From: Pseudomonadota bacterium
GTDB lineage: Bacteria > Pseudomonadota > Gammaproteobacteria > Burkholderiales > JBEEJL01
Assembly (NCBI GenBank): GCA_043744215.1
Contig: JAYTVC010000014.1
Coordinates: 16,932 to 80,931 of the forward strand
Direction: 5' to 3'
Length of the DNA stretch: 64,000 bases
Shown here: piece by piece, positions 1 through 64,000 of the stretch
Position numbering within the stretch: position 1 is the first letter of the stretch
Layout: every line of letters begins with the position of its first letter
Made by a program: the position numbers and the translations under genes
Notes under the pieces: model-generated
The model's input: the letters and a program-made list of their open reading frames with translations, nothing else
The model's database searches: none
Told to the model about the DNA's origin: nothing

Positions 1-361
1 CGGCCGGTGTTGCAGGCGGCATTGCGGCCTTTTCTGCGGCTTTCGCGGGATCAGCAGGCTTGCCTTCAATCGTTTTATTTTTTGCCGGCTCGGTCGCTTT
101 CTGCGAATCTTCCACGCTGCCGACTTTATTTTGATGCGAGCCTAAATAGGTTAATCCCAGGCTGGTGACAAAAAACACGGCCGCCAAAGCGGCCGTTGTG
201 CGGCTCAAAAAATTCGCCGCGCCCGTCGAGCCGAACAAACTACCTGCCGAACCACTGCCAAACGCCGCGCCCATGTCGGCACCCTTGCCGTGCTGAATCA
301 GCACCAGACCGATTACCCCCAAGGCGGACAACACATTCAACACCCAGACAAATGTTTCCAT
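1..361 (-). CDS. secG: Preprotein translocase subunit SecG, C-terminus cut by window edge
   Basis: Not in the ORF track because it runs off the window. The reverse strand from ATG (361-359) reads METFVWVLNVLSALGVIGLVLIQHGKGADMGAAFGSGSAGSLFGS, the SecG core motif. It lies directly downstream of tpiA. Confidence 0.85.
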   Translation of the reverse strand, partial: METFVWVLNVLSALGVIGLVLIQHGKGADMGAAFGSGSAGSLFGSTGAANFLSRTTAALAAVFFVTSLGLTYLGSHQNKVGSVEDSQKATEPAKNKTIEGKPADPAKAAEKAAMPPATPA

Positions 362-401
362 CAAAACCTCTTGAAATTGTTACTGCGCGAGCGCCATTTC
401 T

Positions 402-1160
402 TTACTGCGTAAGGCCTGCACGGCAGATCGCAATGAATTCATCGGCAACCAGCGATGCCCCGCCAATCAGCCCGCCGTCCACATCCGGCAAAGACAGTAA
501 TTGTGCCGCATTTGACGCTTTTACGCTACCCCCGTAGAGGATCGGCAGGCTTTGCGCGATGCTTTTATCCAGCGTATTGATGCGCTTACGGATAAACTCA
601 TGCACCGCCTGCGCCTCCTGCGGCGTCGCCGTTTTGCCCGTACCGATGGCCCACACCGGTTCATAGGCCACTACCGCTTTTGAGAACGCGGCAACGCCCG
701 CAAGTTCGAGTACTTTATCCAACTGCCGCGCCACCACTTGTTCGGTCAAACCCGCCTGGCGCTCGTCCAAGGTTTCGCCCACACACAAAATCGGCGTCAA
801 ATTCGCTGCGAGTGCCGCCTGAAATTTCGCCGCAACGACAGCGTCATCCTCCCCAAACAGCGCGCGTCGTTCCGAATGGCCGACGATCACATAGCTGCAA
901 CCGAAATCCTTCAGCATGGCGGCGGAGACTTCGCCAGTGAACGCACCCTTGGCGTGCTGGCTCATATTCTGCGCACCCCAAGCTATGCTGGTTCCTTGCA
1001 ACAAATTTTGCACCTGCGCCAGATACGGAAACGGTACACACACCGCGCACGAAGCAGATTTCTCCTCACCCAAATCGGCTAGCACAGCGTGCAAGAGTTT
1101 CTGGTTTTCGGCCAGCGAACCATGCATTTTCCAATTGCCAACGACGAGTTTTTTTCTCAT
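402..1160 (-). CDS. tpiA: Triosephosphate isomerase
   Basis: 252-aa ORF with TIM hallmarks VVGNWKMHGS, VIVGHSERR and AYEPVWAIGTG. Confidence 0.95.
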   Translation of the reverse strand: MRKKLVVGNWKMHGSLAENQKLLHAVLADLGEEKSASCAVCVPFPYLAQVQNLLQGTSIAWGAQNMSQHAKGAFTGEVSAAMLKDFGCSYVIVGHSERRALFGEDDAVVAAKFQAALAANLTPILCVGETLDERQAGLTEQVVARQLDKVLELAGVAAFSKAVVAYEPVWAIGTGKTATPQEAQAVHEFIRKRINTLDKSIAQSLPILYGGSVKASNAAQLLSLPDVDGGLIGGASLVADEFIAICRAGLTQ

Positions 1161-1162
1161 AT

Positions 1163-1189
1163 TAAGTATTTGATTATATTGAATATTTT
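1163..1189 (-). repeat. AT-rich 28-bp intergenic motif with IHF core (copy a)
   Basis: Reverse complement reads AAAATATTCAATATAATCAAATACTTA and contains WATCAANNNNTTR. It abuts the tpiA start codon. Confidence 0.7.
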
Positions 1190-1326
1190 ATTCATGCGTA
1201 AAACGATTCTGCGGCGCAATTCTACTCTGCGCAGGGGGAAGGGGCAAACAGTAACTACACGGCTAATTAAAATAAAGGATGAGGCGGATTGTTCTACGTA
1301 ATCATCCTTCAGTGCCACTAGCAAAC

Positions 1327-1406
1327 GTAGGGTGCGCTTGCGCACCAGATCTCTAAATTTCCCCTTTGTTGTCTCCGTACGCATTTGGTGCGCAAGCGCA
1401 CCCTAC
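1327..1406. repeat. REPIN-like inverted REP doublet, family A (GTAG + GGTGCGC/GCGCACC hairpin)
   Basis: GTAGGGTGCGCTTGCGCACC at 1327-1346 and its inverse at 1387-1406, with a 40-bp spacer. The same 20-mer recurs at 1959, 2019 and 2633. Confidence 0.8.
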
Positions 1407-1414
1407 GCTTGCTG

Positions 1415-1573
1415 GAATGGGTGTCCTGGTTTAACCACCATCGGTTGCTGGAATCAATTGGCTACATTCCGCCGGCAGAAGCTGAGGTAAACTATTACCG
1501 GCATCTCGCCACGAAAGCCGCTACGGCGGCTTAACTTAAACCAAATAGCCTCCGCGAAACCCGGGGCGATTCA
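1415..1573 (+). pseudogene. IS3-family transposase remnant (last ~39 codons plus putative right end)
   Basis: The frame reads EWVSWFNHHRLLESIGYIPPAEAEVNYYRHLATKAATAA*, typical of the C-terminal tail of IS3 DDE (rve) transposases. The 5' part is missing, and the fragment starts right after a REP copy. The downstream sequence ends ...CCGGGGCGATTCA, like an IS3 TG..CA terminus. Confidence 0.6.
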
Positions 1574-1774
1574 TTAGGCTTTATAAAATTGTGGCTTACA
1601 AACTGGCTTAGAAGCACAGGTGCATATTGAAGTACAAGTTGCAGTCTCGTTTGGGTTGGCAGTGTCCATCTCCGTTGTTGGTGTAGTATTAACCGCTATG
1701 GAGGTAGCTATGAAAAACTTGAACGCCGTTATTTTTAGTTTTATGGCATGTATTTGGTGCGGAATTGCGTTCCT

Positions 1775-1879
1775 GCGGAGCCTGGTGGAAATTCCAACCC
1801 AAATGAGAGAAAAACTTGTATAGATCGTGTTGCCTGCTAAGAGTGAACGTGGAAGGTCCGATTCCTTCCCTCCGCACCA
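1775..1879 (+). pseudogene. Decayed tRNA-like element (tRNA-Leu-like 5' part, intact T-arm/acceptor 3' strand/CCA)
   Basis: The 3' end GAAGG-TCCGATT-CCTTC-CCTCCGC-A-CCA is a canonical T-arm plus acceptor plus CCA. GCGGAGC about 100 nt upstream complements the acceptor. The total is 105 nt with no foldable anticodon or D arm, so it is not a functional tRNA. Confidence 0.35.
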
Positions 1880-1958
1880 ATTTTAATGTGCTGACCAGCA
1901 GCGCTAACTAGTCAATCAACCGCGACCGCCTTCGGCGGCGCGGTTATCTCCAGCAAGC

Positions 1959-2038
1959 GTAGGGTGCGCTTGCGCACCACCTCTCGTTCCGTCTTAACCG
2001 ATTTCTTCTCCAGCATCTGGTGCGCAAGCGCACCCTAC
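1959..2038. repeat. REPIN-like inverted REP doublet, family A
   Basis: GTAGGGTGCGCTTGCGCACC at 1959-1978 and its inverse at 2019-2038, with a 40-bp spacer. It lies just downstream of the RAYT stop. Confidence 0.8.
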
Positions 2039-2054
2039 GGTTTTGGTTTTTCCG

Positions 2055-2615
2055 TCATTCACCATAAACCTCCTTCTCTTCGCCCATAGCTTCAAACTCT
2101 GATGTGCCTGCCCAATGCGAAGGATAAATTCCCCGCTCAACATATTTATGGAAGGTGGAATACGGCCAATCGGCAACCCGTGAAACATGTTTATGTTTTA
2201 CTGGATTGAAATGAAGGTAATCGGCATGGCGTTGATAATCAAGCTCGTCGCGGATTTGGTGTTCCCAAAAACGGCGCTGCCAAAACCTTGATTCATTTCT
2301 TTTGATGCGGGATTCGCTTTTGGGTGATGTAAGCTGAACGAGATGCTCGCATTGTTTGCTGACCGTGCGTTTAATCAAAGACCAGCGGATGCCGAAATTG
2401 GCATCGTCTTCGGGCAAGGTCCAAATACAGTGAAGATGATCGGGCAGTAATACCCAGGCGTCGATGATAAAAGGATGCTTTGTTCTCGCGAGGTTGATAC
2501 CTAGGCGCAATGCGTTGCGCACTTCCGCCTGAGTGAGTAAGGCTTGGCGACAGTAGGTATTGACGGTGAAAAAGTAGGTGCCGCCTTGTACCTTGGATCT
2601 GCGGTATTCAGACAT
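2055..2615 (-). CDS. REP-associated tyrosine transposase (RAYT, IS200/IS605-like Y1/HUH)
   Basis: 186-aa ORF with the HUH motif in LLPDHLHCIW and a C-terminal Tyr region YLHFNPVKH. Family A REP copies lie within ~20 nt of both gene ends. Confidence 0.85.
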   Translation of the reverse strand: MSEYRRSKVQGGTYFFTVNTYCRQALLTQAEVRNALRLGINLARTKHPFIIDAWVLLPDHLHCIWTLPEDDANFGIRWSLIKRTVSKQCEHLVQLTSPKSESRIKRNESRFWQRRFWEHQIRDELDYQRHADYLHFNPVKHKHVSRVADWPYSTFHKYVERGIYPSHWAGTSEFEAMGEEKEVYGE

Positions 2616-2632
2616 GGTGTGTTGTTGGAATT

Positions 2633-2652
2633 GGTGCGCGAGCGCACCCTAC
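2633..2652 (-). repeat. REP family A single copy
   Basis: GGTGCGCGAGCGCACCCTAC. It lies between the RAYT start and glmM, and the glmM stop codon (2649-2651) lies inside it. Confidence 0.75.
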
Positions 2653-4010
2653 TTCGCAGCAGCCAACTTCACCCGCTCCGCAATCCGGTTCGCCAACGTC
2701 GAAACCACATCACGCGATTTGCCTTCGACCATCACGCGCAGCAGCGGCTCGGTGCCGGACGGTCGTAACAATACTCTGCCGTCGTCACCTAATTCTTTTT
2801 GCGCATTTTCTACGGCTTGCTCAACATCTTTATTGCCTTTGTGGTCGAAGCCGCGCGCGGTTTTTACGTTGACTAATACTTGCGGAAACAAGCTTAATTC
2901 GCGCGAATATTCTTCGAGCGAGGTTTTGTTGACGCGTAGCGCGGTGAGCACTTGCAGCGCGGAGACGATGCCGTCGCCGGTGGTGTGTTTGTCGAGCGCG
3001 AGGATGTGGCCGGAATTTTCGCCGCCGTATTGCCAGCCTTTTTGCAGCAGCATTTCGTTAACATAACGGTCGCCGACTTTGGCGCGGGCGAAGGGAATAT
3101 TCAATTTGCCGAAGGCTTGTTCGAGCGCGAGATTGGTCATCAGCGTGCCGACCACGCCGCCTTTGAGTTGGCCGGATTGTTTGCGATGTTTGGCGACGAC
3201 GTAGAGCAATTGGTCGCCGTCGTAGAGCGTGCCGTTGGCGTCGCACATCATCAGCCGGTCGCCGTCGCCATCGAGGGCGATGCCCAAATCGGCTTTGTGT
3301 TCGCGCACGGCCGCTTGCATCAGCGCGGTGTGCGTCGCACCGCATTCGTCGTTGATGTTGAGGCCATTCGGCTTGTTGCCGATGGCGATGACTTCCGCGC
3401 CAAGTTCGTGGAACACATGCGGCGCGATGTGATACGTCGCGCCGTGCGCGCAATCGACTACCAGCTTCAGCCCGCGTAAATCGAGTTCGTTCGGGAACGT
3501 GCTTTTGCAAAATTCAATATAACGCCCTACGGCGTCATCAATGCGGCGGACGCGGCCAAGGTCTTTGGATTCTTTGGTTTGCATCGGGTTATCGAGCTCG
3601 GCTTCGATTTGCAATTCAACTTCATCGGGCAGCTTGGTGCCTTGCGCAGAAAAAAATTTGATGCCGTTGTCGTCATACGGATTATGCGACGCGCTGATCA
3701 TTACGCCCGCCGACAGGCGCAGCGCGCGCGTGAGGTAAGCGACGCCTGGCGTGGGCATCGGGCCGGTGAGCAATACATACACGCCGGCTGCCGAGAAACC
3801 GGCTTCGAGCGCGGACTCCAACATATAGCCAGAGATACGCGTGTCTTTGCCGATGAGCACGGTTGGGTTCGCGCTATCCTTGGCGTTGTGCGTCGCGCCG
3901 ACTAGCACTTTGCCTGCGGCGTAGCCTAAGCGCATAACGAAATCCGGCGTTATCGGCGCCTGGCCTACTCGTCCGCGCACGCCATCGGTGCCGAAATATT
4001 TTCTGCTCAT
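2649..4010 (-). CDS. glmM: Phosphoglucosamine mutase
   Basis: 453 aa with N-terminus [13 protein letters not shown] and phosphoserine loop SASHNP. The glmM-folP-ftsH order is conserved. Confidence 0.95.
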
Positions 4011-4024
4011 GATTTTATCCCTGA

Positions 4025-4858
4025 TTAATTTTGCGACTGCACTGCTTGTAATACTGCCAGCGCGTCTTTGGTCGCGGCAACATCGTGAACACGTATGATA
4101 CTCGCGCCATTTTGCGCGGCAAGCAAAGCAGCGGCGACGCTGGCATGAACGCGCTCGGGCGTGAGCTTGCCGGTGAGCTCGCCGAAAATGGATTTGCGCG
4201 ATAAGCCGGCGAGCACGGGATAACCAAGATCCGCGATTTTTTGCAGGCCGCGCAGCAGCGCAAGATTGTGAACAGTACGTTTGCCGAATCCGAAACCCGG
4301 GTCGAGCACGATGCGATTTTTTTTAATGCCCGCCTGTTCGCACGCGGCCGCACGCGCCGAAAGAAAGCGCGATACGTCGCTTAAAATATCAATATAATCA
4401 ATAACTTGCTGCATGGTCGCGGGGATGCCGAGCATATGCATTAAACATATGCCGACATTGGTTTTGGCAACAACTTCGATCGCACCCTCGGCACGCAATG
4501 CATTCACATCATTCACCATGCTTGCGCCGGCTTCGATCGCAGCGCGCATCACTTCAGGTTTTTGCGTGTCGATGGATAGCGGAATATTTTTTTCGCGCAA
4601 CGCAACGATCACGGGCATCACGCGCTGCAATTCTTCATCCAGCGCGACGGGCAGTGAACCGGGCCGTGTCGATTCGCCACCAATGTCGAGAATGTCTGCA
4701 CCCTCGTCGATCAATTTCAGCGCATGTTCAATCGCACGGTCGCGCGAAAAAAATTTGCCGCCATCGGAAAAAGAATCGGGCGTAACGTTGACGATGCCCA
4801 TGATGAGCGGGCGCGTGAGTGACAGAGAATAGTTACCGCAGATTAAAACTTTGTCCAT
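4025..4858 (-). CDS. folP: Dihydropteroate synthase
   Basis: The ORF track gives 4025..4975. I place the start at the internal ATG (MDKVLICG...), about 19 aa before the conserved [15 protein letters not shown]. Confidence 0.9.
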
Positions 4859-5052
4859 AAATTCACGGTGCATGTTATTGGCTACGCGGTTGCTGTCCGT
4901 CCGCCCTTCGACTAGCTCAAGGCAAACGGAGCCTAAAAATGATTGCCGTTCCTTTAGTTGATACGCTTGTACCAACGAGACGATTCAAGCGGAGAAATGT
5001 ATCAGCCATAAAAAAGGGCGACATGGTCGCCCTGAATGTGGGTTGAATAAAT

Positions 5053-6954
5053 TTACGTTTCTTGCGCAGGGTTGGCGGTGGCCGTCGGCGCGGTAGGCGC
5101 ATCACCCGGCGGTTTTGCCTGCGTCGAGGCTGGCGGTTTGGGCGGACGCGGTTGCCGGCCTTGCATGATGTCCTGAATCTGTTCTGCGTCGATGGTTTCC
5201 CATTCGAGCAGCGTCGCGGTCATCAGCTCCACTTTATCGCGGTTTTCTTCCAGCAATTTGCGACCCAGTGCATATTGCGTGTCGATAATGCGGCGGATTT
5301 CGCTGTCGATTTTTTCAAGCGTCGCTTCGGACATGTTGCGATGGGTGGTGACCGAGCGCCCGAGAAAAACCTCGCCTTCATTTTCACCATACACCATCGG
5401 GCCCAAGGCATCGGACATGCCATAGCGCGTAACCATGTCGCGCGCTACTTGTGTTGCGCGCTCGAAGTCGTTTGATGCACCCGTCGAAACATTGCCGACA
5501 AATAATTCTTCCGCGATGCGGCCACCGAACAACATACAGATCTGCGCGAGCATCTGGTCTTTGTAGAGGCTGAAACGATCCATTTCCGGCAACGACCACG
5601 TTACGCCTAACGCACGTCCGCGAGGAATAACCGTGACTTTATGCACCGGATCGCAACCGGGCAGCAGCGAACCGATGATGGCGTGGCCCGACTCGTGGTA
5701 AGCGGTTTTCTTTTTGTCTTCCGGCGTGATGACCATCGACTTGCGTTCCGCGCCCATGAAAATTTTATCTTTGGCGCGCTCGAAATCTTCCATGTCCACC
5801 AGGCGCTTGTTGGCGCGCGCGGCGAACAGCGCGGCTTCGTTCACCAAGTTGGCCAGATCAGCACCAGACATGCCTGGCGTGCCGCGCGCGATGATGTCGG
5901 CCTTCACGTCGCTGGAAATCGGCACCTTGCGCATATGCACCATGAGGATTTGCTCGCGGCCGCGGATGTCGGGCAGAGGAACCACCACTTGGCGATCGAA
6001 TCGGCCCGGACGCAACAACGCGGGGTCGAGCACATCGGGGCGGTTGGTTGCGGCGATAACAATCACGCCGACCGAACCTTCGAAGCCGTCCATCTCTACC
6101 AATAATTGATTCAGTGTTTGTTCGCGCTCATCGTTACCGCCGCCCAAACCTGCGCCGCGCTGGCGGCCTACGGCGTCGATTTCGTCAATGAAAATAATGC
6201 ACGGCGCGCTCTTCTTTGCCTGCTCGAACATGTCGCGCACACGGGCTGCGCCAACGCCGACGAACATTTCAACAAAATCGGAACCGGAAATGGAAAAGAA
6301 CGGCACTTTGGCCTCGCCGGCAATGGCGCGCGCGAGCAAGGTTTTACCGGTGCCGGGGTTGCCGACCATCAACACACCACGGGGAATGCGTCCGCCGAGC
6401 TTTTGGAATTTCGTTGGGTCGCGCAGAAAATCGACTATCTCGGAGACTTCTTCTTTGGCTTCTTCCACGCCCGCCACATCGGCGAAGGTGACAGGATTGG
6501 CGTTTTCATCCAGCATGCGCGCGCGGCTTTTGCCGAACGAAAACGCGCCGCCTTTGCCGCCGCCCTGCATCTGGCGCATGAAAAAAACCCAGACGCCGAT
6601 CAGCAATAACATGGGGAACCAGTTGAGCAACATTTCAAATAACACCGAGCGCTCTTCTTCTGGCTGGGCGGCCACTTGCACATTGTATTTGAGCAAATCG
6701 CTCACCAGCCACGGGTCGAACGGCGCGTAGGTGGTGTAATTACGTTTGTCATTCGTGGTGACTTTGAGTGTGCGCGAAAGCAAGCGGCCATCCATCGCCA
6801 CTTTTTCAACTTGGCCGGCACGTACCTGTTCCATGAATTGCGAGTATTCGACCGTGTTCGATGCAGTCTGCTGGGCACCGTATTGCTTGATGACCATTAA
6901 CAGAACTAGGCCGATGATGAGCCAGATGCCTACATTTTTTACTATATTATTCAA
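5053..6954 (-). CDS. ftsH: ATP-dependent zinc metalloprotease FtsH
   Basis: Walker A GNPGTGKT and zinc site HESGH. The track ORF extends to 6984; a TTG at 6954 preceded by AAGAGG gives the typical N-terminus [11 protein letters not shown]. The exact start is uncertain. Confidence 0.93.
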
Positions 6955-7044
6955 TGGGTTACCTCTTTGCGTGTGAATCGCCAAATTGCATATGAACTAT
7001 TGTAGCGCGAAACGCGGCGCTTGCCGAACAGCGTGTGACAAGCC

Positions 7045-7662
7045 TTATTTCTTGTCCTTGCCGAGTAAATACACTTCGTTGCTGCGGTCGCGGGAGGCAT
7101 CGGGCTTTCGAGTGGCGATACTGGCAAATTCCTTGAGCAAAATTTTGTAATATTCATCGAAGCCTTCGCCCTGAAACGTTTTGACCAGAAATGCACCGCC
7201 CGGTTTCAAATGCTCGATGGTAAATTCAAGCGCCAGCTCGCACAGCGCCATACTGCGCGCCTGATCCGACAGCGGTATGCCACTAATATTGGGGGCCATA
7301 TCGGAAAGTACAAGGTCCACCGGCTTGCTCATGAGCAAAGTTTTTAACGCGGCCAGGCCATCGTCGCTGGCAAAATCTGCCTGTAAGAAAGTGACGCCCT
7401 GCAGTGGCGCCATATCAATCAAATCAATGGCAATCACGCGGCCATTGCCTTTCATGCGCTCGGCCGCCACCTGCGACCAGCCGCCGGGCGTAGCCCCCAG
7501 ATCGACGATCGTCATGCCGGGCTTGATCAGCTTATCGCGCGCGTCAATTTCCATCAGCTTATACGCGGCGCGGGAGCGATAGCCTTCGCGCTTGGCGCGC
7601 TGCACGAACGGGTCGTTAATATGTTCACGCATCCAGCCTTTGCTGGTTCGGGTGGGTTTCAT
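7045..7662 (-). CDS. rlmE: 23S rRNA (uridine2552-2'-O)-methyltransferase RlmE/FtsJ
   Basis: 205 aa with SAM motif [12 protein letters not shown]. It lies upstream of ftsH, as is usual. Confidence 0.93.
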
Positions 7663-7979
7663 TAATGCGCTGAAGTCGCGCGATGCACAACTGGACGAAT
7701 CTTCGGCGCAAGCTGAGGCTCAAGCTCGCGCTTAGCCATACGCAGATCATAACTACACTGCAAATTTACCCAGAACTCGGTTGTCATATCAAAATAAAGA
7801 CCGAGACGCACAGCAGTGTCCATAGTTATCGGCCTGCCGTTTTTGGTAATGTCGGTGATACGGCTCGGCGGTACATCAATATCTCGCGCCAGCTGGCTAG
7901 GCGTAATACCCATAGGCTCAAGAAAATCCTTGAGTAGAATTTCGCCCGGTACAATTTCGGGTAATAATTTTTTAGCCAT
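7662..7979 (-). CDS. higA: HigA-family antitoxin (XRE HTH)
   Basis: 105 aa. [34 protein letters not shown]...[11 protein letters not shown] matches the HigA addiction-module antidote pattern. It lies downstream of the toxin. Confidence 0.85.
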
Positions 7980-7995
7980 TATATTTCTCCATCAC

Positions 7996-8274
7996 TCAGT
8001 GATAATCCACGATTTCAACGTTATAAACGCCATCGTCTTTCCAAACAAAACACACACGCCATTGATCATTAACGCGAATACTGTGCTGACCTTTACGCTT
8101 GGATTTCAATGCTTCAAGCCGATTACCCGGCGGCACCTTCAAATCATCAAGCCGGGCGGCAGCATCAAGTTGAAGTAACTTTCGTCTAGCGACAGATTCA
8201 ATATTTTTGAAGCGCCGCACATCGACGCTATGAAATAACGCTTCGGTGTCTGGGCAGGCGAAAGATCGAATCAT
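7996..8274 (-). CDS. higB: HigB-family toxin (RelE/ParE superfamily, plasmid maintenance killer type)
   Basis: 92 aa. MIRSF...LDAAARLDDLKVPPGNRLEALKSKRKGQHSIRVNDQWRVCFVWKDDGVYNVEIVDYH is the characteristic HigB layout. Confidence 0.85.
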   Translation of the reverse strand: MIRSFACPDTEALFHSVDVRRFKNIESVARRKLLQLDAAARLDDLKVPPGNRLEALKSKRKGQHSIRVNDQWRVCFVWKDDGVYNVEIVDYH

Positions 8275-8286
8275 GATAATATTTTA

Positions 8287-8301
8287 TTCTGCGCGACAGA
8301 A
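8287..8301. promoter_or_regulatory. Palindrome upstream of higB (candidate operator)
   Basis: TTCTGcgcgaCAGAA lies 13 nt upstream of the higB start, in an AT-rich promoter region. Confidence 0.3.
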
Positions 8302-8404
8302 TATGTCAAACAGAACAAATAATAGAAACTTTAAGGTTTTCGGGAACAAAGCCTGGCTTGCCCGTATAATCAAGATTGATTAACTAATGCTTTTGAAAGT
8401 CCTT

Positions 8405-8962
8405 ATGCTCACCATCACCATCGAAAAACGCCGCGCGCTTCGCGCCGAAGCCCACGCACTCAAACCCATTGTGATGATCGGTAACGCCGGCCTCACCGAT
8501 GCCGTCATCAAAGAAATTGAAAACGCGCTTACCAACCATGAGCTGATGAAAATCCGCGTCTTCAGCGACGAAAAAGACGCCCGCGAAACCATTTTGCAGG
8601 CCATTTGCGAGCGCATCGGTGCAGCGCCGATACAGCACATTGGCAAAATTCTGGTGATTTACAAACCGTCGGAAAAAATCGCCGAGGCAAAAAAAATCGC
8701 CGCAAAAAAAACCGGCACGGCAAAAGCAAGCCCATCGCGCCGACCGCGCAGCGTCGCCAAAACGGCCAGCGGAAAAAAATGGACGGCGCGAGACTCGGCA
8801 GCCGTGCATGCCACAGTGCGCAATGCGGCTGCGCGCGGTGAACCAATCGAAAAAGAATTTGATGCGGCGGACCCCGGCAACAAAAAACGCCGCTTCGCTA
8901 CCGGCTCGGGCTCAACCATCAAGCACGGCGGTTTAAGCGTGCGGCGCAAACGCACGACGTGA
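8405..8962 (+). CDS. yhbY: RNA-binding CRM-domain protein YhbY with long basic C-terminal extension
   Basis: The first ~95 aa (LKPIVMIGNAGLTDAVIKEIENALTNHELMKIRV...) match YhbY. The remaining ~90 aa are K/R/A-rich. The track ORF starts at 8387; ATG 8405 fits YhbY length better. Confidence 0.8.
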   Translation: MLTITIEKRRALRAEAHALKPIVMIGNAGLTDAVIKEIENALTNHELMKIRVFSDEKDARETILQAICERIGAAPIQHIGKILVIYKPSEKIAEAKKIAAKKTGTAKASPSRRPRSVAKTASGKKWTARDSAAVHATVRNAAARGEPIEKEFDAADPGNKKRRFATGSGSTIKHGGLSVRRKRTT

Positions 8963-8983
8963 TTTTCAGCATCGTCACGAAAT

Positions 8984-9010
8984 AAAAAAGGCGCGTCATG
9001 CGCCTTTTTT
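8984..9010. terminator. Bidirectional intrinsic terminator
   Basis: A-tract, then GGCGCG-tca-TGCGCC, then T6. Confidence 0.75.
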
Positions 9011-9018
9011 ATTATTCG

Positions 9019-9045
9019 GTAACTATTTGATTTTATTCATATTTT
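9019..9045 (-). repeat. AT-rich IHF-core motif (copy b)
   Basis: Reverse complement is AAAATATGAATAAAATCAAATAGTTAC. It overlaps the stop of the greA 3' fragment. Confidence 0.7.
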
Positions 9046-9122
9046 ATGTCGATGATTTCATATTCGCGCACTCCGCCGGGTGCCTGCACTTCGGCGACGT
9101 CTCCGGGATATTTGCCAATCAG
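9033..9122 (-). pseudogene. Orphan 3' end of greA (last 29 codons + stop)
   Basis: Encodes LIGKYPGDVAEVQAPGGVREYEIIDIKYE*. It is collinear with 9579-9668 of intact greA: 9 differences in the stop-proximal 45 nt, mostly synonymous, and none in the other 45 nt. Confidence 0.85.
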
Positions 9123-9127
9123 TTTTC

Positions 9128-9193
9128 GTAGGGTGGGCACCGCCCACCGCAAGGCAGGTAATCGAGGGCTCTGGTGGGCAGTGCCCACGCTAC
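9128..9193. repeat. Inverted REP doublet, family B (GTAG + GGTGGGC/GCCCACC hairpin)
   Basis: GTAGGGTGGGCACCGCCCACC at 9128-9148 and the inverse GGTGGGCAGTGCCCACGCTAC at 9173-9193. A third copy is at 48841. Confidence 0.75.
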
Positions 9194-9244
9194 AAATTCA
9201 ACCCGTCCTGAGCAAGCTCAGTATATCAATTACGCCACCGACTT

Positions 9245-9569
9245 CCCCATCTGCGCCGACGATTATTTGCTGAAGGCGAGGGAGCCGTCCGCGAGCAATG
9301 TTTGAGCCACGCGCTGTTTCAGTTTTGAAATGAAGACGAAAGCGAGTTTTGCTCGCGGCCCTCGCCTTCAGCAAATAATCGGCGACATCAAAAACCAAAA
9401 ACAAAAAGCAGCGCGGCGGGCGTCGCCTTTTTTGGTTACTTTATTTGGCGAAGCAAAAAAGTGACTTGCCGCCGGGCAACCCCCGGCAATGTGTTGAAGA
9501 CCGCTGAAGCTCAACGCTCCGCGTCAGGTAACGGCGCAAAAAACCGCGCCGCAACCTGACCTACTAGGC
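9245..9569. repeat. Unclassified structured repeat element, copy 1
   Basis: Aligns end to end with 49217-49542. It has a long central hairpin (9255-9386), a GC hairpin plus T6 (9415-9433), and further hairpins at 9466-9489 and 9523-9560. It ends 9 nt from the greA stop. Confidence 0.7.
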
Positions 9570-9578
9570 TATATGTTT

Positions 9579-10054
9579 TCATTCATACTTCACATCAATA
9601 ATTTCATACTCGCGCACGCCGCCGGGTGCCTGCACTTCGGCGACGTCTCCGGGATATTTGCCAATCAGCGCGCGTGAAAGCGGCGAGCTGATGGAAATTT
9701 TTCCGAGTTTGATGTCGGCTTCATCTTCACCCACGATTTGGTAAGTAACATTTTCTTTGCTGCCCAAATCCTGCAGATCAATGGTCGCACCGAACACGCA
9801 CGCGCCATCGGCATCCAGTAATTTAGGGTTGATGATTTGCGCATTGCCGAGCTTGCCTTCAAGATCCTGGATGCGGCCTTCAATAAAACTTTGCCGCTCT
9901 TTCGCCGCTTCGTACTCGGCGTTTTCCGACAGATCGCCTTGCGCGCGCGCTTCCTGAATCGCGGTGATCACGCTCGGCCGCTCAACGGTTTTGAGTTTAT
10001 GCAATTCGGCTTTCATTAAATCGGCGCCGACAATGGTTAACGGAATTTTTGCCA

Positions 10055-10055
<1 letters not shown>
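9579..10055 (-). CDS. greA: Transcription elongation factor GreA
   Basis: 158 aa with the GreA coiled-coil N-terminus (GDLSENAEYEAAKE) and C-terminal domain. Its start overlaps the carB stop (TGATG). Confidence 0.95.
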
Positions 10056-13282
<3,227 letters not shown>

Positions 13283-13384
13283 GTTTTATTTCAATTGATG
13301 TTTGTATTGCTTCAATTTAATTTACTGATGTAGGAGCATATATCGCGAATGATTCGCTTCGTGCCTCAGCACATCCCGCTAATT

Positions 13385-13462
13385 TGTCATCCTGAAAGGA
13401 ATGAAGGATCTGCTGTTGTTTTACCAGCGGAAAACAGATTCTTCGCTTCACTCAGAATAACA
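13385..13462. repeat. Imperfect ~28-bp-arm palindrome immediately downstream of leuE
   Basis: TGTCATCCTGAAAGGAATGAAGGATCTG ... CAGATTCTTCGCTTCACTCAGAATAACA. This is a REP/MITE-like hairpin between leuE and carB. Confidence 0.5.
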
Positions 13463-13463
13463 A

Positions 13464-14117
13464 CTAACCCAACGTCGTCGTCGCCAACTTGGCGCCGAAG
13501 CCGATAAACATCGCGCCGACCGTAGCCGCCAAACTGGCCGACAATTTTTTCCGACGGCTGAAAGTCTCGGCCAATTTTGCGCCCGCGATAATCAGCGTGC
13601 TCAAATAAATAAAACTGGTGATCTGAATGATGCTGCCCAAAATCAAAAACGTCAGCGCCGGGTGCGGATAAACCGGATCGACAAACTGAATAAAAAACGA
13701 AATCAAAAACATGATCGCTTTCGGATTCAATAAGCTGATCACGAGAGATTTTCTAAATAGTTGATTTAATTCAATTTTTTTAGGTTTCTCGATTGGCCCT
13801 ACTGAACCATTTTGCGCGCGAAAATTTTTCGCCGCACCCATCAACAACTGCACACCAATCCACGCTAAATAAATGGCACCGGCATATTTCACAACCAAAA
13901 ATAATGCCGGATTCGCTTTCAACACCGACGCCACGCCCGCCGCCGACAGAAACATCAGAATCGTGTCGCCAACAAAAATGCCACATGCCGCGAGGTAACC
14001 TGCCTTCACTCCGCGCTGCACTGCCACCGACAACACAAACAATGAATTCGGGCCCGGCAACAGCACGATAAAAATCACGCCCAGCACATACGTCCATAAA
14101 TCGGTAATGCCGTACAT
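13464..14117 (-). CDS. leuE: LysE/RhtB-family amino-acid exporter, LeuE-like
   Basis: 217 aa, collinear with E. coli LeuE (YWTY..IFIVL.PGPN.LFVL...GYLAACG.F.GD..LMFL). It lies between carA and carB. Confidence 0.65.
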   Translation of the reverse strand: MYGITDLWTYVLGVIFIVLLPGPNSLFVLSVAVQRGVKAGYLAACGIFVGDTILMFLSAAGVASVLKANPALFLVVKYAGAIYLAWIGVQLLMGAAKNFRAQNGSVGPIEKPKKIELNQLFRKSLVISLLNPKAIMFLISFFIQFVDPVYPHPALTFLILGSIIQITSFIYLSTLIIAGAKLAETFSRRKKLSASLAATVGAMFIGFGAKLATTTLG

Positions 14118-14120
14118 GAT

Positions 14121-15257
14121 TTATGTCGCCTTATTTTTTTCCATCATCTGCACAAAGCGATCAAACAAATATCCTACTTCATGCGGGCCGGGGCTGGCTT
14201 CCGGATGCCCCTGAAAACTGAACGCGGGTTTGTCGGTGCGAACGACGCCTTGTAGCGAGCCGTCGAATAAAGATTTGTGCGTCGCGCGCAGATTGGCGGG
14301 CAGCGTGGCTGCATCGACGGCGAAGCCGTGGTTCTGGCTGGTGATCATGACTTTGCCGGTGTCGAGATCTTGCACCGGATGGTTGGCGCCGTGATGACCA
14401 AATTTCATTTTGACGGTTTTGGCACCGCTGGCGAGGCCGAGCAATTGGTGGCCTAAACAAATGCCGAAAGTGGGAATGCCTTTATCGACCAATATTTTGA
14501 TCGCGCGAATCGCGTAGTCGCAGGGTTCCGGATCACCGGGGCCGTTGGAAAGAAAAATGCCGTCGGGTTTGAGTGCGAGCGCTGCTTCGGCGCTCGCTTG
14601 CGCGGGCAGCACGGTGACATTGCAGCCGCGCTGCGCGAGCATACGCAAAATGTTGCGCTTGATGCCGTAATCGTAGGCGACGACGTTGAATTTTCCGTCG
14701 TCGATTTTTGCGTAACCTTTGCCCAGCGCCCATTCACCTTCATGCCACGCATAGGCTTGGGTGGTGCTGACTACTTTGGCGAGGTCCATGCCTTTCAGGC
14801 CGGGAAAAGCGCGCGCCTGCTTCAAGGCTTCCGCTTCGTCGATATGACCTGCCATCAGGCAGCCGTTTTGCGCGCCTTTTTCGCGCAGCAGGCGCGTGAG
14901 ACGGCGGGTATCGATGTCGGCAATGCTGACGATATTATTTTTGATCAAATAACTTGAGAGGTTCTGCTCTGAACGAAAGCTGCTCGCAAGCAAAGGCAAA
15001 TCGCGTATCACCAAACCGGCGGCAAAAATTTTTCCCGCTTCCACGTCTTCGCCGTTCACGCCGGTGTTGCCGATGTGCGGATAAGTCAGCGTGACGATTT
15101 GTTTGCAGTAAGAAGGATCGGTGAGAATTTCCTGATAGCCTGTCATGGCGGTGTTAAACACCACTTCGCCGACCGACACGCCTGGAGCGCCAATAGATGC
15201 TCCCCGGAAGACTGATCCATCTGCAAGAACGAGGATGGCGGGGACGGTGGACGGCAC
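14121..15257 (-). CDS. carA: Carbamoyl-phosphate synthase small subunit
   Basis: Amidotransferase site GICLGHQLL. The track ORF starts at a TTG at 15287; a GTG at 15257 preceded by GGAG gives [14 protein letters not shown], a typical CarA N-terminus. Confidence 0.93.
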
Positions 15258-15395
15258 GGAAAACTCCAGAAAACTGCGCAAATTCAAGGTACAAAAAATG
15301 CGGGAAAGATTTTTGTCTTCCCCGCGCTATTTTGAGTTCGAATTATAGCGCAAACGCAGCGCACGTTCAATGCGCATTTTCAATTTGCGTGGAGA

Positions 15396-16412
15396 TTATT
15401 GGCTCGGCAAACCCAACAACGATACATCGCCCGTTTGCACCGCTTTCAAAATCAGCTGTCGCACCCGTTGCACCTCATTGCGATCGGCATCGCTATCGAG
15501 GTTGTCAAGAATTTGTTTACTGACATTCGGCGCGGCGCATCGGTTCTGGTCGATGCAAGCGCTGACCCAACTGACGGAATCGCGCGTGCAATCGGCACCC
15601 AAATCGCAGGCAACCATGCGCGCGGCCGCATCGACAACCTCGTAACTGATGGGCTGATTGCCCAGGCCCAACAGCATGTAATCGAGGCCGGGGCGCTGCA
15701 ACAGCGAAGCCATTTCGGCTATGGCGTAAGGGTCCTGCGCCTTCAATACGCCGCCAACTGTTTTGGCAATATCGGCGTCGGAATATTTATCATCGATGAG
15801 CACGCCGAGTGACGCGCGCGCCTTCACATCGCCCTGCTGTACGGCGGCTTCTTTTAATGCACCCAGTTCGCGCAGCGTTTCTTTTACAGGCCGCGTTTCC
15901 AAACCATTACAGCGACTTTGCAAAATTTTGAATGCCTCAGTGCGGTCAGCCAATTCTTTACCTTCCGCGCTCCACTGATAAAAATTATCTGCGGATTCGT
16001 AGGTTTTTCCCTGCGGGTTTTTGGCAAAGCGCACACAGATTTCCAGCGCATTGGCCACCCAGAATTTGAAACCGGGCGATGGGTTGTTGCGATATTTTTC
16101 GTAAAACGCCTTGAGGTCGCGGGCCCGTTGAAACTCCAGCGCGACGGCCATCTCCGGCGCCAGCAGTTTTTCCGACGCAGGATTTTTCTCGACGTTTGCA
16201 CGCGATGGCGCATCGACCGGTTGCGCCAATTTCGCCTCCGACTCTTTTGCGGAAGGCGAAAGTGGTTCCGTTCTACTATCGGCGGCGGTGGAAGAAGCTG
16301 AAACTTTTGGGCGAAGAGTAGACGCGGAATGTTGATCAAAAGGATAGTACAACAAGACGCCAGCGATGGCTAAAATACTGATAATAATCAAATAGATAGC
16401 GTATTTCTGCAC
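15396..16412 (-). CDS. Hypothetical membrane-anchored protein
   Basis: 338 aa with an N-terminal TM helix, an S/A/P-rich linker, and a ~240-aa Cys-containing domain that I cannot assign to a family. Confidence 0.6.
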   Translation of the reverse strand: MQKYAIYLIIISILAIAGVLLYYPFDQHSASTLRPKVSASSTAADSRTEPLSPSAKESEAKLAQPVDAPSRANVEKNPASEKLLAPEMAVALEFQRARDLKAFYEKYRNNPSPGFKFWVANALEICVRFAKNPQGKTYESADNFYQWSAEGKELADRTEAFKILQSRCNGLETRPVKETLRELGALKEAAVQQGDVKARASLGVLIDDKYSDADIAKTVGGVLKAQDPYAIAEMASLLQRPGLDYMLLGLGNQPISYEVVDAAARMVACDLGADCTRDSVSWVSACIDQNRCAAPNVSKQILDNLDSDADRNEVQRVRQLILKAVQTGDVSLLGLPSQ

Positions 16413-16442
16413 AGCGGCTTATGCGCGGATCTTTGCGCGATG

Positions 16443-17249
16443 TCAGCGCAAGCCCAACACGTCTTGCATATCGTAGAGCCCGTTCTTTTTATTGGCTAAA
16501 AATTTTGCCGCGCGAAGCGCGCCTTGTGCGAACGTCGCGCGGCTGCTGGCTTTGTGGGTGATCTCGATGCGCTCGCCGATGCCGGCGAACAGCGCGGTGT
16601 GGTCACCCACAATATCGCCGCCACGCACGGTGGCAAAGCCGATGGTGGATGGCTTGCGTTCACCCGTGACGCCCTCGCGTCCATAAACGGCGCAATCTTT
16701 TAACGAACGGCCCAAGCTGTTTGCGATGACTTCACCCATGCCCAGCGCGGTGCCTGATGGCGCATCCACTTTATGGCGATGGTGGGCTTCGATGATTTCG
16801 ATGTCATAACCTTCGTTCAAAACCTTGGCGGCTATTTCAAGCAACTTGAACGTCACGTTCACGCCGACGCTCATGTTAGGCGCGAAAACAATGGCGATGT
16901 CTTTGGACGCATCGCGGATAATATTTTTTTGTTCGTCACTAAAACCTGTGGTGCCAATCACCGCCTTCACACTTTTCGCACGACAAACCGCGAGATGCGC
17001 CAGTGTGCCTTCGGGGCGGGTGAAGTCGATCAGCATATGGCTGGCAGCCAGGGCGGCATTCACATCGGCAGAAATTTTTACGCCGGATGTGCCGCCGTTA
17101 AATGCCAGTGCATCCAGCCCGATGAATTCGCTGCCGGGCATTTCAAGCGCTGCGCCAAGGCGCATATCGGCATCGGCCTCGATGCTTTCGATCAGCGCAC
17201 GGCCCATGCGGCCGCCGCTGCCGGCGATACAGATATTTATTGCGCTCAT
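16443..17249 (-). CDS. dapB: 4-hydroxy-tetrahydrodipicolinate reductase
   Basis: 268 aa with NAD motif GSGGRMG and signature [15 protein letters not shown]. Confidence 0.95.
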
Positions 17250-17590
17250 TGCTTTAAGCCTGGCTCTGCCGTTGCCAGGCCTTCGCCTTCGATGCGCTTC
17301 AATAGGTCGCTTTCAAAATACAGCGACAACTTGTGCTCTTCTTTTACGCTCCAGCCTTTACGCATGCGATACAAATAATCCCAGCGGTCGGCGTGATACA
17401 CGTCGGTCAGCAAAGGTGTGCCGAGCAGATTTTTCACTTCGTTGCGGCTCATGCCGGGCTTGAGTTTGGCAACGGTTTCCTGCGGGACAATATTGCCCTG
17501 CTGAATGTCAATTTTATAAGGGGTAAGATAGCTACAGGCCGACAATAAAAATGCGAGGCCTAATGAAAAAAATAAATTAAAGGTGCGCAT
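17246..17590 (-). CDS. bamE: Outer membrane protein assembly factor BamE (SmpA/OmlA)
   Basis: 114 aa with lipobox LLSAC and the motif [14 protein letters not shown]. It overlaps the dapB start by 4 nt. Confidence 0.85.
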
Positions 17591-17692
17591 GGGTGTTTTC
17601 CAATGAAATCATCAGGCGCCATTATAGCTTGCGCGGAAGGCTTGGGACAGATGGCGGCTTAACGTTCGCGGCAGGATGTGGTACAAAGACAT

Positions 17693-18118
17693 ATGAGCAA
17701 CCCAAACGATCTCAAAAACATCGGCCTCAAGGCCACGCTGCCGCGCCTGAAGGTGCTGAATTTATTTGAGCAAAGCGAAGTGCGCCACCTCACGGCTGAA
17801 GATGTATTCCGGCTGCTGGGCAACGACGGCATCGACATCGGCCTCGCCACCGTCTATCGTGTGCTCACGCAATTCGAGCAAGCCGGATTATTGTCGCGCC
17901 ACCACTTTGAAAGCGGCAAGGCGGTATATGAATTAAACCAGGGCGGCCATCACGATCACCTGGTGTGCCTGCAATGCGGGCGGGTGGAAGAATTTTACGA
18001 CGCGGAAATCGAGCGGCGTCAAAACAAAATCGCCAGCGAGCGGGGCTTTGCCATCCACGACCACTCGCTGCATATTTACGCCGATTGCACCAAGCCGTCG
18101 TGCCCACACAAAACCTGA
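17693..18118 (+). CDS. fur: Ferric uptake regulator
   Basis: LKATLPRLKVLNLFE..., HHDHLVC..CG and a C-terminal Cys pair. The track ORF begins at GTG 17678; ATG 17693 gives MSNPNDLK. Confidence 0.92.
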   Translation: MSNPNDLKNIGLKATLPRLKVLNLFEQSEVRHLTAEDVFRLLGNDGIDIGLATVYRVLTQFEQAGLLSRHHFESGKAVYELNQGGHHDHLVCLQCGRVEEFYDAEIERRQNKIASERGFAIHDHSLHIYADCTKPSCPHKT

Positions 18119-18208
18119 GCATCATGCTGGCTTGTCATCACATTTGCTGTAGCGACGTTAATGCCGGAAGCTGTTTCCCCTTAACAAATTTTTTACAGGA
18201 ACACCAAC

Positions 18209-18610
18209 ATGACTGTTGATTTTCGTTTGCTGCTGCGCTCACTGCTGCTTGCCACCACGCTTATAGTTGTATGCGGCCAGGCGTCAGCGTATGAAGCGCC
18301 CTCGGGGCTGCGCAAATTATTCGGCTCCTCCGACAGCGCCACCCTAACCGTCAGCCAGCTTCCCGGTGAAGCGCAAGACACGCTCAAGCTGATCAAACAA
18401 AAGGGGCCCTTCCCTTATAGCCGCGATGGCGTCGTATTCAGCAACCGCGAAAAACGCCTGCCCAAACAAGCGCGCGGCTATTATCATGAATACACCGTCA
18501 AAACCCCCGGCGCGCGCAATCGCGGCGCGCGGCGCATCATCGCCGGCAACGCCGGCGAATACTATTACACCGACGACCATTACGATTCCTTCAAACAGAT
18601 TAAGGAGTAA
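18209..18610 (+). CDS. Secreted guanyl-specific ribonuclease (barnase/RNase Sa family)
   Basis: 133 aa with a signal peptide. YYHEYTVKTPGARNRGARRIIAG...YYYTDDHYDSFKQI matches the microbial RNase catalytic core. Confidence 0.8.
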   Translation: MTVDFRLLLRSLLLATTLIVVCGQASAYEAPSGLRKLFGSSDSATLTVSQLPGEAQDTLKLIKQKGPFPYSRDGVVFSNREKRLPKQARGYYHEYTVKTPGARNRGARRIIAGNAGEYYYTDDHYDSFKQIKE

Positions 18611-18613
18611 GCC

Positions 18614-19051
18614 TTGAAGACGCTGAAATCTTTATTGGCAGAAAAAAAACACGGCGGCGTATATCAACTCACCTCCGCCGCCGCCCATTCTGAAATTGAA
18701 AAAGCCGCCAAGGCCGCGAAGTTCGCCTACTTCCACATCGAAGGCAAAAAGATCGAGAAAAAAGAACAATTTCTCAATCACGCCTCCGTCGCCATGCACT
18801 TCCCCGAATATTTTGGCGACAACTGGGATGCGTTCGAAGATTGCCTCACCGACCTCTCATGGCAAGATGCGCCGGGTTACGTGATTCTGTTCGACCACTA
18901 CGACGCCATGGCCGCCCACGCCCACGGCCAATTCGAAACCGCGCTGGAAGTATTCCAAAGCGCAGTTGAATTCTGGGAAGAACAAAGCAAAGTCATGATC
19001 GTATTACTGCGAGGCAAACCGTTACTGGAAGATGTTGAAAAAATCGGTTGA
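18614..19051 (+). CDS. Barstar-family RNase inhibitor
   Basis: 145 aa with a TTG start 7 nt after AGGAG. The NWDAFEDCLTDLSW motif is barstar-like. It starts 4 nt after the RNase stop. Confidence 0.75.
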   Translation: MKTLKSLLAEKKHGGVYQLTSAAAHSEIEKAAKAAKFAYFHIEGKKIEKKEQFLNHASVAMHFPEYFGDNWDAFEDCLTDLSWQDAPGYVILFDHYDAMAAHAHGQFETALEVFQSAVEFWEEQSKVMIVLLRGKPLLEDVEKIG

Positions 19052-19099
19052 AATTTTTATTTAAAAAATAGCTTACTTTTTTTTGCGAACTCTCCAAAC

Positions 19100-19128
19100 A
19101 AAACCCCGCCGAAGCGGGGTTTTTATTT
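19100..19128. terminator. Bidirectional intrinsic terminator
   Basis: AAAA-CCCCGC-cgaa-GCGGGG-TTTTTATTTT between convergent genes. Confidence 0.8.
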
Positions 19129-19149
19129 TGCTCGAATTTGTGTGAGGAA

Positions 19150-19668
19150 TTACTGAGGCACACGGTCACGGCGTGAAATGCCGACGAGGCCAAGCAGGCC
19201 GATGCCTAACAGCCACACAGCCGGCGGCAAAGGGTCATCGCCGGTACGGCTCGATTTATCCTGCACCGATGCGATGAGCGGGGTGGCGACGAACGCATTC
19301 ACCAGGCGCGTGCCCAATACTTCTTGCGGCGCGCTATTGAGTTTCGTCGGCTTCGGCGTTGCCACATCCTCGCGTTGGGAGTTTTTCTTCCCGAGATTTT
19401 CAAGCTCTGCTGGCGCGGCGAGTTTGAGCGACAGCGCGGGGCCGTTTTCCAGATTCGCCAATGGCGAGGGTGTGACCAGCGGCGAAAAAGTGACGACGGG
19501 TGCGCTCTCGCGCAACAAGGCGCGCGCATTTTGCGGTGTGATGGTGGTGATATCGGTAATAGGCAAAGGCTTGGCAGAAGAATCGGCCACAAAGGGGCTG
19601 ACGCTGGCAGCATGCACGGACGCAGCAGCGAAGCACAGAGATAACAGGAATATTTTGATGTGACGCAT
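19150..19668 (-). CDS. PEP-CTERM sorting-domain secreted protein
   Basis: The C-terminus DPLPPAVWLLGIGLLGLVGISRRDR is a PEP-CTERM anchor. A signal peptide follows the internal Met (MRHIKIFLLSLCFAAASVHA). The track ORF extends to 19686. Confidence 0.75.
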   Translation of the reverse strand: MRHIKIFLLSLCFAAASVHAASVSPFVADSSAKPLPITDITTITPQNARALLRESAPVVTFSPLVTPSPLANLENGPALSLKLAAPAELENLGKKNSQREDVATPKPTKLNSAPQEVLGTRLVNAFVATPLIASVQDKSSRTGDDPLPPAVWLLGIGLLGLVGISRRDRVPQ

Positions 19669-19888
19669 AGTTCGAAACGCTCGCATGAACTGAACGAAGG
19701 GCGCATGCCCCTCTACTTGTATATAGCCGGATTATTTCAGCATGGAGCAATCAGCACAGGTAGGGAGTGATGGGGTAAACACTGTATATTTCGTCGTAAT
19801 AACCCTACATATTGTTGTTTGTAAACAACTGTAAACCATTGAGTGTGGTATTTAAGCAGCTTGCTTGAGAAATACAGCGGGCCTGTAT

Positions 19889-20605
19889 TCAGGCATGCCG
19901 AGGGCAGATTATTTGTAACTTATTGATTATATTGATATTTTTTACGCAAATATGGGTGCCGTAAGCCAGCACTTCGACGCCGCATTTCAATGCATCACGC
20001 AATGTTTTACCGTACACCGCATCAATCTCATCGGCCGGCCGCACTTGCTCTACATCATCCCGCTGTACGCAAAACACCAACACCGCGCGATGGCCCGCTT
20101 GCACCACGGCCATTAATTCACGCAAATGTTTGCTGCCCCGCTTGCTCACCGCATCGGGGAACAACGCGATGCCATCGCTCACAGCCGCCGTGACATTTTT
20201 TACTTCGACAAAACATTGTTCGCCGTTTGATTTGCTCAGCAGCAAATCGACGCGGCTATTTTCTGCGCCAAATTTTACTTCGCGTTTTATTTCTGCGTAA
20301 CCTTGCAGCGGATGGATGATGCCGTTTGCTATCGCTTCTTCCACCAAACGATTGGGCAATGAGGTGTTGATGCCGACGAGCGTATCGCCGACTTCGATCA
20401 ACTCCCAGGTATGCGCATATTTTCTGTCAGGGTTTTCCGACTGCGATAGCCACACGCGGCTGCCAGGCTCGCACACGCCCATCATCGAGCCGGTGTTGGG
20501 ACAATGGGCGGTGAGGGTGCTGCCGTCGGCCAATTGCACATCGGCAAGAAAGCGTTTATAGCGTTTGATCAGCCGGGCTTCAATCAACGGCGATGCAAAT
20601 TTCAT
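19889..20605 (-). CDS. sfsA: Sugar fermentation stimulation protein SfsA (DNA-binding nuclease-like)
   Basis: 238 aa with N-terminus MKFASPLIEARLIKRYKRFLADV, typical of SfsA. Its start overlaps the putA stop (ATGA). Confidence 0.85.
   Translation of the reverse strand: MKFASPLIEARLIKRYKRFLADVQLADGSTLTAHCPNTGSMMGVCEPGSRVWLSQSENPDRKYAHTWELIEVGDTLVGINTSLPNRLVEEAIANGIIHPLQGYAEIKREVKFGAENSRVDLLLSKSNGEQCFVEVKNVTAAVSDGIALFPDAVSKRGSKHLRELMAVVQAGHRAVLVFCVQRDDVEQVRPADEIDAVYGKTLRDALKCGVEVLAYGTHICVKNINIINKLQIICPRHA
19915..19941 (-). repeat. AT-rich IHF-core motif (copy d), inside the sfsA 3' end
   Basis: Reverse complement is AAAATATCAATATAATCAATAAGTTAC. It is translated as KNINIINKLQ in the sfsA ORF. 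Confidence 0.7.
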
Positions 20606-23600
20606 GCAGCGCCTTGGTCGGAAAGCAAACTCGCATTGCCGCCGACCGCAGCGGTATTGATGGTCACGGTGCGCTCGGTGGCGAAGCGGAATAAGTAATG
20701 GGGGCCGCCCGCTTTCGGTCCGGTGCCCGACAATCCTTCGCCACCGAAAGGTTGCACGCCAACGACCGCACCAATCATGTTGCGGTTTACATAAAGGTTG
20801 CCGACTTTGGCTTTGGCTGAAATAAATTCAATCGTGTCGTCGATGCGGCTGTGAATGCCCAAGGTGAGACCATATTGTAACTTATTGATTTCATTTAATA
20901 TTTTAGCCATATCTTTCGATGCAAAACGAACCACATGCAACACGGGGCCGAACACTTCGCCTTCGAGTTCATCAAGACTTTTTAATTCATAAACACACGG
21001 CGCGAAAAAATTTCCGTTTGCGCAATCGGCGGGCAAAGTCATTTCGCACATCATTTTTGCCGACTGGCGCATTTTTTTCTGGTGGTTTTGCAGCATCGAC
21101 AACGCATCGGCATCAATCACCGGGCCGATGTCGGTGGTAAGTTGCGCAGGGTCGCCGATAACCAGCTCTTGCATGGCCCCTTGTAATATATGCAGCACGC
21201 GGTCGGCAATTTCCTCCTGCAAAAATAATACGCGACACGCCGAACAGCGCTGACCCGCGCTGTTGAATGCGGAGGCAATAACATCATTCACGACTTGTTC
21301 GGGCAAGGCGGAGCTATCGGCAATCATCACATTCACGCCGCCGGTTTCGGCAATGAATGGAATAATCGCGCCGCCGCGCGCGGCGAGCGAACGGTTAATC
21401 GCCTGCGCCGTTGCTGTCGAGCCGGTGAACACTACGCCATGGGTGCGCACATCATTTACCAGCGCCGCGCCGATAATTTCGCCGGGGCCGGGCAAGACAC
21501 ACAGCACAGCTTTCGGAATGCCCGCCTCGTGCAAAAGTCTTGCTACCAAGCAGGCAATCAAGGGCGTTTGTTCAGCGGGCTTGGCGATGACTGCGTTACC
21601 CGCCGCCAGTGCGGCAGCCATCTGCCCGACAAAAATCGCCAGCGGAAAATTCCATGGGCTGATGCAAACGAATACGCCGCGCCCATGCAGCGACAAGGCA
21701 TTTGATTCTCCCGTTGGGCCTTTAAGCACATCCGGTGCAGCAAAATGTTTACGTGCTTGCAACGCGTAGTAGCGGCAAAAATCCGCCGCTTCGCGCAACT
21801 CGGACAACGCATCGCCGTGCGTCTTGCCCGCCTCGCGGATGAGCAATGCCATTAACTCAGCGCGATGGGCTTCGATTAAATCGGCGGCGCGGTCAAGGTA
21901 GTCGGCGCGCGTTATGGCGGGCGTGGCGTTCCAATTCGGCGCGGCGGCGGTAGCTATGTTTAACGCCAAATCCACATCTTGTAGCGAAGCATCAACGACG
22001 CTACCGGTTTTGCGCCGCCGATCTGCCGGATCGCTCACCTCGTGCGATGAATCTTTACTCGGCTCGCCATTGATCATCGGCGCGGCGTACCAGTGTGCGC
22101 TTGCCAAAAAATTTTCCATACTTTGCTTTAATACTTTCAATTGACTAACGTCCGCAAAACTCAAGCCCGCAGAATTTTTTCGATCAGGCTGATACAAATT
22201 TTGCGGCGCAGGTATCGTCGGATGAGCAATGGTTTTCAGAGCGCGCACCGCCGCGACGGGGTCGGCGACCACTTGTTCCACCGACGTGGCTTCATCGGCA
22301 ATACGATTCACGAACGAGGTATTCGCGCCGTTCTCCAACAAACGTCGAACCAGATAAGGCAACAAATCCGCATGCACGCCAACGGGTGCATAGACGCGAC
22401 AAGTGAGCGAATTATCTTTCAGCACTTCGCCATAAAGTGATTCGCCCATGCCGTGCAAACGCTGAAACTCGAAGTCGCGGCGGGATTGCGCGAGTTCCAA
22501 TATCGAAGCAATCGTCTGCGCGTTATGGGTGGCGAATTGCGCATAAAATGCCTGCGCATCATTGAGCAATAATTTTGCGCACGCTATATACGCCACATCG
22601 GTGTTCACTTTGCGCGTGTAAACGGGATAGCCGGCGAGGCCCTGCATTTGCGCGCGCTTGATTTCTGTATCCCAATACGCGCCCTTCACCAAACGCACGG
22701 GAATGCGTTTTGCATTTTGCGTCGCGTGTTGTGCAAGCCACGCTATCACATGGGGCGCACGCTTTTGATAGGCTTGCACAGCGAGACCGAAACTGTTCCA
22801 ATCCGCCAATTGAGAATTGCTAAAAATATCAATATAAACAGATAGTTGCAAATCAAGGCGTTCAGCCTCCTCTGCATCAATGGTGATACCAATTCCTGCC
22901 TGCCGCGCTTGCTCGCACAAAGCCAACACGCGCGGCACGAGTTCGCGCATCACGCGATTTTTTTGCAGCGGCTCGAAGCGCGGATGCAGCGCAGAGAGTT
23001 TGACGGAAATGCTTGGCGCGGCAAAAATATCGGTTTTATTTTTTGAATGCTTTGCAACAACCTCAATCGCATTTGAGTAAGCAGCAAAATATTTCTCTGC
23101 GTCATCGCTTGTCAGCGCCGCTTCACCCAGCATGTCGAACGAATATCGATAACGTGCGCTATCCTTGTCCGCGCTGCGCTTTACCGCCCGCTCGATGTCG
23201 TGCCCCATGACAAATTGTTCCGCCATAATGCCCATCGCGGCACGGATGGCTTGCCGCGCGACAGGCTCGGTCAGGCGCGTAAATAATTTTTCTATTTTTG
23301 AGATTGCATCGGTCGGCGCAGGGGCCTGGTCAGACAATCTTCCCTGCAACAGCATGCCCCAGGTCGAAGCATTCACCAGCCACGAATCACTCTGGCCCAC
23401 ATGCTGCTTCCAATTGCCCTGCGAAAATTTGTCGCGAATCAACGCATCCGCCGTCGCCGCATCAGGAATGCGCAGCAGCGCCTCGGCCACGCACATCAGC
23501 AACACGCCCTCATGCGTGGATAGATCGTATTGGTGCAAAAACGATTCGATGCCGGTGATTTTGCGCCCGCGTACGGCATTTACCAAAGCCACCGCGCGCG

Positions 23601-23739
23601 CGGTAATCTGCAACGAAGTTTCAGCGTCAACCTGTGCCTGCAGGATTAATTTTTGTACGCACTCGGTTTCGTCGGCGATAAAAAACGAATTGATATCCGC
23701 CAGTACCATTTCCTCCCCGCTCCCGAATCGCGTCATCAT
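20602..23739 (-). CDS. putA: Bifunctional proline dehydrogenase / L-glutamate gamma-semialdehyde dehydrogenase PutA
   Basis: PRODH barrel plus an ALDH domain with catalytic Cys (FNSAGQRCSA). The track ORF reaches 23877 but overlaps the upstream membrane ORF; the Met pair at 23739/23736 (MMTRFGS) is more likely. Confidence 0.9.
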   Translation of the reverse strand: MMTRFGSGEEMVLADINSFFIADETECVQKLILQAQVDAETSLQITARAVALVNAVRGRKITGIESFLHQYDLSTHEGVLLMCVAEALLRIPDAATADALIRDKFSQGNWKQHVGQSDSWLVNASTWGMLLQGRLSDQAPAPTDAISKIEKLFTRLTEPVARQAIRAAMGIMAEQFVMGHDIERAVKRSADKDSARYRYSFDMLGEAALTSDDAEKYFAAYSNAIEVVAKHSKNKTDIFAAPSISVKLSALHPRFEPLQKNRVMRELVPRVLALCEQARQAGIGITIDAEEAERLDLQLSVYIDIFSNSQLADWNSFGLAVQAYQKRAPHVIAWLAQHATQNAKRIPVRLVKGAYWDTEIKRAQMQGLAGYPVYTRKVNTDVAYIACAKLLLNDAQAFYAQFATHNAQTIASILELAQSRRDFEFQRLHGMGESLYGEVLKDNSLTCRVYAPVGVHADLLPYLVRRLLENGANTSFVNRIADEATSVEQVVADPVAAVRALKTIAHPTIPAPQNLYQPDRKNSAGLSFADVSQLKVLKQSMENFLASAHWYAAPMINGEPSKDSSHEVSDPADRRRKTGSVVDASLQDVDLALNIATAAAPNWNATPAITRADYLDRAADLIEAHRAELMALLIREAGKTHGDALSELREAADFCRYYALQARKHFAAPDVLKGPTGESNALSLHGRGVFVCISPWNFPLAIFVGQMAAALAAGNAVIAKPAEQTPLIACLVARLLHEAGIPKAVLCVLPGPGEIIGAALVNDVRTHGVVFTGSTATAQAINRSLAARGGAIIPFIAETGGVNVMIADSSALPEQVVNDVIASAFNSAGQRCSACRVLFLQEEIADRVLHILQGAMQELVIGDPAQLTTDIGPVIDADALSMLQNHQKKMRQSAKMMCEMTLPADCANGNFFAPCVYELKSLDELEGEVFGPVLHVVRFASKDMAKILNEINKLQYGLTLGIHSRIDDTIEFISAKAKVGNLYVNRNMIGAVVGVQPFGGEGLSGTGPKAGGPHYLFRFATERTVTINTAAVGGNASLLSDQGAA

Positions 23740-23780
23740 CGTACTCTCGCAAGAATATGCAGCACGGGCTACATTATCAG

Positions 23781-24077
23781 TTAAGCCCCTACCATTAACG
23801 CTATCAAAAGCGTTAAGGGAAAATAGCCCAAGGCAATCAAACACCGCAACCAGGCGTTGACCTTGTGCAGCCGCCACAACCCGAATATACCCAGTAATAG
23901 GCTGATCATTGCCAGGATAAGAAAAGTCAGGAAGAAGGTATTATTTTCCGGCCCGATTCCGGTGAAAGGGAATAAGAGGTACGAAATAACAACCAAACAC
24001 AATAGCAGTACCGGCGCCGCCGCCAACCACAGGGTTAATTTTGCAGGGTTTTCGGTTTTATTTTTTACTGTGCTCAA
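23781..24077 (-). CDS. Small hypothetical membrane protein (3 predicted TM helices)
   Basis: 98 aa and strongly hydrophobic. It lies between trx and putA on the same strand. Confidence 0.45.
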   Translation of the reverse strand: MSTVKNKTENPAKLTLWLAAAPVLLLCLVVISYLLFPFTGIGPENNTFFLTFLILAMISLLLGIFGLWRLHKVNAWLRCLIALGYFPLTLLIALMVGA

Positions 24078-24089
24078 GGCGGCTGCCTT

Positions 24090-24449
24090 TCAGGTTTCTT
24101 CCACCGCCTGCTTGCGCACTTCTTCCATATTCACTTCAGCGACCTTGGTAATCAACTCTTCCAATTGGCCGCCCGCCATAGCGCCGGGCTGTGCGAACAA
24201 AATAATTTTTTCGCGGAACACCATCATGGTCGGGATCGAGCGGATCTGGAAATGCCCGGCGAGCTCCTGCTCTTCGTCCGTGTTGATTTTGGCGAACACG
24301 GCATTAGGATGTTTTTCCGACGCCTGTTCGAAAATCGGCGCAAAGCCAACGCAGGGGCCGCACCACGGCGCCCAGAAATCGACTATCACCGTGTCGTTTT
24401 TGCTCACGACATCGTCAAAATTTTCTTTGGTTAATTCTATCGTTGCCAT
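24090..24449 (-). CDS. Thioredoxin
   Basis: WCGPC active site. ATG at 24449 is preceded by AAGGAG (MATIELTKENF). The track ORF extends to 24518. Confidence 0.9.
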   Translation of the reverse strand: MATIELTKENFDDVVSKNDTVIVDFWAPWCGPCVGFAPIFEQASEKHPNAVFAKINTDEEQELAGHFQIRSIPTMMVFREKIILFAQPGAMAGGQLEELITKVAEVNMEEVRKQAVEET

Positions 24450-24477
24450 TTCAACTCCTTGTAAAAAAACAAATCTG

Positions 24478-25089
24478 TTATGCGTTCGTCTTGATCGGTG
24501 TTGCCCAGCTATTTTCAAAAAAGCGCGACTCTATCGGTTTACGCGCGCGCGGTGCCAATTCGCGCGTTTGGTAATCGCCATCAAGAATATCCGCGTCGGC
24601 TTGATAACCAACGGCAATCATCGCCATCGGTGTGAATTGTTCCGGAATGGAAAAAGCCGTGCGCAATTTTTCCGCGTCGAAGCCGCCCATCTGGTGCGAC
24701 ACCAAACCTTCCGTTTCGGCTTGCAATACGAGGGCCATGCTCGCGGCGCCGGTGTCGTGTTGTGCCCAGCGGTTGGGCTGGTTGTTGTGGTCGAATAATG
24801 TGTTGGCGATGGATGCGATGAGCACTGGCGAATTTTTAACCCACGCTTGATTCGGTGCGCCGAGGCAGGCGAAGGCTTGTTGCCATGCGGCCTGATCTGC
24901 ATGTTTGTCCCATACGATGTAACGCCACGGTTCATCGCCGAAGCACGAAGGCGCCCAGCGTGCTGCTTCCAGCATGGCGATAATTTTTTCGCGGCTGACT
25001 TTTTTATTGGCGTCGAAAGCGCGGGGGCTCCAGCGTTTGGCGAGCAGGTCGTGTATGGGTTGAAGGGTTACGGCAGATTTGGTTTGCAT
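24478..25089 (-). CDS. Nitroreductase-family protein
   Basis: 203 aa. LAKRWSPRAFD...ILEAARWAPS is typical of the NADH/FMN nitroreductase fold. Confidence 0.75.
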   Translation of the reverse strand: MQTKSAVTLQPIHDLLAKRWSPRAFDANKKVSREKIIAMLEAARWAPSCFGDEPWRYIVWDKHADQAAWQQAFACLGAPNQAWVKNSPVLIASIANTLFDHNNQPNRWAQHDTGAASMALVLQAETEGLVSHQMGGFDAEKLRTAFSIPEQFTPMAMIAVGYQADADILDGDYQTRELAPRARKPIESRFFENSWATPIKTNA

Positions 25090-25118
25090 GTTTTTCCTTG
25101 ACTATTTATTGAAATAAT

Positions 25119-25562
25119 TCAGTTACGAACCACCAGCACCGCGCCGGCAATCAGCATCAATACGCCGATGAATCTTAACAGGCTGATTGGTTGTAGCGGA
25201 TACCCGAGCAACCCGAATTGGTCGAGCACCATCGACGCGCACAATTGCCCGCAAATAATCAGCGCAAAATACGTCGTGGCGCCAAGTTTTGGGCCGAGCA
25301 GGATGGAACCCACCACATAAATCGCGCCGAGAAATCCACCTAGCCACGACCACAGTGATGGCGTGGCGACGGCCGCTGCACTGGGAATGGGAATGCGCAT
25401 CAGCACACCGACGACAACCAACGCGACCAGGCCCACCGCAAAATTCGCCAGCGCGCCCCATAACGGATGCCCAAGTGCATTGCGGATGCCGGAGTTCATG
25501 GCGATTTGTATGGGCAGGCCGATACCGACGACGAAGGCGGCGAGGACGGTGAAGAAGTTCAT
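25119..25562 (-). CDS. DMT-superfamily membrane protein (YdcZ/DUF606-like)
   Basis: 147 aa with 4-5 TM helices. The N-terminus LPIQIAMNSGIRNALGHPLWGALANF resembles DUF606. Its stop lies in a degenerate copy of the AT-rich motif (25102-25126). Confidence 0.6.
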   Translation of the reverse strand: MNFFTVLAAFVVGIGLPIQIAMNSGIRNALGHPLWGALANFAVGLVALVVVGVLMRIPIPSAAAVATPSLWSWLGGFLGAIYVVGSILLGPKLGATTYFALIICGQLCASMVLDQFGLLGYPLQPISLLRFIGVLMLIAGAVLVVRN

Positions 25563-25628
25563 GGGATTCCTTGTGGAAAATTGAATGGAGGCGGGGTGAA
25601 TTTCAGGAAATGAATGGCTTGCAGTTTA

Positions 25629-25667
25629 CCCCATCCCCACCCTGACCCTGGCCTTGAAGGCGAGGGG
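25629..25667. repeat. REP-like repeat family E
   Basis: CCCCATCCCCACCCTGACCCTGGCCTTGAAGGCGAGGGG. The related copy CCCATCCCCACCCTGGCCCTCCCCTTGAAAGGGAGGG is at 49020-49056. Confidence 0.6.
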
Positions 25668-25710
25668 ATTTTCTCTTTTCAATTAATCCCACCGGCAAAT
25701 ATTAATGCCA

Positions 25711-26409
25711 TCACGCCATATCAAACAACAAAAACTCCGCGTGATTTTTTGTGCTTAAGCTCAGCCATTTTTCATCGTGAATTTTTGCGCCGTCGCCAGC
25801 GTTCAATACTTGTCCATTCACTTCCATACTGCCACGCGCGACGTGAATATAGGCGACACGGCCATTTTCGATGCTTTTCGTAAGTATTTGATTATTATCA
25901 ATAATTGAGGCGTATATCGACGCATCCTGAAATATTTTTGCCGAGCCTTCACGCGCATCGAACGATGCAATCAAACGTAATTGCCCGCGCTTTTCGTCAT
26001 CGCTGAATGGCTTTTCTTCGTAGCCGGGTTGGATGCCGGTGAACTTGGGCATCAGCCAGATTTGCAGCAAATGCACTTGCTCGGTTTGCGAGGCATTAAA
26101 TTCGCTGTGGGTCACGCCCGTGCCCGCGCTCATGCGTTGCACATTGCCCGGTTTGATGACCGAGCCGTTGCCCATGCTGTCTTTGTGTTGCAACGCGCCT
26201 TCCAACACATAGGTGATGATTTCCATATCGCGATGGCCGTGGGTGCCAAAGCCCATGCCGGGCGCGACGTAATCTTCGTTGATCACGCGCAACGAGCCGA
26301 AGCCCATTTCTTGCGGGTCGTAATATTCGGCGAATGAAAAAGAGTGGGAAGTTTTCAGCCAGCCGTGATCGAATTGGCCTCGGTCGGTGCTTTTGCGTAG
26401 GGTAATCAT
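25711..26409 (-). CDS. Pirin-family protein
   Basis: 232 aa with a bicupin fold. The metal-site region is GFGTHGHRDMEIITYVLEG. Confidence 0.85.
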   Translation of the reverse strand: MITLRKSTDRGQFDHGWLKTSHSFSFAEYYDPQEMGFGSLRVINEDYVAPGMGFGTHGHRDMEIITYVLEGALQHKDSMGNGSVIKPGNVQRMSAGTGVTHSEFNASQTEQVHLLQIWLMPKFTGIQPGYEEKPFSDDEKRGQLRLIASFDAREGSAKIFQDASIYASIIDNNQILTKSIENGRVAYIHVARGSMEVNGQVLNAGDGAKIHDEKWLSLSTKNHAEFLLFDMA

Positions 26410-26447
26410 GGGAATGCGCTTTCGAAAAAAACAAAATTTAATTTCAG

Positions 26448-26531
26448 CAGGATGGGCAAAGCGATAACCTGCCCATCATGATTTCAAGCGATGGGCACGT
26501 CCACGAAGTGCATGGACTTTGCCCATCCTAC
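26448..26531. repeat. Inverted REP pair, family C (GTAG + GATGGGCA...TGCCCATC)
   Basis: CAGGATGGGCAAAGCGATAACCTGCCCATC and GATGGGCACGTCC...GACTTTGCCCATCCTAC. A related copy is at 49083-49113. Confidence 0.65.
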
Positions 26532-26537
26532 CCATCT

Positions 26538-29500
26538 CTATTTCCTTAACGGTTGCAACTCTGGCAACGCAGCTTCATCTTCTTCATGCCGCTGACGCTT
26601 GCCCACCAAAATGGTGTAAGCCGTCGGAATCACAAACAGCGTAAGGAACGTGCCCAGCAGCAATCCGCCCACAATCACCCAGCCTATTGGCCGGCGGCTT
26701 TCGGCACCGGCACCAGTGGCGATGGCGAGGGGCACGGCACCCAATACCATCGCCGCTGTGGTCATCAAAATCGGGCGCAATCTCAATGTAGCGGCTTCGA
26801 TGACGGCTTCGGTTTTTTCCATGCCTTTGTCGCGCAACTGGTTGGCGAATTCCACAATCAAAATGCCGTGCTTGGTAATGAGGCCGATCAGCATAACGAG
26901 GCCGATCTGGCTGTAGGTATTGAGCGTCGCGCCAGTAAATTTTAGCGCGAGCAATGCGCCCGTCATAGCCAAGGGCACGGTTAACAGAATGATGAATGGC
27001 GAGACGAAACTTTCAAATTGCGCGGCGAGCACGAGATAAATAAATAACAGCGCGAGCACAAAGGTTAAATAAAGCGTCGCGCCCGATTCGCGGAACTCGC
27101 GCGAGGTGCCATCGAGAGATGTTTGCGCGCTTTTGCCGAGCACTTCTTCGGCGGCCTGATCCATAAAAGTCAACGCTTCACCCAAGGTGGCGCCGGGCGC
27201 GATGTTGGCTTGAATAATGGCGGCGCGCAGGCGGTTGAAGTGGTTGAGTTCTTTCGGTGCAACCGTTTCGCGCACGCTGACCAGATTGGACAACTGCACC
27301 AACTTGCCGTCTTTGGCTCGTACATAAATCGATGTGAGATCGGTGGGATCGCGCCGGTCTTTGTCTTCGAGCTGTAAAATCACATCGTATTGTTTGCCTT
27401 CTTTTTTGAAGCGCGTCACTTGACGGCCGCCCAATAAGGTTTCCAGCGTGCGCCCTACCGTATCCACTTCTGCGCCGACGTCGGCTGCTTTGTCGCGATT
27501 CAAATCCACCAATAATTGCGGCTTGTTAAGTTTGAGGTCGGAATCGACGTTCACCAATACTTTTGACGCTCGGGCCTTGGCCATAATTTTTTCCACCGCC
27601 GTATCCAGTTCCTCATAAGTGTTCGCCTGCACAACGAACTGCACAGGAGGATTACGAAAGCTCTGGCCCAACGAGGGCGGGCTAATGGGAAACGCCAACA
27701 CACCGGGCAGCCCCATCATCTTCGGCGCGACACTCCCTATTACCGCTGCTTGCGGCTTGCGCTGGTCCCACGGCTTGAGCGATACAAATGCAAACGCCAG
27801 ATTGACCGGATTGGGCCGTTCAAGTCCGGGAGCCACGACAACAAAATAGGTGTTGATTTCCGGCACGTCTTTGTAAATGCTTTCCAGCGCCCGTGCATAG
27901 GTGTCGGTATATTTCATGGTGGAGCCGTCAGGGGCCAGCATCATGCCAAGAAAAAATCCGCGGTCTTCGGTGGGCGCAAGTTCGGATTTCAGTTGCTGGA
28001 ACGCCCACACCATAGTGCCCGCAACACAAATAAACACGAGGCCGACCACCCAGCGGTGACGAAGCGCGCGCGTGAGCAGCGAACGGTAGGCATTGTTCAT
28101 GGCATGAAAAAATTTCTCCGTCGCATTAAACAACGCGCCGTGCTTAGCCTGGTGTTTGAGCAGTTTGGAACACATCATCGGCGTTAATGTAAGGGCCACG
28201 AATCCCGACACTAAAACCGCCGCAGCGACGGTTAGCGCAAACTCCGTGAACAAGCGCCCCGTGTTGCCGGTCATGAATGCCAGTGGTGTGAACACGGCGG
28301 CCAATGTAATCGTCATCGCCATCACGGCAAAGGCGATTTCCTTTGAGCCAACGATGGAGGCTTTGTAGGGCGACATGCCCTCTTCGATGTGGCGATGAAT
28401 GTTTTCCAGCACGACAATGGCGTCATCCACCACCAAACCAATCGCTAACACGACGCCCAATAGCGTGAGAATGTTGATGGAAAATCCCAACGCATAAAGA
28501 AAAATAAATGAGCCGATCAATGAAACCGGTATCGTCACAAACGGAATCAGCGTGGCGCGGAACGAGCGCAGGAACAAAAATATTACCAGCACCACCAGCA
28601 CCACCGCCTCGGCCATCGTGGTGTAAACGGCCTTGATGGATTGTTCAATAAAAACGGAGCTGTCGTAGGCTACCTGTAATTTCATACCCTCAGGCAATGC
28701 GGAGGCGATGCGCGGCAACTGGGCCTTGACACCCTGAATCACCGACAACGTATTCGCCGTGGATTGCTTGACGACGCCAAGACCCACCGCGTCGTTGCCG
28801 TTTACGCGCACGATATTGCGCTCGTCTGCCGCGCCCACTTCGGCGCGGCCGATGTCTTTGAGCCGAACGGGATATCCGCGCACTTCGGCAATGATCAGCT
28901 CGTTGAATTGTTCCGGTGAACGCAAATCCGTTTCCGTGAGCACGGTGAATTCCCGTTGCGAAGACTCAATACGACCCGATGGCACTTCGATATTTTGCCG
29001 TCGCAGCGCGGCTTCGATGTCCTGCGGCGTAAGCGCATAGGCGGCGAGACGATCGCGGTCTAGCCATAAACGCATGGCGTATTGGCGCCCGCCGGCGACG
29101 ATCACGCTTGCCACGCCGGGCAAAGATTTAATGCTGTCGGCAACGTAGCGATCAGCGTAATCGGTGATGTCCAGCGCCGAATGTCGATCGCTGGAAAACG
29201 CGATCCACACCACGGCTTGTGCGTCCGCTTCTATTTTGGCGACGGTAGATTCATCGGCCGCTTCGGGCAAGCGTGCGCGCACCCGTGCTACGCGGTCGCG
29301 CACGTCGTTGGCCGACACGTCGACGTTGCGATCCAACGTAAATTCGATGGTGATCTGGCTGACTTCTTCACGGCTCACCGATTTGATGGTGCGCAAACCT
29401 TCGATGCCGGAGAGGGAATCCTCCAGTGGTTGCGTGATCTGGCTTTCAATCACCTGCGCCGACGCACCTTTGTACACGGTGCGCACCGACACAATCGGCG

Positions 29501-29624
29501 CATCAATTTTCGGATACTCACGAATGGATAATCGCTGAAACGCAATCACACCGAGCAGGATGATGGTCAGGCTCATCACCGTGGCAAGCACTGGGCGCTT
29601 GATGGAGAGTTCGGGGAGGAACAT
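26538..29624 (-). CDS. RND efflux transporter permease (AcrB/MdtB-like)
   Basis: 1028 aa with 12-TM RND architecture. N-terminus MFLPELSIKRPVLATVMSL. Confidence 0.9.
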   Translation of the reverse strand: MFLPELSIKRPVLATVMSLTIILLGVIAFQRLSIREYPKIDAPIVSVRTVYKGASAQVIESQITQPLEDSLSGIEGLRTIKSVSREEVSQITIEFTLDRNVDVSANDVRDRVARVRARLPEAADESTVAKIEADAQAVVWIAFSSDRHSALDITDYADRYVADSIKSLPGVASVIVAGGRQYAMRLWLDRDRLAAYALTPQDIEAALRRQNIEVPSGRIESSQREFTVLTETDLRSPEQFNELIIAEVRGYPVRLKDIGRAEVGAADERNIVRVNGNDAVGLGVVKQSTANTLSVIQGVKAQLPRIASALPEGMKLQVAYDSSVFIEQSIKAVYTTMAEAVVLVVLVIFLFLRSFRATLIPFVTIPVSLIGSFIFLYALGFSINILTLLGVVLAIGLVVDDAIVVLENIHRHIEEGMSPYKASIVGSKEIAFAVMAMTITLAAVFTPLAFMTGNTGRLFTEFALTVAAAVLVSGFVALTLTPMMCSKLLKHQAKHGALFNATEKFFHAMNNAYRSLLTRALRHRWVVGLVFICVAGTMVWAFQQLKSELAPTEDRGFFLGMMLAPDGSTMKYTDTYARALESIYKDVPEINTYFVVVAPGLERPNPVNLAFAFVSLKPWDQRKPQAAVIGSVAPKMMGLPGVLAFPISPPSLGQSFRNPPVQFVVQANTYEELDTAVEKIMAKARASKVLVNVDSDLKLNKPQLLVDLNRDKAADVGAEVDTVGRTLETLLGGRQVTRFKKEGKQYDVILQLEDKDRRDPTDLTSIYVRAKDGKLVQLSNLVSVRETVAPKELNHFNRLRAAIIQANIAPGATLGEALTFMDQAAEEVLGKSAQTSLDGTSREFRESGATLYLTFVLALLFIYLVLAAQFESFVSPFIILLTVPLAMTGALLALKFTGATLNTYSQIGLVMLIGLITKHGILIVEFANQLRDKGMEKTEAVIEAATLRLRPILMTTAAMVLGAVPLAIATGAGAESRRPIGWVIVGGLLLGTFLTLFVIPTAYTILVGKRQRHEEDEAALPELQPLRK

Positions 29625-29632
29625 TTATTTAA

Positions 29633-30763
29633 TCAGCCTTTGGTTGGCGCGGTGTTCACGGGGGCAATCGGTTTCGCAGGATCGACATTTTGCGCGGGCT
29701 TCGGTGCTTCTGCGGGCGGCCCCACCTGTACCAACCCATCCGGTTGTAATTTCATCTGGCCGTCGGTGACGACAACATCGGTCGCCGCGAGGCCGGAAAT
29801 AATTTCCACCTCGCCGCCGCTGCGTTTGCCGGTTTCAACTTTGCTGAGTTTGGCTTTGCCTTCTACGATGCGATAAACAAAACTATCTTTGCCTTTGGGG
29901 ATGATGGCCTGCTCGGGAATCAGCATCGCATTGGCTTTGGCGTCGAGTTGTAAACTCACGCGTGCGAACATGCCGGGACGCAGTTTGCCGCCGGGGTTGG
30001 TGACTTTGGCGCGGACCAGAATGGTGCGCGTCTGTTCGTCCACAGCGGGCTCGATGGCGTAAATGTTCCCTGTGTAATTTCCCTGCGGAAACGCATCGAC
30101 TTTCATGCTCACCGGCTGATTGTGCGCAACTTTGGCAAGAAATACTTCGGGCACGCGAAAATCCAGTTTCATCACGTCGATGTTATCGAGCCGCACGATT
30201 TCTGTGCCCGGCTGCACATAGGCGCCGGAACTGACTTTGCGCAAACCCACCACGCCGGAGAACGGCGCGCGAATAATGGTTTTAGTCAGCCGCGCTTCGT
30301 CTTCCGCCTGTTTGGCGGCGGCGCGGGCACGGTTGCTGCGCGCTTCATCCAGCGCTTGCTGGCTGATGAAACCCTGATTGAATAAATCCTGCGCGCGATC
30401 CATGCGCTGTTTGTTGAGCATGGCGTCCGCGCTGCTGCCCGCCACTTGCGCCTGAAATTCCGCAGCCTCAAGCGTGACCAGTTTCGCTTTCGCGGCGATG
30501 GCCTGGCCCTCGGCGAAATGGATGCCGGTAATGCGCCCGGCAATTTCGGGGCGGATAATCACCGACTCATTGGCGAGCAGCGAGCCGACGGCTGATATAT
30601 CGTTGGTTACGGTGGCTAATTTTACTGGCGCGGCTTTGACCGATGTGGGACGCGGGGGCCCACCCGGCGCTTGTGCGAAAACATGCAAGGAAGCGCACAA
30701 GCACACCCATGTAAACGCGACGCTGATTTTATTGCGTGAAATCAATAGAGGCATAAAATGCAT
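29633..30763 (-). CDS. RND efflux periplasmic adaptor (membrane fusion protein)
   Basis: HlyD/AcrA-like lipoyl, hairpin and beta-barrel layout. The start is uncertain: the track gives TTG 30808, and I prefer ATG 30763 before a signal-like segment. Confidence 0.85.
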   Translation of the reverse strand: MHFMPLLISRNKISVAFTWVCLCASLHVFAQAPGGPPRPTSVKAAPVKLATVTNDISAVGSLLANESVIIRPEIAGRITGIHFAEGQAIAAKAKLVTLEAAEFQAQVAGSSADAMLNKQRMDRAQDLFNQGFISQQALDEARSNRARAAAKQAEDEARLTKTIIRAPFSGVVGLRKVSSGAYVQPGTEIVRLDNIDVMKLDFRVPEVFLAKVAHNQPVSMKVDAFPQGNYTGNIYAIEPAVDEQTRTILVRAKVTNPGGKLRPGMFARVSLQLDAKANAMLIPEQAIIPKGKDSFVYRIVEGKAKLSKVETGKRSGGEVEIISGLAATDVVVTDGQMKLQPDGLVQVGPPAEAPKPAQNVDPAKPIAPVNTAPTKG

Positions 30764-30869
30764 GAGAGTTGGATTACCTGAAACTTCGTAAGTTCGGTTC
30801 GGCGGCAAAGCAGTCGCCGGTTTTTATTGCACGGATTCATTATAGCCCTCGCTTGATTCGATTTGTCCC

Positions 30870-31781
30870 ATGACTACGCCAAACATTTATGGTGGCCGCT
30901 TCGCTCCCTCTCCAACCGGCCCGCTGCATTTCGGCTCGCTCGTTGCCGCCGTTGGCAGTTATCTTGATGCCAAAGCCCATGGCGGCCAGTGGCGGGTGCG
31001 CATGGAAGACCTGGACACGCCACGCAACATGCCCGGCGCAGCCGATGGCATTTTGCGTGCGCTGGAAAAATTCGGCTTCGCATGGGATGGCGACGTGGTC
31101 TATCAAAGTGAACGCATTCAGTTGTATGAAGCTGCGTTGCAGAGTCTGCGCGAAAAAAAACTTGTCTATCCTTGTGCATGCACACGAAAAGAAATCGCCG
31201 ACTCGTCTATCCTCGGCATAAATGGACCCGTGTATCCGGGCACCTGTCGCCATGCCTTGCCCGCAGGCCGCGAAGCGCGTGCGTGGCGCGTATGCGCTGA
31301 CAAAAAAATGATAATATTCAATGACTTACATTATGGCGATATTTCGCAAAATGTCGCCTCGCAAGTCGGCGATTTTGTATTGCTGCGTGCCGATGGCCGC
31401 GTAGCTTATCAACTCGCTGTTGTCGTGGACGATGCCGAACAAAAAATTTCCCATGTTGTTCGCGGCGCGGATTTACTCGGCTCGGCTCCGCGACAAATAT
31501 ATTTGCAGCAGCTTCTCGGTTACGCGACGCCGCACTATTTGCATCTGCCCGTCGCCGTGAACGAGCGTGGCGAAAAACTCAGCAAGCAAACGTTGGCAGC
31601 ACCGTTAGACGCAGACAACCCGCTGCCAAATCTGCGCGCCGCGCTGAACTTTCTTGGCCAGCGGCTGCCCGACAAGTCGCACAACCTGTGCGAAACGTGG
31701 GAATGGGCGATCAGGCACTGGTCGCGGGAAAGCATTCCGCGCGTCGACACCTCAGTGCCCAATATACGCATTTCGTCGTAA
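30870..31781 (+). CDS. gluQ: tRNA glutamyl-Q(34) synthetase GluQRS
   Basis: 303 aa, a truncated GluRS-like protein. GRFAPSPTGPLHFGS, plus KLSKQ. Confidence 0.88.
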   Translation: MTTPNIYGGRFAPSPTGPLHFGSLVAAVGSYLDAKAHGGQWRVRMEDLDTPRNMPGAADGILRALEKFGFAWDGDVVYQSERIQLYEAALQSLREKKLVYPCACTRKEIADSSILGINGPVYPGTCRHALPAGREARAWRVCADKKMIIFNDLHYGDISQNVASQVGDFVLLRADGRVAYQLAVVVDDAEQKISHVVRGADLLGSAPRQIYLQQLLGYATPHYLHLPVAVNERGEKLSKQTLAAPLDADNPLPNLRAALNFLGQRLPDKSHNLCETWEWAIRHWSRESIPRVDTSVPNIRISS

Positions 31782-31868
31782 AATATAGGCATTCCGTCGC
31801 GCGGCCGTAGCGCGTTGCGAGCGTAACAGACAAACTTTCAACTTCACCCATTCAACATTCCCCACGCC

Positions 31869-33068
31869 ATGAACTCAAACACCAGCAGCTATGGCCCTCC
31901 CAAACCCCGTCGCCTGCGCTGGATTGTGTCGATCATAGTGCTCGCGCTGGTGTTCGGTGCCGGCGGTTTCTGGGCGATGAAAAACAAAAAATCTACGGCC
32001 GTCGCAGAAGCGAAGCCCGCCGACAAACCGTTGGTGATGGAATTGGCCGCGAACGATGTGGCCACCGTCGTCAGCCGCGAATTGCGCGCCAGCTTGTCGT
32101 TGTCGGGCACGCTCATGCCGCTGAACCAGACCACGGTGAAATCCAAAGTCGCTGCCGAAGTGCGCGAAATTCTGGTGCAAGAGGGAAATAAAATATCCAA
32201 GGGACAAATCATTGCGCGGCTTGATGTGGCCGACCTGCGTGCGCGGCTCGCCTCGCAGCAAGCGTCGGTCGATGAGGTGCGCGCGCGCGTATCGCTGGCG
32301 GAAAAAAACCGCGAAACCAATCTAGCGCTGCTGAAACAAAATTTTATTTCGCAAAATGCTTTCGACAGCATCGCCAGCAACGTCGATGTGAGCCAAGCAT
32401 CATTGCGCGCCGCGCAGGCACAACTGGAAATCGCCAAGCGCGCCATGGACGACGCGGTAGTGCGCGCACCGATGGACGGCATCGTGAGCAAACGGTTTGT
32501 GCAGCCAGGCGAAAAAATTAATTTTGATTCGCCCATCGCCACCCTTGTCGATCTTGCCAGGTTGGAACTGGAAGCGCCGGTACCCGCGAGCGAAATCCCT
32601 CGCGTGAAAATTGGGCAGGAAGTGGCGTTCAACGTCGATGGTTTTAACGGCCGCAACTTTATCGGTGAAGTGGAACGCATTAACCCGGCGGCAGAAAGCG
32701 GCTCGCGTTCGATCATCGTGTATGTGGCGGTGAACAACACCGACAACGCACTCAAGGGCGGTATGTTCGCCAAGGGCAATATCACCATCGACAAAACCGC
32801 GGCAGTGCCGCTGGTGCCGCTGAGCGCATTGCGCCAGGAAAAAGACCATATCGTTGTGCATCAAATCGTCGATGGCAAAATTGTTGCGCAACCGGTGACG
32901 CTGGGTTTGCGCAACGAAGACGAAGGCGTGGCGGAAATCAAATCCGGCCTCGCCGAGGGCGCGCAAATCATCGCGGTGAAACTCGATAGCGTTAAAGTTG
33001 GCACCGCCGTGACCACGGCGAAAACCGCCATGGATGCGGAAACGAAACCGGCTGCGATGAAAAATTGA
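31869..33068 (+). CDS. RND efflux periplasmic adaptor (membrane fusion protein)
   Basis: 399 aa with an N-terminal TM anchor and an HlyD-family coiled-coil hairpin. Confidence 0.85.
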   Translation: MNSNTSSYGPPKPRRLRWIVSIIVLALVFGAGGFWAMKNKKSTAVAEAKPADKPLVMELAANDVATVVSRELRASLSLSGTLMPLNQTTVKSKVAAEVREILVQEGNKISKGQIIARLDVADLRARLASQQASVDEVRARVSLAEKNRETNLALLKQNFISQNAFDSIASNVDVSQASLRAAQAQLEIAKRAMDDAVVRAPMDGIVSKRFVQPGEKINFDSPIATLVDLARLELEAPVPASEIPRVKIGQEVAFNVDGFNGRNFIGEVERINPAAESGSRSIIVYVAVNNTDNALKGGMFAKGNITIDKTAAVPLVPLSALRQEKDHIVVHQIVDGKIVAQPVTLGLRNEDEGVAEIKSGLAEGAQIIAVKLDSVKVGTAVTTAKTAMDAETKPAAMKN

Positions 33069-33083
33069 CGTTTGGGAATGATT

Positions 33084-33111
33084 AAAATATTCATTATAAT
33101 CAAATAGTTAC
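33084..33111 (+). repeat. AT-rich IHF-core motif (copy f)
   Basis: AAAATATTCATTATAATCAAATAGTTAC, between the adaptor and permease genes. Confidence 0.75.
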
Positions 33112-33213
33112 GTTAATAGCTTTCACGCCCGCGCAAGCGGCAATGACGGCGACATTAAACGGCGGCAACATGCATAGCGCCGATCTGCGCGGCAAACAGC
33201 AGGAATAATCACT

Positions 33214-36200
33214 ATGTGGATCACCCAAGTCAGCATCAAGCATCCCGTATTCGCCACGATGGTGATGGTGGCCCTGCTGGTGCTCGGTTTGTTTTCGTAT
33301 CAGCGCCTGCGCGTAGAAAACATGCCCGACGTAAGCTTTCCCGGCATTTACGTCGGCGTGCAATATCCCGGCGCTTCGCCCGATGCAGTGGAAAACGATC
33401 TGACCAAGCCGATTGAAAATGCGCTCAACACCATCAACGGTGTCAAGACCATTTTCTCCAGCTCCTTCGAGGGCCGCACGGAAGTGAACGCGATTTTCCG
33501 GCTTGAAGCGAACATGGATCGCAGCGTGCAGGAAGTGCGCGACAAAATAGCCGGCATCCGCGCGGGGTTTCCCAAAGAGACGCGTGACCCGACCATTGTC
33601 CGCTGGGGCGGCGATAACCAGCAGCCGATATTGCAACTTGCAGCCACTTCCGACAGCCGCAGCTTGCGCGACCTCTCGACGTTGGTAGAACAAGTCATCG
33701 TGAAGCGGTTTCAGACCGTGGTCGGTGTCGGGCAAGTGCAAACCAGCGGCGGCATCGCCCGTGAAATCAGCATCCACCTCAAGCCGGCGCAAATGCTGGC
33801 GCAAAACATCGGTGTCGATCAGGTCATCACCGCCATTCAAAACGCAAACCAGGATTTGCCCGCTGGCAATATCAGCACGACTGCATCGGAACAGTTGGTG
33901 CGGGTCGAAGGGAAAATAAAAGAACCGAAAGGCTTCAACCGCATCATCGTCGCGCGACGCGCCAACGGCCCGGTGTATCTGGAACAAGTGGCGGAAGTAA
34001 TCGACGGCCAGAAGGAAGCAAGCTCTTATTCCCGCGTGAACGGCAAACCGTCGATCAATATTGGCGTGTTAAAAGTGCAAGACGCCAATATCGTCGAGAC
34101 AGGCGATGGCGCGAAACAAGTCATTGCCGACTTGAAAAAAGAATTGCCGCCGGATGTGGAACTCAAACTCATCCGCGCCAATGTCGATTCCATCAAAGGC
34201 TCGGTCGACCAAGTCAAAGAAACCATTCTGGAAGGCGGCTTGCTCACCATCTTCATCGTGTTCCTGTTTTTGCATTCATGGCGCAGCACGGTGATCACCG
34301 GGCTCACGTTGCCCATCGCGGTGATTGCCACATTTATCGTGCTCTACATGTTCGGCTTTACGTTGAATTTCCTCACGCTGATGGCGCTGTCGCTGTGTAT
34401 CGGCTTGTTGATTGACGACGCCATTGTGGTGCGCGAAAACATTGTGCGCCATTTGGCGATGGGCAAAGACCACCTCACCGCCGCGCGGGAAGGCACCGAA
34501 GAAATCGGCCTCGCCGTGATGGCCACCACGTTTGCGATTGTCGCGGTGTTCGTTCCCGTGGCGTTTATGAGCGGTATTATCGGCCGCTTTTTTTACCAGT
34601 TCGGTATCACCGTGACGACGGCTGTGCTGGTGTCGTTGTTTGTCAGCTTCACGCTTGACCCGATGCTGTCAGCGCGCTGGCACGATCCGGTGGAAAACCG
34701 TTTCGGCCGCATAAAGTGGCTGGCGGCGATGATGGAACACATCGAACATCTGGTTGAATGGGTGCATCGCGTCTATGGCCGCCTGCTGGCGCGGGCACTG
34801 GCGTGGCGCAAAACCACGCTGCTTCTCGCGCTGGTTATTTTTCTCGGCAGTTTTGCCCTCGTTCCGCATATCGGCGGCGAAATGATGCCTCAGGTGGATA
34901 ACGGCGAGACCACGCTGAAAATCAACACGCCCGTCGGCTCCAGCCTCGAATACACCAATGCGAAAACACGGCAAGTGGAAAATATTTTGCGCGAGTTTCC
35001 TGAAGTGGATACGTTGAGTTCAGACGTGGGTACGGGTGATGGACGCAACTATGCCAACATCGACATCAAACTGGTCGATCGCAAAAAATCACCGCGCCGC
35101 GCCGCAAAAGAATTTGAAACTGCGATGCGCGAACGCTTGAAATCGGTGGCGGGCATCGAGACATCCGTCGGCTGGAACAGCCCAATCAATATTAATATTC
35201 TCGGGCCATCGCCCGAGCAATTAACCGGCATCACCGACGACATTATGAAAAAAATCGGTGCCGTCAAAGGCGTTACCGATCTTACCAATAGCCTGAAAGG
35301 GCAAAACCCCGCCATCAATGTCAAAGTGAATAACGAAGTCGCCAGCGATATGGGCATCTCGCTCACGCAAATCGGCGCGGCGTTGCGGCCATTTGTGGCA
35401 GGCGATGTGATCAGCCATTGGCTGGCAGCGGATGGACAGAATTACGATGTGAACGTGCAACTGCCCAAATCGGAGAGGCAAAAAACTTCCGACCTAGGCG
35501 ACTTGTATGTCACCAGCAGCAAACCCCAGGCTGACGGCACGCCACGCATGGTGCCGTTGCGGCAAGTGGTTGAATTCGTGCAGACCACCAACCCGCAAGT
35601 GATCAAACGCCAGGATTTGCAACGCCGTGTGCGCATTTACGCCGGCATTGAAGGTCGCCCTAACGGAGACGTAGGCGCAGAAGTAGATGAGATCGTAAAA
35701 AACATCACGCTGCCGCCAGGTTATAAGTTTGACAACAGCGGCGAATCAAAAGAAATGAAAGAAATGCTCGGATCGGCTGTCGCAGCAATGGGCATTGCCG
35801 TGATTTTCATTTATCTGATTCTCGCGTCGCAATTCGGCAGCTTTTTACAACCGCTTGCCATCATGATGTCTTTGCCGCTATCGCTGATCGGCGTGTTTCT
35901 CGCTTTGCTCATTAGCGGCAGCACGCTGAATATTTTTTCCGTTATCGGGTTCATTATGTTGATGGGGCTGGTGACCAAGAATGCCATTTTGCTCGTCGAT
36001 TTCACCAACCAGGGGCAGCGCGAAGGCAAAACGCAATATGATGCGATTCTTGCCGCAGGCCAGGTGCGGCTGCGACCCATTCTTATGACCACGCTCGCTA
36101 TGGTGTTCGGCATGTTGCCCATGGCCATCGGCTTTGGCGACGGTGGCGAAATCCAGGCACCCATGGGGCGTGCCGTCATCGGCGGCGTCATTACTTCCAC

Positions 36201-36318
36201 CCTGCTCACCTTGGTTGTCGTGCCCGTCACTTATTCTTACCTCGATAGTTTGGGCAAATGGTTTCTCTCCCGCATGGGCCGCAAGCGCCCCTCACCCGCT
36301 GGCCGCACTCCCGGCTAA
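33214..36318 (+). CDS. RND efflux transporter permease
   Basis: 1034 aa. N-terminus [25 protein letters not shown], with AcrB-family architecture. Confidence 0.9.
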
Positions 36319-36463
36319 ATCTCAAATACGCCTGCCGACGCCGACTGAAGTTCTGCTTGGCGTATCCGCCTGATGCTGGAATAATGGTTCATTATCATCG
36401 GCTTCAGCCCGTTGAACCGGTGATTAACCAAACAAGTATAAGCAGCGACCACCACCCGCATCC

Positions 36464-39400
36464 ATGGCATTTGAAAAACCTACCGTGCCTTCTTTGTCAC
36501 CGCGCTTATCGGGTGTGATGCCCTATTTGCCGCTGGCACTGGCGGCGCTGGCAGGTCTGATGATGACGATGCTGGCTTTTTTTATGGTGCGCGATTGGGA
36601 AAGCGAGCGGGCCCGTCACAGCTTTCAAGAGGCGGCATCGCAGCGCATCCGCGCAGCGCAGGATAATCTCAAAGGCGCGATTGAAGACGTAGAAAGCCTG
36701 CGGGATTTTTTGACGGCGACGCGATTCGAGGCCGGTCACGACGAGTTGCGCGCCTACGTCACGCCGGCCCTTGAGCGCCACCAATGGGTACGCGCGATGA
36801 GCTGGAACAAATGGGTAACCGATGCTGAGCGCCCGCGCTTTGAACTGGCAATGCAAACTTACGCGCCGGGGTTTCGCATTACCGAGCGCAATACCGAAGG
36901 AAAATTGATCGACGCTGGGCAACGCGCCGAATATGTAGCAGTCGCGCAAATCGAGCCGCGCGACGGCAATGAGACAGCTTTGGGCTACGATATTTTTTCT
37001 GACCCTGCACGGCGCGAAGCCATCATGCAAGCGCGCGACAGCGGGCGCACCCTCGCCACTGGCCGCATCAAACTCTTGCAAGAAACAAATCCAGACCAAT
37101 ACGGCTTTCTGATTTTCAGCCCCTTATATAAACAGGGCGCTGCTGAAGATTCACTGGCAAAAAAATATGTCGGCCTTGCCGTCGGCGTGATTCGCGCGGC
37201 TGATATTGTGGCAAGCGCTGGCAACGGCCCGGCGCAAAATATTGAATTGCAGTTTCTCGACCGCTCGGAGCCCGCTGGCCAACAATCTTTGGTGGCGACC
37301 CAGTCCGGCATCCAGCTCAACACGGATAATACATTGCGCGTCGAACAACCGCTGAATATCGCCGGGCGCGATTGGCGTATCGTGGCACAGCCCACCGACG
37401 ACCACTACACCACTAACGCGGGTTGGCTGGCCTACTCGAGCCTGCTGCTCGGCATGCTGTTTACTGTCCTCTTCAGTATGGTGACCCAACGTTCATTCGC
37501 GTTGCTACGGGCCAACGATAAACTCTCGAACGAAATTACCGAACGCAAATCGGCAGAACAAGCCCTGCGCGACAGCGAAAACCAGATGCGCCTGGTCACC
37601 AATGCCGTGCCAGCCATGATCGCCTATGTCGATACGCAACTGGTTGTGCGCTTTCATAACCGGGCATTTAACGAATGGGTGGACAAGCCCGGACAAAACC
37701 TTGTGGGCCAGCCCTTGAGCGAAGTGTTAAAACAGGAAATGCGTGGCTCGGGCAAAATCCGTGTTGATGCGGCATTACGCGGTGAGCGACAGGATTATGA
37801 GCGCACCTATTTATTTGAAGACCGCGAGCCCATACACACCCTGATCAACCTGATACCCCATCTGGATGAAAATAAAAAAGTGATTGGCGTTTTTTCGTTG
37901 GCGACCGACATCACCGCGCGCAAAAAAATGGAAGATGATCTCGCGGCTGAAAAAGAACGCGCGCAGGTAACACTGGCATCCATCGGCGAAGGCGTAGTGA
38001 CGGCAGATGCGAACGGCAAATTGCTCTACATCAACCCGGTCGCGGAAGAATTGATCGGTTTAACACTGGCCGAAGTCCAAAACAAACCGGTCAACGAAGT
38101 TTTCAGTTTTGTCAGTGAAGCGGAACGCGAGCCGATTGAAAACCCGCTGCTGCGTTGCATCCGCGAACGGCAAGTGGTCGGCCTCGATAACCAATCGGTG
38201 CTGGTGCGCCGCGACGGCACGGAGTATCCAATTGACGATTCTGCAGCACCCATTTTGGACCGCAACGGCAACACGCTGGGCGCAGTACTGGTGTTCAGCG
38301 ACGTTTCGCAACAGCGTTTCCTGTCGCGCCAATTGACCCATCAGGCGTCGCACGATCCGCTTACCGGCCTCATCAACCGGCGTGAATTTGAAGAGCGCTT
38401 GCAGCGCATGATTGCCGACGCGCGCAAAAACAACACGCATCATGTGTTGTGCTTCATGGACCTCGACCAATTCAAGGTCGTTAACGACACCTGCGGCCAC
38501 GTTGCCGGCGACGCGCTGCTGCGTCAAATCAGCGCCGCGTTCGAACGCGAATTACGTCAGAGCGACACCTTGGCTCGCTTGGGCGGCGACGAATTCGGTG
38601 TGTTGCTGGAACATTGTCCGCTCGAGCAGGCGATGCCCATCGCCAACCAGTTACTGATGGCCGCGCGTGATTTGCGCTTCTCATGGGATGGCCGTGTATT
38701 CCCCATCGGCGTCAGCATCGGCTTGCTCGCCATCAGCACAGAAACCGATTCGCACAGCGAAGCAATGCGCGCCGCCGACGCGGCCTGTTATGTAGCAAAA
38801 GACCGCGGCCGTAATCGTGTGCAAGTGTTCCAGCCTGACGACTCGCTGCTGGCACGCCGCAGCGGAGATATGCAGTGGTTTTCGCGCATAGGCCAGGCAC
38901 TGGAAGAAAATCTTTTTGTCTTGTACGGGCAACCCATCCGGGCATTGTCCGGCGACGCGACCGACGATGCATACGCCGAAGTGCTGGTGCGCATGCAAGG
39001 CCAGGATGGTCAACTCATTGCGCCGGGCGCGTTCATTCCCGCGGCCGAACGTTATAACCTGATGCCGCAACTGGACCGCTGGGTAGTGAGCAACGCGGTG
39101 GCGTGGTATGCGCAGCAACTGCACAGCAAGCATGGCGCAAAAAATTTGCCGACGCTGGGCATCAATCTTTCCGGTGCCAGCGTGAGCGACCTGGGTTTTC
39201 TTGATTTTGTGCGCACCACACTCAAGGCGCGTGATGTGCCCGCGCGAGCGCTGTGTTTTGAGATTACCGAAACCGCCGCCATCACCCATCTCAAACGCGC
39301 CGTGCGCTTTATGAGCGAACTGCGCGAAACCGGCTGCCGCTTTGCGCTGGACGATTTCGGCAGCGGCATGTCATCCTTCGCCTATCTCAAAAACCTGCCG

Positions 39401-39652
39401 GTGGATTTCATCAAAATCGACGGTAACTTCGTGCGTGACATGCACGAAGATGTCGTCGATCTGGCGATGACCGAAGCCATCAACCGCATCGGCCATGTGA
39501 TGAATATTCCTACCATCGCCGAATCGGTTGAGAACCAGGTCACGCTGGAAATTCTGCAAGAACTCGGCGTTAATTACGCGCAGGGCTTCCACATCGCGCG
39601 ACCGATGTTGCTGGATGAATTGCTGATCGTACCCGCCTCTGCTGTGGCCTAG
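36464..39652 (+). CDS. CHASE-PAS-PAS-GGDEF-EAL signalling protein (c-di-GMP turnover)
   Basis: 1062 aa with a periplasmic CHASE-like domain between two TM segments, RLGGDEFGVLL (GGDEF), and an EAL domain (FEITET...DDFGSG). Confidence 0.88.
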   Translation: MAFEKPTVPSLSPRLSGVMPYLPLALAALAGLMMTMLAFFMVRDWESERARHSFQEAASQRIRAAQDNLKGAIEDVESLRDFLTATRFEAGHDELRAYVTPALERHQWVRAMSWNKWVTDAERPRFELAMQTYAPGFRITERNTEGKLIDAGQRAEYVAVAQIEPRDGNETALGYDIFSDPARREAIMQARDSGRTLATGRIKLLQETNPDQYGFLIFSPLYKQGAAEDSLAKKYVGLAVGVIRAADIVASAGNGPAQNIELQFLDRSEPAGQQSLVATQSGIQLNTDNTLRVEQPLNIAGRDWRIVAQPTDDHYTTNAGWLAYSSLLLGMLFTVLFSMVTQRSFALLRANDKLSNEITERKSAEQALRDSENQMRLVTNAVPAMIAYVDTQLVVRFHNRAFNEWVDKPGQNLVGQPLSEVLKQEMRGSGKIRVDAALRGERQDYERTYLFEDREPIHTLINLIPHLDENKKVIGVFSLATDITARKKMEDDLAAEKERAQVTLASIGEGVVTADANGKLLYINPVAEELIGLTLAEVQNKPVNEVFSFVSEAEREPIENPLLRCIRERQVVGLDNQSVLVRRDGTEYPIDDSAAPILDRNGNTLGAVLVFSDVSQQRFLSRQLTHQASHDPLTGLINRREFEERLQRMIADARKNNTHHVLCFMDLDQFKVVNDTCGHVAGDALLRQISAAFERELRQSDTLARLGGDEFGVLLEHCPLEQAMPIANQLLMAARDLRFSWDGRVFPIGVSIGLLAISTETDSHSEAMRAADAACYVAKDRGRNRVQVFQPDDSLLARRSGDMQWFSRIGQALEENLFVLYGQPIRALSGDATDDAYAEVLVRMQGQDGQLIAPGAFIPAAERYNLMPQLDRWVVSNAVAWYAQQLHSKHGAKNLPTLGINLSGASVSDLGFLDFVRTTLKARDVPARALCFEITETAAITHLKRAVRFMSELRETGCRFALDDFGSGMSSFAYLKNLPVDFIKIDGNFVRDMHEDVVDLAMTEAINRIGHVMNIPTIAESVENQVTLEILQELGVNYAQGFHIARPMLLDELLIVPASAVA

Positions 39653-39725
39653 CCTGCAACCCCGCGCCCATTTCGTATCCAGCGCATCGTGTTATAGTCT
39701 TCGTTGATTATTATCAGTTTTATTC

Positions 39726-40622
39726 ATGCCATCCAAACCCGTTTCCGCTCCCGTTTCCCTCTGGCTGCAAGCCATGCCGTTATTATTTGTGCTGCTGTGG
39801 AGCACCGGTTTTATCGGTGGCCGCTATGGTTTGCCTTATGCGGAACCACTGACATTTTTATTTGTGCGCATGGTGATCGTTACCGCTCTACTGCTCGTCG
39901 TTGCGCTGGCAACGGGCGCGCCGTGGCCGCGCAGTTCAACCGATGTCCGCCACATCGCCATTGCCGGACTGCTGATTCATGCAGGATATTTGGGCGGCGT
40001 ATTCTGTGCGCTTAAAAATGGCGTGCCTGTCGGTCTGGTCGCGCTCATCACCAGTCTGCAGCCGATACTCACTGCCCTTGCTGCCGGCCCGCTTTTAGGC
40101 GAAAAAATTTCTTCGCGTCAATGGCTGGGCTTGCTGTTGGGGTTAATCGGCGTCGGCTTGGTAGTCGTGAGCAAGTTGCAGGCACAGCAAGCGCCCCATG
40201 CGCTCGGCATGGCACAAGCGGTATTCGCCTTGCTATCCATCACGGTCGGCACGCTGTATCAAAAGCGCCATGGCGGCGCGATGGATTTGCGCAGCGGCGG
40301 CGTCATCCAGTACGCCGCGTCGGGCATCGTGATCGGCCTGCTCGCGTATACGCTGGAAACGATGCATATCGATTGGACGCCGCAATTTGTTTTCGGCCTG
40401 TCATGGTTATGCATTGTGCTGTCGTTCGGCGCAATCAGTTTGTTACATCTGCTGATTCGTCGTGGCGAAGCGGCAAAAACGGCGAGCCTGTTTTATCTGG
40501 TGCCGCCCGTCACAGCTTTAATGGCGTTTGCGATGTTCGGCGAGACACTGGCAGCTTCGGCTATGATAGGTGTTTTGATTGCAGCGGCAGGCGTGTGGCT
40601 GGTGATGCGCAAGGCGACTTAG
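39726..40622 (+). CDS. EamA/DMT-family transporter
   Basis: 298 aa with 10 TM helices and duplicated EamA halves. Confidence 0.8.
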   Translation: MPSKPVSAPVSLWLQAMPLLFVLLWSTGFIGGRYGLPYAEPLTFLFVRMVIVTALLLVVALATGAPWPRSSTDVRHIAIAGLLIHAGYLGGVFCALKNGVPVGLVALITSLQPILTALAAGPLLGEKISSRQWLGLLLGLIGVGLVVVSKLQAQQAPHALGMAQAVFALLSITVGTLYQKRHGGAMDLRSGGVIQYAASGIVIGLLAYTLETMHIDWTPQFVFGLSWLCIVLSFGAISLLHLLIRRGEAAKTASLFYLVPPVTALMAFAMFGETLAASAMIGVLIAAAGVWLVMRKAT

Positions 40623-40638
40623 TGCTTTTTATAATGCA

Positions 40639-40666
40639 AAAATATTCAATATAATCAAATACTTAC
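40639..40666 (+). repeat. AT-rich IHF-core motif (copy g)
   Basis: AAAATATTCAATATAATCAAATACTTAC, 16 nt after the EamA stop and 30 nt before the next start. Confidence 0.75.
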
Positions 40667-40695
40667 ATAACTTCTCATTTTAGCGGAATACATTC

Positions 40696-41265
40696 ATGAC
40701 TACTCTCGTTGTGGTAAAAAAAGCCGGCTATGCAGTCATCGCGGGCGATTCGCTCACCACATTCGGCAGCCTTGAGCTATCGCCGAAATACGATCGTGCT
40801 TACGACAAAGTGTTGCACGCGCACGGCACTTATTTTGGCATCGCCGGCAGCGCCGCGCATCATCTGGTGATGGACAGCATTTTACAAAAAGGCGCGGACA
40901 TGAAATTCGGCAGCCGCGAACAGATTTTTGAAACCTTCCGCAAAATCCACCCGGTGCTGAAAGAAGAACATTTTCTCAACCCGAAAGAGGAAGAGGACGA
41001 CCCCTACGAATCGAGCCAACTCACATCGCTGATCGCGAACAAGGCCGGCATTTTCGCCGTCTATTCCATGCGCGAAGTGTTTGAGTTCGATAAATTCTGG
41101 TCCATCGGCTCGGGCCGCGAATTCGCCTTGGGTGCCATGTTCTCGCAATGGGATAAACTCAAAACTGCCGAAGAAATTGCCATTGCCGGCATAGAAGCCG
41201 GCTGCGAATTCGACAGCGGATCATGCCTGCCGATGACTTTATATAAAGTGAAGTTAAGCAAATAG
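40696..41265 (+). CDS. HslV-like Ntn-hydrolase (proteasome beta-type; BPH-like orphan)
   Basis: 189 aa. MTTLVVVKKAGYAVIAGDSLTTFG...GIAGSAAH...SIGSGREFALGA parallels HslV (TTIVSVRR..VVIAGDGQ.T.G...GFAGGTAD...IGSGG.YA..AA), with Thr directly after the Met. No hslU is adjacent. Confidence 0.65.
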   Translation: MTTLVVVKKAGYAVIAGDSLTTFGSLELSPKYDRAYDKVLHAHGTYFGIAGSAAHHLVMDSILQKGADMKFGSREQIFETFRKIHPVLKEEHFLNPKEEEDDPYESSQLTSLIANKAGIFAVYSMREVFEFDKFWSIGSGREFALGAMFSQWDKLKTAEEIAIAGIEAGCEFDSGSCLPMTLYKVKLSK

Positions 41266-41278
41266 CCGAGCCTGCGCT

Positions 41279-41668
41279 ATGGCGATGGATGAAACAAGCG
41301 AAGCCGTCCGCCTCGACAAATGGCTATGGGCTGCGCGCTTTTACAAAACCCGCGCCCTCGCGCTTGAAGCCGTCAACGGCGGCAAAGTCACGCTCAATGG
41401 CGAACGCGCCAAGCCGGCAAAGATGGTAAAGCACGGCGATCAACTCTCCATTCGGCAATCACCTTACGAACGCCATGTCGACGTGCGCGGCGTATCGCCG
41501 CAGCGTGGGCCCGCAAGCGTAGCGCAAATGCTTTATGCAGAATCAGCGGAAAGCATCGCCGCGCGTCTGGCACTCAGTGAACAAATCCGCGCCCAGCCCG
41601 AACCGATATTCAAAGGCCGCCCTACCAAAAAAGCGCGGCGACAGATTCATCGGTTTACGCAGGAGTAA
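41279..41668 (+). CDS. hslR: Ribosome-associated heat-shock protein Hsp15 (S4 domain)
   Basis: 129 aa. RLDKWLWAARFYKTRALA...V.GGKV.LNG is the Hsp15 signature. Confidence 0.85.
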   Translation: MAMDETSEAVRLDKWLWAARFYKTRALALEAVNGGKVTLNGERAKPAKMVKHGDQLSIRQSPYERHVDVRGVSPQRGPASVAQMLYAESAESIAARLALSEQIRAQPEPIFKGRPTKKARRQIHRFTQE

Positions 41669-41740
41669 TGGCAATCCGATCCGGTTTTGCTGATCGGTTT
41701 TGCTGAGCGGGCGCAAGTATTTTTTTGTTTTGGATGATTA

Positions 41741-41776
41741 AAAAAAACCGGAAGCTTTCGCTTCCGGCTTATTTAT
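41741..41776. terminator. Bidirectional intrinsic terminator
   Basis: A8-CCGGAAGC-tttc-GCTTCCGG-CTTATTTATTT between convergent genes. Confidence 0.8.
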
Positions 41777-41804
41777 TTCGCGGTATAAAACCCTGAGCTA
41801 ATGA

Positions 41805-42242
41805 TCACTTGCCACCAAATAACTGCCCCAGCATACCGAGTCCTTGCTGCAAACCTGCCGCATCGGGAACTTGTCCATTAGGTGTTACATGGTTCACCGC
41901 TTGCGGAAGAATCTGCGCGAGTTGCGCGGTGACAGCTTCCGTGCTCAAACCGAATTTTTGCGCGATGGCGGCGATCTGGTCGCTGCCAATAGCTGCGTGT
42001 ATCTGATCGCCGCTCACTTCCTGGTTCGGCCCCGTGCCCACCCACGATTGCACAGCGTCACCCAATCCGCCTTTGGTGAGTGTGCCGAGCAAACCTTGCA
42101 GGCCGCCCGATTGTGGGTTGGTCATCATGCCCATCACCAGATCGAGCATGGGGTTACCCGTGCCACCGGCAGCGCCTGTCTGGCCGCCACCGCCCATTGC
42201 TTTGCCAATTACCTGCCCTAACAAACCGTCGAGTAAACCCAT
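41805..42242 (-). CDS. yidB: YidB-family protein (DUF937)
   Basis: 145 aa, Gly-rich. GLGDAVQSWVGTGPNQEVSGDQI...AQKFGLS matches DUF937. Confidence 0.7.
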   Translation of the reverse strand: MGLLDGLLGQVIGKAMGGGGQTGAAGGTGNPMLDLVMGMMTNPQSGGLQGLLGTLTKGGLGDAVQSWVGTGPNQEVSGDQIHAAIGSDQIAAIAQKFGLSTEAVTAQLAQILPQAVNHVTPNGQVPDAAGLQQGLGMLGQLFGGK

Positions 42243-42286
42243 GTCGTTCTCCTTTTGAAATGTGCAACAAAAAAACCGTGATGCAA

Positions 42287-42691
42287 TTAATACGAAACTT
42301 TGCGTGGCAGCGTTTTCGCTTCGCCAACCCAGGCGCTTACTTTAGCAAGCGTGGGCACGACACGTACCAATTTCTTTTCGTCGTTGGCTTTTTGCATGGC
42401 AGGCTGGAGGTTTTCGGGCTTGCGGCCAGAAAGTTCAACCACCGTATCAACCCCTGCTGCTTCCAATAATTCGGCATACTGCCCAGCCACACCGTTGATG
42501 CGGAACAAGTCCGCATGATTGACCCATTTGAGTATGTGTTTGCCGCCGATGCCCGTTTTGCTTTCAAGCTCTTTGCGCCCTGCCGGAGTAGCGCCCATCA
42601 ACAATAATTTTTCCACCGTCTTGGCACCGGCCGCTTTCAATTTTTCTGCGTATGCTTCGCCTACTCCTTCAATATCCGCAATACTGGTCAT
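42287..42691 (-). CDS. DUF4332-domain protein
   Basis: ATG at 42691 is preceded by GAGGAGG (MTSIADIEGVGEAYAEKLKAAG...), with two helix-hairpin-helix-like repeats. The track ORF extends to 42817. Confidence 0.65.
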   Translation of the reverse strand: MTSIADIEGVGEAYAEKLKAAGAKTVEKLLLMGATPAGRKELESKTGIGGKHILKWVNHADLFRINGVAGQYAELLEAAGVDTVVELSGRKPENLQPAMQKANDEKKLVRVVPTLAKVSAWVGEAKTLPRKVSY

Positions 42692-42821
42692 GGAGAACCT
42701 CCTCAATTTTTTTGGCTTCAGATAATTTTGCTTTGCCGCAGCTATCCGGGCAAATGCAGAGGCTATTATTCTCCCGCAACGCAGGGAATTCAAGACGCGA
42801 AAAGCCTTATACGACAAAGAT

Positions 42822-43574
42822 TCACATTCCCGACTTCTCGATAAATTTCAAGCTCATGCTGCTAACAGTTTGTTTAATAAGCATCATCGCCTCGCCGACC
42901 TGGGCCGGATCGCCGCGCACCGATAATTCAATGATGCGGCCGCCGCCCGCTACAAACTGTGGCAGGCTCGACAGTTTGAGTTGGTGGTAGGTATTGACGA
43001 CTTGATTCATCAAATCGAGCAAATCGCTTTCGTTGCCGTTTTCGATAAGAATAATTTGTTCTGCGCGGGGCGCGGGATGAAAAAGATGTGCGTAGTGCGT
43101 ATCCAACACCCACTCCATCATCGGCCACGCCATCTCGGGAAAGCCGGGCAAAAAATAATGCGTACCCACACTGAAACCGGCGATGCGGTTAAACGGGTTG
43201 GGAATAATTTTTGCGCCGCGTGGAAACTCCGCCATCAATACGCGTTTGGGATAGGCATCATCGCCGAAGCGGGCAACGATTTCGGCGACCGCTTCCGGGT
43301 GACGCTCGATGGAAACGCCCAGCGCCGCTGCTGCACATTGCCTCGTGTAATCATCGGGCGTGGCACCAATGCCACCGAAAGAAAACACGATGTCGTTACC
43401 AGCGAACGTGCGCTTGAGCGTGGCGACAATGCGCTCGGGTTCGTCGCCAAGATACTCTGCCCAGGCCAGTTCAAGTCCACGCTGTTTCAGCGTGTCGATC
43501 ACTTTGGCCAAATGTTTGTCTTGCCGTTTACCGGATAAAATTTCATCGCCGATGATAATCGCGCCGAATGCCAT
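42822..43574 (-). CDS. CinA-N-terminal-like molybdopterin-binding (MoCF_BD) protein
   Basis: MAFGAIIIGDEILSGKRQDKHL...FSFGGIGATPDD. The internal ATG at 43574 is chosen; the track ORF reaches 43649. Confidence 0.7.
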   Translation of the reverse strand: MAFGAIIIGDEILSGKRQDKHLAKVIDTLKQRGLELAWAEYLGDEPERIVATLKRTFAGNDIVFSFGGIGATPDDYTRQCAAAALGVSIERHPEAVAEIVARFGDDAYPKRVLMAEFPRGAKIIPNPFNRIAGFSVGTHYFLPGFPEMAWPMMEWVLDTHYAHLFHPAPRAEQIILIENGNESDLLDLMNQVVNTYHQLKLSSLPQFVAGGGRIIELSVRGDPAQVGEAMMLIKQTVSSMSLKFIEKSGM

Positions 43575-43737
43575 AATATTTTTTGCGTTGATGAACCAGC
43601 TCGCAACATACTCCTTTCGTTGCGCCCGTGCCACTGCAACTGATGGCATTTTCGATTGTCTGGTAAACCATGACTTTAGCTTTTACAATGAACGGGCGCA
43701 AATCAAAACAAATTGAATTTCGTATGCTAGTATGCAA

Positions 43738-43765
43738 AAAATACTGAATATAATCAATATGTTAT
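43738..43765 (+). repeat. AT-rich IHF-core motif (copy h)
   Basis: AAAATACTGAATATAATCAATATGTTAT, 62 nt upstream of cydA. Confidence 0.7.
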
Positions 43766-43827
43766 ATTATCGCTTCAGTAGCCGGTTTTTGGCCAAACCC
43801 TCGTGCGCTTTTTATCAAGGAAACTGA

Positions 43828-45174
43828 ATGGATCCTCTCCTCCTAGCCCGCGTACAATTCGGCGCCAACATCACGTTTCATATTTTGTTTCCCACACTCA
43901 CCATTTCACTTGCCTGGATGTTGTTACTGTTTAAGCTGCAATACAATCGCAGCGGTCATGCGAAATGGATGGAAGCCTATGCGTTCTGGATAAAAATTTT
44001 TGCGCTGACATTTGCTTTGGGCGTGGTGAGCGGTATCACCATGAGTTTTCAATTCGGCACCAACTGGCCGGGCTTTATGCAAACCGTCGGCAACATCGCG
44101 GGGCCGCTGCTGGCTTATGAAGTGCTCACGGCGTTTTTTCTCGAAGCGACGTTTCTTGGCGTGATGCTGTTCGGCATGAAGCGCGTATCCAACCGCGTGC
44201 ACACGTTTGCGACCTTGATGGTCACAATCGGCACGTCGATGTCGGCCTTCTGGATTTTGGCGCTTAATTCGTGGATGCAAACGCCAGCGGGCTTTGAAAT
44301 GATCGACGGCAAAGCCCATGCCACCAGTTGGCTGGCAGTGATTTTTAATCCGTCGTTTCCTTATCGCCTCACGCATATGCTCACCGCTTGCGCGCTCTCG
44401 GGCGCGTTTCTGGTCGCGGGCGTGTCGGCCTATCGCTGGTTGCGCAATGACCGCGCGCCGAGCGTGATGGCCGCAATGAAAACGGCCGTGTATGTGGCGG
44501 CGCTGTTCATCCCGCTGCAAATTTTTCTCGGCGACCTGCACGGCCTCAATACGCTGAAACACCAGCCGGCGAAAATCGCCGCCATCGAAGCGATATGGGA
44601 AACGCAACGTGGCGCGCCGCTACAACTGTTCGCGTTGCCGAACGAGAAAACGCGCAGCAATGACTTTGCTATCGAAGTGCCTAAACTCGCCAGCCTGATT
44701 CTCACCCACGAAGTTGATGGCGAAATCAAAGGACTGAACGACTTCGGCGACAAGCGCCCAAGCGTCGCGCCGCTGTTCTGGGGTTTTCGCATCATGGTCG
44801 GCGTCGGCATGTTGATGTTGGCCGTATCGTGGCTGTGCGCCTGGCAATTACGCAAAAAAAATGATCTGCCGCAACTATTTTTGCGCGCGCTGATCGCGAT
44901 GACTTTTTCCGGCTGGGTAGCGACCATCGCCGGCTGGTATGTGACGGAAATGGGGCGCCAGCCCTATCTGGTTTACGGCGTGCTTACCACCGCGCAGGCC
45001 GCCTCGAATGTGTCCGCCGGCATGATCGCGGCTACGTTGGCGATGTATTTGGTCATGTACATCGTGCTGACGCTGGCCTATGTGTCGGTGATTTTTTATC
45101 TCGCGCGCAAGGCGGGTTATGCAACGCCGGATGTAGAAACAAAAACCAAAGCGGTGTTATCCACTGCAAGCTAA
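43828..45174 (+). CDS. cydA: Cytochrome bd-type quinol oxidase subunit I (short Q-loop)
   Basis: 448 aa. N-terminus MDPLLLARVQFGANITFHILFPTLTISL is typical of CydA/CioA. Confidence 0.9.
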   Translation: MDPLLLARVQFGANITFHILFPTLTISLAWMLLLFKLQYNRSGHAKWMEAYAFWIKIFALTFALGVVSGITMSFQFGTNWPGFMQTVGNIAGPLLAYEVLTAFFLEATFLGVMLFGMKRVSNRVHTFATLMVTIGTSMSAFWILALNSWMQTPAGFEMIDGKAHATSWLAVIFNPSFPYRLTHMLTACALSGAFLVAGVSAYRWLRNDRAPSVMAAMKTAVYVAALFIPLQIFLGDLHGLNTLKHQPAKIAAIEAIWETQRGAPLQLFALPNEKTRSNDFAIEVPKLASLILTHEVDGEIKGLNDFGDKRPSVAPLFWGFRIMVGVGMLMLAVSWLCAWQLRKKNDLPQLFLRALIAMTFSGWVATIAGWYVTEMGRQPYLVYGVLTTAQAASNVSAGMIAATLAMYLVMYIVLTLAYVSVIFYLARKAGYATPDVETKTKAVLSTAS

Positions 45175-45186
45175 GGAGCAGGAAAA

Positions 45187-46209
45187 ATGGCTGAACTCTT
45201 CCAACCCGGCGGCTTGTTGCCCTTCATCTTTTTGTTGCTTATGGGCATCGCCATGCTGGCCTACGTGTTGCTCGATGGCTACGACCTCGGCGTCGGCATC
45301 CTGTTGCGCCGCGCGACGGAAGAACAAAAAGATGTCATGATTTCTTCCATCGGTCCGTTCTGGGACGCCAACGAAACCTGGCTGGTGCTGGGCGTAGGCA
45401 TTCTGCTGGTCGCATTCCCCATGGCGCACGGTGCGATTCTCACCTCGCTCTATTTGCCCGTTGCCTTTATGTTGATTGGCTTGACCTTGCGCGGCGTCGC
45501 ATTCGATTTTCGCGTCAAGGCGCGCGCGCACCACAAGCCGCGGTGGAATACGGCATTTTTTGGCGGTTCGTTGCTTGCCACCATTTCACAAGGCATCATG
45601 CTCGGCCTGTTCATCGTCGGCTTCAAACACGAGTGGCCGCACATGCTATTTGCGCTCTTCACCGGTGCGTGTCTCATTGCGGGTTATTCGTTGCTCGGCG
45701 CAGGCTGGCTGATTATGAAAACCGAAGGGGCGTTGCAACAGCGTGCTGTCTATTGGGCGCACCGAAGTTTATGGTTAACCGGCCTCGGTGTCGCGGCGAT
45801 TTCCATTGCGACGCCGCTGGTGAGCGCGCGCATATACGACAAATGGTTTTCCATGCCGAATATTTTGTGGCTGGCGCCGATTCCTGTCATCACTTTCGTG
45901 TTATTCATCGCCATCGACCGCGCACTTCGCCGTTTACCGCAACAACAGGCGAGCGGCAACGACCGCTGGTGCTGGCTGCCCTTTGCCGGCACCGTTGGCA
46001 TTTTTGTGTTGGCGTTTTTGGGGCTCGCTTACAGTGTGTTTCCATATCTGGTCGTCGATCGCATCACCATCTGGCAAGCGGCCAGCGCGCCTGAATCGCT
46101 GATGATTATTTTGATCGGTGCGCTCGTCGTGTTGCCGGCAATTTTTGCGTACACAATTTTTGCATACCGGGTTTTCTGGGGCAAGGCGCGCGAATTGACC
46201 TATGATTGA
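45187..46209 (+). CDS. cydB: Cytochrome bd-type quinol oxidase subunit II
   Basis: 340 aa. LLDGYDLGVGIL...WDANETWLVL motifs. Confidence 0.9.
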   Translation: MAELFQPGGLLPFIFLLLMGIAMLAYVLLDGYDLGVGILLRRATEEQKDVMISSIGPFWDANETWLVLGVGILLVAFPMAHGAILTSLYLPVAFMLIGLTLRGVAFDFRVKARAHHKPRWNTAFFGGSLLATISQGIMLGLFIVGFKHEWPHMLFALFTGACLIAGYSLLGAGWLIMKTEGALQQRAVYWAHRSLWLTGLGVAAISIATPLVSARIYDKWFSMPNILWLAPIPVITFVLFIAIDRALRRLPQQQASGNDRWCWLPFAGTVGIFVLAFLGLAYSVFPYLVVDRITIWQAASAPESLMIILIGALVVLPAIFAYTIFAYRVFWGKARELTYD

Positions 46210-46217
46210 CTGTTTTT

Positions 46218-46244
46218 ATAACTATTTGATTATTATCAGCTTTT
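46218..46244 (-). repeat. AT-rich IHF-core motif (copy i)
   Basis: Reverse complement is AAAAGCTGATAATAATCAAATAGTTAT, 8 nt after the cydB stop. It is inverted relative to copy h. Confidence 0.7.
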
Positions 46245-46311
46245 ATACATCAAAGACAAAAATTTTATGCGTGTGAAGTGACTGTAAAATAATTTCAAAT
46301 ACATCCGACAT

Positions 46312-46342
46312 AAAAAAAGCCGACGCGTAGTCGGCTTTTTTA
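46312..46342. terminator. Bidirectional intrinsic terminator
   Basis: A7-GCCGAC-gcgta-GTCGGC-T6. Confidence 0.8.
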
Positions 46343-46359
46343 TTTGCAAAAAGAAACGA

Positions 46360-46668
46360 TTATTTCTTTTGCGCCAAAACCCATTTCACCAGGGTTTTGA
46401 TGTCGTCGTCTTTAACGGCGGCATTGGGCGGCATGGGCACTTGGCCCCACGCGCCAGAACCGCCTTCTTTGACTTTCTTGATCAGCCTGGCTTCGGCTTC
46501 TTTGTCGCCAGCGTATTTGGTGGCAATTTCCTGGAATGCAGGACCGACCACTTTTTTATCGACGCCGTGGCAAGCCAGGCAGGCGCTTTTTTGCGCGAGT
46601 TCTTGCGAGGCGCTGGCAACACCGGAGGCCAACAGGGCTGCGGCGATAAGGGCGAGTTTCAATTTCAT
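46360..46668 (-). CDS. Class I c-type cytochrome (c551/c552-like)
   Basis: Signal peptide, CLACH heme site, and a distal PMPPN Met ligand region. ATG at 46668 follows GGAG; the track ORF reaches 46692. Confidence 0.85.
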   Translation of the reverse strand: MKLKLALIAAALLASGVASASQELAQKSACLACHGVDKKVVGPAFQEIATKYAGDKEAEARLIKKVKEGGSGAWGQVPMPPNAAVKDDDIKTLVKWVLAQKK

Positions 46669-46702
46669 GGTTAATTTCTCCGAGCGGTTCAAAATGAATT
46701 GG

Positions 46703-48754
46703 TTAACGCGGCGCTATTTTGCCAGCTTCCAAGGTTTGCAACAAATGATTTATGTCACTCATGGGCGGCAAGCAGCTAACGCCTTGGCATACCCAGGCGT
46801 TGACCGTTTCGCCTCGCGGCTTGTCGAGCACGCCGGGCAGACCTGATTGATTTTCCGGCAGGGTAATGGTCATGGAATGGGGCAAATAGTGCGCAGCCAG
46901 TTCGCGCTTCCACGTGGTTGCTTTGTTATTTTTATTAATTAAAACAATTAGTTGCGTAGGTTCCAGCGCTTCATCTATAGCAAACGATAAACTCGCAAAA
47001 CCCGATGGACTGTGCGCCATTTCTGGGTAAAAAAGTTTGATCGCCCGCTCGGCCGATTGACAATATTTTTGTTCGCCGACCAGATGCCCGAGCCGTTGCA
47101 GCGCAAACGCGGCCACATGATTGCCCGCGGGCGTCGCGTTGTCGTGGCCGATTTTGGGGCGGTGAATCAATTTTTCGTGATCATGGCTGGTGAGAAAAAA
47201 TCCGCCTTTGTCCGCATCTTCAAATTGCGCGAGCAACACATCGGCCAATTGTTGTGCGAATTGCAAATCGGGTAAACGAAATTCCGCTTGCATCAATTCC
47301 AATAGCGCATCGAGCAAAAACGCATAGTCGTCGAGATAAGCGTTGAGATGCGACTTGCCGCTTTTGTAGGTGGCGAGCAAACGCCCATTCTTGAACATTT
47401 TGCTTTGGATAAAATCGACGGCCTTTTGCGCAGCGATGATCCAGTCGCGCCGATCAAACACCACGCCCGCGCGCGCGAGGCCTTTGATCATCAGCCCGTT
47501 CCAACTCACCAGCACTTTACGATCGCGGTGCGGGTGAATGCGTTTCGCGCGCGTCGCGTAAAGTTTCATCCGCGCCGTGCCAATCAGTTGCGCGCAATCG
47601 TCTTCGCCCATACCGATATTTTTAGCTACGTCGCCCAACGATTCAACAATGCGCAAATGCCAATGTTTGCCCTCGAAATTCGGCGTGCTGTCGATGCCGT
47701 AATGCGGCGCGAACACGGCGTATTCTTCGGCAGTGAGCAGCGCTCTGATTTCATCGCGCTCCCACACATAAAATTTGCCTTCTTCGCCTTCGGAGTCGGC
47801 GTCGAGCGACGAATAAAATCCGCCCTCGGGTGATTGCATATCGCGTATCGCCCACGTCGCCGTTTCTTCAGCGATTTGTTTGAACTGCGGGTCGAGCGTG
47901 AGCAACCACGCATCGGCATACAGGCGCAACAACGGCCCGTTGTCGTACAACATTTTTTCGAAGTGGGGAATCATCCACTGGCCATCGACGCTATAGCGCG
48001 CGAAGCCGCCGCCGAGATGATCGTAAATGCCGCCGTTAGCCATTTTTTTCAGCGTGAACGCCGCCATGTTCAACGCTTCAACGTCGCCCGTCGCGCCATG
48101 ACGACGCAACAAAAATTCGATCTCGGCGGGATGAGGAAACTTCGGCGAAGAACCAAAACCGCCATCGACCGCATCGAACGTATGGCGCAACACCGTGTAA
48201 GTGTTTTCGATGGGCGCATCGGTGAGCGTCACATTCTCCTGGGCATCGGGCAACATGCGTTCGAAGGCCGAGAGCAATTGCATATTCTGCTTCACGATTT
48301 CTTCACCGTTGCTCACACGGAATTCCGCCACCCGCTGCATGAGCCCGACAAAGCCCGGCAAGTTGTAGCGCGGCTCCTTGGGGAAATAGGTGCCGCCAAA
48401 AAACGGCGTGCCGTCCGGTTGCAAAAACATCGTCAGCGGCCAACCGCCGCCGCGTTGCGTCAGCATGTAATGCGCGTTCTGATAAATCGAATCCAGGTCC
48501 GGCCGCTCTTCGCGATCGACTTTGATGTTGATGAACAATTCATTCATCACCCGCGCCGTTTCCTCATCCTCAAAACTCTCGTGCGCCATCACATGGCACC
48601 AGTGGCAGGCCGAGTATCCAATCGACAACAAAATCGGTTTGTTCTCCTCACGCGCGCGCTTCAACGACTCGTCGTTCCACGCATACCAATCGACCGGATT
48701 GTCGGCGTGTTGTTGCAGGTAGGGGCTGGTTTCGTGTTGCAGGCGGTTGGGCAT
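46703..48754 (-). CDS. Thioredoxin-domain protein of the DUF255/YyaL family
   Basis: 683 aa. [19 protein letters not shown]...[15 protein letters not shown] plus a C-terminal (alpha/alpha)6-like region. Confidence 0.85.
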
Positions 48755-48840
48755 GGTGTAGGTTCGTGATTTTCGCAGTGCTGATTATAAACTGAATAAA
48801 AATTTGGTCGCTTGGTACGAGCAGCGATAGCTACGTTTTG

Positions 48841-49113
48841 GTAGGGTGGGCATTGCCCACCGCAAGGCCGGTAAACACGCCTGTAGAATTAATTGTCATA
48901 CAGCGGACGTTTCAGAAGACTTGTTGGGGTTTGTGCCTCACCCCAACCAACGCAAGTTTTGGTTGAAAATACATGGCCGGGGGAGCCCGGTAAGGTTTAC
49001 GACATCATCCAAACTTAAACCCATCCCCACCCTGGCCCTCCCCTTGAAAGGGAGGGACTTTCTTTCTTCGCTAATACCTATCGTAGGATGGGCAAAGCGA
49101 CAGCGTGCCCATC
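48841..49113. repeat. Cluster of REP-like repeats (families B, D, E, C)
   Basis: Family B GTAGGGTGGGCATTGCCCACC (48841-48861); family D GTTGGGGTTTGTGCCTCACCCCAAC (48923-48947, inverse copy at 61600-61624); family E (49020-49056); family C GTAGGATGGGCAAAGCGACAGCGTGCCCATC (49083-49113). Confidence 0.7.
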
Positions 49114-49165
49114 ACCAAAACAAAAATGCTTTTCAACAAAATATTTTTTGACGTGTTGTTGACTG

Positions 49166-49210
49166 GCTTTTGATGTTGCTTTTGATGTTGCTTTTGATTT
49201 GCTTTTGACC
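49166..49210 (+). repeat. Tandem ~12-bp repeats (GCTTTTGATGTT x2 plus 2 degenerate units)
   Basis: Four head-to-tail units directly 5' of structured element copy 2. They are roughly the inverse complement of the CATCAAAAACCAAAATCAAAAAAGC tract at 49358-49382. Confidence 0.7.
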
Positions 49211-49216
49211 TGGCAT

Positions 49217-49542
49217 CCCCATCTGCGCCGCCGAAATTGCGCTGGGCATGCGGGAGCCGTCGGCGAGCAATGTTTGAGCCACGCGCAGATTCAGTTCTGA
49301 GATGAAGGCGAAGGCGAGTTTTGCTCGACCGCCCGCTTGCCCAGCGCCATTTCGGCGACATCAAAAACCAAAATCAAAAAAGCAGCGCAGCGGGCGTCGC
49401 CTTTTTTGGTTACTTTTTTGGCGAAGCAAAAAAGTGACTTGCCGCCGGGCAACCCCCGGCAATGTATCAAAGACCGCTGATGATCCAGGCTCCGCGTCAG
49501 GTAACGGCGCGAAAAGCCTCGCCGCAACCTGACCTACTAGGC
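49217..49542. repeat. Unclassified structured repeat element, copy 2
   Basis: Aligns with 9245-9569. Central hairpin arms at 49227-49254 and 49332-49359. It ends 15 nt from the stop of the HExxH ORF. Confidence 0.7.
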
Positions 49543-49557
49543 CGACCTTATGTTTGC

Positions 49558-50109
49558 TTACCTGGGCACGCATTGTTCAGAAAGTTTACGCAGGTCAGCC
49601 TGTCCACAAGCTGGAAACAAAACAAATAATTGCTCAAACGTAACAGCACTCAAACTACCAAACCTGCCACGAATAAGCTTTGCAGAAGAAAAGGTTCCTC
49701 CTGGAAGTGAACGAACCATATTGAGAGCTTCGAAATATGGGCCAGAAGTTGGGCTTTGAATGGGAATGTCAAAAAGCGTTTGTGCATGAATAGAAAATTC
49801 GACCGCTACACCTTCTTCAAGCCAATTCGCGTAGCCCACTATCGGATTTAATAGGTGAATAATCTCGTGTGCCATTTCATAAACCACTGTTGGCCAAAAT
49901 ACTTTGCTGTTGGGCCCGAGCTCAATAAAAGCGCCATCTAGCTCAGGCGTGTTGCGGATATGCGGTCCGTTCTCATGAAAGGCTGGCGGATAAATTTTTT
50001 TTGATAAGTCACGTTGACCAACAAGTCGCTGAGCCTCATCAAGCAATTGATTTTGTAGCTGCCAAAGGCCTTTTTGATCATGTTCTGGGATGGAGGTCGG
50101 TAAGTTCAA
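49558..50109 (-). CDS. Hypothetical HExxH zinc-metallopeptidase-like protein (peptidase MA-like motif)
   Basis: 183 aa. YEMAHEIIHLLNPIVGYANWLEEGVAVEF fits HExxH...W.EG of MA-clan-like domains. TTG start. It looks more AT-rich than its neighbours. Confidence 0.5.
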   Translation of the reverse strand: MNLPTSIPEHDQKGLWQLQNQLLDEAQRLVGQRDLSKKIYPPAFHENGPHIRNTPELDGAFIELGPNSKVFWPTVVYEMAHEIIHLLNPIVGYANWLEEGVAVEFSIHAQTLFDIPIQSPTSGPYFEALNMVRSLPGGTFSSAKLIRGRFGSLSAVTFEQLFVLFPACGQADLRKLSEQCVPR

Positions 50110-50145
50110 TCTAAAAATCCTGATGTAATATAGTGTCTAGTTTAA

Positions 50146-50176
50146 AAATAATAATTCAATATAATCAATCAGTTAC
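50146..50176 (+). repeat. AT-rich IHF-core motif (copy j)
   Basis: AATAATAATTCAATATAATCAATCAGTTAC. The ilvD stop codon (50165-50167) and last codons lie inside it. Confidence 0.7.
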
Positions 50177-51838
50177 AGCACCTTTACTCGCCGTCGAAAC
50201 CAACTTGGCAAACTTCGCCAACACGCCTCTTGTGTAACGCGGCGCGGGTTGTTTCCAGTTTGCGCGGCGCTTTGCAAGCTCATCATCGCTGACGTTTACT
50301 TGTATTAATAATTTGTGCGCGTCGATGGTGATGGAATCGCCTTCATGCACCAGCGCTATGTTGCCGCCGACGAATGCTTCGGGCGCGACGTGGCCGACTA
50401 CCATGCCCCAGGTGCCGCCGGAGAAACGTCCGTCGGTGATGAGGCCGACTGCGTCACCCAAACCTTTGCCGATGATCGCCGACGTCGGCGCGAGCATTTC
50501 GCGCATGCCGGGGCCGCCTTGCGGGCCTTCGTAGCGGATGACCAGCACATCGCCCTCTTTAATCTTGTCCGCCATGATCGCGTCCATCGCATCCGGCTCG
50601 GAATCGAATACACGCGCCGGGCCGGTGATGACAGGATTTTTCAGGCCGGTGATCTTCGCTACGCAGCCTTCGGGCGACAAATTACCTTTCAGAATCGCCA
50701 AGTGGCCTTGCTTATATAACGCGTCTTCCCAATCGTGAATCACGTCTTGATCCTTGCGCGGTGTGTCGGGTACGTCTTTCAATACTTCAGCAATCGTTTG
50801 TCCGGTGATAGTCATGCAATCGCCATGCAACACGCCGTGGTTTAATAAAATTTTCATCACTTGCGGAATGCCGCCGGCCTTGTGCAAATCAGTCGCGACA
50901 TATTTGCCCGACGGTTTTAAATCGCACAGCACCGGCACTTTTTTGCGCATACGCTCGAAGTCGTCGATGCGCCATTCAATATCACCCGCGTGCGCGATGG
51001 CGAGGAAATGCAGCACGGCGTTGGTCGAACCGCCGACCGCCATGATGACCGCGACGGCATTTTCAATCGCTTTGCGCGTAACAATCGTGCGAGGCAGGAT
51101 TTGATTGTGAATCGCCTTCACCAACACTTCGCCCGACTTCGCCGCGCTGTCGGCTTTTTCCTTGTCCGGCGCGGCCATAGTGGAGGAATACATCAGGCTC
51201 ATGCCCATCGCTTCGAACGCGCTCGACATGGTGTTGGCGGTGTACATGCCGCCGCACGCGCCGACACTGGGGCAGGCGTTTTTTTCGATGCCGATAAAAT
51301 CTTCTTCGCTCATTTTGCCCGCGTTGAATGCGCCGACCGCCTCGAACGGACTGACGATGGTAAGCGCCTGGCCTTTCCAGTTGCCCGGCTTGATCGTGCC
51401 GCCATAGACAAATATCGACGGGATGTTCATGCGCAAAATCGCGATCATCGCGCCAGGCATGTTTTTATCGCAACCGCCGACCACCAGCACGCCGTCCATC
51501 ATCTGGCTTTGCGTCGCGGTCTCGATGGAATCGGCGATCACTTCGCGCGACACCAGCGAATATTTCATGCCCTCGGTGCCCATGCTGATTCCGTCCGTCA
51601 CCGTTATCGTACCGAACATTTGCGGCATGCCGCCCGCGGATTTGATCGCGGCGTCCGCGCGATCGACCAGTGGCTGAATGCCTGCGTTGCACGGGTTCAT
51701 CGTGCTATGTCCGTTGGCGATGCCGACGATGGGCTTATCGAAATCCTTATCGCCAAAACCTACTGCGCGCAGCATGGCGCGGTTGGGCGAACGTAAATTT
51801 CCTGCGGTAATGAGTTTGCTGCGGCGATTGTCAGACAT
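50165..51838 (-). CDS. ilvD: Dihydroxy-acid dehydratase
   Basis: [13 protein letters not shown]..., with CDKNMPG and the Fe-S ligand region. The track ORF starts further upstream at 51880. Confidence 0.95.
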
Positions 51839-51911
51839 GAAGGCTCCGGAATTTGCTGAGGATTGTTTAGGTATAATCATGTAATTCTATCCGAATATAA
51901 GCACACATTAC

Positions 51912-52706
51912 ATGCTCACCCACCCGCAATTTGATCCCGTCGCCGTACAACTCGGCCCCCTCGCCATCCGCTGGTACGGCTTGATGTATGTGCTGGCCTT
52001 CGCCATGTTTTGGTTTATGGGGCGCTATCGCATTCGCAAAAACGCCAGCGGCGATTTTAACGAAACGCAATTAGAAGACATGCTGTTTTACGGCGTGCTC
52101 GGCGTGATTCTTGGCGGGCGATTGGGGTATGTTTTGTTTTACAAATTCTCGTACTACCTCGCGCACCCGCTGGAAATTTTTATGGTGTGGCAGGGCGGCA
52201 TGTCGTTTCACGGTGGATTCCTCGGCGTATTTTTTGCCATGTGGTGGTTTGCGCGCAAAAGTGGCAAGCACTGGATGCAAGTCACCGATTTTGTGACGCC
52301 GCTCGTGCCGCTCGGTTATGCGGCCGGGCGGATGGGAAATTTTATCAACGGCGAATTGCCCGGACGCATCACCGATGTGCCATGGGGTATGTGGTTTCCG
52401 CAGGTGGATAAACTGCAAACCATTCGCCACCCGTCGCAGCTTTATCAATTCGCGTTGGACGGCGTGTGCCTGTTTATCATAATGTGGCTGTTCTCGCGCA
52501 AACCGCGACCGATGGGCGCGGTGTCGGGATTATTTTTGATCGGCTACGGCACATTTCGCATCATCACCGAATTCGCGCGCGAACCGGACGACTTTCTCGG
52601 CTTTCTCGCGCTCGGATTATCGATGGGGCAATGGTTGAGCGTGCCGATGATGATTGCCGGCATCGCGATGATGGTGTGGGCGTATCGCGCGGGGCGTGAG
52701 GCGTGA
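51912..52706 (+). CDS. lgt: Prolipoprotein diacylglyceryl transferase
   Basis: 264 aa. IRWYGLMY and [11 protein letters not shown] motifs. The last codons and the stop lie in the heptamer array. Confidence 0.93.
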
Positions 52707-52839
52707 GGCGTGAGGCGTGAGGCGTGAGGCGTGAGGCGTGAGGCGTTAGGCGTTAGGCGTTAGGCGTTAGGCGTTAGGCGCTAGGCGCTAGGCGCTAGGC
52801 GTTAGGCGTTAGGCGTTAGGCGTTAGGCGTTAGGCGTTT
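52693..52839 (+). repeat. Heptanucleotide tandem array, 21 units in 4 blocks
   Basis: GGCGTGA x7, GGCGTTA x5, GGCGCTA x3, GGCGTTA x5, plus one GGCGTTT. That is 147 bp with no gaps. Confidence 0.95.
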
Positions 52840-52867
52840 GTAACTTATTGATTATAATGAATTTTTT
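52840..52867 (-). repeat. AT-rich IHF-core motif (copy k)
   Basis: Reverse complement is AAAAAATTCATTATAATCAATAAGTTAC. It abuts the heptamer array and lies 57 nt upstream of tRNA-Ala. Confidence 0.7.
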
Positions 52868-52924
52868 TATAAAAGCGCAACATTAAAACCTGCGCTGCAA
52901 TTGTCTTTTCGCATCACAAATTGT

Positions 52925-53000
<76 letters not shown>

Positions 53001-53030
53001 TGCTTAGGCGCCATTCAAAATCGTTCAGAT

Positions 53031-54167
53031 TCACAAAACGGCCAAGCGCCAAAGCGTCGTCACTTCCTGTGCCCGCGCTCGGTGCAGCGGGTCGGACGCA
53101 TCGGTTACGCGGGGATGATGGGGTTTGATATCCGTTCGTCCCGCCACTTTTAATCCTGCCGCTTCAAACATCGCCAACAATTCTTCGCGCGTGCGCAAAC
53201 CCAGATGTTCGGCCAGATCGGAGAGGATGAGCCAGGCTTCGCCGTTTGTTTCGAGGTGCGCCGCCACGCCGCTTAAAAATCCGCGCAGCATTTTACTGTC
53301 GGTGTCGTAGATGGCGTGTTCGATGGGCGAACTGGGGCGGGCGGGTAGCCAGGGCGGGTTGCAGACGATGAGCGGCGCGCGGCCTTCTGGAAATAGGTCG
53401 GCCTGAATGATTTCAATCTGTTCATTTAAATGTAAGCGCGCGATATTTTCGCGTGCGCAATTGAGTGCGCGCGGGTCCTGGTCGGTGGCGATAATTTTTT
53501 TCACGCCGCGTTTCGCCAGCACAGCGGCGAGCACGCCGGTGCCGGTGCCAATGTCGAAGGCGAGTTCAGTTGAGGGCAATGTTGCGTCGGCAACTACACT
53601 CACATACTCGCTGCGAATGGGCGCAAACACACCGTAGTGGGGATGAATTTTTTCGCCCAGCGCGGGGACTTCGACGCCTTTTTTGCGCCACTCATGGGCG
53701 CCTACCAAACCTTGCAATTCGCGCAACGACACGACTGACGCAGTTTCAGCCGTGCCGTAAGCCTCATTGCACGCTTGCGCCACATCGGGCGCGCGGCGCA
53801 GCGGGACGATGTAATTCACGTCAAGCGGCAGCAACAGCATATTCAAAATGCGCGCCCGTTGCGATTGCGCTTGCCGGTGCAAGTGAAACGCTTCGGCGGC
53901 TGATGGCTCAGATTTTTTTGCTGCTTTTTTTCGCGGCGGCCGATCAATCCGCCTCGCCAGCGCTTGCAACAATTGCCGCGCATTCTGAAAATCGCTTCGC
54001 CATAACATCGCGGTGCCTTCGCAGGCCAAATGGTAAGCGGCGGCGGCGGTGATCGTGTCATCGGCGATGACGACGCGCCTGGGTGGCGCTACGCCCGCTT
54101 CCGAACGCCAGCGGGCGGATTTCGCTTCGCCTGCTTCAGTCCAGTGAAGCCATGGAATAGCCGTCAT
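53031..54167 (-). CDS. Class I SAM-dependent methyltransferase (small-MTase domain, NPPW motif) with unassigned N-terminal domain
   Basis: 378 aa. The C-terminal half has DIGTGTGVLA (motif I) and CNPPWLP (motif IV, HemK/RsmC-like). The N-terminal ~170 aa are not recognised. Confidence 0.65.
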   Translation of the reverse strand: MTAIPWLHWTEAGEAKSARWRSEAGVAPPRRVVIADDTITAAAAYHLACEGTAMLWRSDFQNARQLLQALARRIDRPPRKKAAKKSEPSAAEAFHLHRQAQSQRARILNMLLLPLDVNYIVPLRRAPDVAQACNEAYGTAETASVVSLRELQGLVGAHEWRKKGVEVPALGEKIHPHYGVFAPIRSEYVSVVADATLPSTELAFDIGTGTGVLAAVLAKRGVKKIIATDQDPRALNCARENIARLHLNEQIEIIQADLFPEGRAPLIVCNPPWLPARPSSPIEHAIYDTDSKMLRGFLSGVAAHLETNGEAWLILSDLAEHLGLRTREELLAMFEAAGLKVAGRTDIKPHHPRVTDASDPLHRARAQEVTTLWRLAVL

Positions 54168-54241
54168 GATCGATATCGCCGTTTGGAAAATAAAAATGAA
54201 AACGCCGCTTCGAGAGCGGCGCTTTTACATTATCATTATGC

Positions 54242-54270
54242 AAAATTATTGTTAATAATCAAATAGTTAT
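54242..54270 (+). repeat. AT-rich IHF-core motif (copy l)
   Basis: AAAATTATTGTTAATAATCAAATAGTTAT, 2 nt from the tRNA-His 3' end. Confidence 0.7.
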
Positions 54271-54272
54271 GA

Positions 54273-54348
54273 TGGGGTGGCTGATGGGGTTCGAACCCAC
54301 GACAACTGGAATCACAATCCAGGACTCTACCGCTGAGCTACAGCCACC
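54273..54348 (-). tRNA. tRNA-His (anticodon GTG)
   Basis: The reverse strand reads GGTGGCTGTAGCTCAGCGGTAGAGTCCTGGATTGTGATTCCAG...CAGCCACCCCA, with the extra 5' G(-1) typical of tRNA-His. Confidence 0.9.
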
Positions 54349-54396
54349 ACTGAAAGTTTTTCGAAGCAAAACTCGTCATCTTCGAGCGTCGGTCAC

Positions 54397-54473
54397 TGGC
54401 GTGCCCGACAGGAATCGAACCTGCAACCCCCAGCTTAGAAGGCTGGTGCTCTATCCGGTTGAGCTACGGGCAC
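54397..54473 (-). tRNA. tRNA-Arg (anticodon TCT)
   Basis: Reverse strand: acceptor GTGCCCG/CGGGCAC, anticodon loop CTTCTAA, T-loop TTCGATT, CCA. Confidence 0.9.
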
Positions 54474-54486
54474 AATTCATAATGAT

Positions 54487-54563
54487 TGGTCGGGGTGGAG
54501 AGATTTGAACTCCCGACATCCTGCTCCCAAAGCAGGCGCGCTACCAGGCTACGCTACACCCCG
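54487..54563 (-). tRNA. tRNA-Pro (anticodon TGG)
   Basis: Reverse strand: acceptor CGGGGTG/CACCCCG, anticodon loop TTTGGGA, T-loop TTCAAAT, CCA. Confidence 0.9.
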
Positions 54564-54832
54564 AAGGATGGCAGTTTACAGGGCGGGGGCGAAGCGGTCA
54601 ATTTATCGGGCGGAAAGTTATGTTCGGTCCATCGGCAATCCGCCAAAAAATCAGTCGATTGCAAACGTAACCGAAGCTGATTGATCGGCCATTTTCGCTG
54701 TAGCACAACGTGACACTTGTCTGCTTTTGCCACATGGTTGCAACACCGAATACCGCGCCAGACGCGACGCCCACACTTGCGCCAACAGAAGAAATTGTTG
54801 CAATCAAGCCCTTATTCCCATTGATAATTTCG

Positions 54833-54848
54833 TGGCATGTAACTTGCT
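54833..54848 (+). promoter_or_regulatory. Candidate sigma54 (-24/-12) promoter of the aor operon
   Basis: TGGCATgtaacTTGCT compared with consensus TGGCAC-N5-TTGCW, with correct GG-N10-GC spacing. It lies ~57 nt upstream of the aorA ATG. An IHF-core match AATCAAGCCCTTA sits at 54802-54814. Confidence 0.5.
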
Positions 54849-54904
54849 TTTTTGATTTATAGATTTATCCATAACAACACTTCAAATTTTTCCCAGGAGG
54901 AAAC

Positions 54905-55378
54905 ATGCAAAAGTCGCTACACATCGACGCAGCCAAATGCACCGGCTGCCTTCAGTGCGAGATGGCCTGTTCTTACGAAAACGAAAGCGTTTTCAACACG
55001 TCCAAATCACGCATCAAAGTATTCAACTTTCACCATGAAGGCCGCAATGTCCCGTACACCTGCACCCAGTGCGCGGAAGCCTGGTGCCTGCATGCGTGCC
55101 CGGTTGAGGCCATCAAACTTGATGCCAATACCGGCGCGAAAATTATTCTCGATGACGTGTGCGTGGGCTGCAAAGTCTGCACCATCGCCTGCCCCTTTGG
55201 CACGGTGAACTACAACCACGACACCGGCAAAGTAATGAAGTGCGACTTGTGCGGCGGCGACCCGGCCTGCGCCCAGGCTTGCCCCACCGGCGCGATTACC
55301 TACATCGATTCAGACTGGACCGGCCTCGACAAAATGCGTCAATGGGCGCAAAAGCTCGACACCGCAGCCCACGCTTAA
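54905..55378 (+). CDS. aorA: Poly-ferredoxin-like 4Fe-4S electron-transfer subunit (AorA-like)
   Basis: 157 aa with four CxxCxxCxxxC(P)-type cluster motifs and RBS AGGAGG. It is the first gene of the AOR operon. Confidence 0.7.
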   Translation: MQKSLHIDAAKCTGCLQCEMACSYENESVFNTSKSRIKVFNFHHEGRNVPYTCTQCAEAWCLHACPVEAIKLDANTGAKIILDDVCVGCKVCTIACPFGTVNYNHDTGKVMKCDLCGGDPACAQACPTGAITYIDSDWTGLDKMRQWAQKLDTAAHA

Positions 55379-55405
55379 TCGAATAACTCACTAGGAGAAA
55401 ACATC

Positions 55406-57250
55406 ATGGGTTGGACTAAAAAAGTTCTGCGCGTAAACCTCACCAACGGCACCTGTAAAGTCGAGCCGCTCAATATGCAATGGGCCGACCAATATCTGGG
55501 CCAGCGTGGTTTGGCGACCAAATATTTTGTCAGCGAAGTCAGCCCTAAGGTTGACCCGTTGTCACCCGACAACAAATTGATTTTCGCCACGGGCCCCCTC
55601 ACGGGCACCATGGCTTCCACCGGCGGACGTTACTCCGTTATCACCAAAGGCCCGCTGACGGGCGCGATTGCCTGCTCCAATTCCGGCGGCTACTTCGGCG
55701 CGGAATTGAAAATGGCCGGCTGGGATATGGTGATCCTTGAAGGCAAATCGGCCAAGCCGGTTTACTTACACATCGAGAACGACAAGGCCGAATTGCTTGA
55801 CGCCTCGTGGCTGTGGGGCAAAACCGTGTGGGACACGGAAGGCCTGTTGAAACAAAAGCATCAAAACCCGCAAATGCGCGTGTCATCCATCGGCCGCGCC
55901 GGTGAAAATGGCAACCTCTACGCGGCAGTGGTCAACGACTTGCATCGCGCCGCCGGCCGTTCAGGCGTGGGCACCGTGATGGGCTCAAAAAACCTGAAAG
56001 CCATTTGCGTGCGCGGCACCAAAGGCGTGGCAGTGAAAGACGGCAAAGGCTTCATGGCTGCCGCTACTGCAGCCAAGAAAGTGCTGGCAGACAATGCCGT
56101 AACCGGCCAGGGTTTGCCCAAGTTCGGCACGCAAGTGCTGATGAACGTGATTAACGAAATGGGCGCATCGCCCACCCGCAATCACCGCGACAACCAGTTT
56201 GAAGGCGGCTCGAAAATCTCTGCTGAAGCCATGGCAGAAAAGCGTCCCACCGACGGCAAATCCAATCTGGTCACCAACCAAGCTTGCTTCGGTTGCACCA
56301 TTGCTTGCGGTCGCATTTCCAAAATCGACGAGACGCACTTCTCGGTGAAGAACAGCCCGAAATACTGGGGCGCGTCTGGCGGTCTGGAATACGAAGCGGC
56401 GTGGGCCCTGGGTTGCGCCAACGGTGTGGATGATCTCGAAGCCCTCACCTACGCCAACTTCATTTGCAACGAAGACGGATTCGACCCCATCTCCTTCGGC
56501 GCAACGGTCGGCGCGGTGATGGAGTTGTACGAAATGGGTGTGATCACGGAAAAAGAAATGGGCGTCAAAGCCCCCTTCGGTTCCGCTGAAGCGTTGGTGA
56601 AATTTGTCGAGATGACCGCCGCCGGCGAAGGCTTCGGCAAAATCATCGGCTTAGGCTCCAAACGTTTGTGCGAGAAGTACGGCCATCCGGAACTCTCCAT
56701 GTCGGTTAAAGGCCAGGAATTCCCTGCTTACGACGGACGCGCCATTCAAGGTATCGGCTTAGCCTACGCCACTTCCAACCGTGGTGCCTGCCATTTACGC
56801 GGCTACACGATTGCATCTGAAGTGCTGGGCATTCCAGTGAAAACCGACCCTGTCGCCACCGAAGGCAAGGCCGAGTTAGTCAAAGCTTTTCAAGACGCTA
56901 CCGCCGTGTTTGACTCAGCAGGTATCTGCGTATTCACCACCTTCGCTTGGACATTAGCCGACCTGCAGCCGCAACTGCAAGCCGGTGTTCTCGGTGACTG
57001 GTCAATGGATAAGCTCAATGTTGTAGGCGAGCGCATCTGGAACATGGAGCGCGAATTCAACAACGCGGCTGGCTTTACTGCTAAAGACGACACATTGCCT
57101 AAGCGCCTGTTGACGGAAGCGTGCAAGACCGGCGGCTCCAAAGGCAAAGTGAATGAGCTGGGCAAAATGCTGCCGCAATACTACGCAGTGCGCGGCTGGA
57201 CGCCAGAAGGCACGCTCACCGCTGCGACCAAGCAGCGACTCGGCCTGTAA
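55406..57250 (+). CDS. aorB: Tungsten-pterin aldehyde:ferredoxin oxidoreductase family catalytic subunit (AorB-like)
   Basis: 614 aa. The N-terminus (MGWTKKVLRVNLTNG...YLGQRGL) and the GLEYEAAWALG and CxxxC...C cluster regions are typical of the AOR family. Confidence 0.85.
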   Translation: MGWTKKVLRVNLTNGTCKVEPLNMQWADQYLGQRGLATKYFVSEVSPKVDPLSPDNKLIFATGPLTGTMASTGGRYSVITKGPLTGAIACSNSGGYFGAELKMAGWDMVILEGKSAKPVYLHIENDKAELLDASWLWGKTVWDTEGLLKQKHQNPQMRVSSIGRAGENGNLYAAVVNDLHRAAGRSGVGTVMGSKNLKAICVRGTKGVAVKDGKGFMAAATAAKKVLADNAVTGQGLPKFGTQVLMNVINEMGASPTRNHRDNQFEGGSKISAEAMAEKRPTDGKSNLVTNQACFGCTIACGRISKIDETHFSVKNSPKYWGASGGLEYEAAWALGCANGVDDLEALTYANFICNEDGFDPISFGATVGAVMELYEMGVITEKEMGVKAPFGSAEALVKFVEMTAAGEGFGKIIGLGSKRLCEKYGHPELSMSVKGQEFPAYDGRAIQGIGLAYATSNRGACHLRGYTIASEVLGIPVKTDPVATEGKAELVKAFQDATAVFDSAGICVFTTFAWTLADLQPQLQAGVLGDWSMDKLNVVGERIWNMEREFNNAAGFTAKDDTLPKRLLTEACKTGGSKGKVNELGKMLPQYYAVRGWTPEGTLTAATKQRLGL

Positions 57251-57289
57251 TCACGATGTAACCGCAAATTTTGCGGATGCTTCAATCGA

Positions 57290-57323
57290 CAGGGGCGGCT
57301 TATCACCGCCCCTGTTGTTTTAT
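57290..57323 (+). terminator. Strong GC hairpin + T-rich tail between aorB and aorC (attenuator/partial terminator candidate)
   Basis: CAGGGGCGG-cttatca-CCGCCCCTG-TTGTTTTAT. A second small hairpin, ACCGCAAATTTTGCGG, is at 57261-57276. Confidence 0.5.
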
Positions 57324-57358
57324 AATGCTGCCATAACAAATTCCTGAGGAGATAAAGC

Positions 57359-58627
57359 ATGAACTACGTCATTATCGGCAACGGCCCCACCGGCGTCATC
57401 GCCGCCGAAACTTTGCGCAAGACCGACCCAGCCGGCAACATCACCATGATCGGCAGCGAAGCCGAGCCGCCCTACTCGCGCATGGCGATTCCTTATTTGC
57501 TTATCGGCAACATTAAAGAAGAAGGCACGCATTTACGCAAAGGCGCGAATCATTTCGCGCAACTCAAAATCAACAACGTCGTCGGCAAAGTGAGCAAAGT
57601 CGATACCGCCGCGAAAAAAGTCACGCTCGAATCCGGCGCATCGCACAGCTATGACAAACTGCTTATCGCTTCCGGCTCGCATCCGGTTGCGCCGCCGATT
57701 CCCGGCATTGATTTACCTGGCATACATCCATGCTGGACGCTGGCTGACGCGCGCAAAATCATGGCCGAAGCCAAACCCGGCGCGCGCGTGTTGCAAATGG
57801 GCGCGGGCTTTATCGGCTGCATCATTATGGAATCACTCGCCGCGCGTGGCGTAAAACTCACCGTGGTAGAAATGGGCGACCGCATGGTGCCGCGCATGAT
57901 GACCGAAGGCGCAGGCACCATGATCAAGCAATGGTGCGAGAAAAAAGGCGTGGCCGTGCACACAGGCGCGAAAGTCAATTCGATTGAAAAATCCGCCGAT
58001 GGCGCATTGCAGGCCAACCTCAGCACTGGGCAAAAAATCGTCGCCGATGTCATCATCAGCGCCACTGGCGTAAAACCCAACACGGCGTTTCTGCAAGGCA
58101 CCGACGTGAAAATGGCCGCTGGTGTATTGGTCAACGACAAAATGCAAACCAATGTCGCCGACGTTTACGCAGCGGGCGACGTGGCCGAAGCAAAAGATTT
58201 TTCTACCGACAAAACGCTGGTCAACGCCATTCAACCCAACGCCGCAGACCAGGCACGCATCGCCGCGCTCAACATGGCAGGCAAGCCGACCACATCACAA
58301 GGCAGTCTCGCTATCAACGTGCTCGATACACTCGGCTTGATTTCATCCTCGTTCGGCAGATGGTGGGGCGCGGAAGGCGGACAGTCGGTGGAATTAAAAG
58401 ATAACGCCAATTTCAAATACATGCATCTTGAATTCAAAGACGACGTATTGGTCGGCGCGACCAGTGTCGGCCTCACGCAACATGTCGGCGTGTTGCGCGG
58501 CTTGATCCAAACACAAACCAAACTCGGCCCGTGGAAAGACGCGCTGCTCAAAGACCCGACGCGTGTGATGGAAGCCTACCTCGCGCGCGCACAGTCAGCC
58601 ACCAACATTAAAAAAATCGGCGCATGA
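57359..58627 (+). CDS. aorC: FAD-dependent pyridine nucleotide-disulfide oxidoreductase-family subunit (AorC-like)
   Basis: 422 aa with two Rossmann motifs (VIIGNGPTG and LQMGAGFIG). Confidence 0.7.
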   Translation: MNYVIIGNGPTGVIAAETLRKTDPAGNITMIGSEAEPPYSRMAIPYLLIGNIKEEGTHLRKGANHFAQLKINNVVGKVSKVDTAAKKVTLESGASHSYDKLLIASGSHPVAPPIPGIDLPGIHPCWTLADARKIMAEAKPGARVLQMGAGFIGCIIMESLAARGVKLTVVEMGDRMVPRMMTEGAGTMIKQWCEKKGVAVHTGAKVNSIEKSADGALQANLSTGQKIVADVIISATGVKPNTAFLQGTDVKMAAGVLVNDKMQTNVADVYAAGDVAEAKDFSTDKTLVNAIQPNAADQARIAALNMAGKPTTSQGSLAINVLDTLGLISSSFGRWWGAEGGQSVELKDNANFKYMHLEFKDDVLVGATSVGLTQHVGVLRGLIQTQTKLGPWKDALLKDPTRVMEAYLARAQSATNIKKIGA

Positions 58628-58875
58628 AAATCCGGCTGAAACTCTACGCCATGTTGACGGATTTTTTGCCGCAACCAGCAGTGCGCAATGAAGTCACCAT
58701 CGACATCGACGAACGCATGACGATCGATCAAGTGATCGATCGTCATAAGTTGCCGCCGGAATGGGTGCACCTGGTGCTGCTCAACGGCGTGTATGTCTAT
58801 CCACTGGAACGGCACACGACCGTACTCAAAGAAGGCGACGCACTGGCCATCTGGCCACCGATTGCGGGGGGGTGA
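58624..58875 (+). CDS. aorD: MoaD/ThiS-family small sulfur-carrier-like protein (AorD-like)
   Basis: 83 aa with a beta-grasp-like sequence ending in GG. It overlaps the aorC stop by 4 nt. Confidence 0.65.
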   Translation: MKIRLKLYAMLTDFLPQPAVRNEVTIDIDERMTIDQVIDRHKLPPEWVHLVLLNGVYVYPLERHTTVLKEGDALAIWPPIAGG

Positions 58876-58979
58876 TAGGTGCGCGACAGATTACTGCGTG
58901 CTATTTTTATGCGGCAGTGAGTTATACTTTTGCAATAAATAGCATTGTATTTTCTTGGTTTTTAGGAATATTTCCAAAA

Positions 58980-59007
58980 AAAATATTTAATAAAATCAAT
59001 ATGTTAT
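58980..59007 (+). repeat. AT-rich IHF-core motif (copy m)
   Basis: AAAATATTTAATAAAATCAATATGTTAT, in the AT-rich gap between aorD and the R-M pair. Confidence 0.7.
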
Positions 59008-59103
59008 TAAAATTATGATAAAAATATGCATCTCAACAACCCAAACACCCGCTATTTTTCGGGTGCCTACTTTTAGCTAGAGAGCATATCAGGAGGCGCG
59101 ACA

Positions 59104-60570
59104 TTGCTATCAGTTGTTGAACAAACCCGTTTGAAAGTGTCAGAACGAACCGACGCGAAGAAGAAATCGCTGCTCGGGCAATTTCTTACGCCTGCAAACA
59201 CGGCCTCATTCATGGCAGGGCTTTTCCCCGCGTCAAGCGGTGAATGCAGTCTGCTGGATGCTGGGGCGGGGATTGGCTCTCTATCGAGCGCATTTCTTGA
59301 AACGTGCGTAACTGGAAAACTAAACTTCAAAAAAATACATCTAAAAGCATTTGAGCTTGATGATTCCATACATGGCGAACTTCAGCACTGTCTTTCTTCT
59401 TATCTTCAAAAATGCAATTTCTCATTTGAAGTGATTGGAAATGATTTTATAGAGGAAGCAGTTAATACAATTCAATTTCAAAAATACAATTTCACCCACG
59501 CGATACTGAATCCGCCTTACAAAAAAATCGGAAGCAATTCAAGTTACCGCTTGCTTCTTCGTGAGGCCGGAATTGAAACCGTCAATCTTTATTCCGCCTT
59601 TGTGGCGCTGGCCGTGGCAATGGCAGCACCAGGCGGACAGGTCGTGGCGATCATTCCGCGGAGCTTCTGCAATGGGCCGTATTATCGCCCGTTCCGTGAC
59701 TTCATCCTTGAGCGTGCAGCCATCCGGCACATGCACTTGTTCGGATCCCGTAGCAAGGCATTCAAAGATGATGAAGTTCTGCAAGAGAACATCATCATTC
59801 GGCTAGAGTGTGGCGGCCAGCAAGGACCGGTAACGGTTTCCACATCAACGGACGACAACTTTTTAGACCTTGAAACCTATGAACACCAGTTCGACCGAAT
59901 AGTGTTCCCGGACGACTCCGAGCGGTTTATTCATGTGCCTATTTTGGCCGAAACATCCACCGCGTTATCCCCGATCATTCGTCATACGCTAACCGATCTT
60001 GGCATCAAGGTTTCGACAGGGCCGGTAGTCGATTTTCGACTGAAAGAGCATCTACGCGACATGCCAGAACTCGGCACTGCTCCCTTGCTTTACCCCGGTC
60101 ATTTCAGCAGCAACGCCACAACCTGGCCGCAAGCTGGCATGAAGAAGCCGAACGCGATCCTGCGCAACAGTGATACCGAAAAATGGTTGTATCCAAACGG
60201 CTATTATTGCGTGGTACGCCGCTTTTCATCGAAGGAAGAAAAGCGGCGGGTAGTGGCGGGCGTGGTTGCCCCTGATTCATTTGACGGTGCGACCATGTTG
60301 GGCTTCGAGAACCATCTAAATCTGTTCCATGAAAACAAACGTGGCTTGCCGCAAGCGTTGGCGCGTGGGCTTGCCGTATTCCTGAATTCGACCATCGTTG
60401 ACGACAATTTCAGGCGGTTTAGCGGGCATACGCAGGTCAACGCAACCGACCTCAAACAGATAAAGTACCCAAGTCGCGCCGCCCTGATTGAGCTTGGAGA
60501 ATGGGCGATGCAACAAGGCGAACTCACGCAAACACTGATTGATAGCAAGTTACGAACTCTCACCGCATGA
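59104..60570 (+). CDS. N6-adenine DNA methyltransferase (gamma-class, Eco57I/PstI-type M subunit)
   Basis: 488 aa. Motif I LDAGAGIGSL precedes motif IV ILNPPYKK. The TTG start is 7 nt after AGGAGG. Confidence 0.8.
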   Translation: MLSVVEQTRLKVSERTDAKKKSLLGQFLTPANTASFMAGLFPASSGECSLLDAGAGIGSLSSAFLETCVTGKLNFKKIHLKAFELDDSIHGELQHCLSSYLQKCNFSFEVIGNDFIEEAVNTIQFQKYNFTHAILNPPYKKIGSNSSYRLLLREAGIETVNLYSAFVALAVAMAAPGGQVVAIIPRSFCNGPYYRPFRDFILERAAIRHMHLFGSRSKAFKDDEVLQENIIIRLECGGQQGPVTVSTSTDDNFLDLETYEHQFDRIVFPDDSERFIHVPILAETSTALSPIIRHTLTDLGIKVSTGPVVDFRLKEHLRDMPELGTAPLLYPGHFSSNATTWPQAGMKKPNAILRNSDTEKWLYPNGYYCVVRRFSSKEEKRRVVAGVVAPDSFDGATMLGFENHLNLFHENKRGLPQALARGLAVFLNSTIVDDNFRRFSGHTQVNATDLKQIKYPSRAALIELGEWAMQQGELTQTLIDSKLRTLTA

Positions 60571-61520
60571 ACAACAAGAATGATTACATTGAGGCCGCTC
60601 ACCAGATCATTATTTCTTTGGGCCTGCCTCGGGCGCAACAGAACGAGCGTACCGCCCTTTGCCTGCTGGCTTTATTGAACCTCACGCCGGGCTCGGCGTG
60701 GGCTGATGCGCAAAATCCACTTGTCGGCATCACCCCAATCATGGATTGGGCTCGGGAACACTACGACAAGGAATATGCGCCGAACACACGAGAGACAATC
60801 CGCCGTCAGACCATGCACCAGTTCTGCGATGCCGGGATTGCGTTGTACAACCCGGACAAACCAGACCGCCCGGTGAATAGCCCGAAGACGGTCTATCAGG
60901 TTGAATCTGCTGCGTTGGCCTTGCTACGCACCTTTGGCTCGCCCATGTGGCATGACGGCCTTGCGACTTATTTGGCCAAGCGTGAAACGCTGATTGTCCG
61001 CTATGCAATGGAGCGAGAGCAAAGTCGCATCCCGGTTGAGATCGCGCTGGGGAAGGAAATCACCCTCAGTCCCGGCGAGCATAGCGAATTGATCCGAGCC
61101 ATCATTGCGGACTTTGCCCCGCGCTTCGCGCCGGGGAGCGTTCTGGTCTATGTCGGCGACACGGGCGAGAAGTGGGGTTACTTCGATGCGCCCTTACTGG
61201 CTGCGTTGGGTGTCGATGTGGATTCACACGGCAAGATGCCGGATGTGGTGCTGCACTTCACCGCGAATAACTGGTTGCTACTGGTCGAGTCTGTCACCAG
61301 TCACGGCCCCGTCGATGGCAAACGACACACCGAGCTGGCAAAACTTTTTGCTGGATCAACTGCTGGGCTAGTCTATGTGACTGCCTTCCCGAACCGGGCG
61401 ATCATGAGCCGCTACCTAGGCGAAATCGCATGGGAAACGGAGGTGTGGGTAGCTGATGCACCGTCCCATCTGATCCACTTTAATGGCATCCGTTTCCTTG
61501 GACCGTACAATGCGCCCTAA
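60567..61520 (+). CDS. Type II restriction endonuclease, BsuBI/PstI-family-like
   Basis: 317 aa. The C-terminal core MPDVVLHF...WLLLVESVTSHGPV...YVTAFPNR...IAWETEVWVADAPSHLIHFNGIRFLGPY matches my recollection of the BsuBI/PstI RE family (PD...ExV/K-type). ATGA overlap with the methylase gene. Confidence 0.6.
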   Translation: MNNKNDYIEAAHQIIISLGLPRAQQNERTALCLLALLNLTPGSAWADAQNPLVGITPIMDWAREHYDKEYAPNTRETIRRQTMHQFCDAGIALYNPDKPDRPVNSPKTVYQVESAALALLRTFGSPMWHDGLATYLAKRETLIVRYAMEREQSRIPVEIALGKEITLSPGEHSELIRAIIADFAPRFAPGSVLVYVGDTGEKWGYFDAPLLAALGVDVDSHGKMPDVVLHFTANNWLLLVESVTSHGPVDGKRHTELAKLFAGSTAGLVYVTAFPNRAIMSRYLGEIAWETEVWVADAPSHLIHFNGIRFLGPYNAP

Positions 61521-61599
61521 CCATGCGCTCAACTCGGACGTTGCGCATAAAACCGTGCAGCGCCGGTTAGCTCTACGTTAGGCCACACAAGCAAGCGTA

Positions 61600-61624
61600 G
61601 TTGGGGTGAGGCAGGAACCCCAAC
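61600..61624. repeat. REP-like hairpin family D
   Basis: GTTGGGGTGAGGCAGGAACCCCAAC, the inverse of the copy at 48923-48947. It lies just downstream of the R-M pair. Confidence 0.6.
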
Positions 61625-61666
61625 ATTATTAACTTTCAAAACTATAATTTTGGCTCACGCTTAATT

Positions 61667-61966
61667 TTGACTTACCCATCCAACCATTTCACCCAGGACA
61701 TGAGCATTACGCACGCAGATTTTTTTCGTTTGCTGCCGGCGGCGATTGTGCCGTATGAGTCGCTCGTTAAGCAAAACGTCGTAGAAATTTTTACTGAACA
61801 GCGGCGCATGGTGATCACGCTTGGAGTGGAACAGCAGCGCCGCATCACCGGCCTGCTGTCGTTACCGCGCACGCAGGTGGATTTTTTATTTGAACGTTTT
61901 GATGACGTGCAACGCGAAGCATTCATGCATCGCTTTGACCGCTATTTTCATCGGGGGGGTGGATAA
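61667..61966 (+). CDS. Hypothetical small protein
   Basis: 99 aa from a TTG, or 88 aa from ATG 61700 (MSITHADFFRLLP...). No family is recognised. Confidence 0.4.
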   Translation: MTYPSNHFTQDMSITHADFFRLLPAAIVPYESLVKQNVVEIFTEQRRMVITLGVEQQRRITGLLSLPRTQVDFLFERFDDVQREAFMHRFDRYFHRGGG

Positions 61967-62004
61967 AACAACGCAGCGCGCATTGGCGCGCGCTGTGAAA
62001 AAAT

Positions 62005-62859
62005 TTACGATTGCTTGCGATACATCGGCTGCTGGTAACTGACGCCGTGTTTTTCGAAAATCTTTTGAATGGTGCCGTCGTCGCGCAAGGCTTTCATGGC
62101 ATCTTCCAGCGCTTTGCCTAGCTGCGGGCTGTCGGCTTTGACGGCGAGGCCTAGATTCCAATCCTTGACGGAAATGCCGCCTTCGTTGAAAGGTGTCAGC
62201 GCAAATTTGTCCGGAATTTTTCCACCGAAGAATGCTTCGATCTGCGAACGGTGGCCCATGACGACTTCGACTTTTTCATTTTTTAATGCGTCGCAGGCTT
62301 CTTGCAGCGTTTTGAAATGCACGACGCTTTCACGGAAGCGGCCGCCCATGGTGCTGACCATGAAGTGGTCAGAGAGCGTCGCACCTTCGACGCCGATTTT
62401 GGTTCGCGTGAATGCTTCGAGGCCGACAAAGACCGGAATCTTGACCAGGTTGCGCACGATGGCAATCTGTTCGTTGTAATACGGCGCAAAAATATGCACC
62501 TTGTCGTTTTTTTCCATTAACACTTTATCGACTGGCACATGCATCATCACGTCGCCCATGCGCGGGTTGAGGTAATGGCCTTTCCAGATCATGTTGCGGA
62601 AATCGTCGGACATGTCTTCGCCGGCATCAAAGCCGAACACGTCGGCCTTGAGACCCAACTTGGCGGCGAGGGCTTTGCCAATCTCGATGTCAATGCCTTT
62701 GCCTTTGTCGGCAAAAGGTTCCAAATCGTCGTACACCGCGACGCGCAGCACGCCTTTCTGTTTCACTTCGTCGAGCGCTTCGGCACGAGCAACGCCGGAT
62801 GCACTCAACATGAACGCGACAAACAAGCCTGCGATGTAGCGACGATTGGTTTGCATCAT
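62005..62859 (-). CDS. Periplasmic substrate-binding protein, quinoprotein-dehydrogenase-associated (MoxJ/SBP family 3-like)
   Basis: 284 aa with a signal peptide. GVLRVAVYDDLEPF is an SBP_bac_3-type N-terminus. It is adjacent to a PedF/ExaB-like cytochrome c. Confidence 0.65.
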   Translation of the reverse strand: MMQTNRRYIAGLFVAFMLSASGVARAEALDEVKQKGVLRVAVYDDLEPFADKGKGIDIEIGKALAAKLGLKADVFGFDAGEDMSDDFRNMIWKGHYLNPRMGDVMMHVPVDKVLMEKNDKVHIFAPYYNEQIAIVRNLVKIPVFVGLEAFTRTKIGVEGATLSDHFMVSTMGGRFRESVVHFKTLQEACDALKNEKVEVVMGHRSQIEAFFGGKIPDKFALTPFNEGGISVKDWNLGLAVKADSPQLGKALEDAMKALRDDGTIQKIFEKHGVSYQQPMYRKQS

Positions 62860-62863
62860 ATTT

Positions 62864-63280
62864 TTACTCAGTGTGTACGGATTCTAAATAAGCCTTGATG
62901 GCCCACATGCCTTCTTGCGACATGATACCTTCAAACGGCGGCATGTAAACCGCGCCGTTGCGCACTTTGCCGCGGCGCACCGAGCTGACGTAATATTCAT
63001 CGGTTTCTTTGTCGATGGGCAGCAGGCGCAAGTCGGGGGCGATGCCGCCGGACACGGCTTCAAGACCGTGGCAGCGCGCGCAATTCTGGTTGTATGCGGA
63101 TTTGCCGATGCTGATCGCTTTGGCATTTTTGCGGAAGGGGTTTTCGGTTTTCCAATTTTCGCCGAGTTGAGGCAAATCTTTGGTATCGACCGCTTGCGGG
63201 GTGACATCGCCATGGGAATAAACGAGGCCGGATAACGTCAACAGACCCGCGCCCGCCGCAAAACACAATTTTTTCAACAT
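62864..63280 (-). CDS. Cytochrome c550-type (PedF/ExaB/c(L)-like) electron acceptor of PQQ alcohol dehydrogenases
   Basis: 138 aa with a signal peptide and single CARCH heme site, followed by GIAPDLR and YMPPF. Confidence 0.7.
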   Translation of the reverse strand: MLKKLCFAAGAGLLTLSGLVYSHGDVTPQAVDTKDLPQLGENWKTENPFRKNAKAISIGKSAYNQNCARCHGLEAVSGGIAPDLRLLPIDKETDEYYVSSVRRGKVRNGAVYMPPFEGIMSQEGMWAIKAYLESVHTE

Positions 63281-63399
63281 CGCTTCTACTCCAAATAAAA
63301 ATTCAGGAAATATCTTAACGCAGGCATTGGATCAAAGGGTGACTACCTAAGACAAATCTCCCACCTTAAAGTGCGCAAAACAACAACATCATACTGCAA

Positions 63400-63415
63400 A
63401 GCAATAAATGTTCCG
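63400..63415 (-). promoter_or_regulatory. Candidate sigma54 promoter upstream of the cytochrome c550 gene
   Basis: The minus strand reads CGGAACatttaTTGCT with correct GG-N10-GC spacing. The -24 box has 2 mismatches to TGGCAC. It lies ~110 nt upstream of the start, divergent from a sigma54 activator gene. Confidence 0.35.
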
Positions 63416-63555
63416 CTGCTGAACAGTTTTAGTTCTTTCGCCAATTATAAACCCCGCTGTCCTAAAACAAGCCAGGCTCCCGCTTTGCTGTCATAATTCG
63501 TGACAACCTAGTGATATAAAAACAGAGATTCAATCTCACCGCAGGAGGAGATTCA

Positions 63556-64000
63556 ATGCAGGATAAAATTTTCATGGATCCGGGCGCTTTGCGCCGGGCG
63601 CACAGCACGTTTCTGGACAAGGGCCGCGTGCCGGGCGGTCTGCTCCCCAAAACCATCGAGCGTTCGTGGAACCGTTGCGCCGAGCTGGGCATTCCTGCTG
63701 ACCGCATCCGCGATCTAAATCGCTTGAGCGATGCAGAAATCGGCCGCGAGCATGATCGCACGTCGTCGCTCATCTCCCATTTCACGCCGGTGATGGAACA
63801 TCTTTATCAGCAGATCGCCCACACCCACAGCATGGTGATTTTGAGCGACGAAGACGGCATGATTTTGCATTCCATCGGCGACCCGGACTTTATCAGCAAA
63901 GCCGAGTCGGTCGCGCTGCAGCCCGGTGTGTCGTGGGCCGAAACGCTGAAAGGCACCAATGCCATCGGCACCGCGATTATCGAAAGAGCGGCGATCACCG
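63556..64000 (+). CDS. Sigma54-dependent transcriptional activator, AcoR-like N-terminal (GAF-type) sensor region; 3' end beyond window
   Basis: Not in the ORF track because there is no stop in the window. ATG is 6 nt after AGGAGGAG. IERSWNRC...MVILSDEDGMILHSIGD...PGVSWAETLKGTNAIGTAI matches the AcoR-family N-terminus. Confidence 0.7.
   Translation, partial: MQDKIFMDPGALRRAHSTFLDKGRVPGGLLPKTIERSWNRCAELGIPADRIRDLNRLSDAEIGREHDRTSSLISHFTPVMEHLYQQIAHTHSMVILSDEDGMILHSIGDPDFISKAESVALQPGVSWAETLKGTNAIGTAIIERAAIT

Follow-up and report, generated by a model that had tools for sequence, protein, structure and literature searches.

The window, by which we mean the whole 64,000-nt stretch of DNA analysed here, contains an intact greA gene on the minus strand at 9579..10055, which encodes 158 amino acids (ORF list; 100% match to P0001; thousands of GreA homologs with PF01272/PF03449). 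Convergent with greA, on the plus strand at 8387..8962, lies a yhbY-like gene whose product combines a CRS1_YhbY domain with a basic C-terminal tail (ORF list, domain match). A repeat search identified the 3′ end of greA twice, as a direct repeat of 100 nt (9023-9122 vs. 9569-9668) with a spacing of 546 nt, 11 differences and 89% identity, and in a self-BLAST of the window (E-value 1e-28) this was the sole gene-end duplicate within 64 kb. On the greA strand, both copies comprise the last 29 codons plus the stop, with the translation LIGKYPGDVAEVQAPGGVREYEIID[V/I]KYE*, followed by 10 nt more. The gene-side copy (9569..9668, minus strand; repeat search, mismatch map) ends in TGA and belongs to the intact gene, the reading frame of the target being restored by DNA on the insert side. 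The other copy, which we call the orphan (9023..9122, minus strand; repeat search and the post-stop motif AAATCAAATAGTTA), has a coding-like part at 9033-9122 that ends in TAA; its reading frame is intact, with zero indels, and no promoter-like site was found at it. A preliminary description of this DNA had placed a 90-nt duplicate at 9033-9122 and 9579-9668; these coordinates proved right, and the homology runs 10 nt past the stop, which brings the duplicate to 100 nt.

Of the 11 differences between the copies, 2 lie after the stop and 9 in the 90 coding nucleotides. Among the latter, 7 are at third codon positions, as the preliminary description had noticed in reporting a third-position bias, 1 is at a first position (Val in the gene copy, Ile in the orphan) and 1 is in the stop codon. 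All 11 fall in the stop-proximal half of the repeat. The mismatch map shows the half adjoining the greA body to be an identical block, at 9619..9668 on the gene side and 9073..9122 on the orphan side (both minus strand); its identity had been recognised before, and its length is 50 nt, not 45 nt.

The two boundaries of the structure differ in kind. At 9122|9123, the outer edge of the orphan-side block, the edge of a REP unit is joined to codon 129 with at most 1 nt of shared sequence, which makes this a non-homologous junction; the REP-unit boundary found there, GTTTT[C/G]GTAGGGTGGGCA, recurs at 48835-48874. The other junction is in register: both copies remain homologous across the stop codon and the post-stop motif. 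On the far side of the orphan, 20 nt away, lies a perfect 14-bp inverted repeat bordered on either side by A/T runs (8981..9013, no strand assigned; repeat search); it is the bidirectional terminator of yhbY and the orphan, and formerly of greA. The proposal of a terminator shared with yhbY agrees with the layout, in which the orphan adjoins this hairpin and yhbY lies beyond it.

The insert and its repeats

The 446 nt between the two greA ends contain no credible gene and consist of a REP doublet, a 48-nt spacer and a 326-nt hairpin-rich element. The preliminary description had likewise seen a REP doublet and a structured element between the duplicates, and we located them at 9128-9193 and 9244-9569, respectively. 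The inverted, REPIN-like doublet (9123..9195, plus strand) is built of GTAG plus a GGTGGGCA..CCCAC hairpin, with units at 9128-9147 (plus strand) and 9174-9193 (minus strand). The spacer (9196..9243, no strand assigned) was delimited from the sequence and contains a small hairpin, CTGAGCAAGCTCAG; no other copy of it was found. The structured non-coding element (9244..9569, minus strand) directly follows the post-stop nucleotides of greA and is delimited by an 87% identical copy at 49216-49542, by folding and by family evidence. Its fold z-scores against shuffled sequence were −9.1 for the minus strand and −7.0 for the plus strand. Its three parts are a long hairpin (arms 9257-9282 and 9359-9384), a module that is widely conserved and carries terminator-like hairpins on each strand (9408-9490), and a lineage-specific terminal hairpin (9491-9569). 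The orphan lies beyond these terminator-like hairpins. We found no terminal inverted repeats in the insert, no exact-protein match on record for a 68-aa ORF inside it, and no match to the hairpin arms, considered as guides or spacers, elsewhere in the window at up to 3 mismatches or in viral contigs.

A second REP-to-element composite occupies 48836..49542 (plus strand) and comprises a REP sequence (48836-48874) and the element copy (49216-49542), separated by 341 nt of other repeats. The sequence features of REP, GTAG plus a GC-rich palindrome, are present at 9128-9193 and at 48841-48860. Both composites have an identical pair of outer ends, and the internal filler differs, with 82 nt at greA and 341 nt at 48.8-49.5 kb. 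In both cases the element starts shortly past a minus-strand stop, 10 nt after greA and 15 nt after the ORF at 49558..50109. The order of gene end, element and REP is the usual placement of these repeats behind genes in this genome. No duplicate of a neighbouring gene end accompanies the second composite, for which the local alignment score was 14, compared with an average of 15 for shuffled sequences and 145 for the greA locus. Among the 58 window ORFs tested, there was no Pfam match to an integrase or other recombinase, a transposase, a RAYT or a reverse transcriptase.

The structured element is a member of a repeat family that is widespread in betaproteobacteria and absent from Rfam. A 24-mer from the conserved module matches at least 109 stretches in species-representative genomes, with hosts that include Polaromonas, Thiobacillus, Sulfuriferula, Gallionella, Sideroxyarcus, Methylophilaceae, Hydrogenophilales and others; the matches often occur in many copies per genome, and many are close to contig ends. 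The copy in the window shares only ~70-140 nt with other family members. The architecture of the family is a long outer stem, whose arms vary in sequence between lineages and copies yet remain complementary, then a conserved internal part (..TGTyTGAGC .. GCGAGTT..), a linker, and the conserved two-hairpin module, which forms the right end of the family. In the Rfam search, tRNAs alone reached the threshold in the window, 8950-9700 gave no credible match even at E ≤ 5, and 18 related loci had no match at the elements; a literature text search with a module 18-mer found no papers. Long direct repeats or gene-end duplicates flanked the family elements at 0 of the 109 related loci, and no protein family recurred beside the related repeats beyond spurious antisense ORFs. 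Because these 109 loci have no flanking gene-end duplicates, the greA-end duplication is not the insertion signature of the family.

Related genomes and an independent assembly

The best GreA homologs outside the source organism have 89-92% protein identity and ~81% DNA identity. The contigs of these relatives (L110-L114 and L116-L118) carry a single greA end, no orphan and no such insert; at ~81% DNA identity they are not close enough to count as true empty sites. In some relatives greA is followed by a DUF559 endonuclease gene and a hypothetical gene, with yhbY after them, and in others by SnoaL and dehydrogenase genes; since the following genes differ in this way, the region behind greA is a variable spot. 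No remnants of the DUF559 gene or the hypothetical gene were found behind greA in the window. Gene-by-gene identities to the relatives are all 79-83% and give no signal of an imported yhbY side.

A post-stop motif, TAAAA[T/A]CA[A/T]ATAGTTA, is common to all relatives but L110. The orphan retains this motif in full and continues with ...ATAGTTA as in the relatives, whereas in the gene copy the post-stop homology ends at ...ATATAG, where the structured element starts. Since the full motif is kept there, the orphan is the copy that stands in the ancestral context, in agreement with the preliminary description.

An independent assembly covers the orphan side. The Logan contig L115, from SRR23617271, is 100% identical to window positions 6553-9102, including all 11 orphan-specific variant positions, and breaks off precisely at the last 31-mer that is still unique ahead of the identical block, which indicates two contexts for the block in that sample. 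Because L115 independently reproduces the orphan side base for base, the orphan variants are not random assembly errors, and the suggestion that the 9 differences might be such errors fails for the side that L115 covers. Other searches returned nothing: the core 26-mer, as an exact pattern, had 0 matches in metagenome contigs and 0 in viral contigs, a degenerate greA-end pattern had 0 in metagenome contigs, the insert had no match to plasmids in a distant-mode BLAST, and the GreA protein of the window had no exact match on record in indexed assemblies.

Divergence between the two greA ends

We compared the two copies with each other and with the greA ends of relatives. The proximal 45 nt are identical between the copies (45/45) and match the relatives at only 36-38 of 45 positions. 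In the distal 55 nt (45 coding and 10 post-stop), the copies share 44 of 55 positions, whereas against four of five relatives the gene copy matches at 45-48 of 55 and the orphan at 45-46 of 55; against the fifth, L110, the corresponding values are 40/55 and 34/55. Thus, for four of the five relatives, the distal halves are no closer to each other than to the greA of other species.

We polarised the differences with five outgroups. Six changes are unique to the orphan, of which 5 are at third positions (p ~0.018 if the orphan had been drifting freely), and one to three, fewer than in the orphan, are unique to the gene copy. With both copies drifting, at least 7 of 9 differences would fall at third positions with a probability of 0.008; with drift in the orphan alone and the gene copy under selection, the probability is 0.09-0.38. 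The orphan also carries two rare codons (GGA and ATA), and its Ile sits at a position where 114 of 116 homologs have Val; codon usage was not decisive between a native and a foreign end. Together, the divergence of the distal halves and the third-position changes unique to the orphan suggest that both distal halves may have evolved under coding constraint in separate lineages. The preliminary description had concluded from the synonymous bias that both ends were once functional greA termini in different lineages. The part of this claim that concerns different histories is backed by the distal divergence and the orphan-unique changes, but the bias alone is no proof, and the case for two lineages is weaker than had been implied, because the excess is not significant if the orphan alone drifted and because the rare codons and the Ile are in the orphan.

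Origin of the duplicated greA end

Every model of the locus requires one in-register junction and one non-homologous junction (9122|9123). The reading that we favour, and to which we give roughly an even chance of being correct, is that general recombination joined greA 3′ ends of two ancestries with no dedicated site-specific system. The preliminary description had mentioned patchy recombination as its second option, which the mosaic, the junctions and the ordinary-repeat composition of the insert now bring to the front; no donor genome was found for it. Under this reading, one allele (‘filled’) would have carried a greA end, 10-13 nt, the structured element and the REP doublet, and the other (‘empty’, ancestral) a greA end, the native terminator and yhbY. 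The present arrangement would have arisen from one in-register homologous exchange inside the greA end and one illegitimate join precisely at the REP unit's outer edge, either by homology-facilitated illegitimate recombination or by REP-associated unequal exchange, and the displaced greA end would have been left as a silent orphan. The identical 50-nt block might be a part that was duplicated or exchanged in situ, or later gene conversion might have homogenised both direct repeats. The greA gene itself stays intact, with the repeat module supplying terminator-like hairpins, and its transcript now would likely end in a new 3′ UTR with a likely terminator of its own, given the predicted hairpins. 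We infer the foreign origin of one distal half from 55 nt, and the order of events and the side that was resident are likewise inferred from the sequence.

Several observations argue for recombination between two ancestries. The repeat is a mosaic, with distal halves as far apart as from other species and proximal halves that are identical, and the third-position share of the orphan-unique changes (5/6) suggests an end that evolved under coding constraint. One junction is in register, and the other lies, without homology, at a natural REP-unit boundary that is also seen at 48835. The insert is made purely of dispersed repeats, a second composite stands behind another gene without a duplication, no recombinase, transposase or reverse transcriptase was matched among the 58 ORFs tested, and the region behind greA is variable in relatives. 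The duplication appears to be a one-off event, because the 109 related-family loci lack gene-end duplicates. On the other side, neither a donor nor an empty-site genome was found, the closest relatives having only ~81% DNA identity; no single simple step gives an identical 50 nt beside a 20%-diverged block, for which gene conversion or sister-chromosome exchange is also needed; and the topology is also exactly that of the product of a gene-end-targeting integrase, as in the icd/icdC control of e14. The rare codons and the Ile of the orphan fit either some drift after displacement or an in-situ origin.

Among the alternatives, two seem unlikely without being negligible. In the first of them, which was the option that the preliminary description named first, the locus would be the remnant of an integrative element, or a miniature one, inserted by a site-specific recombinase through an attP that contained a greA end; the DNA of the element would then comprise the insert together with the distal half on the gene side, and the original gene end would survive as the orphan. 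Such an element could have lost all its genes since, or it could be a composite, non-autonomous one that was moved in trans by a recombinase encoded elsewhere. The topology resembles attL/attR, with the frame restored, the identity block at the non-homologous junction, differences that are mostly silent and the orphan in its native context; E. coli e14 shows a matching layout, and the composite, whose ends are defined, is present twice in the window. The evidence nevertheless does not support this proposal. The insert itself is gene-less, the Pfam tests of 58 window ORFs revealed neither an integrase nor any other recombinase, and a search for an attP carrying the core gave 0 matches to the 26-mer in viral contigs, with no attP-like match in metagenome contigs either and no match of the insert in plasmids. 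Neither the second composite, with its alignment score of 14 vs. 145 for greA, nor any of the 109 related loci has an att-like gene-end duplicate. On both sides, the insert stops where generic, dispersed repeats naturally end, which leaves no room for element-specific arms, and the combination of 50 identical nucleotides with 20% divergence in the rest is left unexplained by an integrase as well. A narrower version, in which the REP-to-element composite is itself a gene-less miniature integrative element, a 546-bp ‘mini-island’ with the greA terminus as its attP and an unlinked recombinase acting in trans, is in our judgement quite improbable.

The second of these alternatives, which we likewise regard as doubtful, is a duplication that took place purely in situ, by unequal sister-chromosome exchange or by a replication template switch joining at the REP. 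The orphan would then have drifted neutrally, the gene copy would have changed synonymously, and gene conversion would have kept the proximal 50 nt identical. This would account for the REP at the novel junction, for the larger number of unique changes in the orphan than in the gene copy, and for its rare codons and its Ile at a Val-invariant site, and with drift confined to the orphan, the excess at third positions lacks significance (p = 0.09-0.38). However, the distal divergence (44/55 between the copies vs. 45-48/55 to relatives) would make the duplication about as old as the species splits, yet six related contigs are single-ended. Furthermore, 5 of the 6 orphan-unique changes are at third positions (p ~0.018), the orphan frame is intact and without indels, and a simple tandem duplication would also repeat the 446-nt body, which is unrepeated.

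An assembly artefact, in which a single contig would combine two strain variants, or a chromosome with a small circle that has the 50-nt block in common with it, is in our view extremely improbable. The source genome seems to derive from a metagenome, the break in L115 falls exactly at the identical block but shows no more than that the block occurs in two contexts there, and the full-length GreA is not on record in indexed assemblies. However, the sequence at 9122|9123 shares no k-mer with either simple allele; strain mixture alone therefore cannot create the REP-to-codon-129 junction, and by this reasoning the reads must contain it. The independent L115 also matches the orphan side at every base.

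Three further candidates were rejected: a diversity-generating retroelement (4 of the 11 differences are off the orphan adenines, three C/T and one T/A, and no reverse transcriptase was found among the ORFs tested), a transposon target-site duplication (2-14 bp of identical sequence would be expected, and the duplicate is 100 nt long and 89% identical, with no terminal inverted repeats and no transposase), and a long target duplication as a trait of the repeat family (0 of 109 related loci).

Comparison with known systems

The cryptic prophage e14 of E. coli is inserted in icd, leaving the C-terminal pseudogene icdC (PMC13626634). We measured its duplicate in E. coli MG1655: the 165-nt icd/icdC repeat has 12 differences, of which 11 are at third positions, spread from position 12 to 144, and the identical core at the junction is only 11 nt long. 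As at greA, the gene receives a new end from the element side, its original end remains at the far side in native context, and nearly all differences are silent. By contrast, e14 is 15 kb long and carries intE and xisE, whereas the greA insert is 446 nt of gene-less repeats, and the differences of e14 extend along the whole duplicate, whereas at greA 50 identical nucleotides are followed by 20% divergence.

Att-flanked elements without recombination genes are known as CIMEs from the work on ICESt1 and ICESt3 of Streptococcus thermophilus; they are kilobase-sized derivatives of ICEs whose att sites are also those of a resident ICE and its integrase. The greA locus is similar to a CIME in being a gene-less segment bounded by attL/attR-like direct repeats at the 3′ end of a gene. 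It differs in that no ICE or integrase partner is visible in the window and in that the second composite has no att-like repeats. REP sequences, in turn, are found where chromosomal duplications are joined, and RAYT transposases move REP doublets (REPINs). The non-homologous junction exactly at the edge of a GTAG-plus-hairpin unit and the inverted doublet fit this pattern, but the greA structure is no simple tandem duplication, and the window ORFs tested include no RAYT match.

The greA structure is a displaced gene end, which is a known kind of structure. Gene-end displacement that proceeds through one homologous anchor and one illegitimate join, as proposed for greA, and leaves orphan 3′ fragments has been documented, as homology-facilitated illegitimate recombination and as ‘C-terminal displacement’ in the arrays of T6SS effector and immunity genes and in rhs loci, where a new C-terminal end displaces the old one, which becomes a downstream orphan 3′ fragment (PMC5361080, PMC3240628). 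The displaced ends of these systems belong to polymorphic toxin genes under diversifying selection and are modules of kilobase size, whereas at greA a housekeeping gene gains just a Val/Ile change and a new 3′ UTR.

If general recombination indeed produced the structure, greA would be a clean, small example of the displaced gene ends that recombination leaves even at core housekeeping genes. As such ends mimic att sites, scans for islands that start from gene-end duplicates should require evidence from a recombinase or from populations. If an integrative element were responsible instead, integration targeted to gene ends would extend to a sub-kilobase, gene-less element. Circles or empty sites, if detected, would alone be no proof of site-specific excision, because 50-nt repeats can loop out by homologous recombination. 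The repeat family to which the structured element belongs is possibly the more interesting lead and merits separate study. An identical 50-nt repeat at a distance of 546 nt also breaks short-read assemblies, and L115 stops at this very block.

A dispersed repeat family

The structured element, a hairpin-rich non-coding repeat with one copy behind greA (9244-9569) and another at 49216-49542, is a member of a widespread family of dispersed repeats that is found mainly in Betaproteobacteria. We identified at least 109 matches to this family in many genera (loci L001-L109), and it is frequently multicopy within a single genome. The outer stem varies in length from 10 to 37 bp, and its arms retain complementarity while differing wholly in sequence among copies or lineages; copy 1 of the window has the arms CGACGATTATTTGCTGAAGGCGAGGG, and copy 2 has CGCCGAAATTGCGCTGGGCATGCGGG. 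The conserved portions are an internal part (TGTyTGAGC...GCGAGTT) and the 3' module, which terminates in ...GTGACTTGCCGCCGGGCAACCCCCGGC. Rfam contains no family for this element, a literature text search with an 18-mer of the module returned no match, and no recurrent neighbour gene was found beside the loci of the family.

Insertions around greA, yhbY and rlmE

Insertions appear to recur at the site that follows greA. In several relatives, a DUF559 (Vsr-like endonuclease) gene lies immediately past the conserved greA post-stop motif (positions 3125-3268 of contig L110, 3597-3968 of L114, and downstream of greA in L116-L118); this gene is intact in some relatives and reduced to a 47-aa fragment in L110, and a repeat of the CCCCTCCCCTTCAAGGGGAGGG type occurs ahead of it. 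On the other side of yhbY, a higB/higA toxin-antitoxin pair (7662-8274; HigB-like toxin, 7996-8274; HTH antitoxin, 7662-7979) separates yhbY from rlmE, with the stop of the pair overlapping the rlmE start. Because yhbY is located directly beside rlmE (FtsJ) in both L110 and L114, this pair represents a further lineage-specific insertion in this conserved neighbourhood.

The second composite and other features of the window

The filler of the second composite (48875-49215) is a patchwork of further small repeats, comprising a CCCTCCCCTTGAAAGGGAGGG hairpin that is also present at 25630-25671 and in relatives, a REP of a different type (CGTAGGATGGGCAAAGCG...GCCCATCACC), and 3.7 tandem copies of the 12-nt unit GCTTTTGATGTT. 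Adjoining the second structured element, within an AT-rich stretch, is an ORF (49558-50109) that may be an accessory gene; its 183 aa product contains an HEIIH (HExxH-like) motif and has no match in Pfam.

Short inverted and direct repeats are clustered at 1320-2043, in the gap between tpiA (402-1160) and an ORF at 2055-2615, and include, for example, a 31-nt pair with 100% identity (1386-1416 vs. 1949-1979); this cluster is probably another REP-like array. A heptamer tandem array, GGCGTTA (52693-52838; about 21 copies, 97% matches), is located between the 3' end of lgt (51912-52706) and a tRNA gene at 52925. The window also encodes a barnase-like ribonuclease (18209-18610) paired with a barstar inhibitor (18614-19051), the pair spanning 18209-19051, and a type II restriction-modification pair (59104-61520) that consists of an Eco57I-like methylase (59104-60570) and a BsuBI/PstI-type endonuclease (60567-61520).

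Follow-up and report, generated by a model that had tools for sequence, protein, structure and literature searches.

Why would a repeated element keep most of its sequence and let the two arms of its longest hairpin change together? The question is raised by a 325-bp element that lies twice in the window (the whole stretch of DNA analyzed, 64,000 nt), at 9245-9569 and 49217-49542. A sequence-only reading of this stretch had reported a full-length alignment of the two copies in one orientation, which our own alignment reproduced, and had proposed that a structure kept under sequence variation marks a functional folded RNA or a folded single-stranded DNA (ssDNA) site. The family context of the element, the head-to-head pairing of its copies, the DNA-type loops, the duplication at greA and the RAYT gene had been missed in that reading.

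The two window copies and their surroundings

A common architecture is shared by all copies, including those of the family described below. It comprises an outer stem P1, a long and fast-evolving helix P2 (the hairpin arms of the sequence-only reading), a helix P3, a conserved apical motif and a near-invariant 3' module with P4 and P5. The core unit has five helices in ~250 nt, and units range from about 250 to 330 nt. The features in the window are as follows.

2055-2615: RAYT gene, flanked by five REPs, 6.6 kb from copy 1.
9023-9122: second, displaced copy of the 3' end of greA, with its final 30 codons, the stop and ~10 nt, a direct repeat.
9128-9193: REP doublet (GTAGGGTGGGCA.. on the plus strand, GTAGCGTGGGCA.. 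on the minus strand), left end of the greA insert.
9245-9256, plus strand: copy 1, 5' strand of P1 (CCC..CUGCGC), paired with 9411-9420 in the MFE fold.
9257-9282, plus strand: copy 1, 5' arm of P2, an inverted repeat of 26 nt, 96% complementary, with 10 compensatory differences from copy 2.
9283-9288, plus strand: copy 1, one-sided 5' bulge AGCCGT at the P2/P3 junction, from duplex predictions per copy.
9289-9358, plus strand: copy 1, P3 (CCGCGAGCAA/TTGCTCGCGG) around the apical region, from near-invariant alignment columns.
9299-9306 and 9342-9348, plus strand: apical family-wide motifs TGTTTGAG and GCGAGTT, respectively, on either side of an optional hairpin.
9359-9384, plus strand: copy 1, 3' arm of P2, inverted repeat with compensatory differences.
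9387-9420, plus strand: copy 1, A-rich linker followed by the 3' strand of P1 (GCGCGG C GGG, 9411-9420), from the copy alignment and the MFE fold.
9422-9487, plus strand: copy 1, near-invariant 3' module with T-run, P4 and P5, from 20-mer matches and BLAST.
9434-9465, plus strand: copy 1, P4 (GGTTAC..GTGAC) with the loop GCGAAGC at 9448-9454, from covariation columns.
9471-9487, plus strand: copy 1, P5 (GCCGGG CAACC CCCGGC), from the MFE fold.
9488-9569, plus strand: copy 1, 3' extension found in the window subfamily only, ending in a hairpin (9523-9560) and then CTAC (9561-9564).
49166-49201, plus strand: three tandem 12-mers GCTTTTGATGTT immediately 5' of copy 2.
49217-49542, plus strand: copy 2, same architecture, with P2 arms at 49229-49254 and 49332-49357 and the module at ~49396-49460.

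Without the arms, the two window copies are identical at 248 of 271 positions (91.5%); identity is 0.92 in the remainder of the element versus 0.50 in P2. Within the arm boundaries of the sequence-only reading, 26 of 28 positions are paired in copy 1 and 25 of 28 in copy 2. Our recount agrees with the 12 differences per arm, 10 of them pairing-preserving, that had been reported: 12 of 28 positions differ between the copies, 11 of these have changed on both sides, and 10 of the 11 are paired in both copies. The arm sequences were found nowhere else in the 64-kb window with up to three mismatches. Both copies fold far better than shuffled sequences, with z values of -7.3 and -5.0 for the RNA fold and -6.5 for the DNA fold. 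The GC hairpin with T6 noted earlier was picked up by a terminator scan (9413-9427 plus tail), and the two hairpins described downstream of it are present in the MFE fold at 9471-9487 and 9523-9560.

The last of these hairpins, together with its CTAC, is a GTAG-headed REP-like hairpin when read on the minus strand, and GTAGGTCAGGTTGCGGCG occurs only at 9547-9564 and 49520-49537. The A-rich linker is also a trait of the window subfamily; in other subfamilies GAGCAxCGCAGGGAAC and a small hairpin are found in its place. The tandem 12-mers ahead of copy 2 repeat TTTTGA(T/C), which stands 5' of P1 in many members of the family; they are also complementary to GCGACATCAAAA (position 49355).

As had been read from the sequence, both copies end close to the stop codon of a minus-strand gene, copy 1 at 9 nt from that of greA (ORF 9579-10055) and copy 2 at 15 nt from that of the HExxH ORF (49558-50109). 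The ORFs flanking the two copies include greA, carB, a yhbY-like gene, ilvD and others. Terminal inverted repeats were not found in the window copies (8 of 30 terminal matches), nor was any flanking repeat of 2-11 bp. The REP TTTTNGTAGGGTGGGCA, which had been said to precede both copies, does lie upstream of them, at 9123 and 48836, but is adjacent to neither (105 and ~365 nt away).

At greA, an insertion has taken place. The 3' end of the gene is present twice (9023-9122 and 9569-9668) as a 100-nt direct repeat with 89% identity, in which every mismatch falls within the 50 nt next to the stop and the remaining 50 nt are identical. The repeats bracket a 446-bp insert, 9123-9568, consisting of the REP doublet, 45 nt and copy 1, and this insert matches the stretch bracketed by GTAG (9128) and CTAC (9564) to within 5 nt. 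Relatives of greA are found without the insert. Copy 1 is thereby flanked by an att-like repeat of the 3' end of its target gene with an identical core. Flanking duplications are absent from 66 other copies and are therefore not a trait of the family.

Distribution of the family and covariation of its fold

The window copies are solo members of a large dispersed-repeat family of Betaproteobacteria. A 20-mer from the 3' module is matched exactly at at least 109 loci, with hosts that include Polaromonas, Thiobacillus, Gallionellaceae, Sulfuriferula, Methylophilaceae and others; among the matches listed, 140 copies of the module were counted in 99 loci. Since more than 100 loci of its family were retrieved, the earlier description of the element as two-copy holds for the window only. 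BLAST homology of the window element to all of the loci is confined to the stretch of the 3' module. Diverged relatives were observed at at least 406 places in 22 records, in replicons of Caballeronia, Burkholderia, Paraburkholderia and Ralstonia, and six of these records, including Paraburkholderia, hold at least 40 pieces each. Contig ends often coincide with family copies. Metagenome scans with GAGCAATGTTTGAGCCACGCGC and GCCGCCGGGCAACCCCCGGCAATGT returned no further copies of the window's own subfamily; there was no match in a phage collection, and one match to the module 20-mer in IMG/VR.

No description of the family was found in the literature by keywords and sequence strings. Neither the window nor 16 loci gave a match in Rfam 15 at the gathering score, and searches at E ≤ 10 and E ≤ 1 gave chance miRNA matches or nothing. 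The Rfam search that had been recommended thus matched the element to no known RNA family, and the earlier failure to place it in a known RNA class is borne out by this result and by the lack of an RT gene near the copies. Retrons, group II introns, bridge RNAs, omega-RNAs, 6S RNA and similar candidates were rejected on the lack of an Rfam match and of an associated ORF.

One strand of each unit, the plus strand, is selected to fold into fixed helices. In a MAFFT alignment of 71 copies, made from sequence only and without structure fitting, 88% of the cells are paired, versus 75% in a shuffled control and 37-53% in slid controls. Double-change cells number 406 (158 in the shuffled and 72-122 in the slid controls), the covariation score is 0.297 (0.10 in shuffles, 0.05-0.07 in slid controls), and none of 500 shuffles reaches any of five measures. 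Several pair types are seen in each of P1, P2, P3 and inner P4. The homologous columns of P1 (98-105/354-360, helix 1) covary over the 71 copies, and P3 columns 139-140/221-222 switch between GC and CG; a G-C pair at columns 157/206 is retained in 70 of 71 copies, and on the plus strand of P4 a G.U is retained in 66 and a U.G in 65 of the 71. The arms pair best with their own partner, at -60.8 kcal/mol versus -42.9 kcal/mol with the 3' arms of other copies. Mean identity in P2 is 0.82, with a minimum of 0.46, where the remainder is at 0.90-0.95. Duplex predictions for 63 copies place a bulge of 4-6 nt at the P2/P3 junction in every subfamily. When applied to the raw MAFFT alignment, RNAalifold returned one short helix overlapping P5, without covariation, and it was replaced by a majority vote of per-sequence folds and explicit pair counting. 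The arm differences in the additional copies are thus compensated, and the proposal of a functional folded RNA or ssDNA site is supported by covariation at the level of the family.

The same double changes could in principle be made without structural selection, by self-repair of the palindrome through template switching in the hairpin. Self-repair would, however, erase bulges and mismatches, whereas the one-sided bulge, the fixed G.T pairs and A.G pairs are conserved across subfamilies. P1, a short helix whose strands lie 250 columns apart, covaries as well, and the strand asymmetry in loops and folding energy described below is unexpected from a double-strand process. Even with the rarity of single-sided intermediates relative to double changes, the near-perfect arms of many copies (up to 35 consecutive pairs) and the position of P2 as the fastest-evolving part in its favor, we regard this as the least probable of the explanations considered here. 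Whether the arms are recent inverted duplications in each copy, a possibility raised in the sequence-only reading, is answered only in part, because single-sided intermediates are rare; the conserved bulges and the fixed G.T pairs oppose it.

Arms that act as guides or derive from their targets were rejected. A 6-7-mer shared with the last codons of the neighboring gene was seen by eye, with an estimated chance expectation of ~0.1-0.5 per copy; there was no other match in the window, and copies with identical arms lie in unrelated flanks. DGR-type diversification was also rejected, as the arm differences are not A-specific.

Folding strand, paired copies and mobility

Three observations identify the plus strand as the folding strand. 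With RNA parameters its MFE is the lower one in 55 of 63 copies; G.T pairs occupy fixed positions in P4; and G.T is more frequent than A.C (58 vs 31 in the 5' domain, 142 vs 19 in the module). With DNA parameters the two strands of a window copy are about equal (-69.1 vs -68.5 kcal/mol). The heptamer GCGNAGC occurs 96 times on the plus and 10 times on the minus strand, versus 7.7 in shuffles, and C-GNA-G triloop hairpins number 55 and 6, respectively; in the window copies GCGAAGC is found in P4 only. The d(GCGNAGC) hairpin is much stabler than its RNA counterpart and is a mark of ssDNA sites, among them the G4 origin, ssiA and the N4 promoters (PMC13037366), and GCGNAGC loops are also present in enterobacterial RAYT-REPs (PMC2817692, Table 1). 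The folded form is most likely ssDNA rather than RNA.

A multi-copy structured noncoding RNA is possible, though we doubt it; the plus strand would then be transcribed, and its fold (P1-P5 and the apical G.A motif) would serve, for instance, as an sRNA or for protein binding. No promoter match was found ahead of either window copy, several copies of the G subfamily (e.g., L098 and L104) have a hairpin and a T-rich tract just 5', the upstream neighbor genes are divergent in 38 cases and co-oriented in 36, head-to-head inverted pairs dominate (see below), GNA-type triloops are weak in RNA, Rfam gives no match at any threshold and there are dozens of copies per replicon. Such an RNA would nevertheless be in keeping with the strong covariation and its several pair types per position, with the G.U and U.G pairs of P4 conserved on one strand and the excess of G.T over A.C, and with the energy difference between strands under RNA parameters. 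P1 and the T-run also resemble an intrinsic terminator (9413-9433), and the apical loop of the window copy contains C-GAAA-G, which is of the GNRA type. An RNA would be as likely as ssDNA to show G.U pairs, tandem G.A and covariation.

The usual complete form of the family is a head-to-head inverted pair. A head-to-head partner is present for 55 of 84 testable copies (~65%), and adjacent copies form 30 head-to-head pairs versus 3 direct pairs. Most head-to-head pairs have no ORF inside. Ten of the 30 are spaced 1.0-1.65 kb apart, and in 12 pairs of this spacing that were inspected one substantial ORF is enclosed, different in each pair and almost never with a Pfam family. Homologues of one such cargo were found elsewhere, one of them in an apparent cassette array with GCCTAAC-type sites; in four other contexts its homologues are without the family element. 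The head-to-head form is also compatible with a double-strand cut-and-paste MITE.

The enclosed ORFs and the homologue in the array, along with ssDNA-type hairpins whose structure is kept and whose sequence is free, are what a structure-specific recombination site bracketing gene cassettes would show, that is, an analogue of attC with a different architecture and its own recombinase. We consider such a site very unlikely, since the R''/R' box pair is present in 0 of 63 copies, the cargo-flanking copies are inverted and not direct, the cargo homologues in four other contexts have no element, no integrase recurs near the copies and most pairs lack an ORF. That the sequence-only reading could not match the element to an attC site agrees with the lack of these boxes in the 63 copies and in the window copies. 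It is quite unlikely, as well, that the head-to-head pairs constitute a new structure-specific ssDNA site with its own, widely conserved enzyme that captures or carries single accessory genes. Betaproteobacteria would then have a second cassette system, independent of integrons, in which P2 might serve as an identity tag against cross-reaction of halves or copies.

Family copies have dispersed into unrelated contexts: copies with the same P2 arms have unrelated flanks in 20 of 42 pairs. No recurrent ORF, including transposase, RT, integrase, tnpA and tnpB, was detected near the copies in 8-kb loci. With the RAYT gene and its REPs, a system that works on ssDNA hairpins is present in the window. 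The REPs around this gene are GTAGGGTGCGCTTGCGCACC and not the 325-bp element, and no RAYT gene lies within the 109 loci listed (of at least 109). REP hairpins stand directly ahead of several family copies; of 63 copies, 11 have a GTAG-headed hairpin upstream and 3 have one downstream, and REP brackets were rejected as a general trait of the family. At 48 loci, orientation by a GC-skew proxy was split 19 to 29 (binomial p 0.19), if anything opposite to the IS200/IS605 direction.

The 3' module points toward the 3' end of a convergent gene in 66 cases and toward a gene start in 33, at a median distance of ~90 nt, and does so in both window copies. This orientation would suit a BIME-like element that serves the host as a bidirectional terminator, mRNA 3'-end stabilizer or protein site and is kept for that role and not for its own spread, as would the terminator-like sites on both strands (9413-9433 on the plus strand; 9479-9466 plus tail on the minus strand, with the same minus-strand site in copy 2). 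A terminator, however, needs no apical motif, one-sided bulge, fixed G.T pairs or 20-mer invariant across orders, the minus-strand hairpins are weak terminators with a 5-bp stem and an offset T-run, and orthologous greA loci do without the element. A host-serving role is thus rather unlikely. Intergenic repeats build up after gene ends because insertions there do least harm.

The best explanation, which in our estimate stands an even chance of being correct, is a non-autonomous REP/BIME/MITE-like mobile repeat of Betaproteobacteria whose plus strand is folded as ssDNA and moved in trans, with P2 as a spacer. A structure-specific enzyme acting in trans would copy or move the element and would recognize the folded strand at the conserved apical motif and the 3' module; P3 bears a conserved apical mini-hairpin flanked by G.A. 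Pairing alone would matter in P2, as a spacer helix; its arms could therefore diverge fast and together, and the rest of the element would remain unchanged. Our leading guess for the enzyme is a Y1/HUH protein such as RAYT or an IS200-like TnpA. As a side effect, the module may give hairpin and T-run signals to converging genes, here greA and the HExxH ORF.

If undescribed, as Rfam and the literature suggest, this would be among the larger structured repeat families of Betaproteobacteria, with dozens of copies per replicon, and one that breaks MAG assemblies. A fold conserved across orders with one free helix is a test case for selfish DNA read as a folded single strand, and a search for the mobilizing enzyme would have a concrete substrate in the family. 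Many spurious 'hypothetical proteins' annotated over these repeats would be explained, small orphan genes between inverted repeats could be explained too, and a covariance model would mask several percent of the intergenic DNA in these genomes.

Comparison with known systems

The family resembles REP, REPIN and BIME sequences with their RAYT (TnpA-REP, Y1 HUH), which likewise are high-copy and extragenic, form one-strand hairpins and inverted pairs, and lie after gene ends. GCGNAGC loops are shared with enterobacterial REPs, and compensatory evolution of the stem with REPINs. A REP, however, is a palindrome of 20-40 nt, whereas the family unit has about 250-330 nt, five helices and conserved internal loops. 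The GTAG/GTGG head of REPs is missing from the family core, and the window subfamily ends in a minus-strand GTAG-headed hairpin. A REP needs a RAYT flanked by the same repeat, whereas that of the window has another REP type on its flanks. REPs are species-specific, and the 3' module of the family is nearly identical across orders.

In MITEs and mobile insertion cassettes (Correia, ERIC, RUP, MIC231) and foldback elements, copies are likewise non-autonomous, numerous and intergenic, the complete form has long inverted arms and sometimes a passenger gene, and assemblies are broken as well. The family differs in that each of its arms has its own covarying, strand-specific fold and in that no transposase-bearing parent IS was detected near its copies in 8-kb loci.

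Hairpins with free sequence and conserved structure, of the ssDNA type, are a hallmark of attC sites. Integron attC sites act, as the family would, as a folded single strand with a free stem sequence and a fixed structure; both have conserved unpaired features, and both adjoin single promoterless-looking ORFs of obscure function. The R'' (RYYYAAC) and R' (GTTRRRY) boxes of attC are found in none of the 63 family copies and in neither window copy; the family element is also two to four times larger, its ORF-flanking copies are inverted and not direct, no IntI was seen and most copies are without cargo.

The ends of IS200/IS605 elements and PATEs would share with the family the strand-specific recognition of subterminal hairpins on a single strand. 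They have no terminal inverted repeats or target duplication, and neither was found at the window copies. The left motif of IS608 or ISDra2 is TTAC or TTGAT, and TTTTGA(T/C) is found on the left flank in the family. The family is more elaborate, its paired copies are inverted rather than forming two ends on one strand, a GC-skew proxy at 48 loci gave no significant lagging-strand bias (19 vs 29) and no tnpA or tnpB lies near its copies. Finally, the G4-type origin, ssiA of RSF1010, the N4 virion-RNAP promoters and plasmid Frpo likewise have GNA-loop mini-hairpins within larger ssDNA folds that are read by proteins, with structure over sequence. These signals occur once or twice per replicon and are tied to replication or transfer, whereas the family is chromosomal and present in dozens of copies.

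Window copies and anatomy of the family

The two copies of the element, copy 1 (9245-9569, + strand) and copy 2 (49217-49542, + strand), could be aligned over their full length and in the same orientation, as described in the sequence-only reading, with 91.5% identity outside the arms of the long hairpin (248/271 aligned columns). The 12 differing positions per arm were also recovered; both sides changed at 11 of them, and each copy has a pair at 10 of the 11. With the arms delimited as in that reading, 26 of 28 pairs form in copy 1 and 25 of 28 in copy 2, and neither arm sequence occurs a second time in the window. Compared to shuffled sequence, both copies were much more stable when folded as RNA (z -7.3 and -5.0), and DNA folding gave a z of -6.5. 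The hairpins and the T6 run downstream of the long hairpin are as listed, and the copies end 9 nt from the greA stop codon (copy 1) and 15 nt from that of the HExxH ORF (copy 2). The REP motif TTTTNGTAGGGTGGGCA, reported to precede both copies, does lie upstream of each, but at distances of 105 and about 365 nt. The description as a two-copy element had to be abandoned, since both belong to a large family: when one genome per species was searched for the exact 20-mer GTGACTTGCCGCCGGGCAAC, at least 109 loci were retrieved. The observation itself and its cautious interpretation, a functional folded RNA or a folded single-stranded DNA site, stand. The family copies share the following parts on the + strand.

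Parts of the element, + strand, 5' to 3'
T-rich lead: 5' of P1, often TTTTGA(C/T)
P1: outer stem, GC-rich
P2: the long stem noticed first, 10 to 35 bp, sequence different in almost every lineage
Bulge: 4-6 nt between P2 and P3, 5' side only
P3: stem of subfamily-specific sequence, always pairing
Apical motif: TGTYTGA-G[optional hairpin]C-GAGTT, kept in nearly all copies, then the return strands
P4 of the 3' module: GGTTAC...GTGAC, loop usually GCGAAGC, nearly invariant
P5 of the 3' module: GCCGGG CAACC CCCGGC, nearly invariant

The P3 strands are CCGCGAGCAA/TTGCTCGCGG in the window, GGGCTGAAAC/GTTTCAGACCC in Polaromonas and GCGGCAAAG/CTTTGCCGC in Thiobacillus. Two classes of copies were distinguished, one with an internal loop next to P1 carrying GAGCAGCGCAG on both strands, and one, including the window copies, where this part is fully paired and prolongs P2. 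An A-rich linker (9387-9410) and an 80-nt 3' extension (9488-9569) are peculiar to the window subfamily. Some family copies have extra hairpins in the P4 loop or before P4, and the surroundings of P4 vary at L009 4827-5079, L033 2612-2864, L041 1923-2175, L094 3671-3923 and L100 2070-2322; in the last, everything 5' of the P4 loop is replaced by unrelated sequence, possibly as a result of an IS insertion.

Hosts among the 20-mer matches listed were Polaromonas, Thiobacillus, Thiobacillaceae, Sideroxyarcus, Gallionella, Sulfuriferula, Methylophilaceae, Hydrogenophilales, Usitatibacteraceae, Imbroritus and Burkholderiaceae MAGs, as well as one gammaproteobacterial MAG, and many matches lie at contig ends. 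The loci listed contain 140 module copies in 99 loci. BLAST of the window element against plasmids gave matches confined to 9425-9473, in Caballeronia, Burkholderia and Diaphorobacter replicons, at up to 13 places per record. One such plasmid locus (L002) is organised alike: its long hairpin is unrelated in sequence, but the module after it is shared. Used as query, this relative matched at least 406 places in 22 records, with at least 40 places in each of six Paraburkholderia records. No Rfam family matched the window copies or 16 further loci at gathering or permissive thresholds, and literature searches by keyword or sequence string found no description of the family. At many loci (e.g. L073, L104, L098, L049) the repeats are crossed by long spurious ORFs, in which peptides such as ..KVTCRRATPG.. 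and ..ATLKQSSP.. recur. These ORFs cause unrelated proteins to be joined in clustering and are a probable source of database entries annotated as 'hypothetical protein'.

Around copy 2, three tandem 12-mers GCTTTTGATGTT (49166-49201) lie directly 5' of the element; they are complementary to GCGACATCAAAA after the copy 2 hairpin and repeat the TTTTGA(T/C) motif that many family copies have on their 5' side. Small palindromic repeats of other kinds (GTTGGGGTTTGTGCCTCACCCCAAC; CCCTCCCCTTGAAAGGGAGGG) form a patchwork at 48900-49060, within the 800 nt of intergenic sequence preceding copy 2; these kinds, together with GTTCGACAAGCTCACCACGAACGG, recur beside family copies in other genomes. The adjoining HExxH ORF (49558-50109, - strand, 183 aa) has no Pfam family, and its exact sequence was matched on only one public contig, of 910 bp (L001).

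Selection on the fold and divergence of P2

In order to count pairs, 71 copies were aligned with MAFFT blind to structure, and the consensus was taken as the majority of single-sequence folds.

Pairing in the family alignment; since the consensus structure was drawn from the same sequences, the contrast with slid partners comes out too favourably
Cells paired: observed 88.3%; shuffled partners 75.2%; slid partners 37-53%
Double-change cells: observed 406; shuffled partners 158; slid partners 72-122
Covariation score: observed 0.297; shuffled partners 0.10; slid partners 0.05-0.07

For none of five pairing measures was the observed value attained in 500 shuffles, a control that ignores the relatedness of the copies. 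Up to four Watson-Crick pair types occur at one position, as in columns 127/227 (GC 17, AU 14, UA 12, CG 7). An alignment-free check gave a mean of -60.8 kcal/mol for the 5' side with its own 3' side and -42.9 with the 3' sides of other copies. Because the effect is large and spread over P1, P2, P3 and inner P4, there is little doubt that the family fold is under selection; a self-templated palindrome maintained without selection is the least probable explanation considered here.

P2 identity has a mean of 82% and a minimum of 46% in copy pairs that are 90-95% identical elsewhere, and the window pair (92% in the rest, 50% in P2) is at the low end of the range but not alone. In 20 of 42 comparisons between copies with the same arms, the flanks are unrelated; the arms are therefore passed on with a spreading copy and are not rewritten from the target. 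P2 is most simply read as a spacer helix held only to pairing, the other parts being read by sequence.

Pairs, cargo and the insertion at greA

A head-to-head inverted partner was found within 2 kb for 55 of the 84 copies having enough 5'-side sequence, while direct and tail-to-tail neighbours are rare (3 each). The window copies are solo halves. Spacings fall into two groups, 130-560 bp and 1.0-1.65 kb, with one pair between them at 717 bp. In Polaromonas the two halves are distinct subtypes that always occur together, and the pair is thus the unit copied. All 12 inspected pairs of the longer group enclose one substantial ORF (L104 4574-5881, L098 6396-7751, L049, L059, L090, L107, L092, L110, L101, L057, L070 and L056). 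These ORFs, of 133-457 aa and in either orientation, are all different and encode mostly secreted, membrane or Pfam-less proteins; nearly all lack a Pfam family, and one is a HEPN_RiboL-PSP protein. Such varied cargo would suit an attC-like cassette site, which we regard as very unlikely; the cargo of L107 has widespread homologues, in four other contexts without any family element, so that movement of cargo by the elements is conjectural. One homologue (L121/L122 990-5200) lies in a run of small, unrelated same-strand genes (AHSA1, GFA, DUF2867, Cupin_2, TMEM175) with GCCTAAC-type sites between them, which looks like an integron cassette array. At L098 the stop codon of the cargo and the head of a REP-like hairpin overlap.

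In 66 cases, both window copies included, the gene next to the 3' module is convergent and turns its 3' end to it, vs 33 cases with a gene start in that place. This arrangement would suit a host-serving terminator or binding element, an unlikely reading in our view. No recurring protein family was found near the copies.

At copy 1, the 3' end of greA is present as a 100-nt direct repeat (9023-9122 and 9569-9668) bracketing a 446-bp insert, in which a REP doublet is followed by 45 nt and copy 1. The two repeats show 11 differences, all within the 50 nt proximal to the stop codon; the remaining 50 nt are identical. The insert is absent from relatives with 84-85% identical DNA (89-92% identical GreA), where homology ends about 13 nt past the stop codon. 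Such a pattern would result if the chromosome had undergone a single crossover with a small circle bearing the insert and a foreign greA end. As no similar flanking repeat was found at other family copies, this is a one-off event and not the insertion mode of the family. Within 5 nt, the insert matches a stretch from a GTAG-headed REP (9128) to CTAC (9564) after the last hairpin, and a RAYT gene lies 6.6 kb away.

RAYT gene and REPs in the window
2055-2615, - strand: RAYT gene, 186 aa, 48% identical to E. coli RayT (E 4e-48)
1327-1346, 1387-1406, 1959-1978, 2019-2038, 2633-2652: five GTAGGGTGCGCTTGCGCACC REPs flanking RAYT, as two inverted doublets and one single
9128-9193, 48841-48862, 49083-49113, 26520-26531: second REP type, GTAGGGTGGGCA..GCCCAC; inverted doublet (REPIN-like) at 9128-9193

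Given the GTAG...CTAC bracket and the nearby RAYT, a single-strand route of the HUH type is attractive for this genome. GTAG brackets are, however, no general trait of the family, and the REP flanking RAYT is of a different type. Between the rlmE-like and yhbY-like genes (7662-8274, - strand), two small ORFs in overlapping context, of 92 and 105 aa, look from their sequences like a HigB/RelE-type toxin and an HTH antitoxin; in the greA relatives, the corresponding region holds different small genes (DUF559).

Folding strand and nature of the active form

P4 has wobble pairs on the + strand, a G.U kept in 66 and a U.G in 65 of the 71 copies; the opposite strand would have A.C mismatches there. 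G.T exceeds A.C in the 5' domain (58 vs 31) and in the module (142 vs 19), and the free energy is lower for the + strand in 55 of 63 copies. The evidence thus identifies the + strand as the folding strand. For the GCGNAGC heptamer, counts in 63 copies were 96 (+ strand) and 10 (minus strand), compared with 7.7 in shuffles. C-GNA-G triloop hairpins with a stem of 3 bp or more were also mostly on the + strand (55 vs 6); they are found as the P4 loop, as the minimal apical loop (TGA-GCG[A/C/T]AGC-GAGTT) and as small side hairpins. A recent review (PMC13037366) describes d(GCGNAGC) as a DNA mini-hairpin of extraordinary stability, much weaker as RNA, which marks single-stranded DNA signals including the G4 origin, ssiA and N4 promoters. 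No promoter-like site was found before the copies, their upstream neighbours are divergent as often as co-oriented, and several copies have a hairpin and a T-rich tract immediately 5'. On these grounds we favour single-stranded DNA as the active fold. With DNA parameters, the window copy gives equal energies for the two strands, and the pairing arguments would all fit RNA equally well. A multi-copy structured RNA is a possible, if doubtful, alternative.

Compared with REP proper, attC, Rfam families and retrons, the family fell within none of them. The element is best placed with the extragenic palindromic or mosaic repeats (REP/REPIN/BIME, MITE), as a novel form of these, and we see about an even chance for this reading with single-stranded DNA as the active form. 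It is non-autonomous and dispersed, usually as a head-to-head pair, each arm of which is kept to a strand-specific multi-helix fold. The enterobacterial REPs listed with RAYT transposases carry the same AAGCGnAGCGC loops as the family (PMC2817692, Table 1).

Follow-up and report, generated by a model that had tools for sequence, protein, structure and literature searches.

A dispersed 28-bp motif with the elements of an IHF site in uncultured betaproteobacterial genomes

IHF is near-universal in Proteobacteria. To our knowledge, its repeated sites are known only as passengers, either in REP clusters or in MITEs, and their role has been obscure for 30 years. The individual site is composed of an A-tract, two kink steps, the hexamer WATCAA and the triplet TTR (PMC1874591, bioRxiv 10.1101/382655). 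In Escherichia coli, the IHF consensus is repeated in the RIB or RIP elements, where it resides in the L linker of BIME-1; a structural or topological role has been proposed for them (PMC3333891, PMC3184786), and these IHF-binding repeats are often found where transcription units have their 3' ends (PMC3333891). The Correia elements of Neisseria and QMITE1 of Coxiella likewise carry a WATCAANNNNTTR core on a dispersed repeat (PMC3184786, PMC5896051). They are insertions of 100-400 bp that end in terminal inverted repeats and are flanked by target duplications, whereas the motif described here is a bare 28-bp block. A further class of dispersed signals are the uptake sequences, DUS in the Neisseriaceae and USS in the Pasteurellaceae. 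Their cores of 9-12 bp contain G and C and occur about once per kb; they originate by substitution, lie in both orientations at even spacing, hold more information than their density needs and are restricted to clades.

What is new in the present case is that the predicted IHF-type site makes up the entire repeat, which is dense, evenly spaced, conserved across species and imposed on coding sequence, where codons and amino acids have changed to accommodate it. The window, by which we mean the whole stretch of 64 kb that was analysed, was scored with a 28-column weight matrix at a cut-off of at least 24 bits. It holds 18 copies, 16 of them at 30 bits or more (Table 1), which amounts to about one per 3.5 kb. 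The consensus 28-mer, AAAAWATTnAATATAATCAAATAGTTAC, is AT-rich and sharp-edged. In the window, chance, against which the original prediction was to be checked, yields nothing of the kind: there were no matches in 200 global dinucleotide shuffles, and the mean was 0.025 in local 100-bp shuffles. Unrelated loci of proteobacteria, 1.22 Mb in all, likewise gave no match to the matrix; they came from a metagenome scan with PutA and contain homologues of at most 59% identity. Searching with the earlier consensus and three mismatches gave 3 sites, as compared to none in 100 shuffles. The recurrent 28-bp motif is genuine, and the earlier count of it was too low.

Table 1. Copies of the 28-bp motif in the 64-kb window, scored with the 28-column weight matrix
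Feature	Coordinates	Strand	Score (bits)	Position
motif copy	1162..1189	-	43.3	1 nt before tpiA ATG; no Shine-Dalgarno sequence
motif copy	4382..4409	+	33.6	inside folP, antisense
motif copy	9019..9046	-	39.7	in the spacer of the convergent genes yhbY and greA; hairpin then T-run 4 nt away
weak motif copy	13753..13780	-	24.0	inside LysE-family gene, sense strand
motif copy	16372..16399	+	32.4	antisense in ORF 15396-16412 (membrane protein), N-terminal hydrophobic segment
motif copy	19915..19942	-	42.6	codes for part of SfsA C-terminal tail, past Pfam domain end
motif copy	20877..20904	-	39.4	in the aldehyde dehydrogenase domain of putA, sense strand
weak motif copy	22822..22849	+	25.2	inside putA, proline dehydrogenase domain, antisense
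motif copy	25880..25907	-	39.2	inside pirin gene, sense strand; encodes ...IIDNNQILT...
motif copy	31302..31329	+	36.3	inside glutamyl-Q tRNA(Asp) synthetase gene (gluQRS), sense strand
motif copy (reported one)	33084..33111	+	46.9	15 nt past membrane-fusion gene stop, 102 nt before RND pump gene
motif copy	40639..40666	+	46.0	between eamA-like gene and 189-aa gene
motif copy	43738..43765	+	41.2	62 nt upstream of cydA
motif copy	46218..46245	-	37.1	8 nt past cydB stop
motif copy	50149..50176	+	40.6	overlaps ilvD stop codon
motif copy	52840..52867	-	46.0	between heptamer array and tRNA-Ala
motif copy	54243..54270	+	39.5	2 nt from tRNA-His 3' end; 18 nt from strong hairpin with T-run
motif copy	58980..59007	+	39.6	96 nt upstream of restriction-modification methylase gene

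All 11 copies that had been rated as good were recovered, with coordinates right within 1-3 nt and 37-47 bits each. The neighbours named for them were also correct: the tpiA ATG at 1 nt, tRNA-His at 2 nt, the heptamer array (itself 20.9 heptamer copies long) at 1 nt, and cydAB flanked on both sides. Seven copies had been overlooked (4382, 13753, 16372, 20877, 22822, 25880 and 31302). Three others, described as degenerate, did not hold up: 11.7 bits is the score of the one at 25099-25126, and neither of the remaining two reaches 8 bits.

When the window copies are pooled with those of relatives, a logo of 69 copies is obtained. Its most invariant columns are the four IHF elements. The A-tract, AAAAWA at positions 1-6, precedes ATCAA by 9 bp, as it does in lambda H'. 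The kink steps, 9 bp apart, are AA at 10-11 (65/69 and 51/69) and at 19-20 (69/69). AATCAA occupies positions 15-20 in 68-69 of the 69 copies, its ATCAA part being kept in every one, and TTA follows four bp 3' of the hexamer at 25-27 (67-69 of 69). The N4 columns between the two are weaker. Conservation of ATCAA-N4-TTA, on which the original prediction had staked its IHF core, extends to every copy in the window with 30 bits or more; the proposed architecture of WATCAA-N4-TTR with an A/T tract is present, and the kink steps at their 9-bp distance lend it further support.

Both the length of 28 bp and the asymmetry of the motif suit an IHF footprint. Compared with H' of lambda attP (PDB 1IHF), 16 of the 28 bases are identical, and A-tract, kink steps, WATCAA and TTR stand in the same register. 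Four elements at exact spacing are unlikely to coincide unless the reader bends DNA as IHF does. Judged from this pattern, an IHF-type (DNABII) protein, or an IHF paralogue, is the putative binder of the 28-mer. The clade DNA that was searched contained no IHF or HU gene, which is uninformative as to their presence. The likeness to lambda H' has its bounds. That site is a single functional one within a recombination complex, whereas the present family comprises a much narrower set of sequences than IHF sites in general. Lambda H' itself reaches 4 bits on the family matrix. As it is an E. coli IHF site of top affinity, the specificity of the family goes far beyond the needs of E. coli IHF.

The best explanation at present, to which we give about an even chance, is that the motif constitutes a chromosomal array of predicted high-affinity IHF-type (DNABII) bend or anchor sites, one every 3-4 kb. 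The protein would read the 28-mer by DNA shape, the A-tract fitting one flank and the TTR the other, and the DNA would be kinked at the two ApA steps 9 bp apart, with WATCAA between the kinks. Selection would keep a site every ~3-4 kb, the orientation being immaterial, and the bound protein would produce a sharp bend or an anchor at each copy. Most copies lie at the edges of transcription units, where plectonemes might thereby be pinned, supercoils be hindered in spreading from one unit to the next and the nucleoid be compacted. According to a modelling study, plectonemes are pinned by IHF, and DNA can be divided by it into topological domains (PMC9519438). We infer an architectural role of the array. 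If this is correct, these chromosomes would offer a natural system for the role of site-specific DNA bending at chromosome level, be it in domain boundaries, in supercoil barriers or in nucleoid anchoring.

With RIB/RIP the motif shares a repeated chromosomal IHF consensus site that is often found at 3' ends of transcription units. The E. coli site, however, is placed between inverted REP palindromes, whereas the motif here stands alone; the former is strictly extragenic, while 8 of the 18 copies here reside in genes. Measured against the RIP copy number, the motif is at least ten times denser. The original comparison with RIP/BIME and Correia elements is thus apt as regards elements that may work alike. 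As an assignment it fails, because REP palindromes, inverted repeats and insertion signatures are missing. REP or REPIN membership can also be dismissed for want of a common stem-loop. In the 28-mer, no stable or common hairpin or inverted repeat was detected (MFE -0.1 to -3.6 kcal/mol, z-scores -1.9 to +1.0).

The copies are spaced more evenly than expected by chance. Their gaps have a coefficient of variation of 0.47, as against 0.92 under random placement (P~0.001). In two relatives the gaps are similarly regular, 3.0, 2.5, 3.5 and 3.7 kb in L197 and 3.3, 2.6, 2.8 and 2.6 kb in L203. The coding copies in the window are all found where successive intergenic ones are more than 7 kb apart; that they occur despite intergenic spacers within a few hundred bases counts against the array of IHF-type sites. 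Orientation bears no relation to gene direction: with respect to the downstream gene it is 6:6, so that the bias that had been considered worth looking for is not seen in the window, and six copies are aimed at a 3' end, either of a gene or of a tRNA. Even spacing and indifference to orientation fit the earlier idea of an architectural or insulator element, itself an inference, which leaves ~24 bits of excess information unexplained.

Positions 12-17 of the motif spell TATAAT, a perfect -10 hexamer that is conserved in 59 to 69 of the 69 copies per column. Of course, this brings to mind a promoter, or part of one, in which the hexamer and the A/T-rich UP-like tract upstream would drive the adjacent genes. 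Six intergenic copies do face the downstream gene, and three gain a -35 hexamer with 4 of 6 matches at 16-18 nt. The idea is nevertheless most improbable, and as a general function it is rejected. The orientation is 6:6, six copies run into 3' ends, eight copies are intragenic and three of them antisense, and neither a -35 element nor a TG extension is conserved upstream of the motif. Moreover, promoter-like matches in the window are no commoner than in shuffles, the orientation is flipped at orthologous spots (see below), and tpiA has a separate conserved TTGCCC-17-TAGAAT 39 nt upstream.

That all copies lie at gene ends or starts, as the original prediction had it, is not the case. The seven overlooked copies and the one at 19915 are within coding sequence that is supported by Pfam or otherwise plausible, namely in folP, a lysE-like gene, sfsA, putA (two copies), the pirin gene, gluQRS and a membrane protein gene. 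In the pooled sample, by comparison, ~85% of the copies are intergenic. The intragenic ones are instructive with respect to origin. Across the residues encoded by the motif, pirin is colinear with E. coli YhhW, GluQRS with E. coli YadB, and FolP with its homologues, which implies that these copies came by substitution and not by insertion. In folP the orthologous segment scores 33.6 bits here, 23 in L199 and less than 15 in L198, and is GC-rich in the outgroup L200. Copies have evidently been made in place by point substitution, including synonymous and conservative codon changes, as far as can be read from such alignments.

These findings bear on another suggestion, that the motif is the relic, solo end or target of a mobile element, be it a MITE, the end of an IS or the site of an integrase or transposase. 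Some circumstances invite it: variable accessory genes occur close to several copies, the interval from glmM to tpiA holding a different cargo in each of three species and toxin-antitoxin pairs adjoining the post-cydB copy and the copy near yhbY, and 46218(-) and 50149(+) form an inverted pair around 3.9 kb. We still consider it very improbable. The proteins that carry the motif have no insertion, and the copies lack flanking repeats, inverted terminal repeats, target duplications and a hairpin. In the 69-copy logo no flank is conserved; on either side of the 28-mer the information drops to ~0 after 1-5 nt. At tpiA synteny breaks off ~65 nt from the motif, private variants of orthologous copies point to vertical descent, and among viral contigs no full-length copy came up. 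The original thought of a mobile element, with the motif as its footprint or its target, finds no support, given that sequence is replaced colinearly in the coding copies and that the break in homology at tpiA is so far off the motif. Membership in a MITE family of the Correia or QMITE type fails likewise, since flanks are unconserved and proteins colinear. A composite transposon bounded by 46218(-) and 50149(+) is rejected, as there is no transposase or integrase in between; what the bracketed 3.9 kb do hold are small ORFs and the genes of a cytochrome c and of a thioredoxin-like protein with DUF255.

The array is restricted to particular clades. At least 12 genomes of uncultured betaproteobacteria are filled with it, several of which bear the label Gallionellaceae, and one genome labelled Coxiellaceae carries the same consensus. 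It is missing from the nearby lineages L200, L201 and L202, which are close outgroups. Conservation in relatives, which the original prediction had wished to see, thus comprises the motif in at least 12 genomes and, for some copies, also the position. At tpiA the identical 28-mer occurs in the same place in L198 and, with one change, in L199. The 40639 copy has counterparts of like place and orientation in L197 and L203, and a degenerate one in L196; the 43738 copy upstream of cydA is kept in place and orientation in L196, L197, L203 and L204. The post-cydB copy is flipped in L197 and L203 relative to 46218, and at the ilvD stop (50149) L033 has a copy of 43.4 bits in the opposite orientation. 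Some orthologous copies have been retained by 3-5 species whose flanking sequences have diverged. Orthologous copies also have private variants in common, the TTAA end at tpiA and a T at position 21 upstream of cydA, which indicates vertical descent. These sequences show that motif copies are inherited vertically, with turnover.

The distribution is at the same time a burden for the preferred reading, the array of IHF-type sites. IHF is near-universal, yet the array is confined to clades and absent from close outgroups, which counts against a plain IHF array. The second burden is the information content. It amounts to ~37 bits, whereas the observed density would need ~13 bits; the excess is ~24 bits. 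Conserved columns beyond the four IHF elements are T8, TAT at 12-14, ATAG at 21-24 and C28, and these positions, together with the embedded TATAAT, are left unexplained by IHF sites. The unexplained excess leaves room for a drive like that of uptake sequences or for a more specific reader protein.

A reader of the latter kind would be clade-specific and highly sequence-specific, e.g., a specialised DNABII paralogue or an unrelated nucleoid or segregation factor, with a patchy, horizontally transferable gene; the resemblance to the IHF site would then be partial or convergent. The ~24 bits and the conservation of positions beyond those read by E. coli IHF speak in its favour, as does the patchy phyletic pattern with a betaproteobacterial clade and a Coxiellaceae-labelled genome on the one hand and relatives without the motif on the other. 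We nevertheless regard it as unlikely, since there is no candidate protein and four IHF elements at exact spacing imply IHF-like bending.

A drive would come about if competent cells favoured DNA with the motif, and better-matching alleles were re-imported and recombined more often, so that the motif would build up wherever a position tolerates it. The likeness to an IHF site would in this case derive from an extreme bendability needed in uptake, or from a DNABII-type receptor. As with DUS and USS, the motif is clade-specific, abundant, evenly spaced and present in both orientations, within and between genes, and its over-representation is clade-wide and concerns both strands. Copies in genes arise by substitution where the protein is poorly conserved, and they use only those reading frames of the motif that are open. 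The information is far above what the density needs, and one consensus is common to at least 12 species of a clade whose neighbours lack it. The motif, however, is unlike known uptake sequences: it is AT-rich and 28 bp long as compared to a core of 9-12 bp, it is about three times sparser with its ~1 per 3.5 kb, and it matches the site of a known cytoplasmic protein. An uptake signal would also leave the exact match of four IHF elements without a reason, ~85% of the pooled copies are intergenic, and our literature search gave no link between Gallionella and uptake sequences. We rate this explanation as rather unlikely.

A more daring thought, doubtful without being far-fetched, is that the 28-mer is a genome-wide mark of 'self' that spreads by substitution and bias rather than by transposition and would depend on a transferable determinant. 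It could take two forms. One would be a third, independently evolved uptake sequence that mimics the U-turn site of IHF, with a sharp kink or a DNABII-type receptor. The other would be a regular DNABII anchor grid that selection has written even into protein-coding sequence. Such a determinant would account for the fact that a betaproteobacterial clade and a Coxiellaceae-labelled genome have one identical consensus. The information excess and the same consensus in two distant lineages make it conceivable that a drive has gone unrecognised, e.g., a bias in uptake or a reader protein that is mobile.

A few other identities were considered and discarded. An FNR/CRP box (TTGAT-N4-ATCAA) is not what the family preserves, its left half-site being unconserved (G9 in 18/69, T11 in 17/69); occasional copies, e.g., the one at 25880, do form the full box. 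By eye, a Fur box finds 9/19 matches at best in a motif that is not palindromic, and a dif/Xer site, although also of 28 bp, finds ~9/28, so that both appear improper. An RNA element is contradicted by the lack of a fold and by both orientations relative to transcription; Rfam recognises four tRNAs only. A few copies, e.g., those at 9019 and 54243, adjoin a strong hairpin with a T-run, yet near most of the strong terminator-like sites there is no copy, and a link to intrinsic termination was dismissed. A different repeat of ~200 bp, which holds three motif-like boxes, occurs in the gammaproteobacterial L046 and L061.

The array of 28-base AT-rich copies in the window is real, more extensive than first reported, and not ordinary. 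The reported site at 33084-33111 reads AAAATATTCATTATAATCAAATAGTTAC. At up to three mismatches, the originally proposed consensus matches the window three times versus zero times in 100 shuffles. A 28-column weight matrix, built from 14 copies aligned on the ATCAA core, yields 18 non-overlapping sites at ≥24 bits, 16 of these at ≥30 bits. No site of ≥24 bits was seen in 200 dinucleotide-preserving shuffles of the window, in 1.22 Mb of unrelated proteobacterial DNA or in 35 kb of a gammaproteobacterium of 39% GC; shuffling within 100-bp blocks gave a mean of 0.025. All 11 copies that the original prediction had called good were recovered, and the matrix added seven (marked in the table). Its three degenerate copies are not supported, one scoring 11.7 bits and the other two <8 bits.

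A logo from 69 copies (window plus 34 loci of related genomes) shows a block with sharp edges, AAAAWATTnAATATAATCAAATAGTTAC. The information content reaches background a few bases beyond either edge, and the logo contains no longer element, terminal repeat or target duplication. Single-strand folding of six copies revealed no hairpin that was stable or common to them; Rfam found in the window four tRNAs only. Read on the opposite strand, the copies score 14-20 bits each, owing to the pseudo-palindromic centre of the motif.

A canonical IHF site comprises WATCAA and, four bp farther 3', TTR; two steps, mostly AA, nine bp apart are the points of proline intercalation, and some sites have, in their 5' half, a run of 4-6 A (PMC1874591; bioRxiv 10.1101/382655). 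In the motif, all four elements stand at the correct distances: A-tract 1-6, AA 10-11, AATCAA 15-20 (with AA 19-20) and TTA 25-27. They are the most invariant columns of the 69-copy logo, the N4 columns being weaker. The motif also aligns in register with H', the IHF site in lambda attP (AAAAAAGCATTGCTTATCAATTTGTTGC, a string checked against lambdoid phage records), with 16 of 28 bases identical. Its length and asymmetry would fit a heterodimeric DNABII protein. The four elements and the H' register sustain the earlier reading as an IHF site, and IHF-type recognition is predicted on strong sequence evidence. In the extracted text of Table 2 of PMC6907758, the H-NS and IHF motifs look swapped, WATCAANNNNTTR appearing under H-NS and TCGATAAATT under IHF.

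The motif holds ~37 bits of information, a value inflated by thresholding, versus ~13 bits that are enough for the observed density. H' scores just 4 bits on the family matrix; the family is therefore far narrower than "sequences E. coli IHF binds well". Conservation extends to positions not read by the IHF of E. coli, among them a perfect TATAAT. Nearly all Proteobacteria have IHF, yet the motif array is limited to particular clades. That a more specific, clade-restricted reader protein recognises the motif is a live alternative.

By Pfam annotation the window is an ordinary core-chromosome region (secG-tpiA, glmM-folP-ftsH-rlmE, yhbY, greA, carB-lysE-carA, dapB, bamE, fur, sfsA, putA, pirin, two RND systems, gluQRS, cydAB, ilvD, lgt and tRNA genes). 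Ten of the 18 copies are intergenic or span a stop codon; eight lie within coding sequence. That all copies sit at gene ends or starts, as first stated, is true just of those then seen. Coding copies use one sense and one antisense frame of the consensus, the two without a stop codon.

Coding copies, folP sequences and further features (copies are named by start coordinate)
Feature	Source	Position	Description	Score
Copy, added	window	4382	in folP, antisense	
Copy, added	window	13753	in LysE-family gene, sense	
Copy, added	window	16372	in N-terminal hydrophobic segment of ORF 15396-16412, antisense	
Copy	window	19915	in sfsA, C-terminal tail	
Copy, added	window	20877	in putA, sense	
Copy, added	window	22822	in putA, antisense	
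Copy, added	window	25880	in pirin, sense	
Copy, added	window	31302	in gluQRS, sense	
folP motif strand	window		TAAAATATCAATATAATCAATAACTTGC	33.6 bits
folP motif strand	L199		TAAAACATCTTTATAATCAATTAATTGC	23 bits
folP motif strand	L198		TAAAACATCAATATATTCAATATTATTC	<15 bits
folP motif strand	L200 (outgroup)		GACATCCTGATATTGCGGGTCGATCTG, GC-rich	
Copy	L030	2614-2641		
Copy	L030	4908-4935		
Copy	L030	6626-6653		
glmM-tpiA cargo	window	1190-2648	186-aa ORF without Pfam match	
glmM-tpiA cargo	L198	7030-8933	DUF5694 and GFA genes	
glmM-tpiA cargo	L199	6478-7498	TacA/acetyltransferase toxin-antitoxin pair	
HigB-like toxin and HTH antitoxin pair	window	7662-8274	between rlmE and yhbY; in L199, not L198	
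YhbY	window	8387-8962	CRS1/YhbY domain (residues 11-93) and ~100-residue C-terminal extension	
LysE-type exporter gene	window	13464-14117	inserted between carB and carA; weak motif copy inside	
Barnase-like ribonuclease and barstar-like inhibitor gene pair	window	18209-19051	immediately 3' of fur	
Post-cydB segment	window	46360-50109	cytochrome c, 683-aa DUF255 thioredoxin-like protein, small ORFs; inverted motif copies on both sides	
GGCGTTA tandem array	window	52693-52838	20.9 heptamer copies, 97% matches	
Restriction-modification pair	window	59104-61520	Eco57I-type methylase domain and BsuBI/PstI-type endonuclease; 96 nt beyond copy 58980	
~200-bp repeat	L061	4780-5080	SMAG_U15688	
~200-bp repeat	L046	6640-6900	SMAG_U15688	

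Orientation is balanced among gene-adjacent copies: six face a downstream gene, and six point into a gene or tRNA from its 3' end. A promoter was rejected in view of this 6:6 ratio, of genic and antisense copies and of the missing conserved -35. A 4-of-6 -35 hexamer occurs at three copies only, the window has no more promoter-like matches than shuffles do, and tpiA has a separate conserved TTGCCC-17-TAGAAT 39 nt upstream of the motif. Also rejected were sites for FNR, Fur and dif, whose likeness is partial and not kept across the family (logo; alignments by eye), and a link to intrinsic terminators, which adjoin a few copies, not most.

For the gaps among the 18 copies, the coefficient of variation is 0.47 versus 0.92 by random placement (P about 0.001); a null with 12 sites held to gene boundaries gave a similar P. 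The six clearly internal coding copies all fall into the three gaps >7 kb between intergenic copies, for which arithmetic on coordinates gives a chance of ~0.014. In two relatives the gaps are 3.0, 2.5, 3.5 and 3.7 kb (L197) and 3.3, 2.6, 2.8 and 2.6 kb (L203), these loci being of common ancestry and not independent.

How does the motif get into genes? Pirin and GluQRS align without gaps to E. coli YhhW and YadB, respectively, over the motif-encoded residues, and folP is colinear in four species. The FolP protein shifts with the motif, from QYQDVV to DYIDIL. The colinear proteins and the folP series (table) show that the motif enters genes through substitutions, synonymous or conservative, and not by insertion.

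Syntenic loci were compared in five related genomes. Place and orientation are kept, with diverged flanks, by the copies abutting the tpiA ATG (3 species, with an unusual TTAA end in common), upstream of cydA (5 species, most with T at position 21), downstream of an eamA-like gene (4 species, one copy degenerate) and 5' of a patatin gene (3 relatives). The same holds for a copy within the coding sequence of an ABC transporter, which two relatives have in identical form. The copy after cydB is flipped, being (-) in the window and (+) in L197 and L203. So is the one at the ilvD stop, (+) in the window and (-) in L033, which has an adjoining relic of the (+) core. L198 and L199 have a copy at the ftsH stop that the window lacks, and the one beside tRNA-Ala has decayed in L033. 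The private variants that orthologues have in common show that the copies descend vertically and are held by purifying selection; they do not fit repeated copying of a master element.

The original prediction had also entertained a mobile element or its target. This reading was abandoned: an insertion signature was not seen, the inverted pair 46218/50149 encloses no transposase, and synteny upstream of tpiA breaks ~65 nt away from the motif. There, homology restarts at the conserved TTGCCC-17-TAGAAT promoter-like block. tpiA itself starts 1 nt past the motif without a Shine-Dalgarno sequence (window 1160-1189), a layout that three species share; for L199 the gene caller even chose an ATG within the motif as the start. 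The glmM-tpiA cargo differs in three genomes. The post-cydB segment is not syntenic with L197, L203 and L204, which have an ECF sigma factor cluster there.

The exact 17-mer TATAATCAAATAGTTAC was scanned over 185,579 species genomes. Among the matches listed, genomes with multiple matches were uncultured Betaproteobacteria only; the deposit labels there were several Gallionellaceae/Gallionellales, others being Burkholderiales, Nitrosomonadales and Betaproteobacteria. The 8-kb loci of matched genomes contain more full-length copies of the same consensus, and dialects of it were not evident. The nearest genome among the matches listed is GL52_DN_metabinner_5 (84% nucleotide identity across ilvD-lgt). 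The outgroup lineage L200 (FtsH identity 82%) has no copy in 22 kb, and viral contigs gave chance 17-mer matches only. Locus L030 (PLMI01000089.1, deposited as Coxiellaceae bacterium fen_1226; 34% GC) carries the same consensus three times within 8 kb, each copy intergenic and standing alone, and the proteins closest to its CoaBC are gammaproteobacterial. With it, the motif may occur in a second, independent lineage; a relative (L201, L202; 60% CoaBC identity) has no copy in 35 kb. Gammaproteobacteria bacterium SMAG_U15688 has a ~200-bp repeat on two contigs, with three boxes, GTATAATCA(A/T)W(A/T)RGTTA(C/T), 53-63 bp apart. Though part of a longer unit, they resemble the motif over its 3' two-thirds.

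The best-supported explanation, to which we give about an even chance, is a clade-wide array of predicted IHF-type bend or anchor sites, in-place origin and upkeep included. The sites would originate in situ through substitution and be maintained ~3-4 kb apart regardless of orientation, probably serving chromosome architecture or supercoil insulation at transcription-unit edges. An uptake-sequence-like drive is a live alternative. Among the hallmarks of DNA uptake sequences (DUS/USS) are excess information, clade restriction, substitution origin, presence in genes and even spacing, and the motif has each of these; the literature searched yielded nothing on the motif, nor on uptake sequences in Gallionella. 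As to the array of predicted IHF-type sites, the closest known elements, RIB/RIP of E. coli (PMC3333891) and the MITEs Correia and QMITE1 (PMC3184786; PMC5896051), carry IHF sites. The motif does not belong to them, because it stands alone, lacks palindromes and inverted repeats, and enters genes without insertion.

Some neighbours of the copies deserve mention. The GGCGTTA array begins in the last lgt codons and stops 1 nt from copy 52840; at the orthologous place L033 has ~1.1 kb of extra DNA instead. The 58-60 kb segment around the restriction-modification pair has the lowest GC in the window (0.494). The C-terminal extension of YhbY weakly matches the histone H1-like HC2 family; the protein has 175-176 residues in L198 and L199, like that of the window, and 99 in the outgroup L200.
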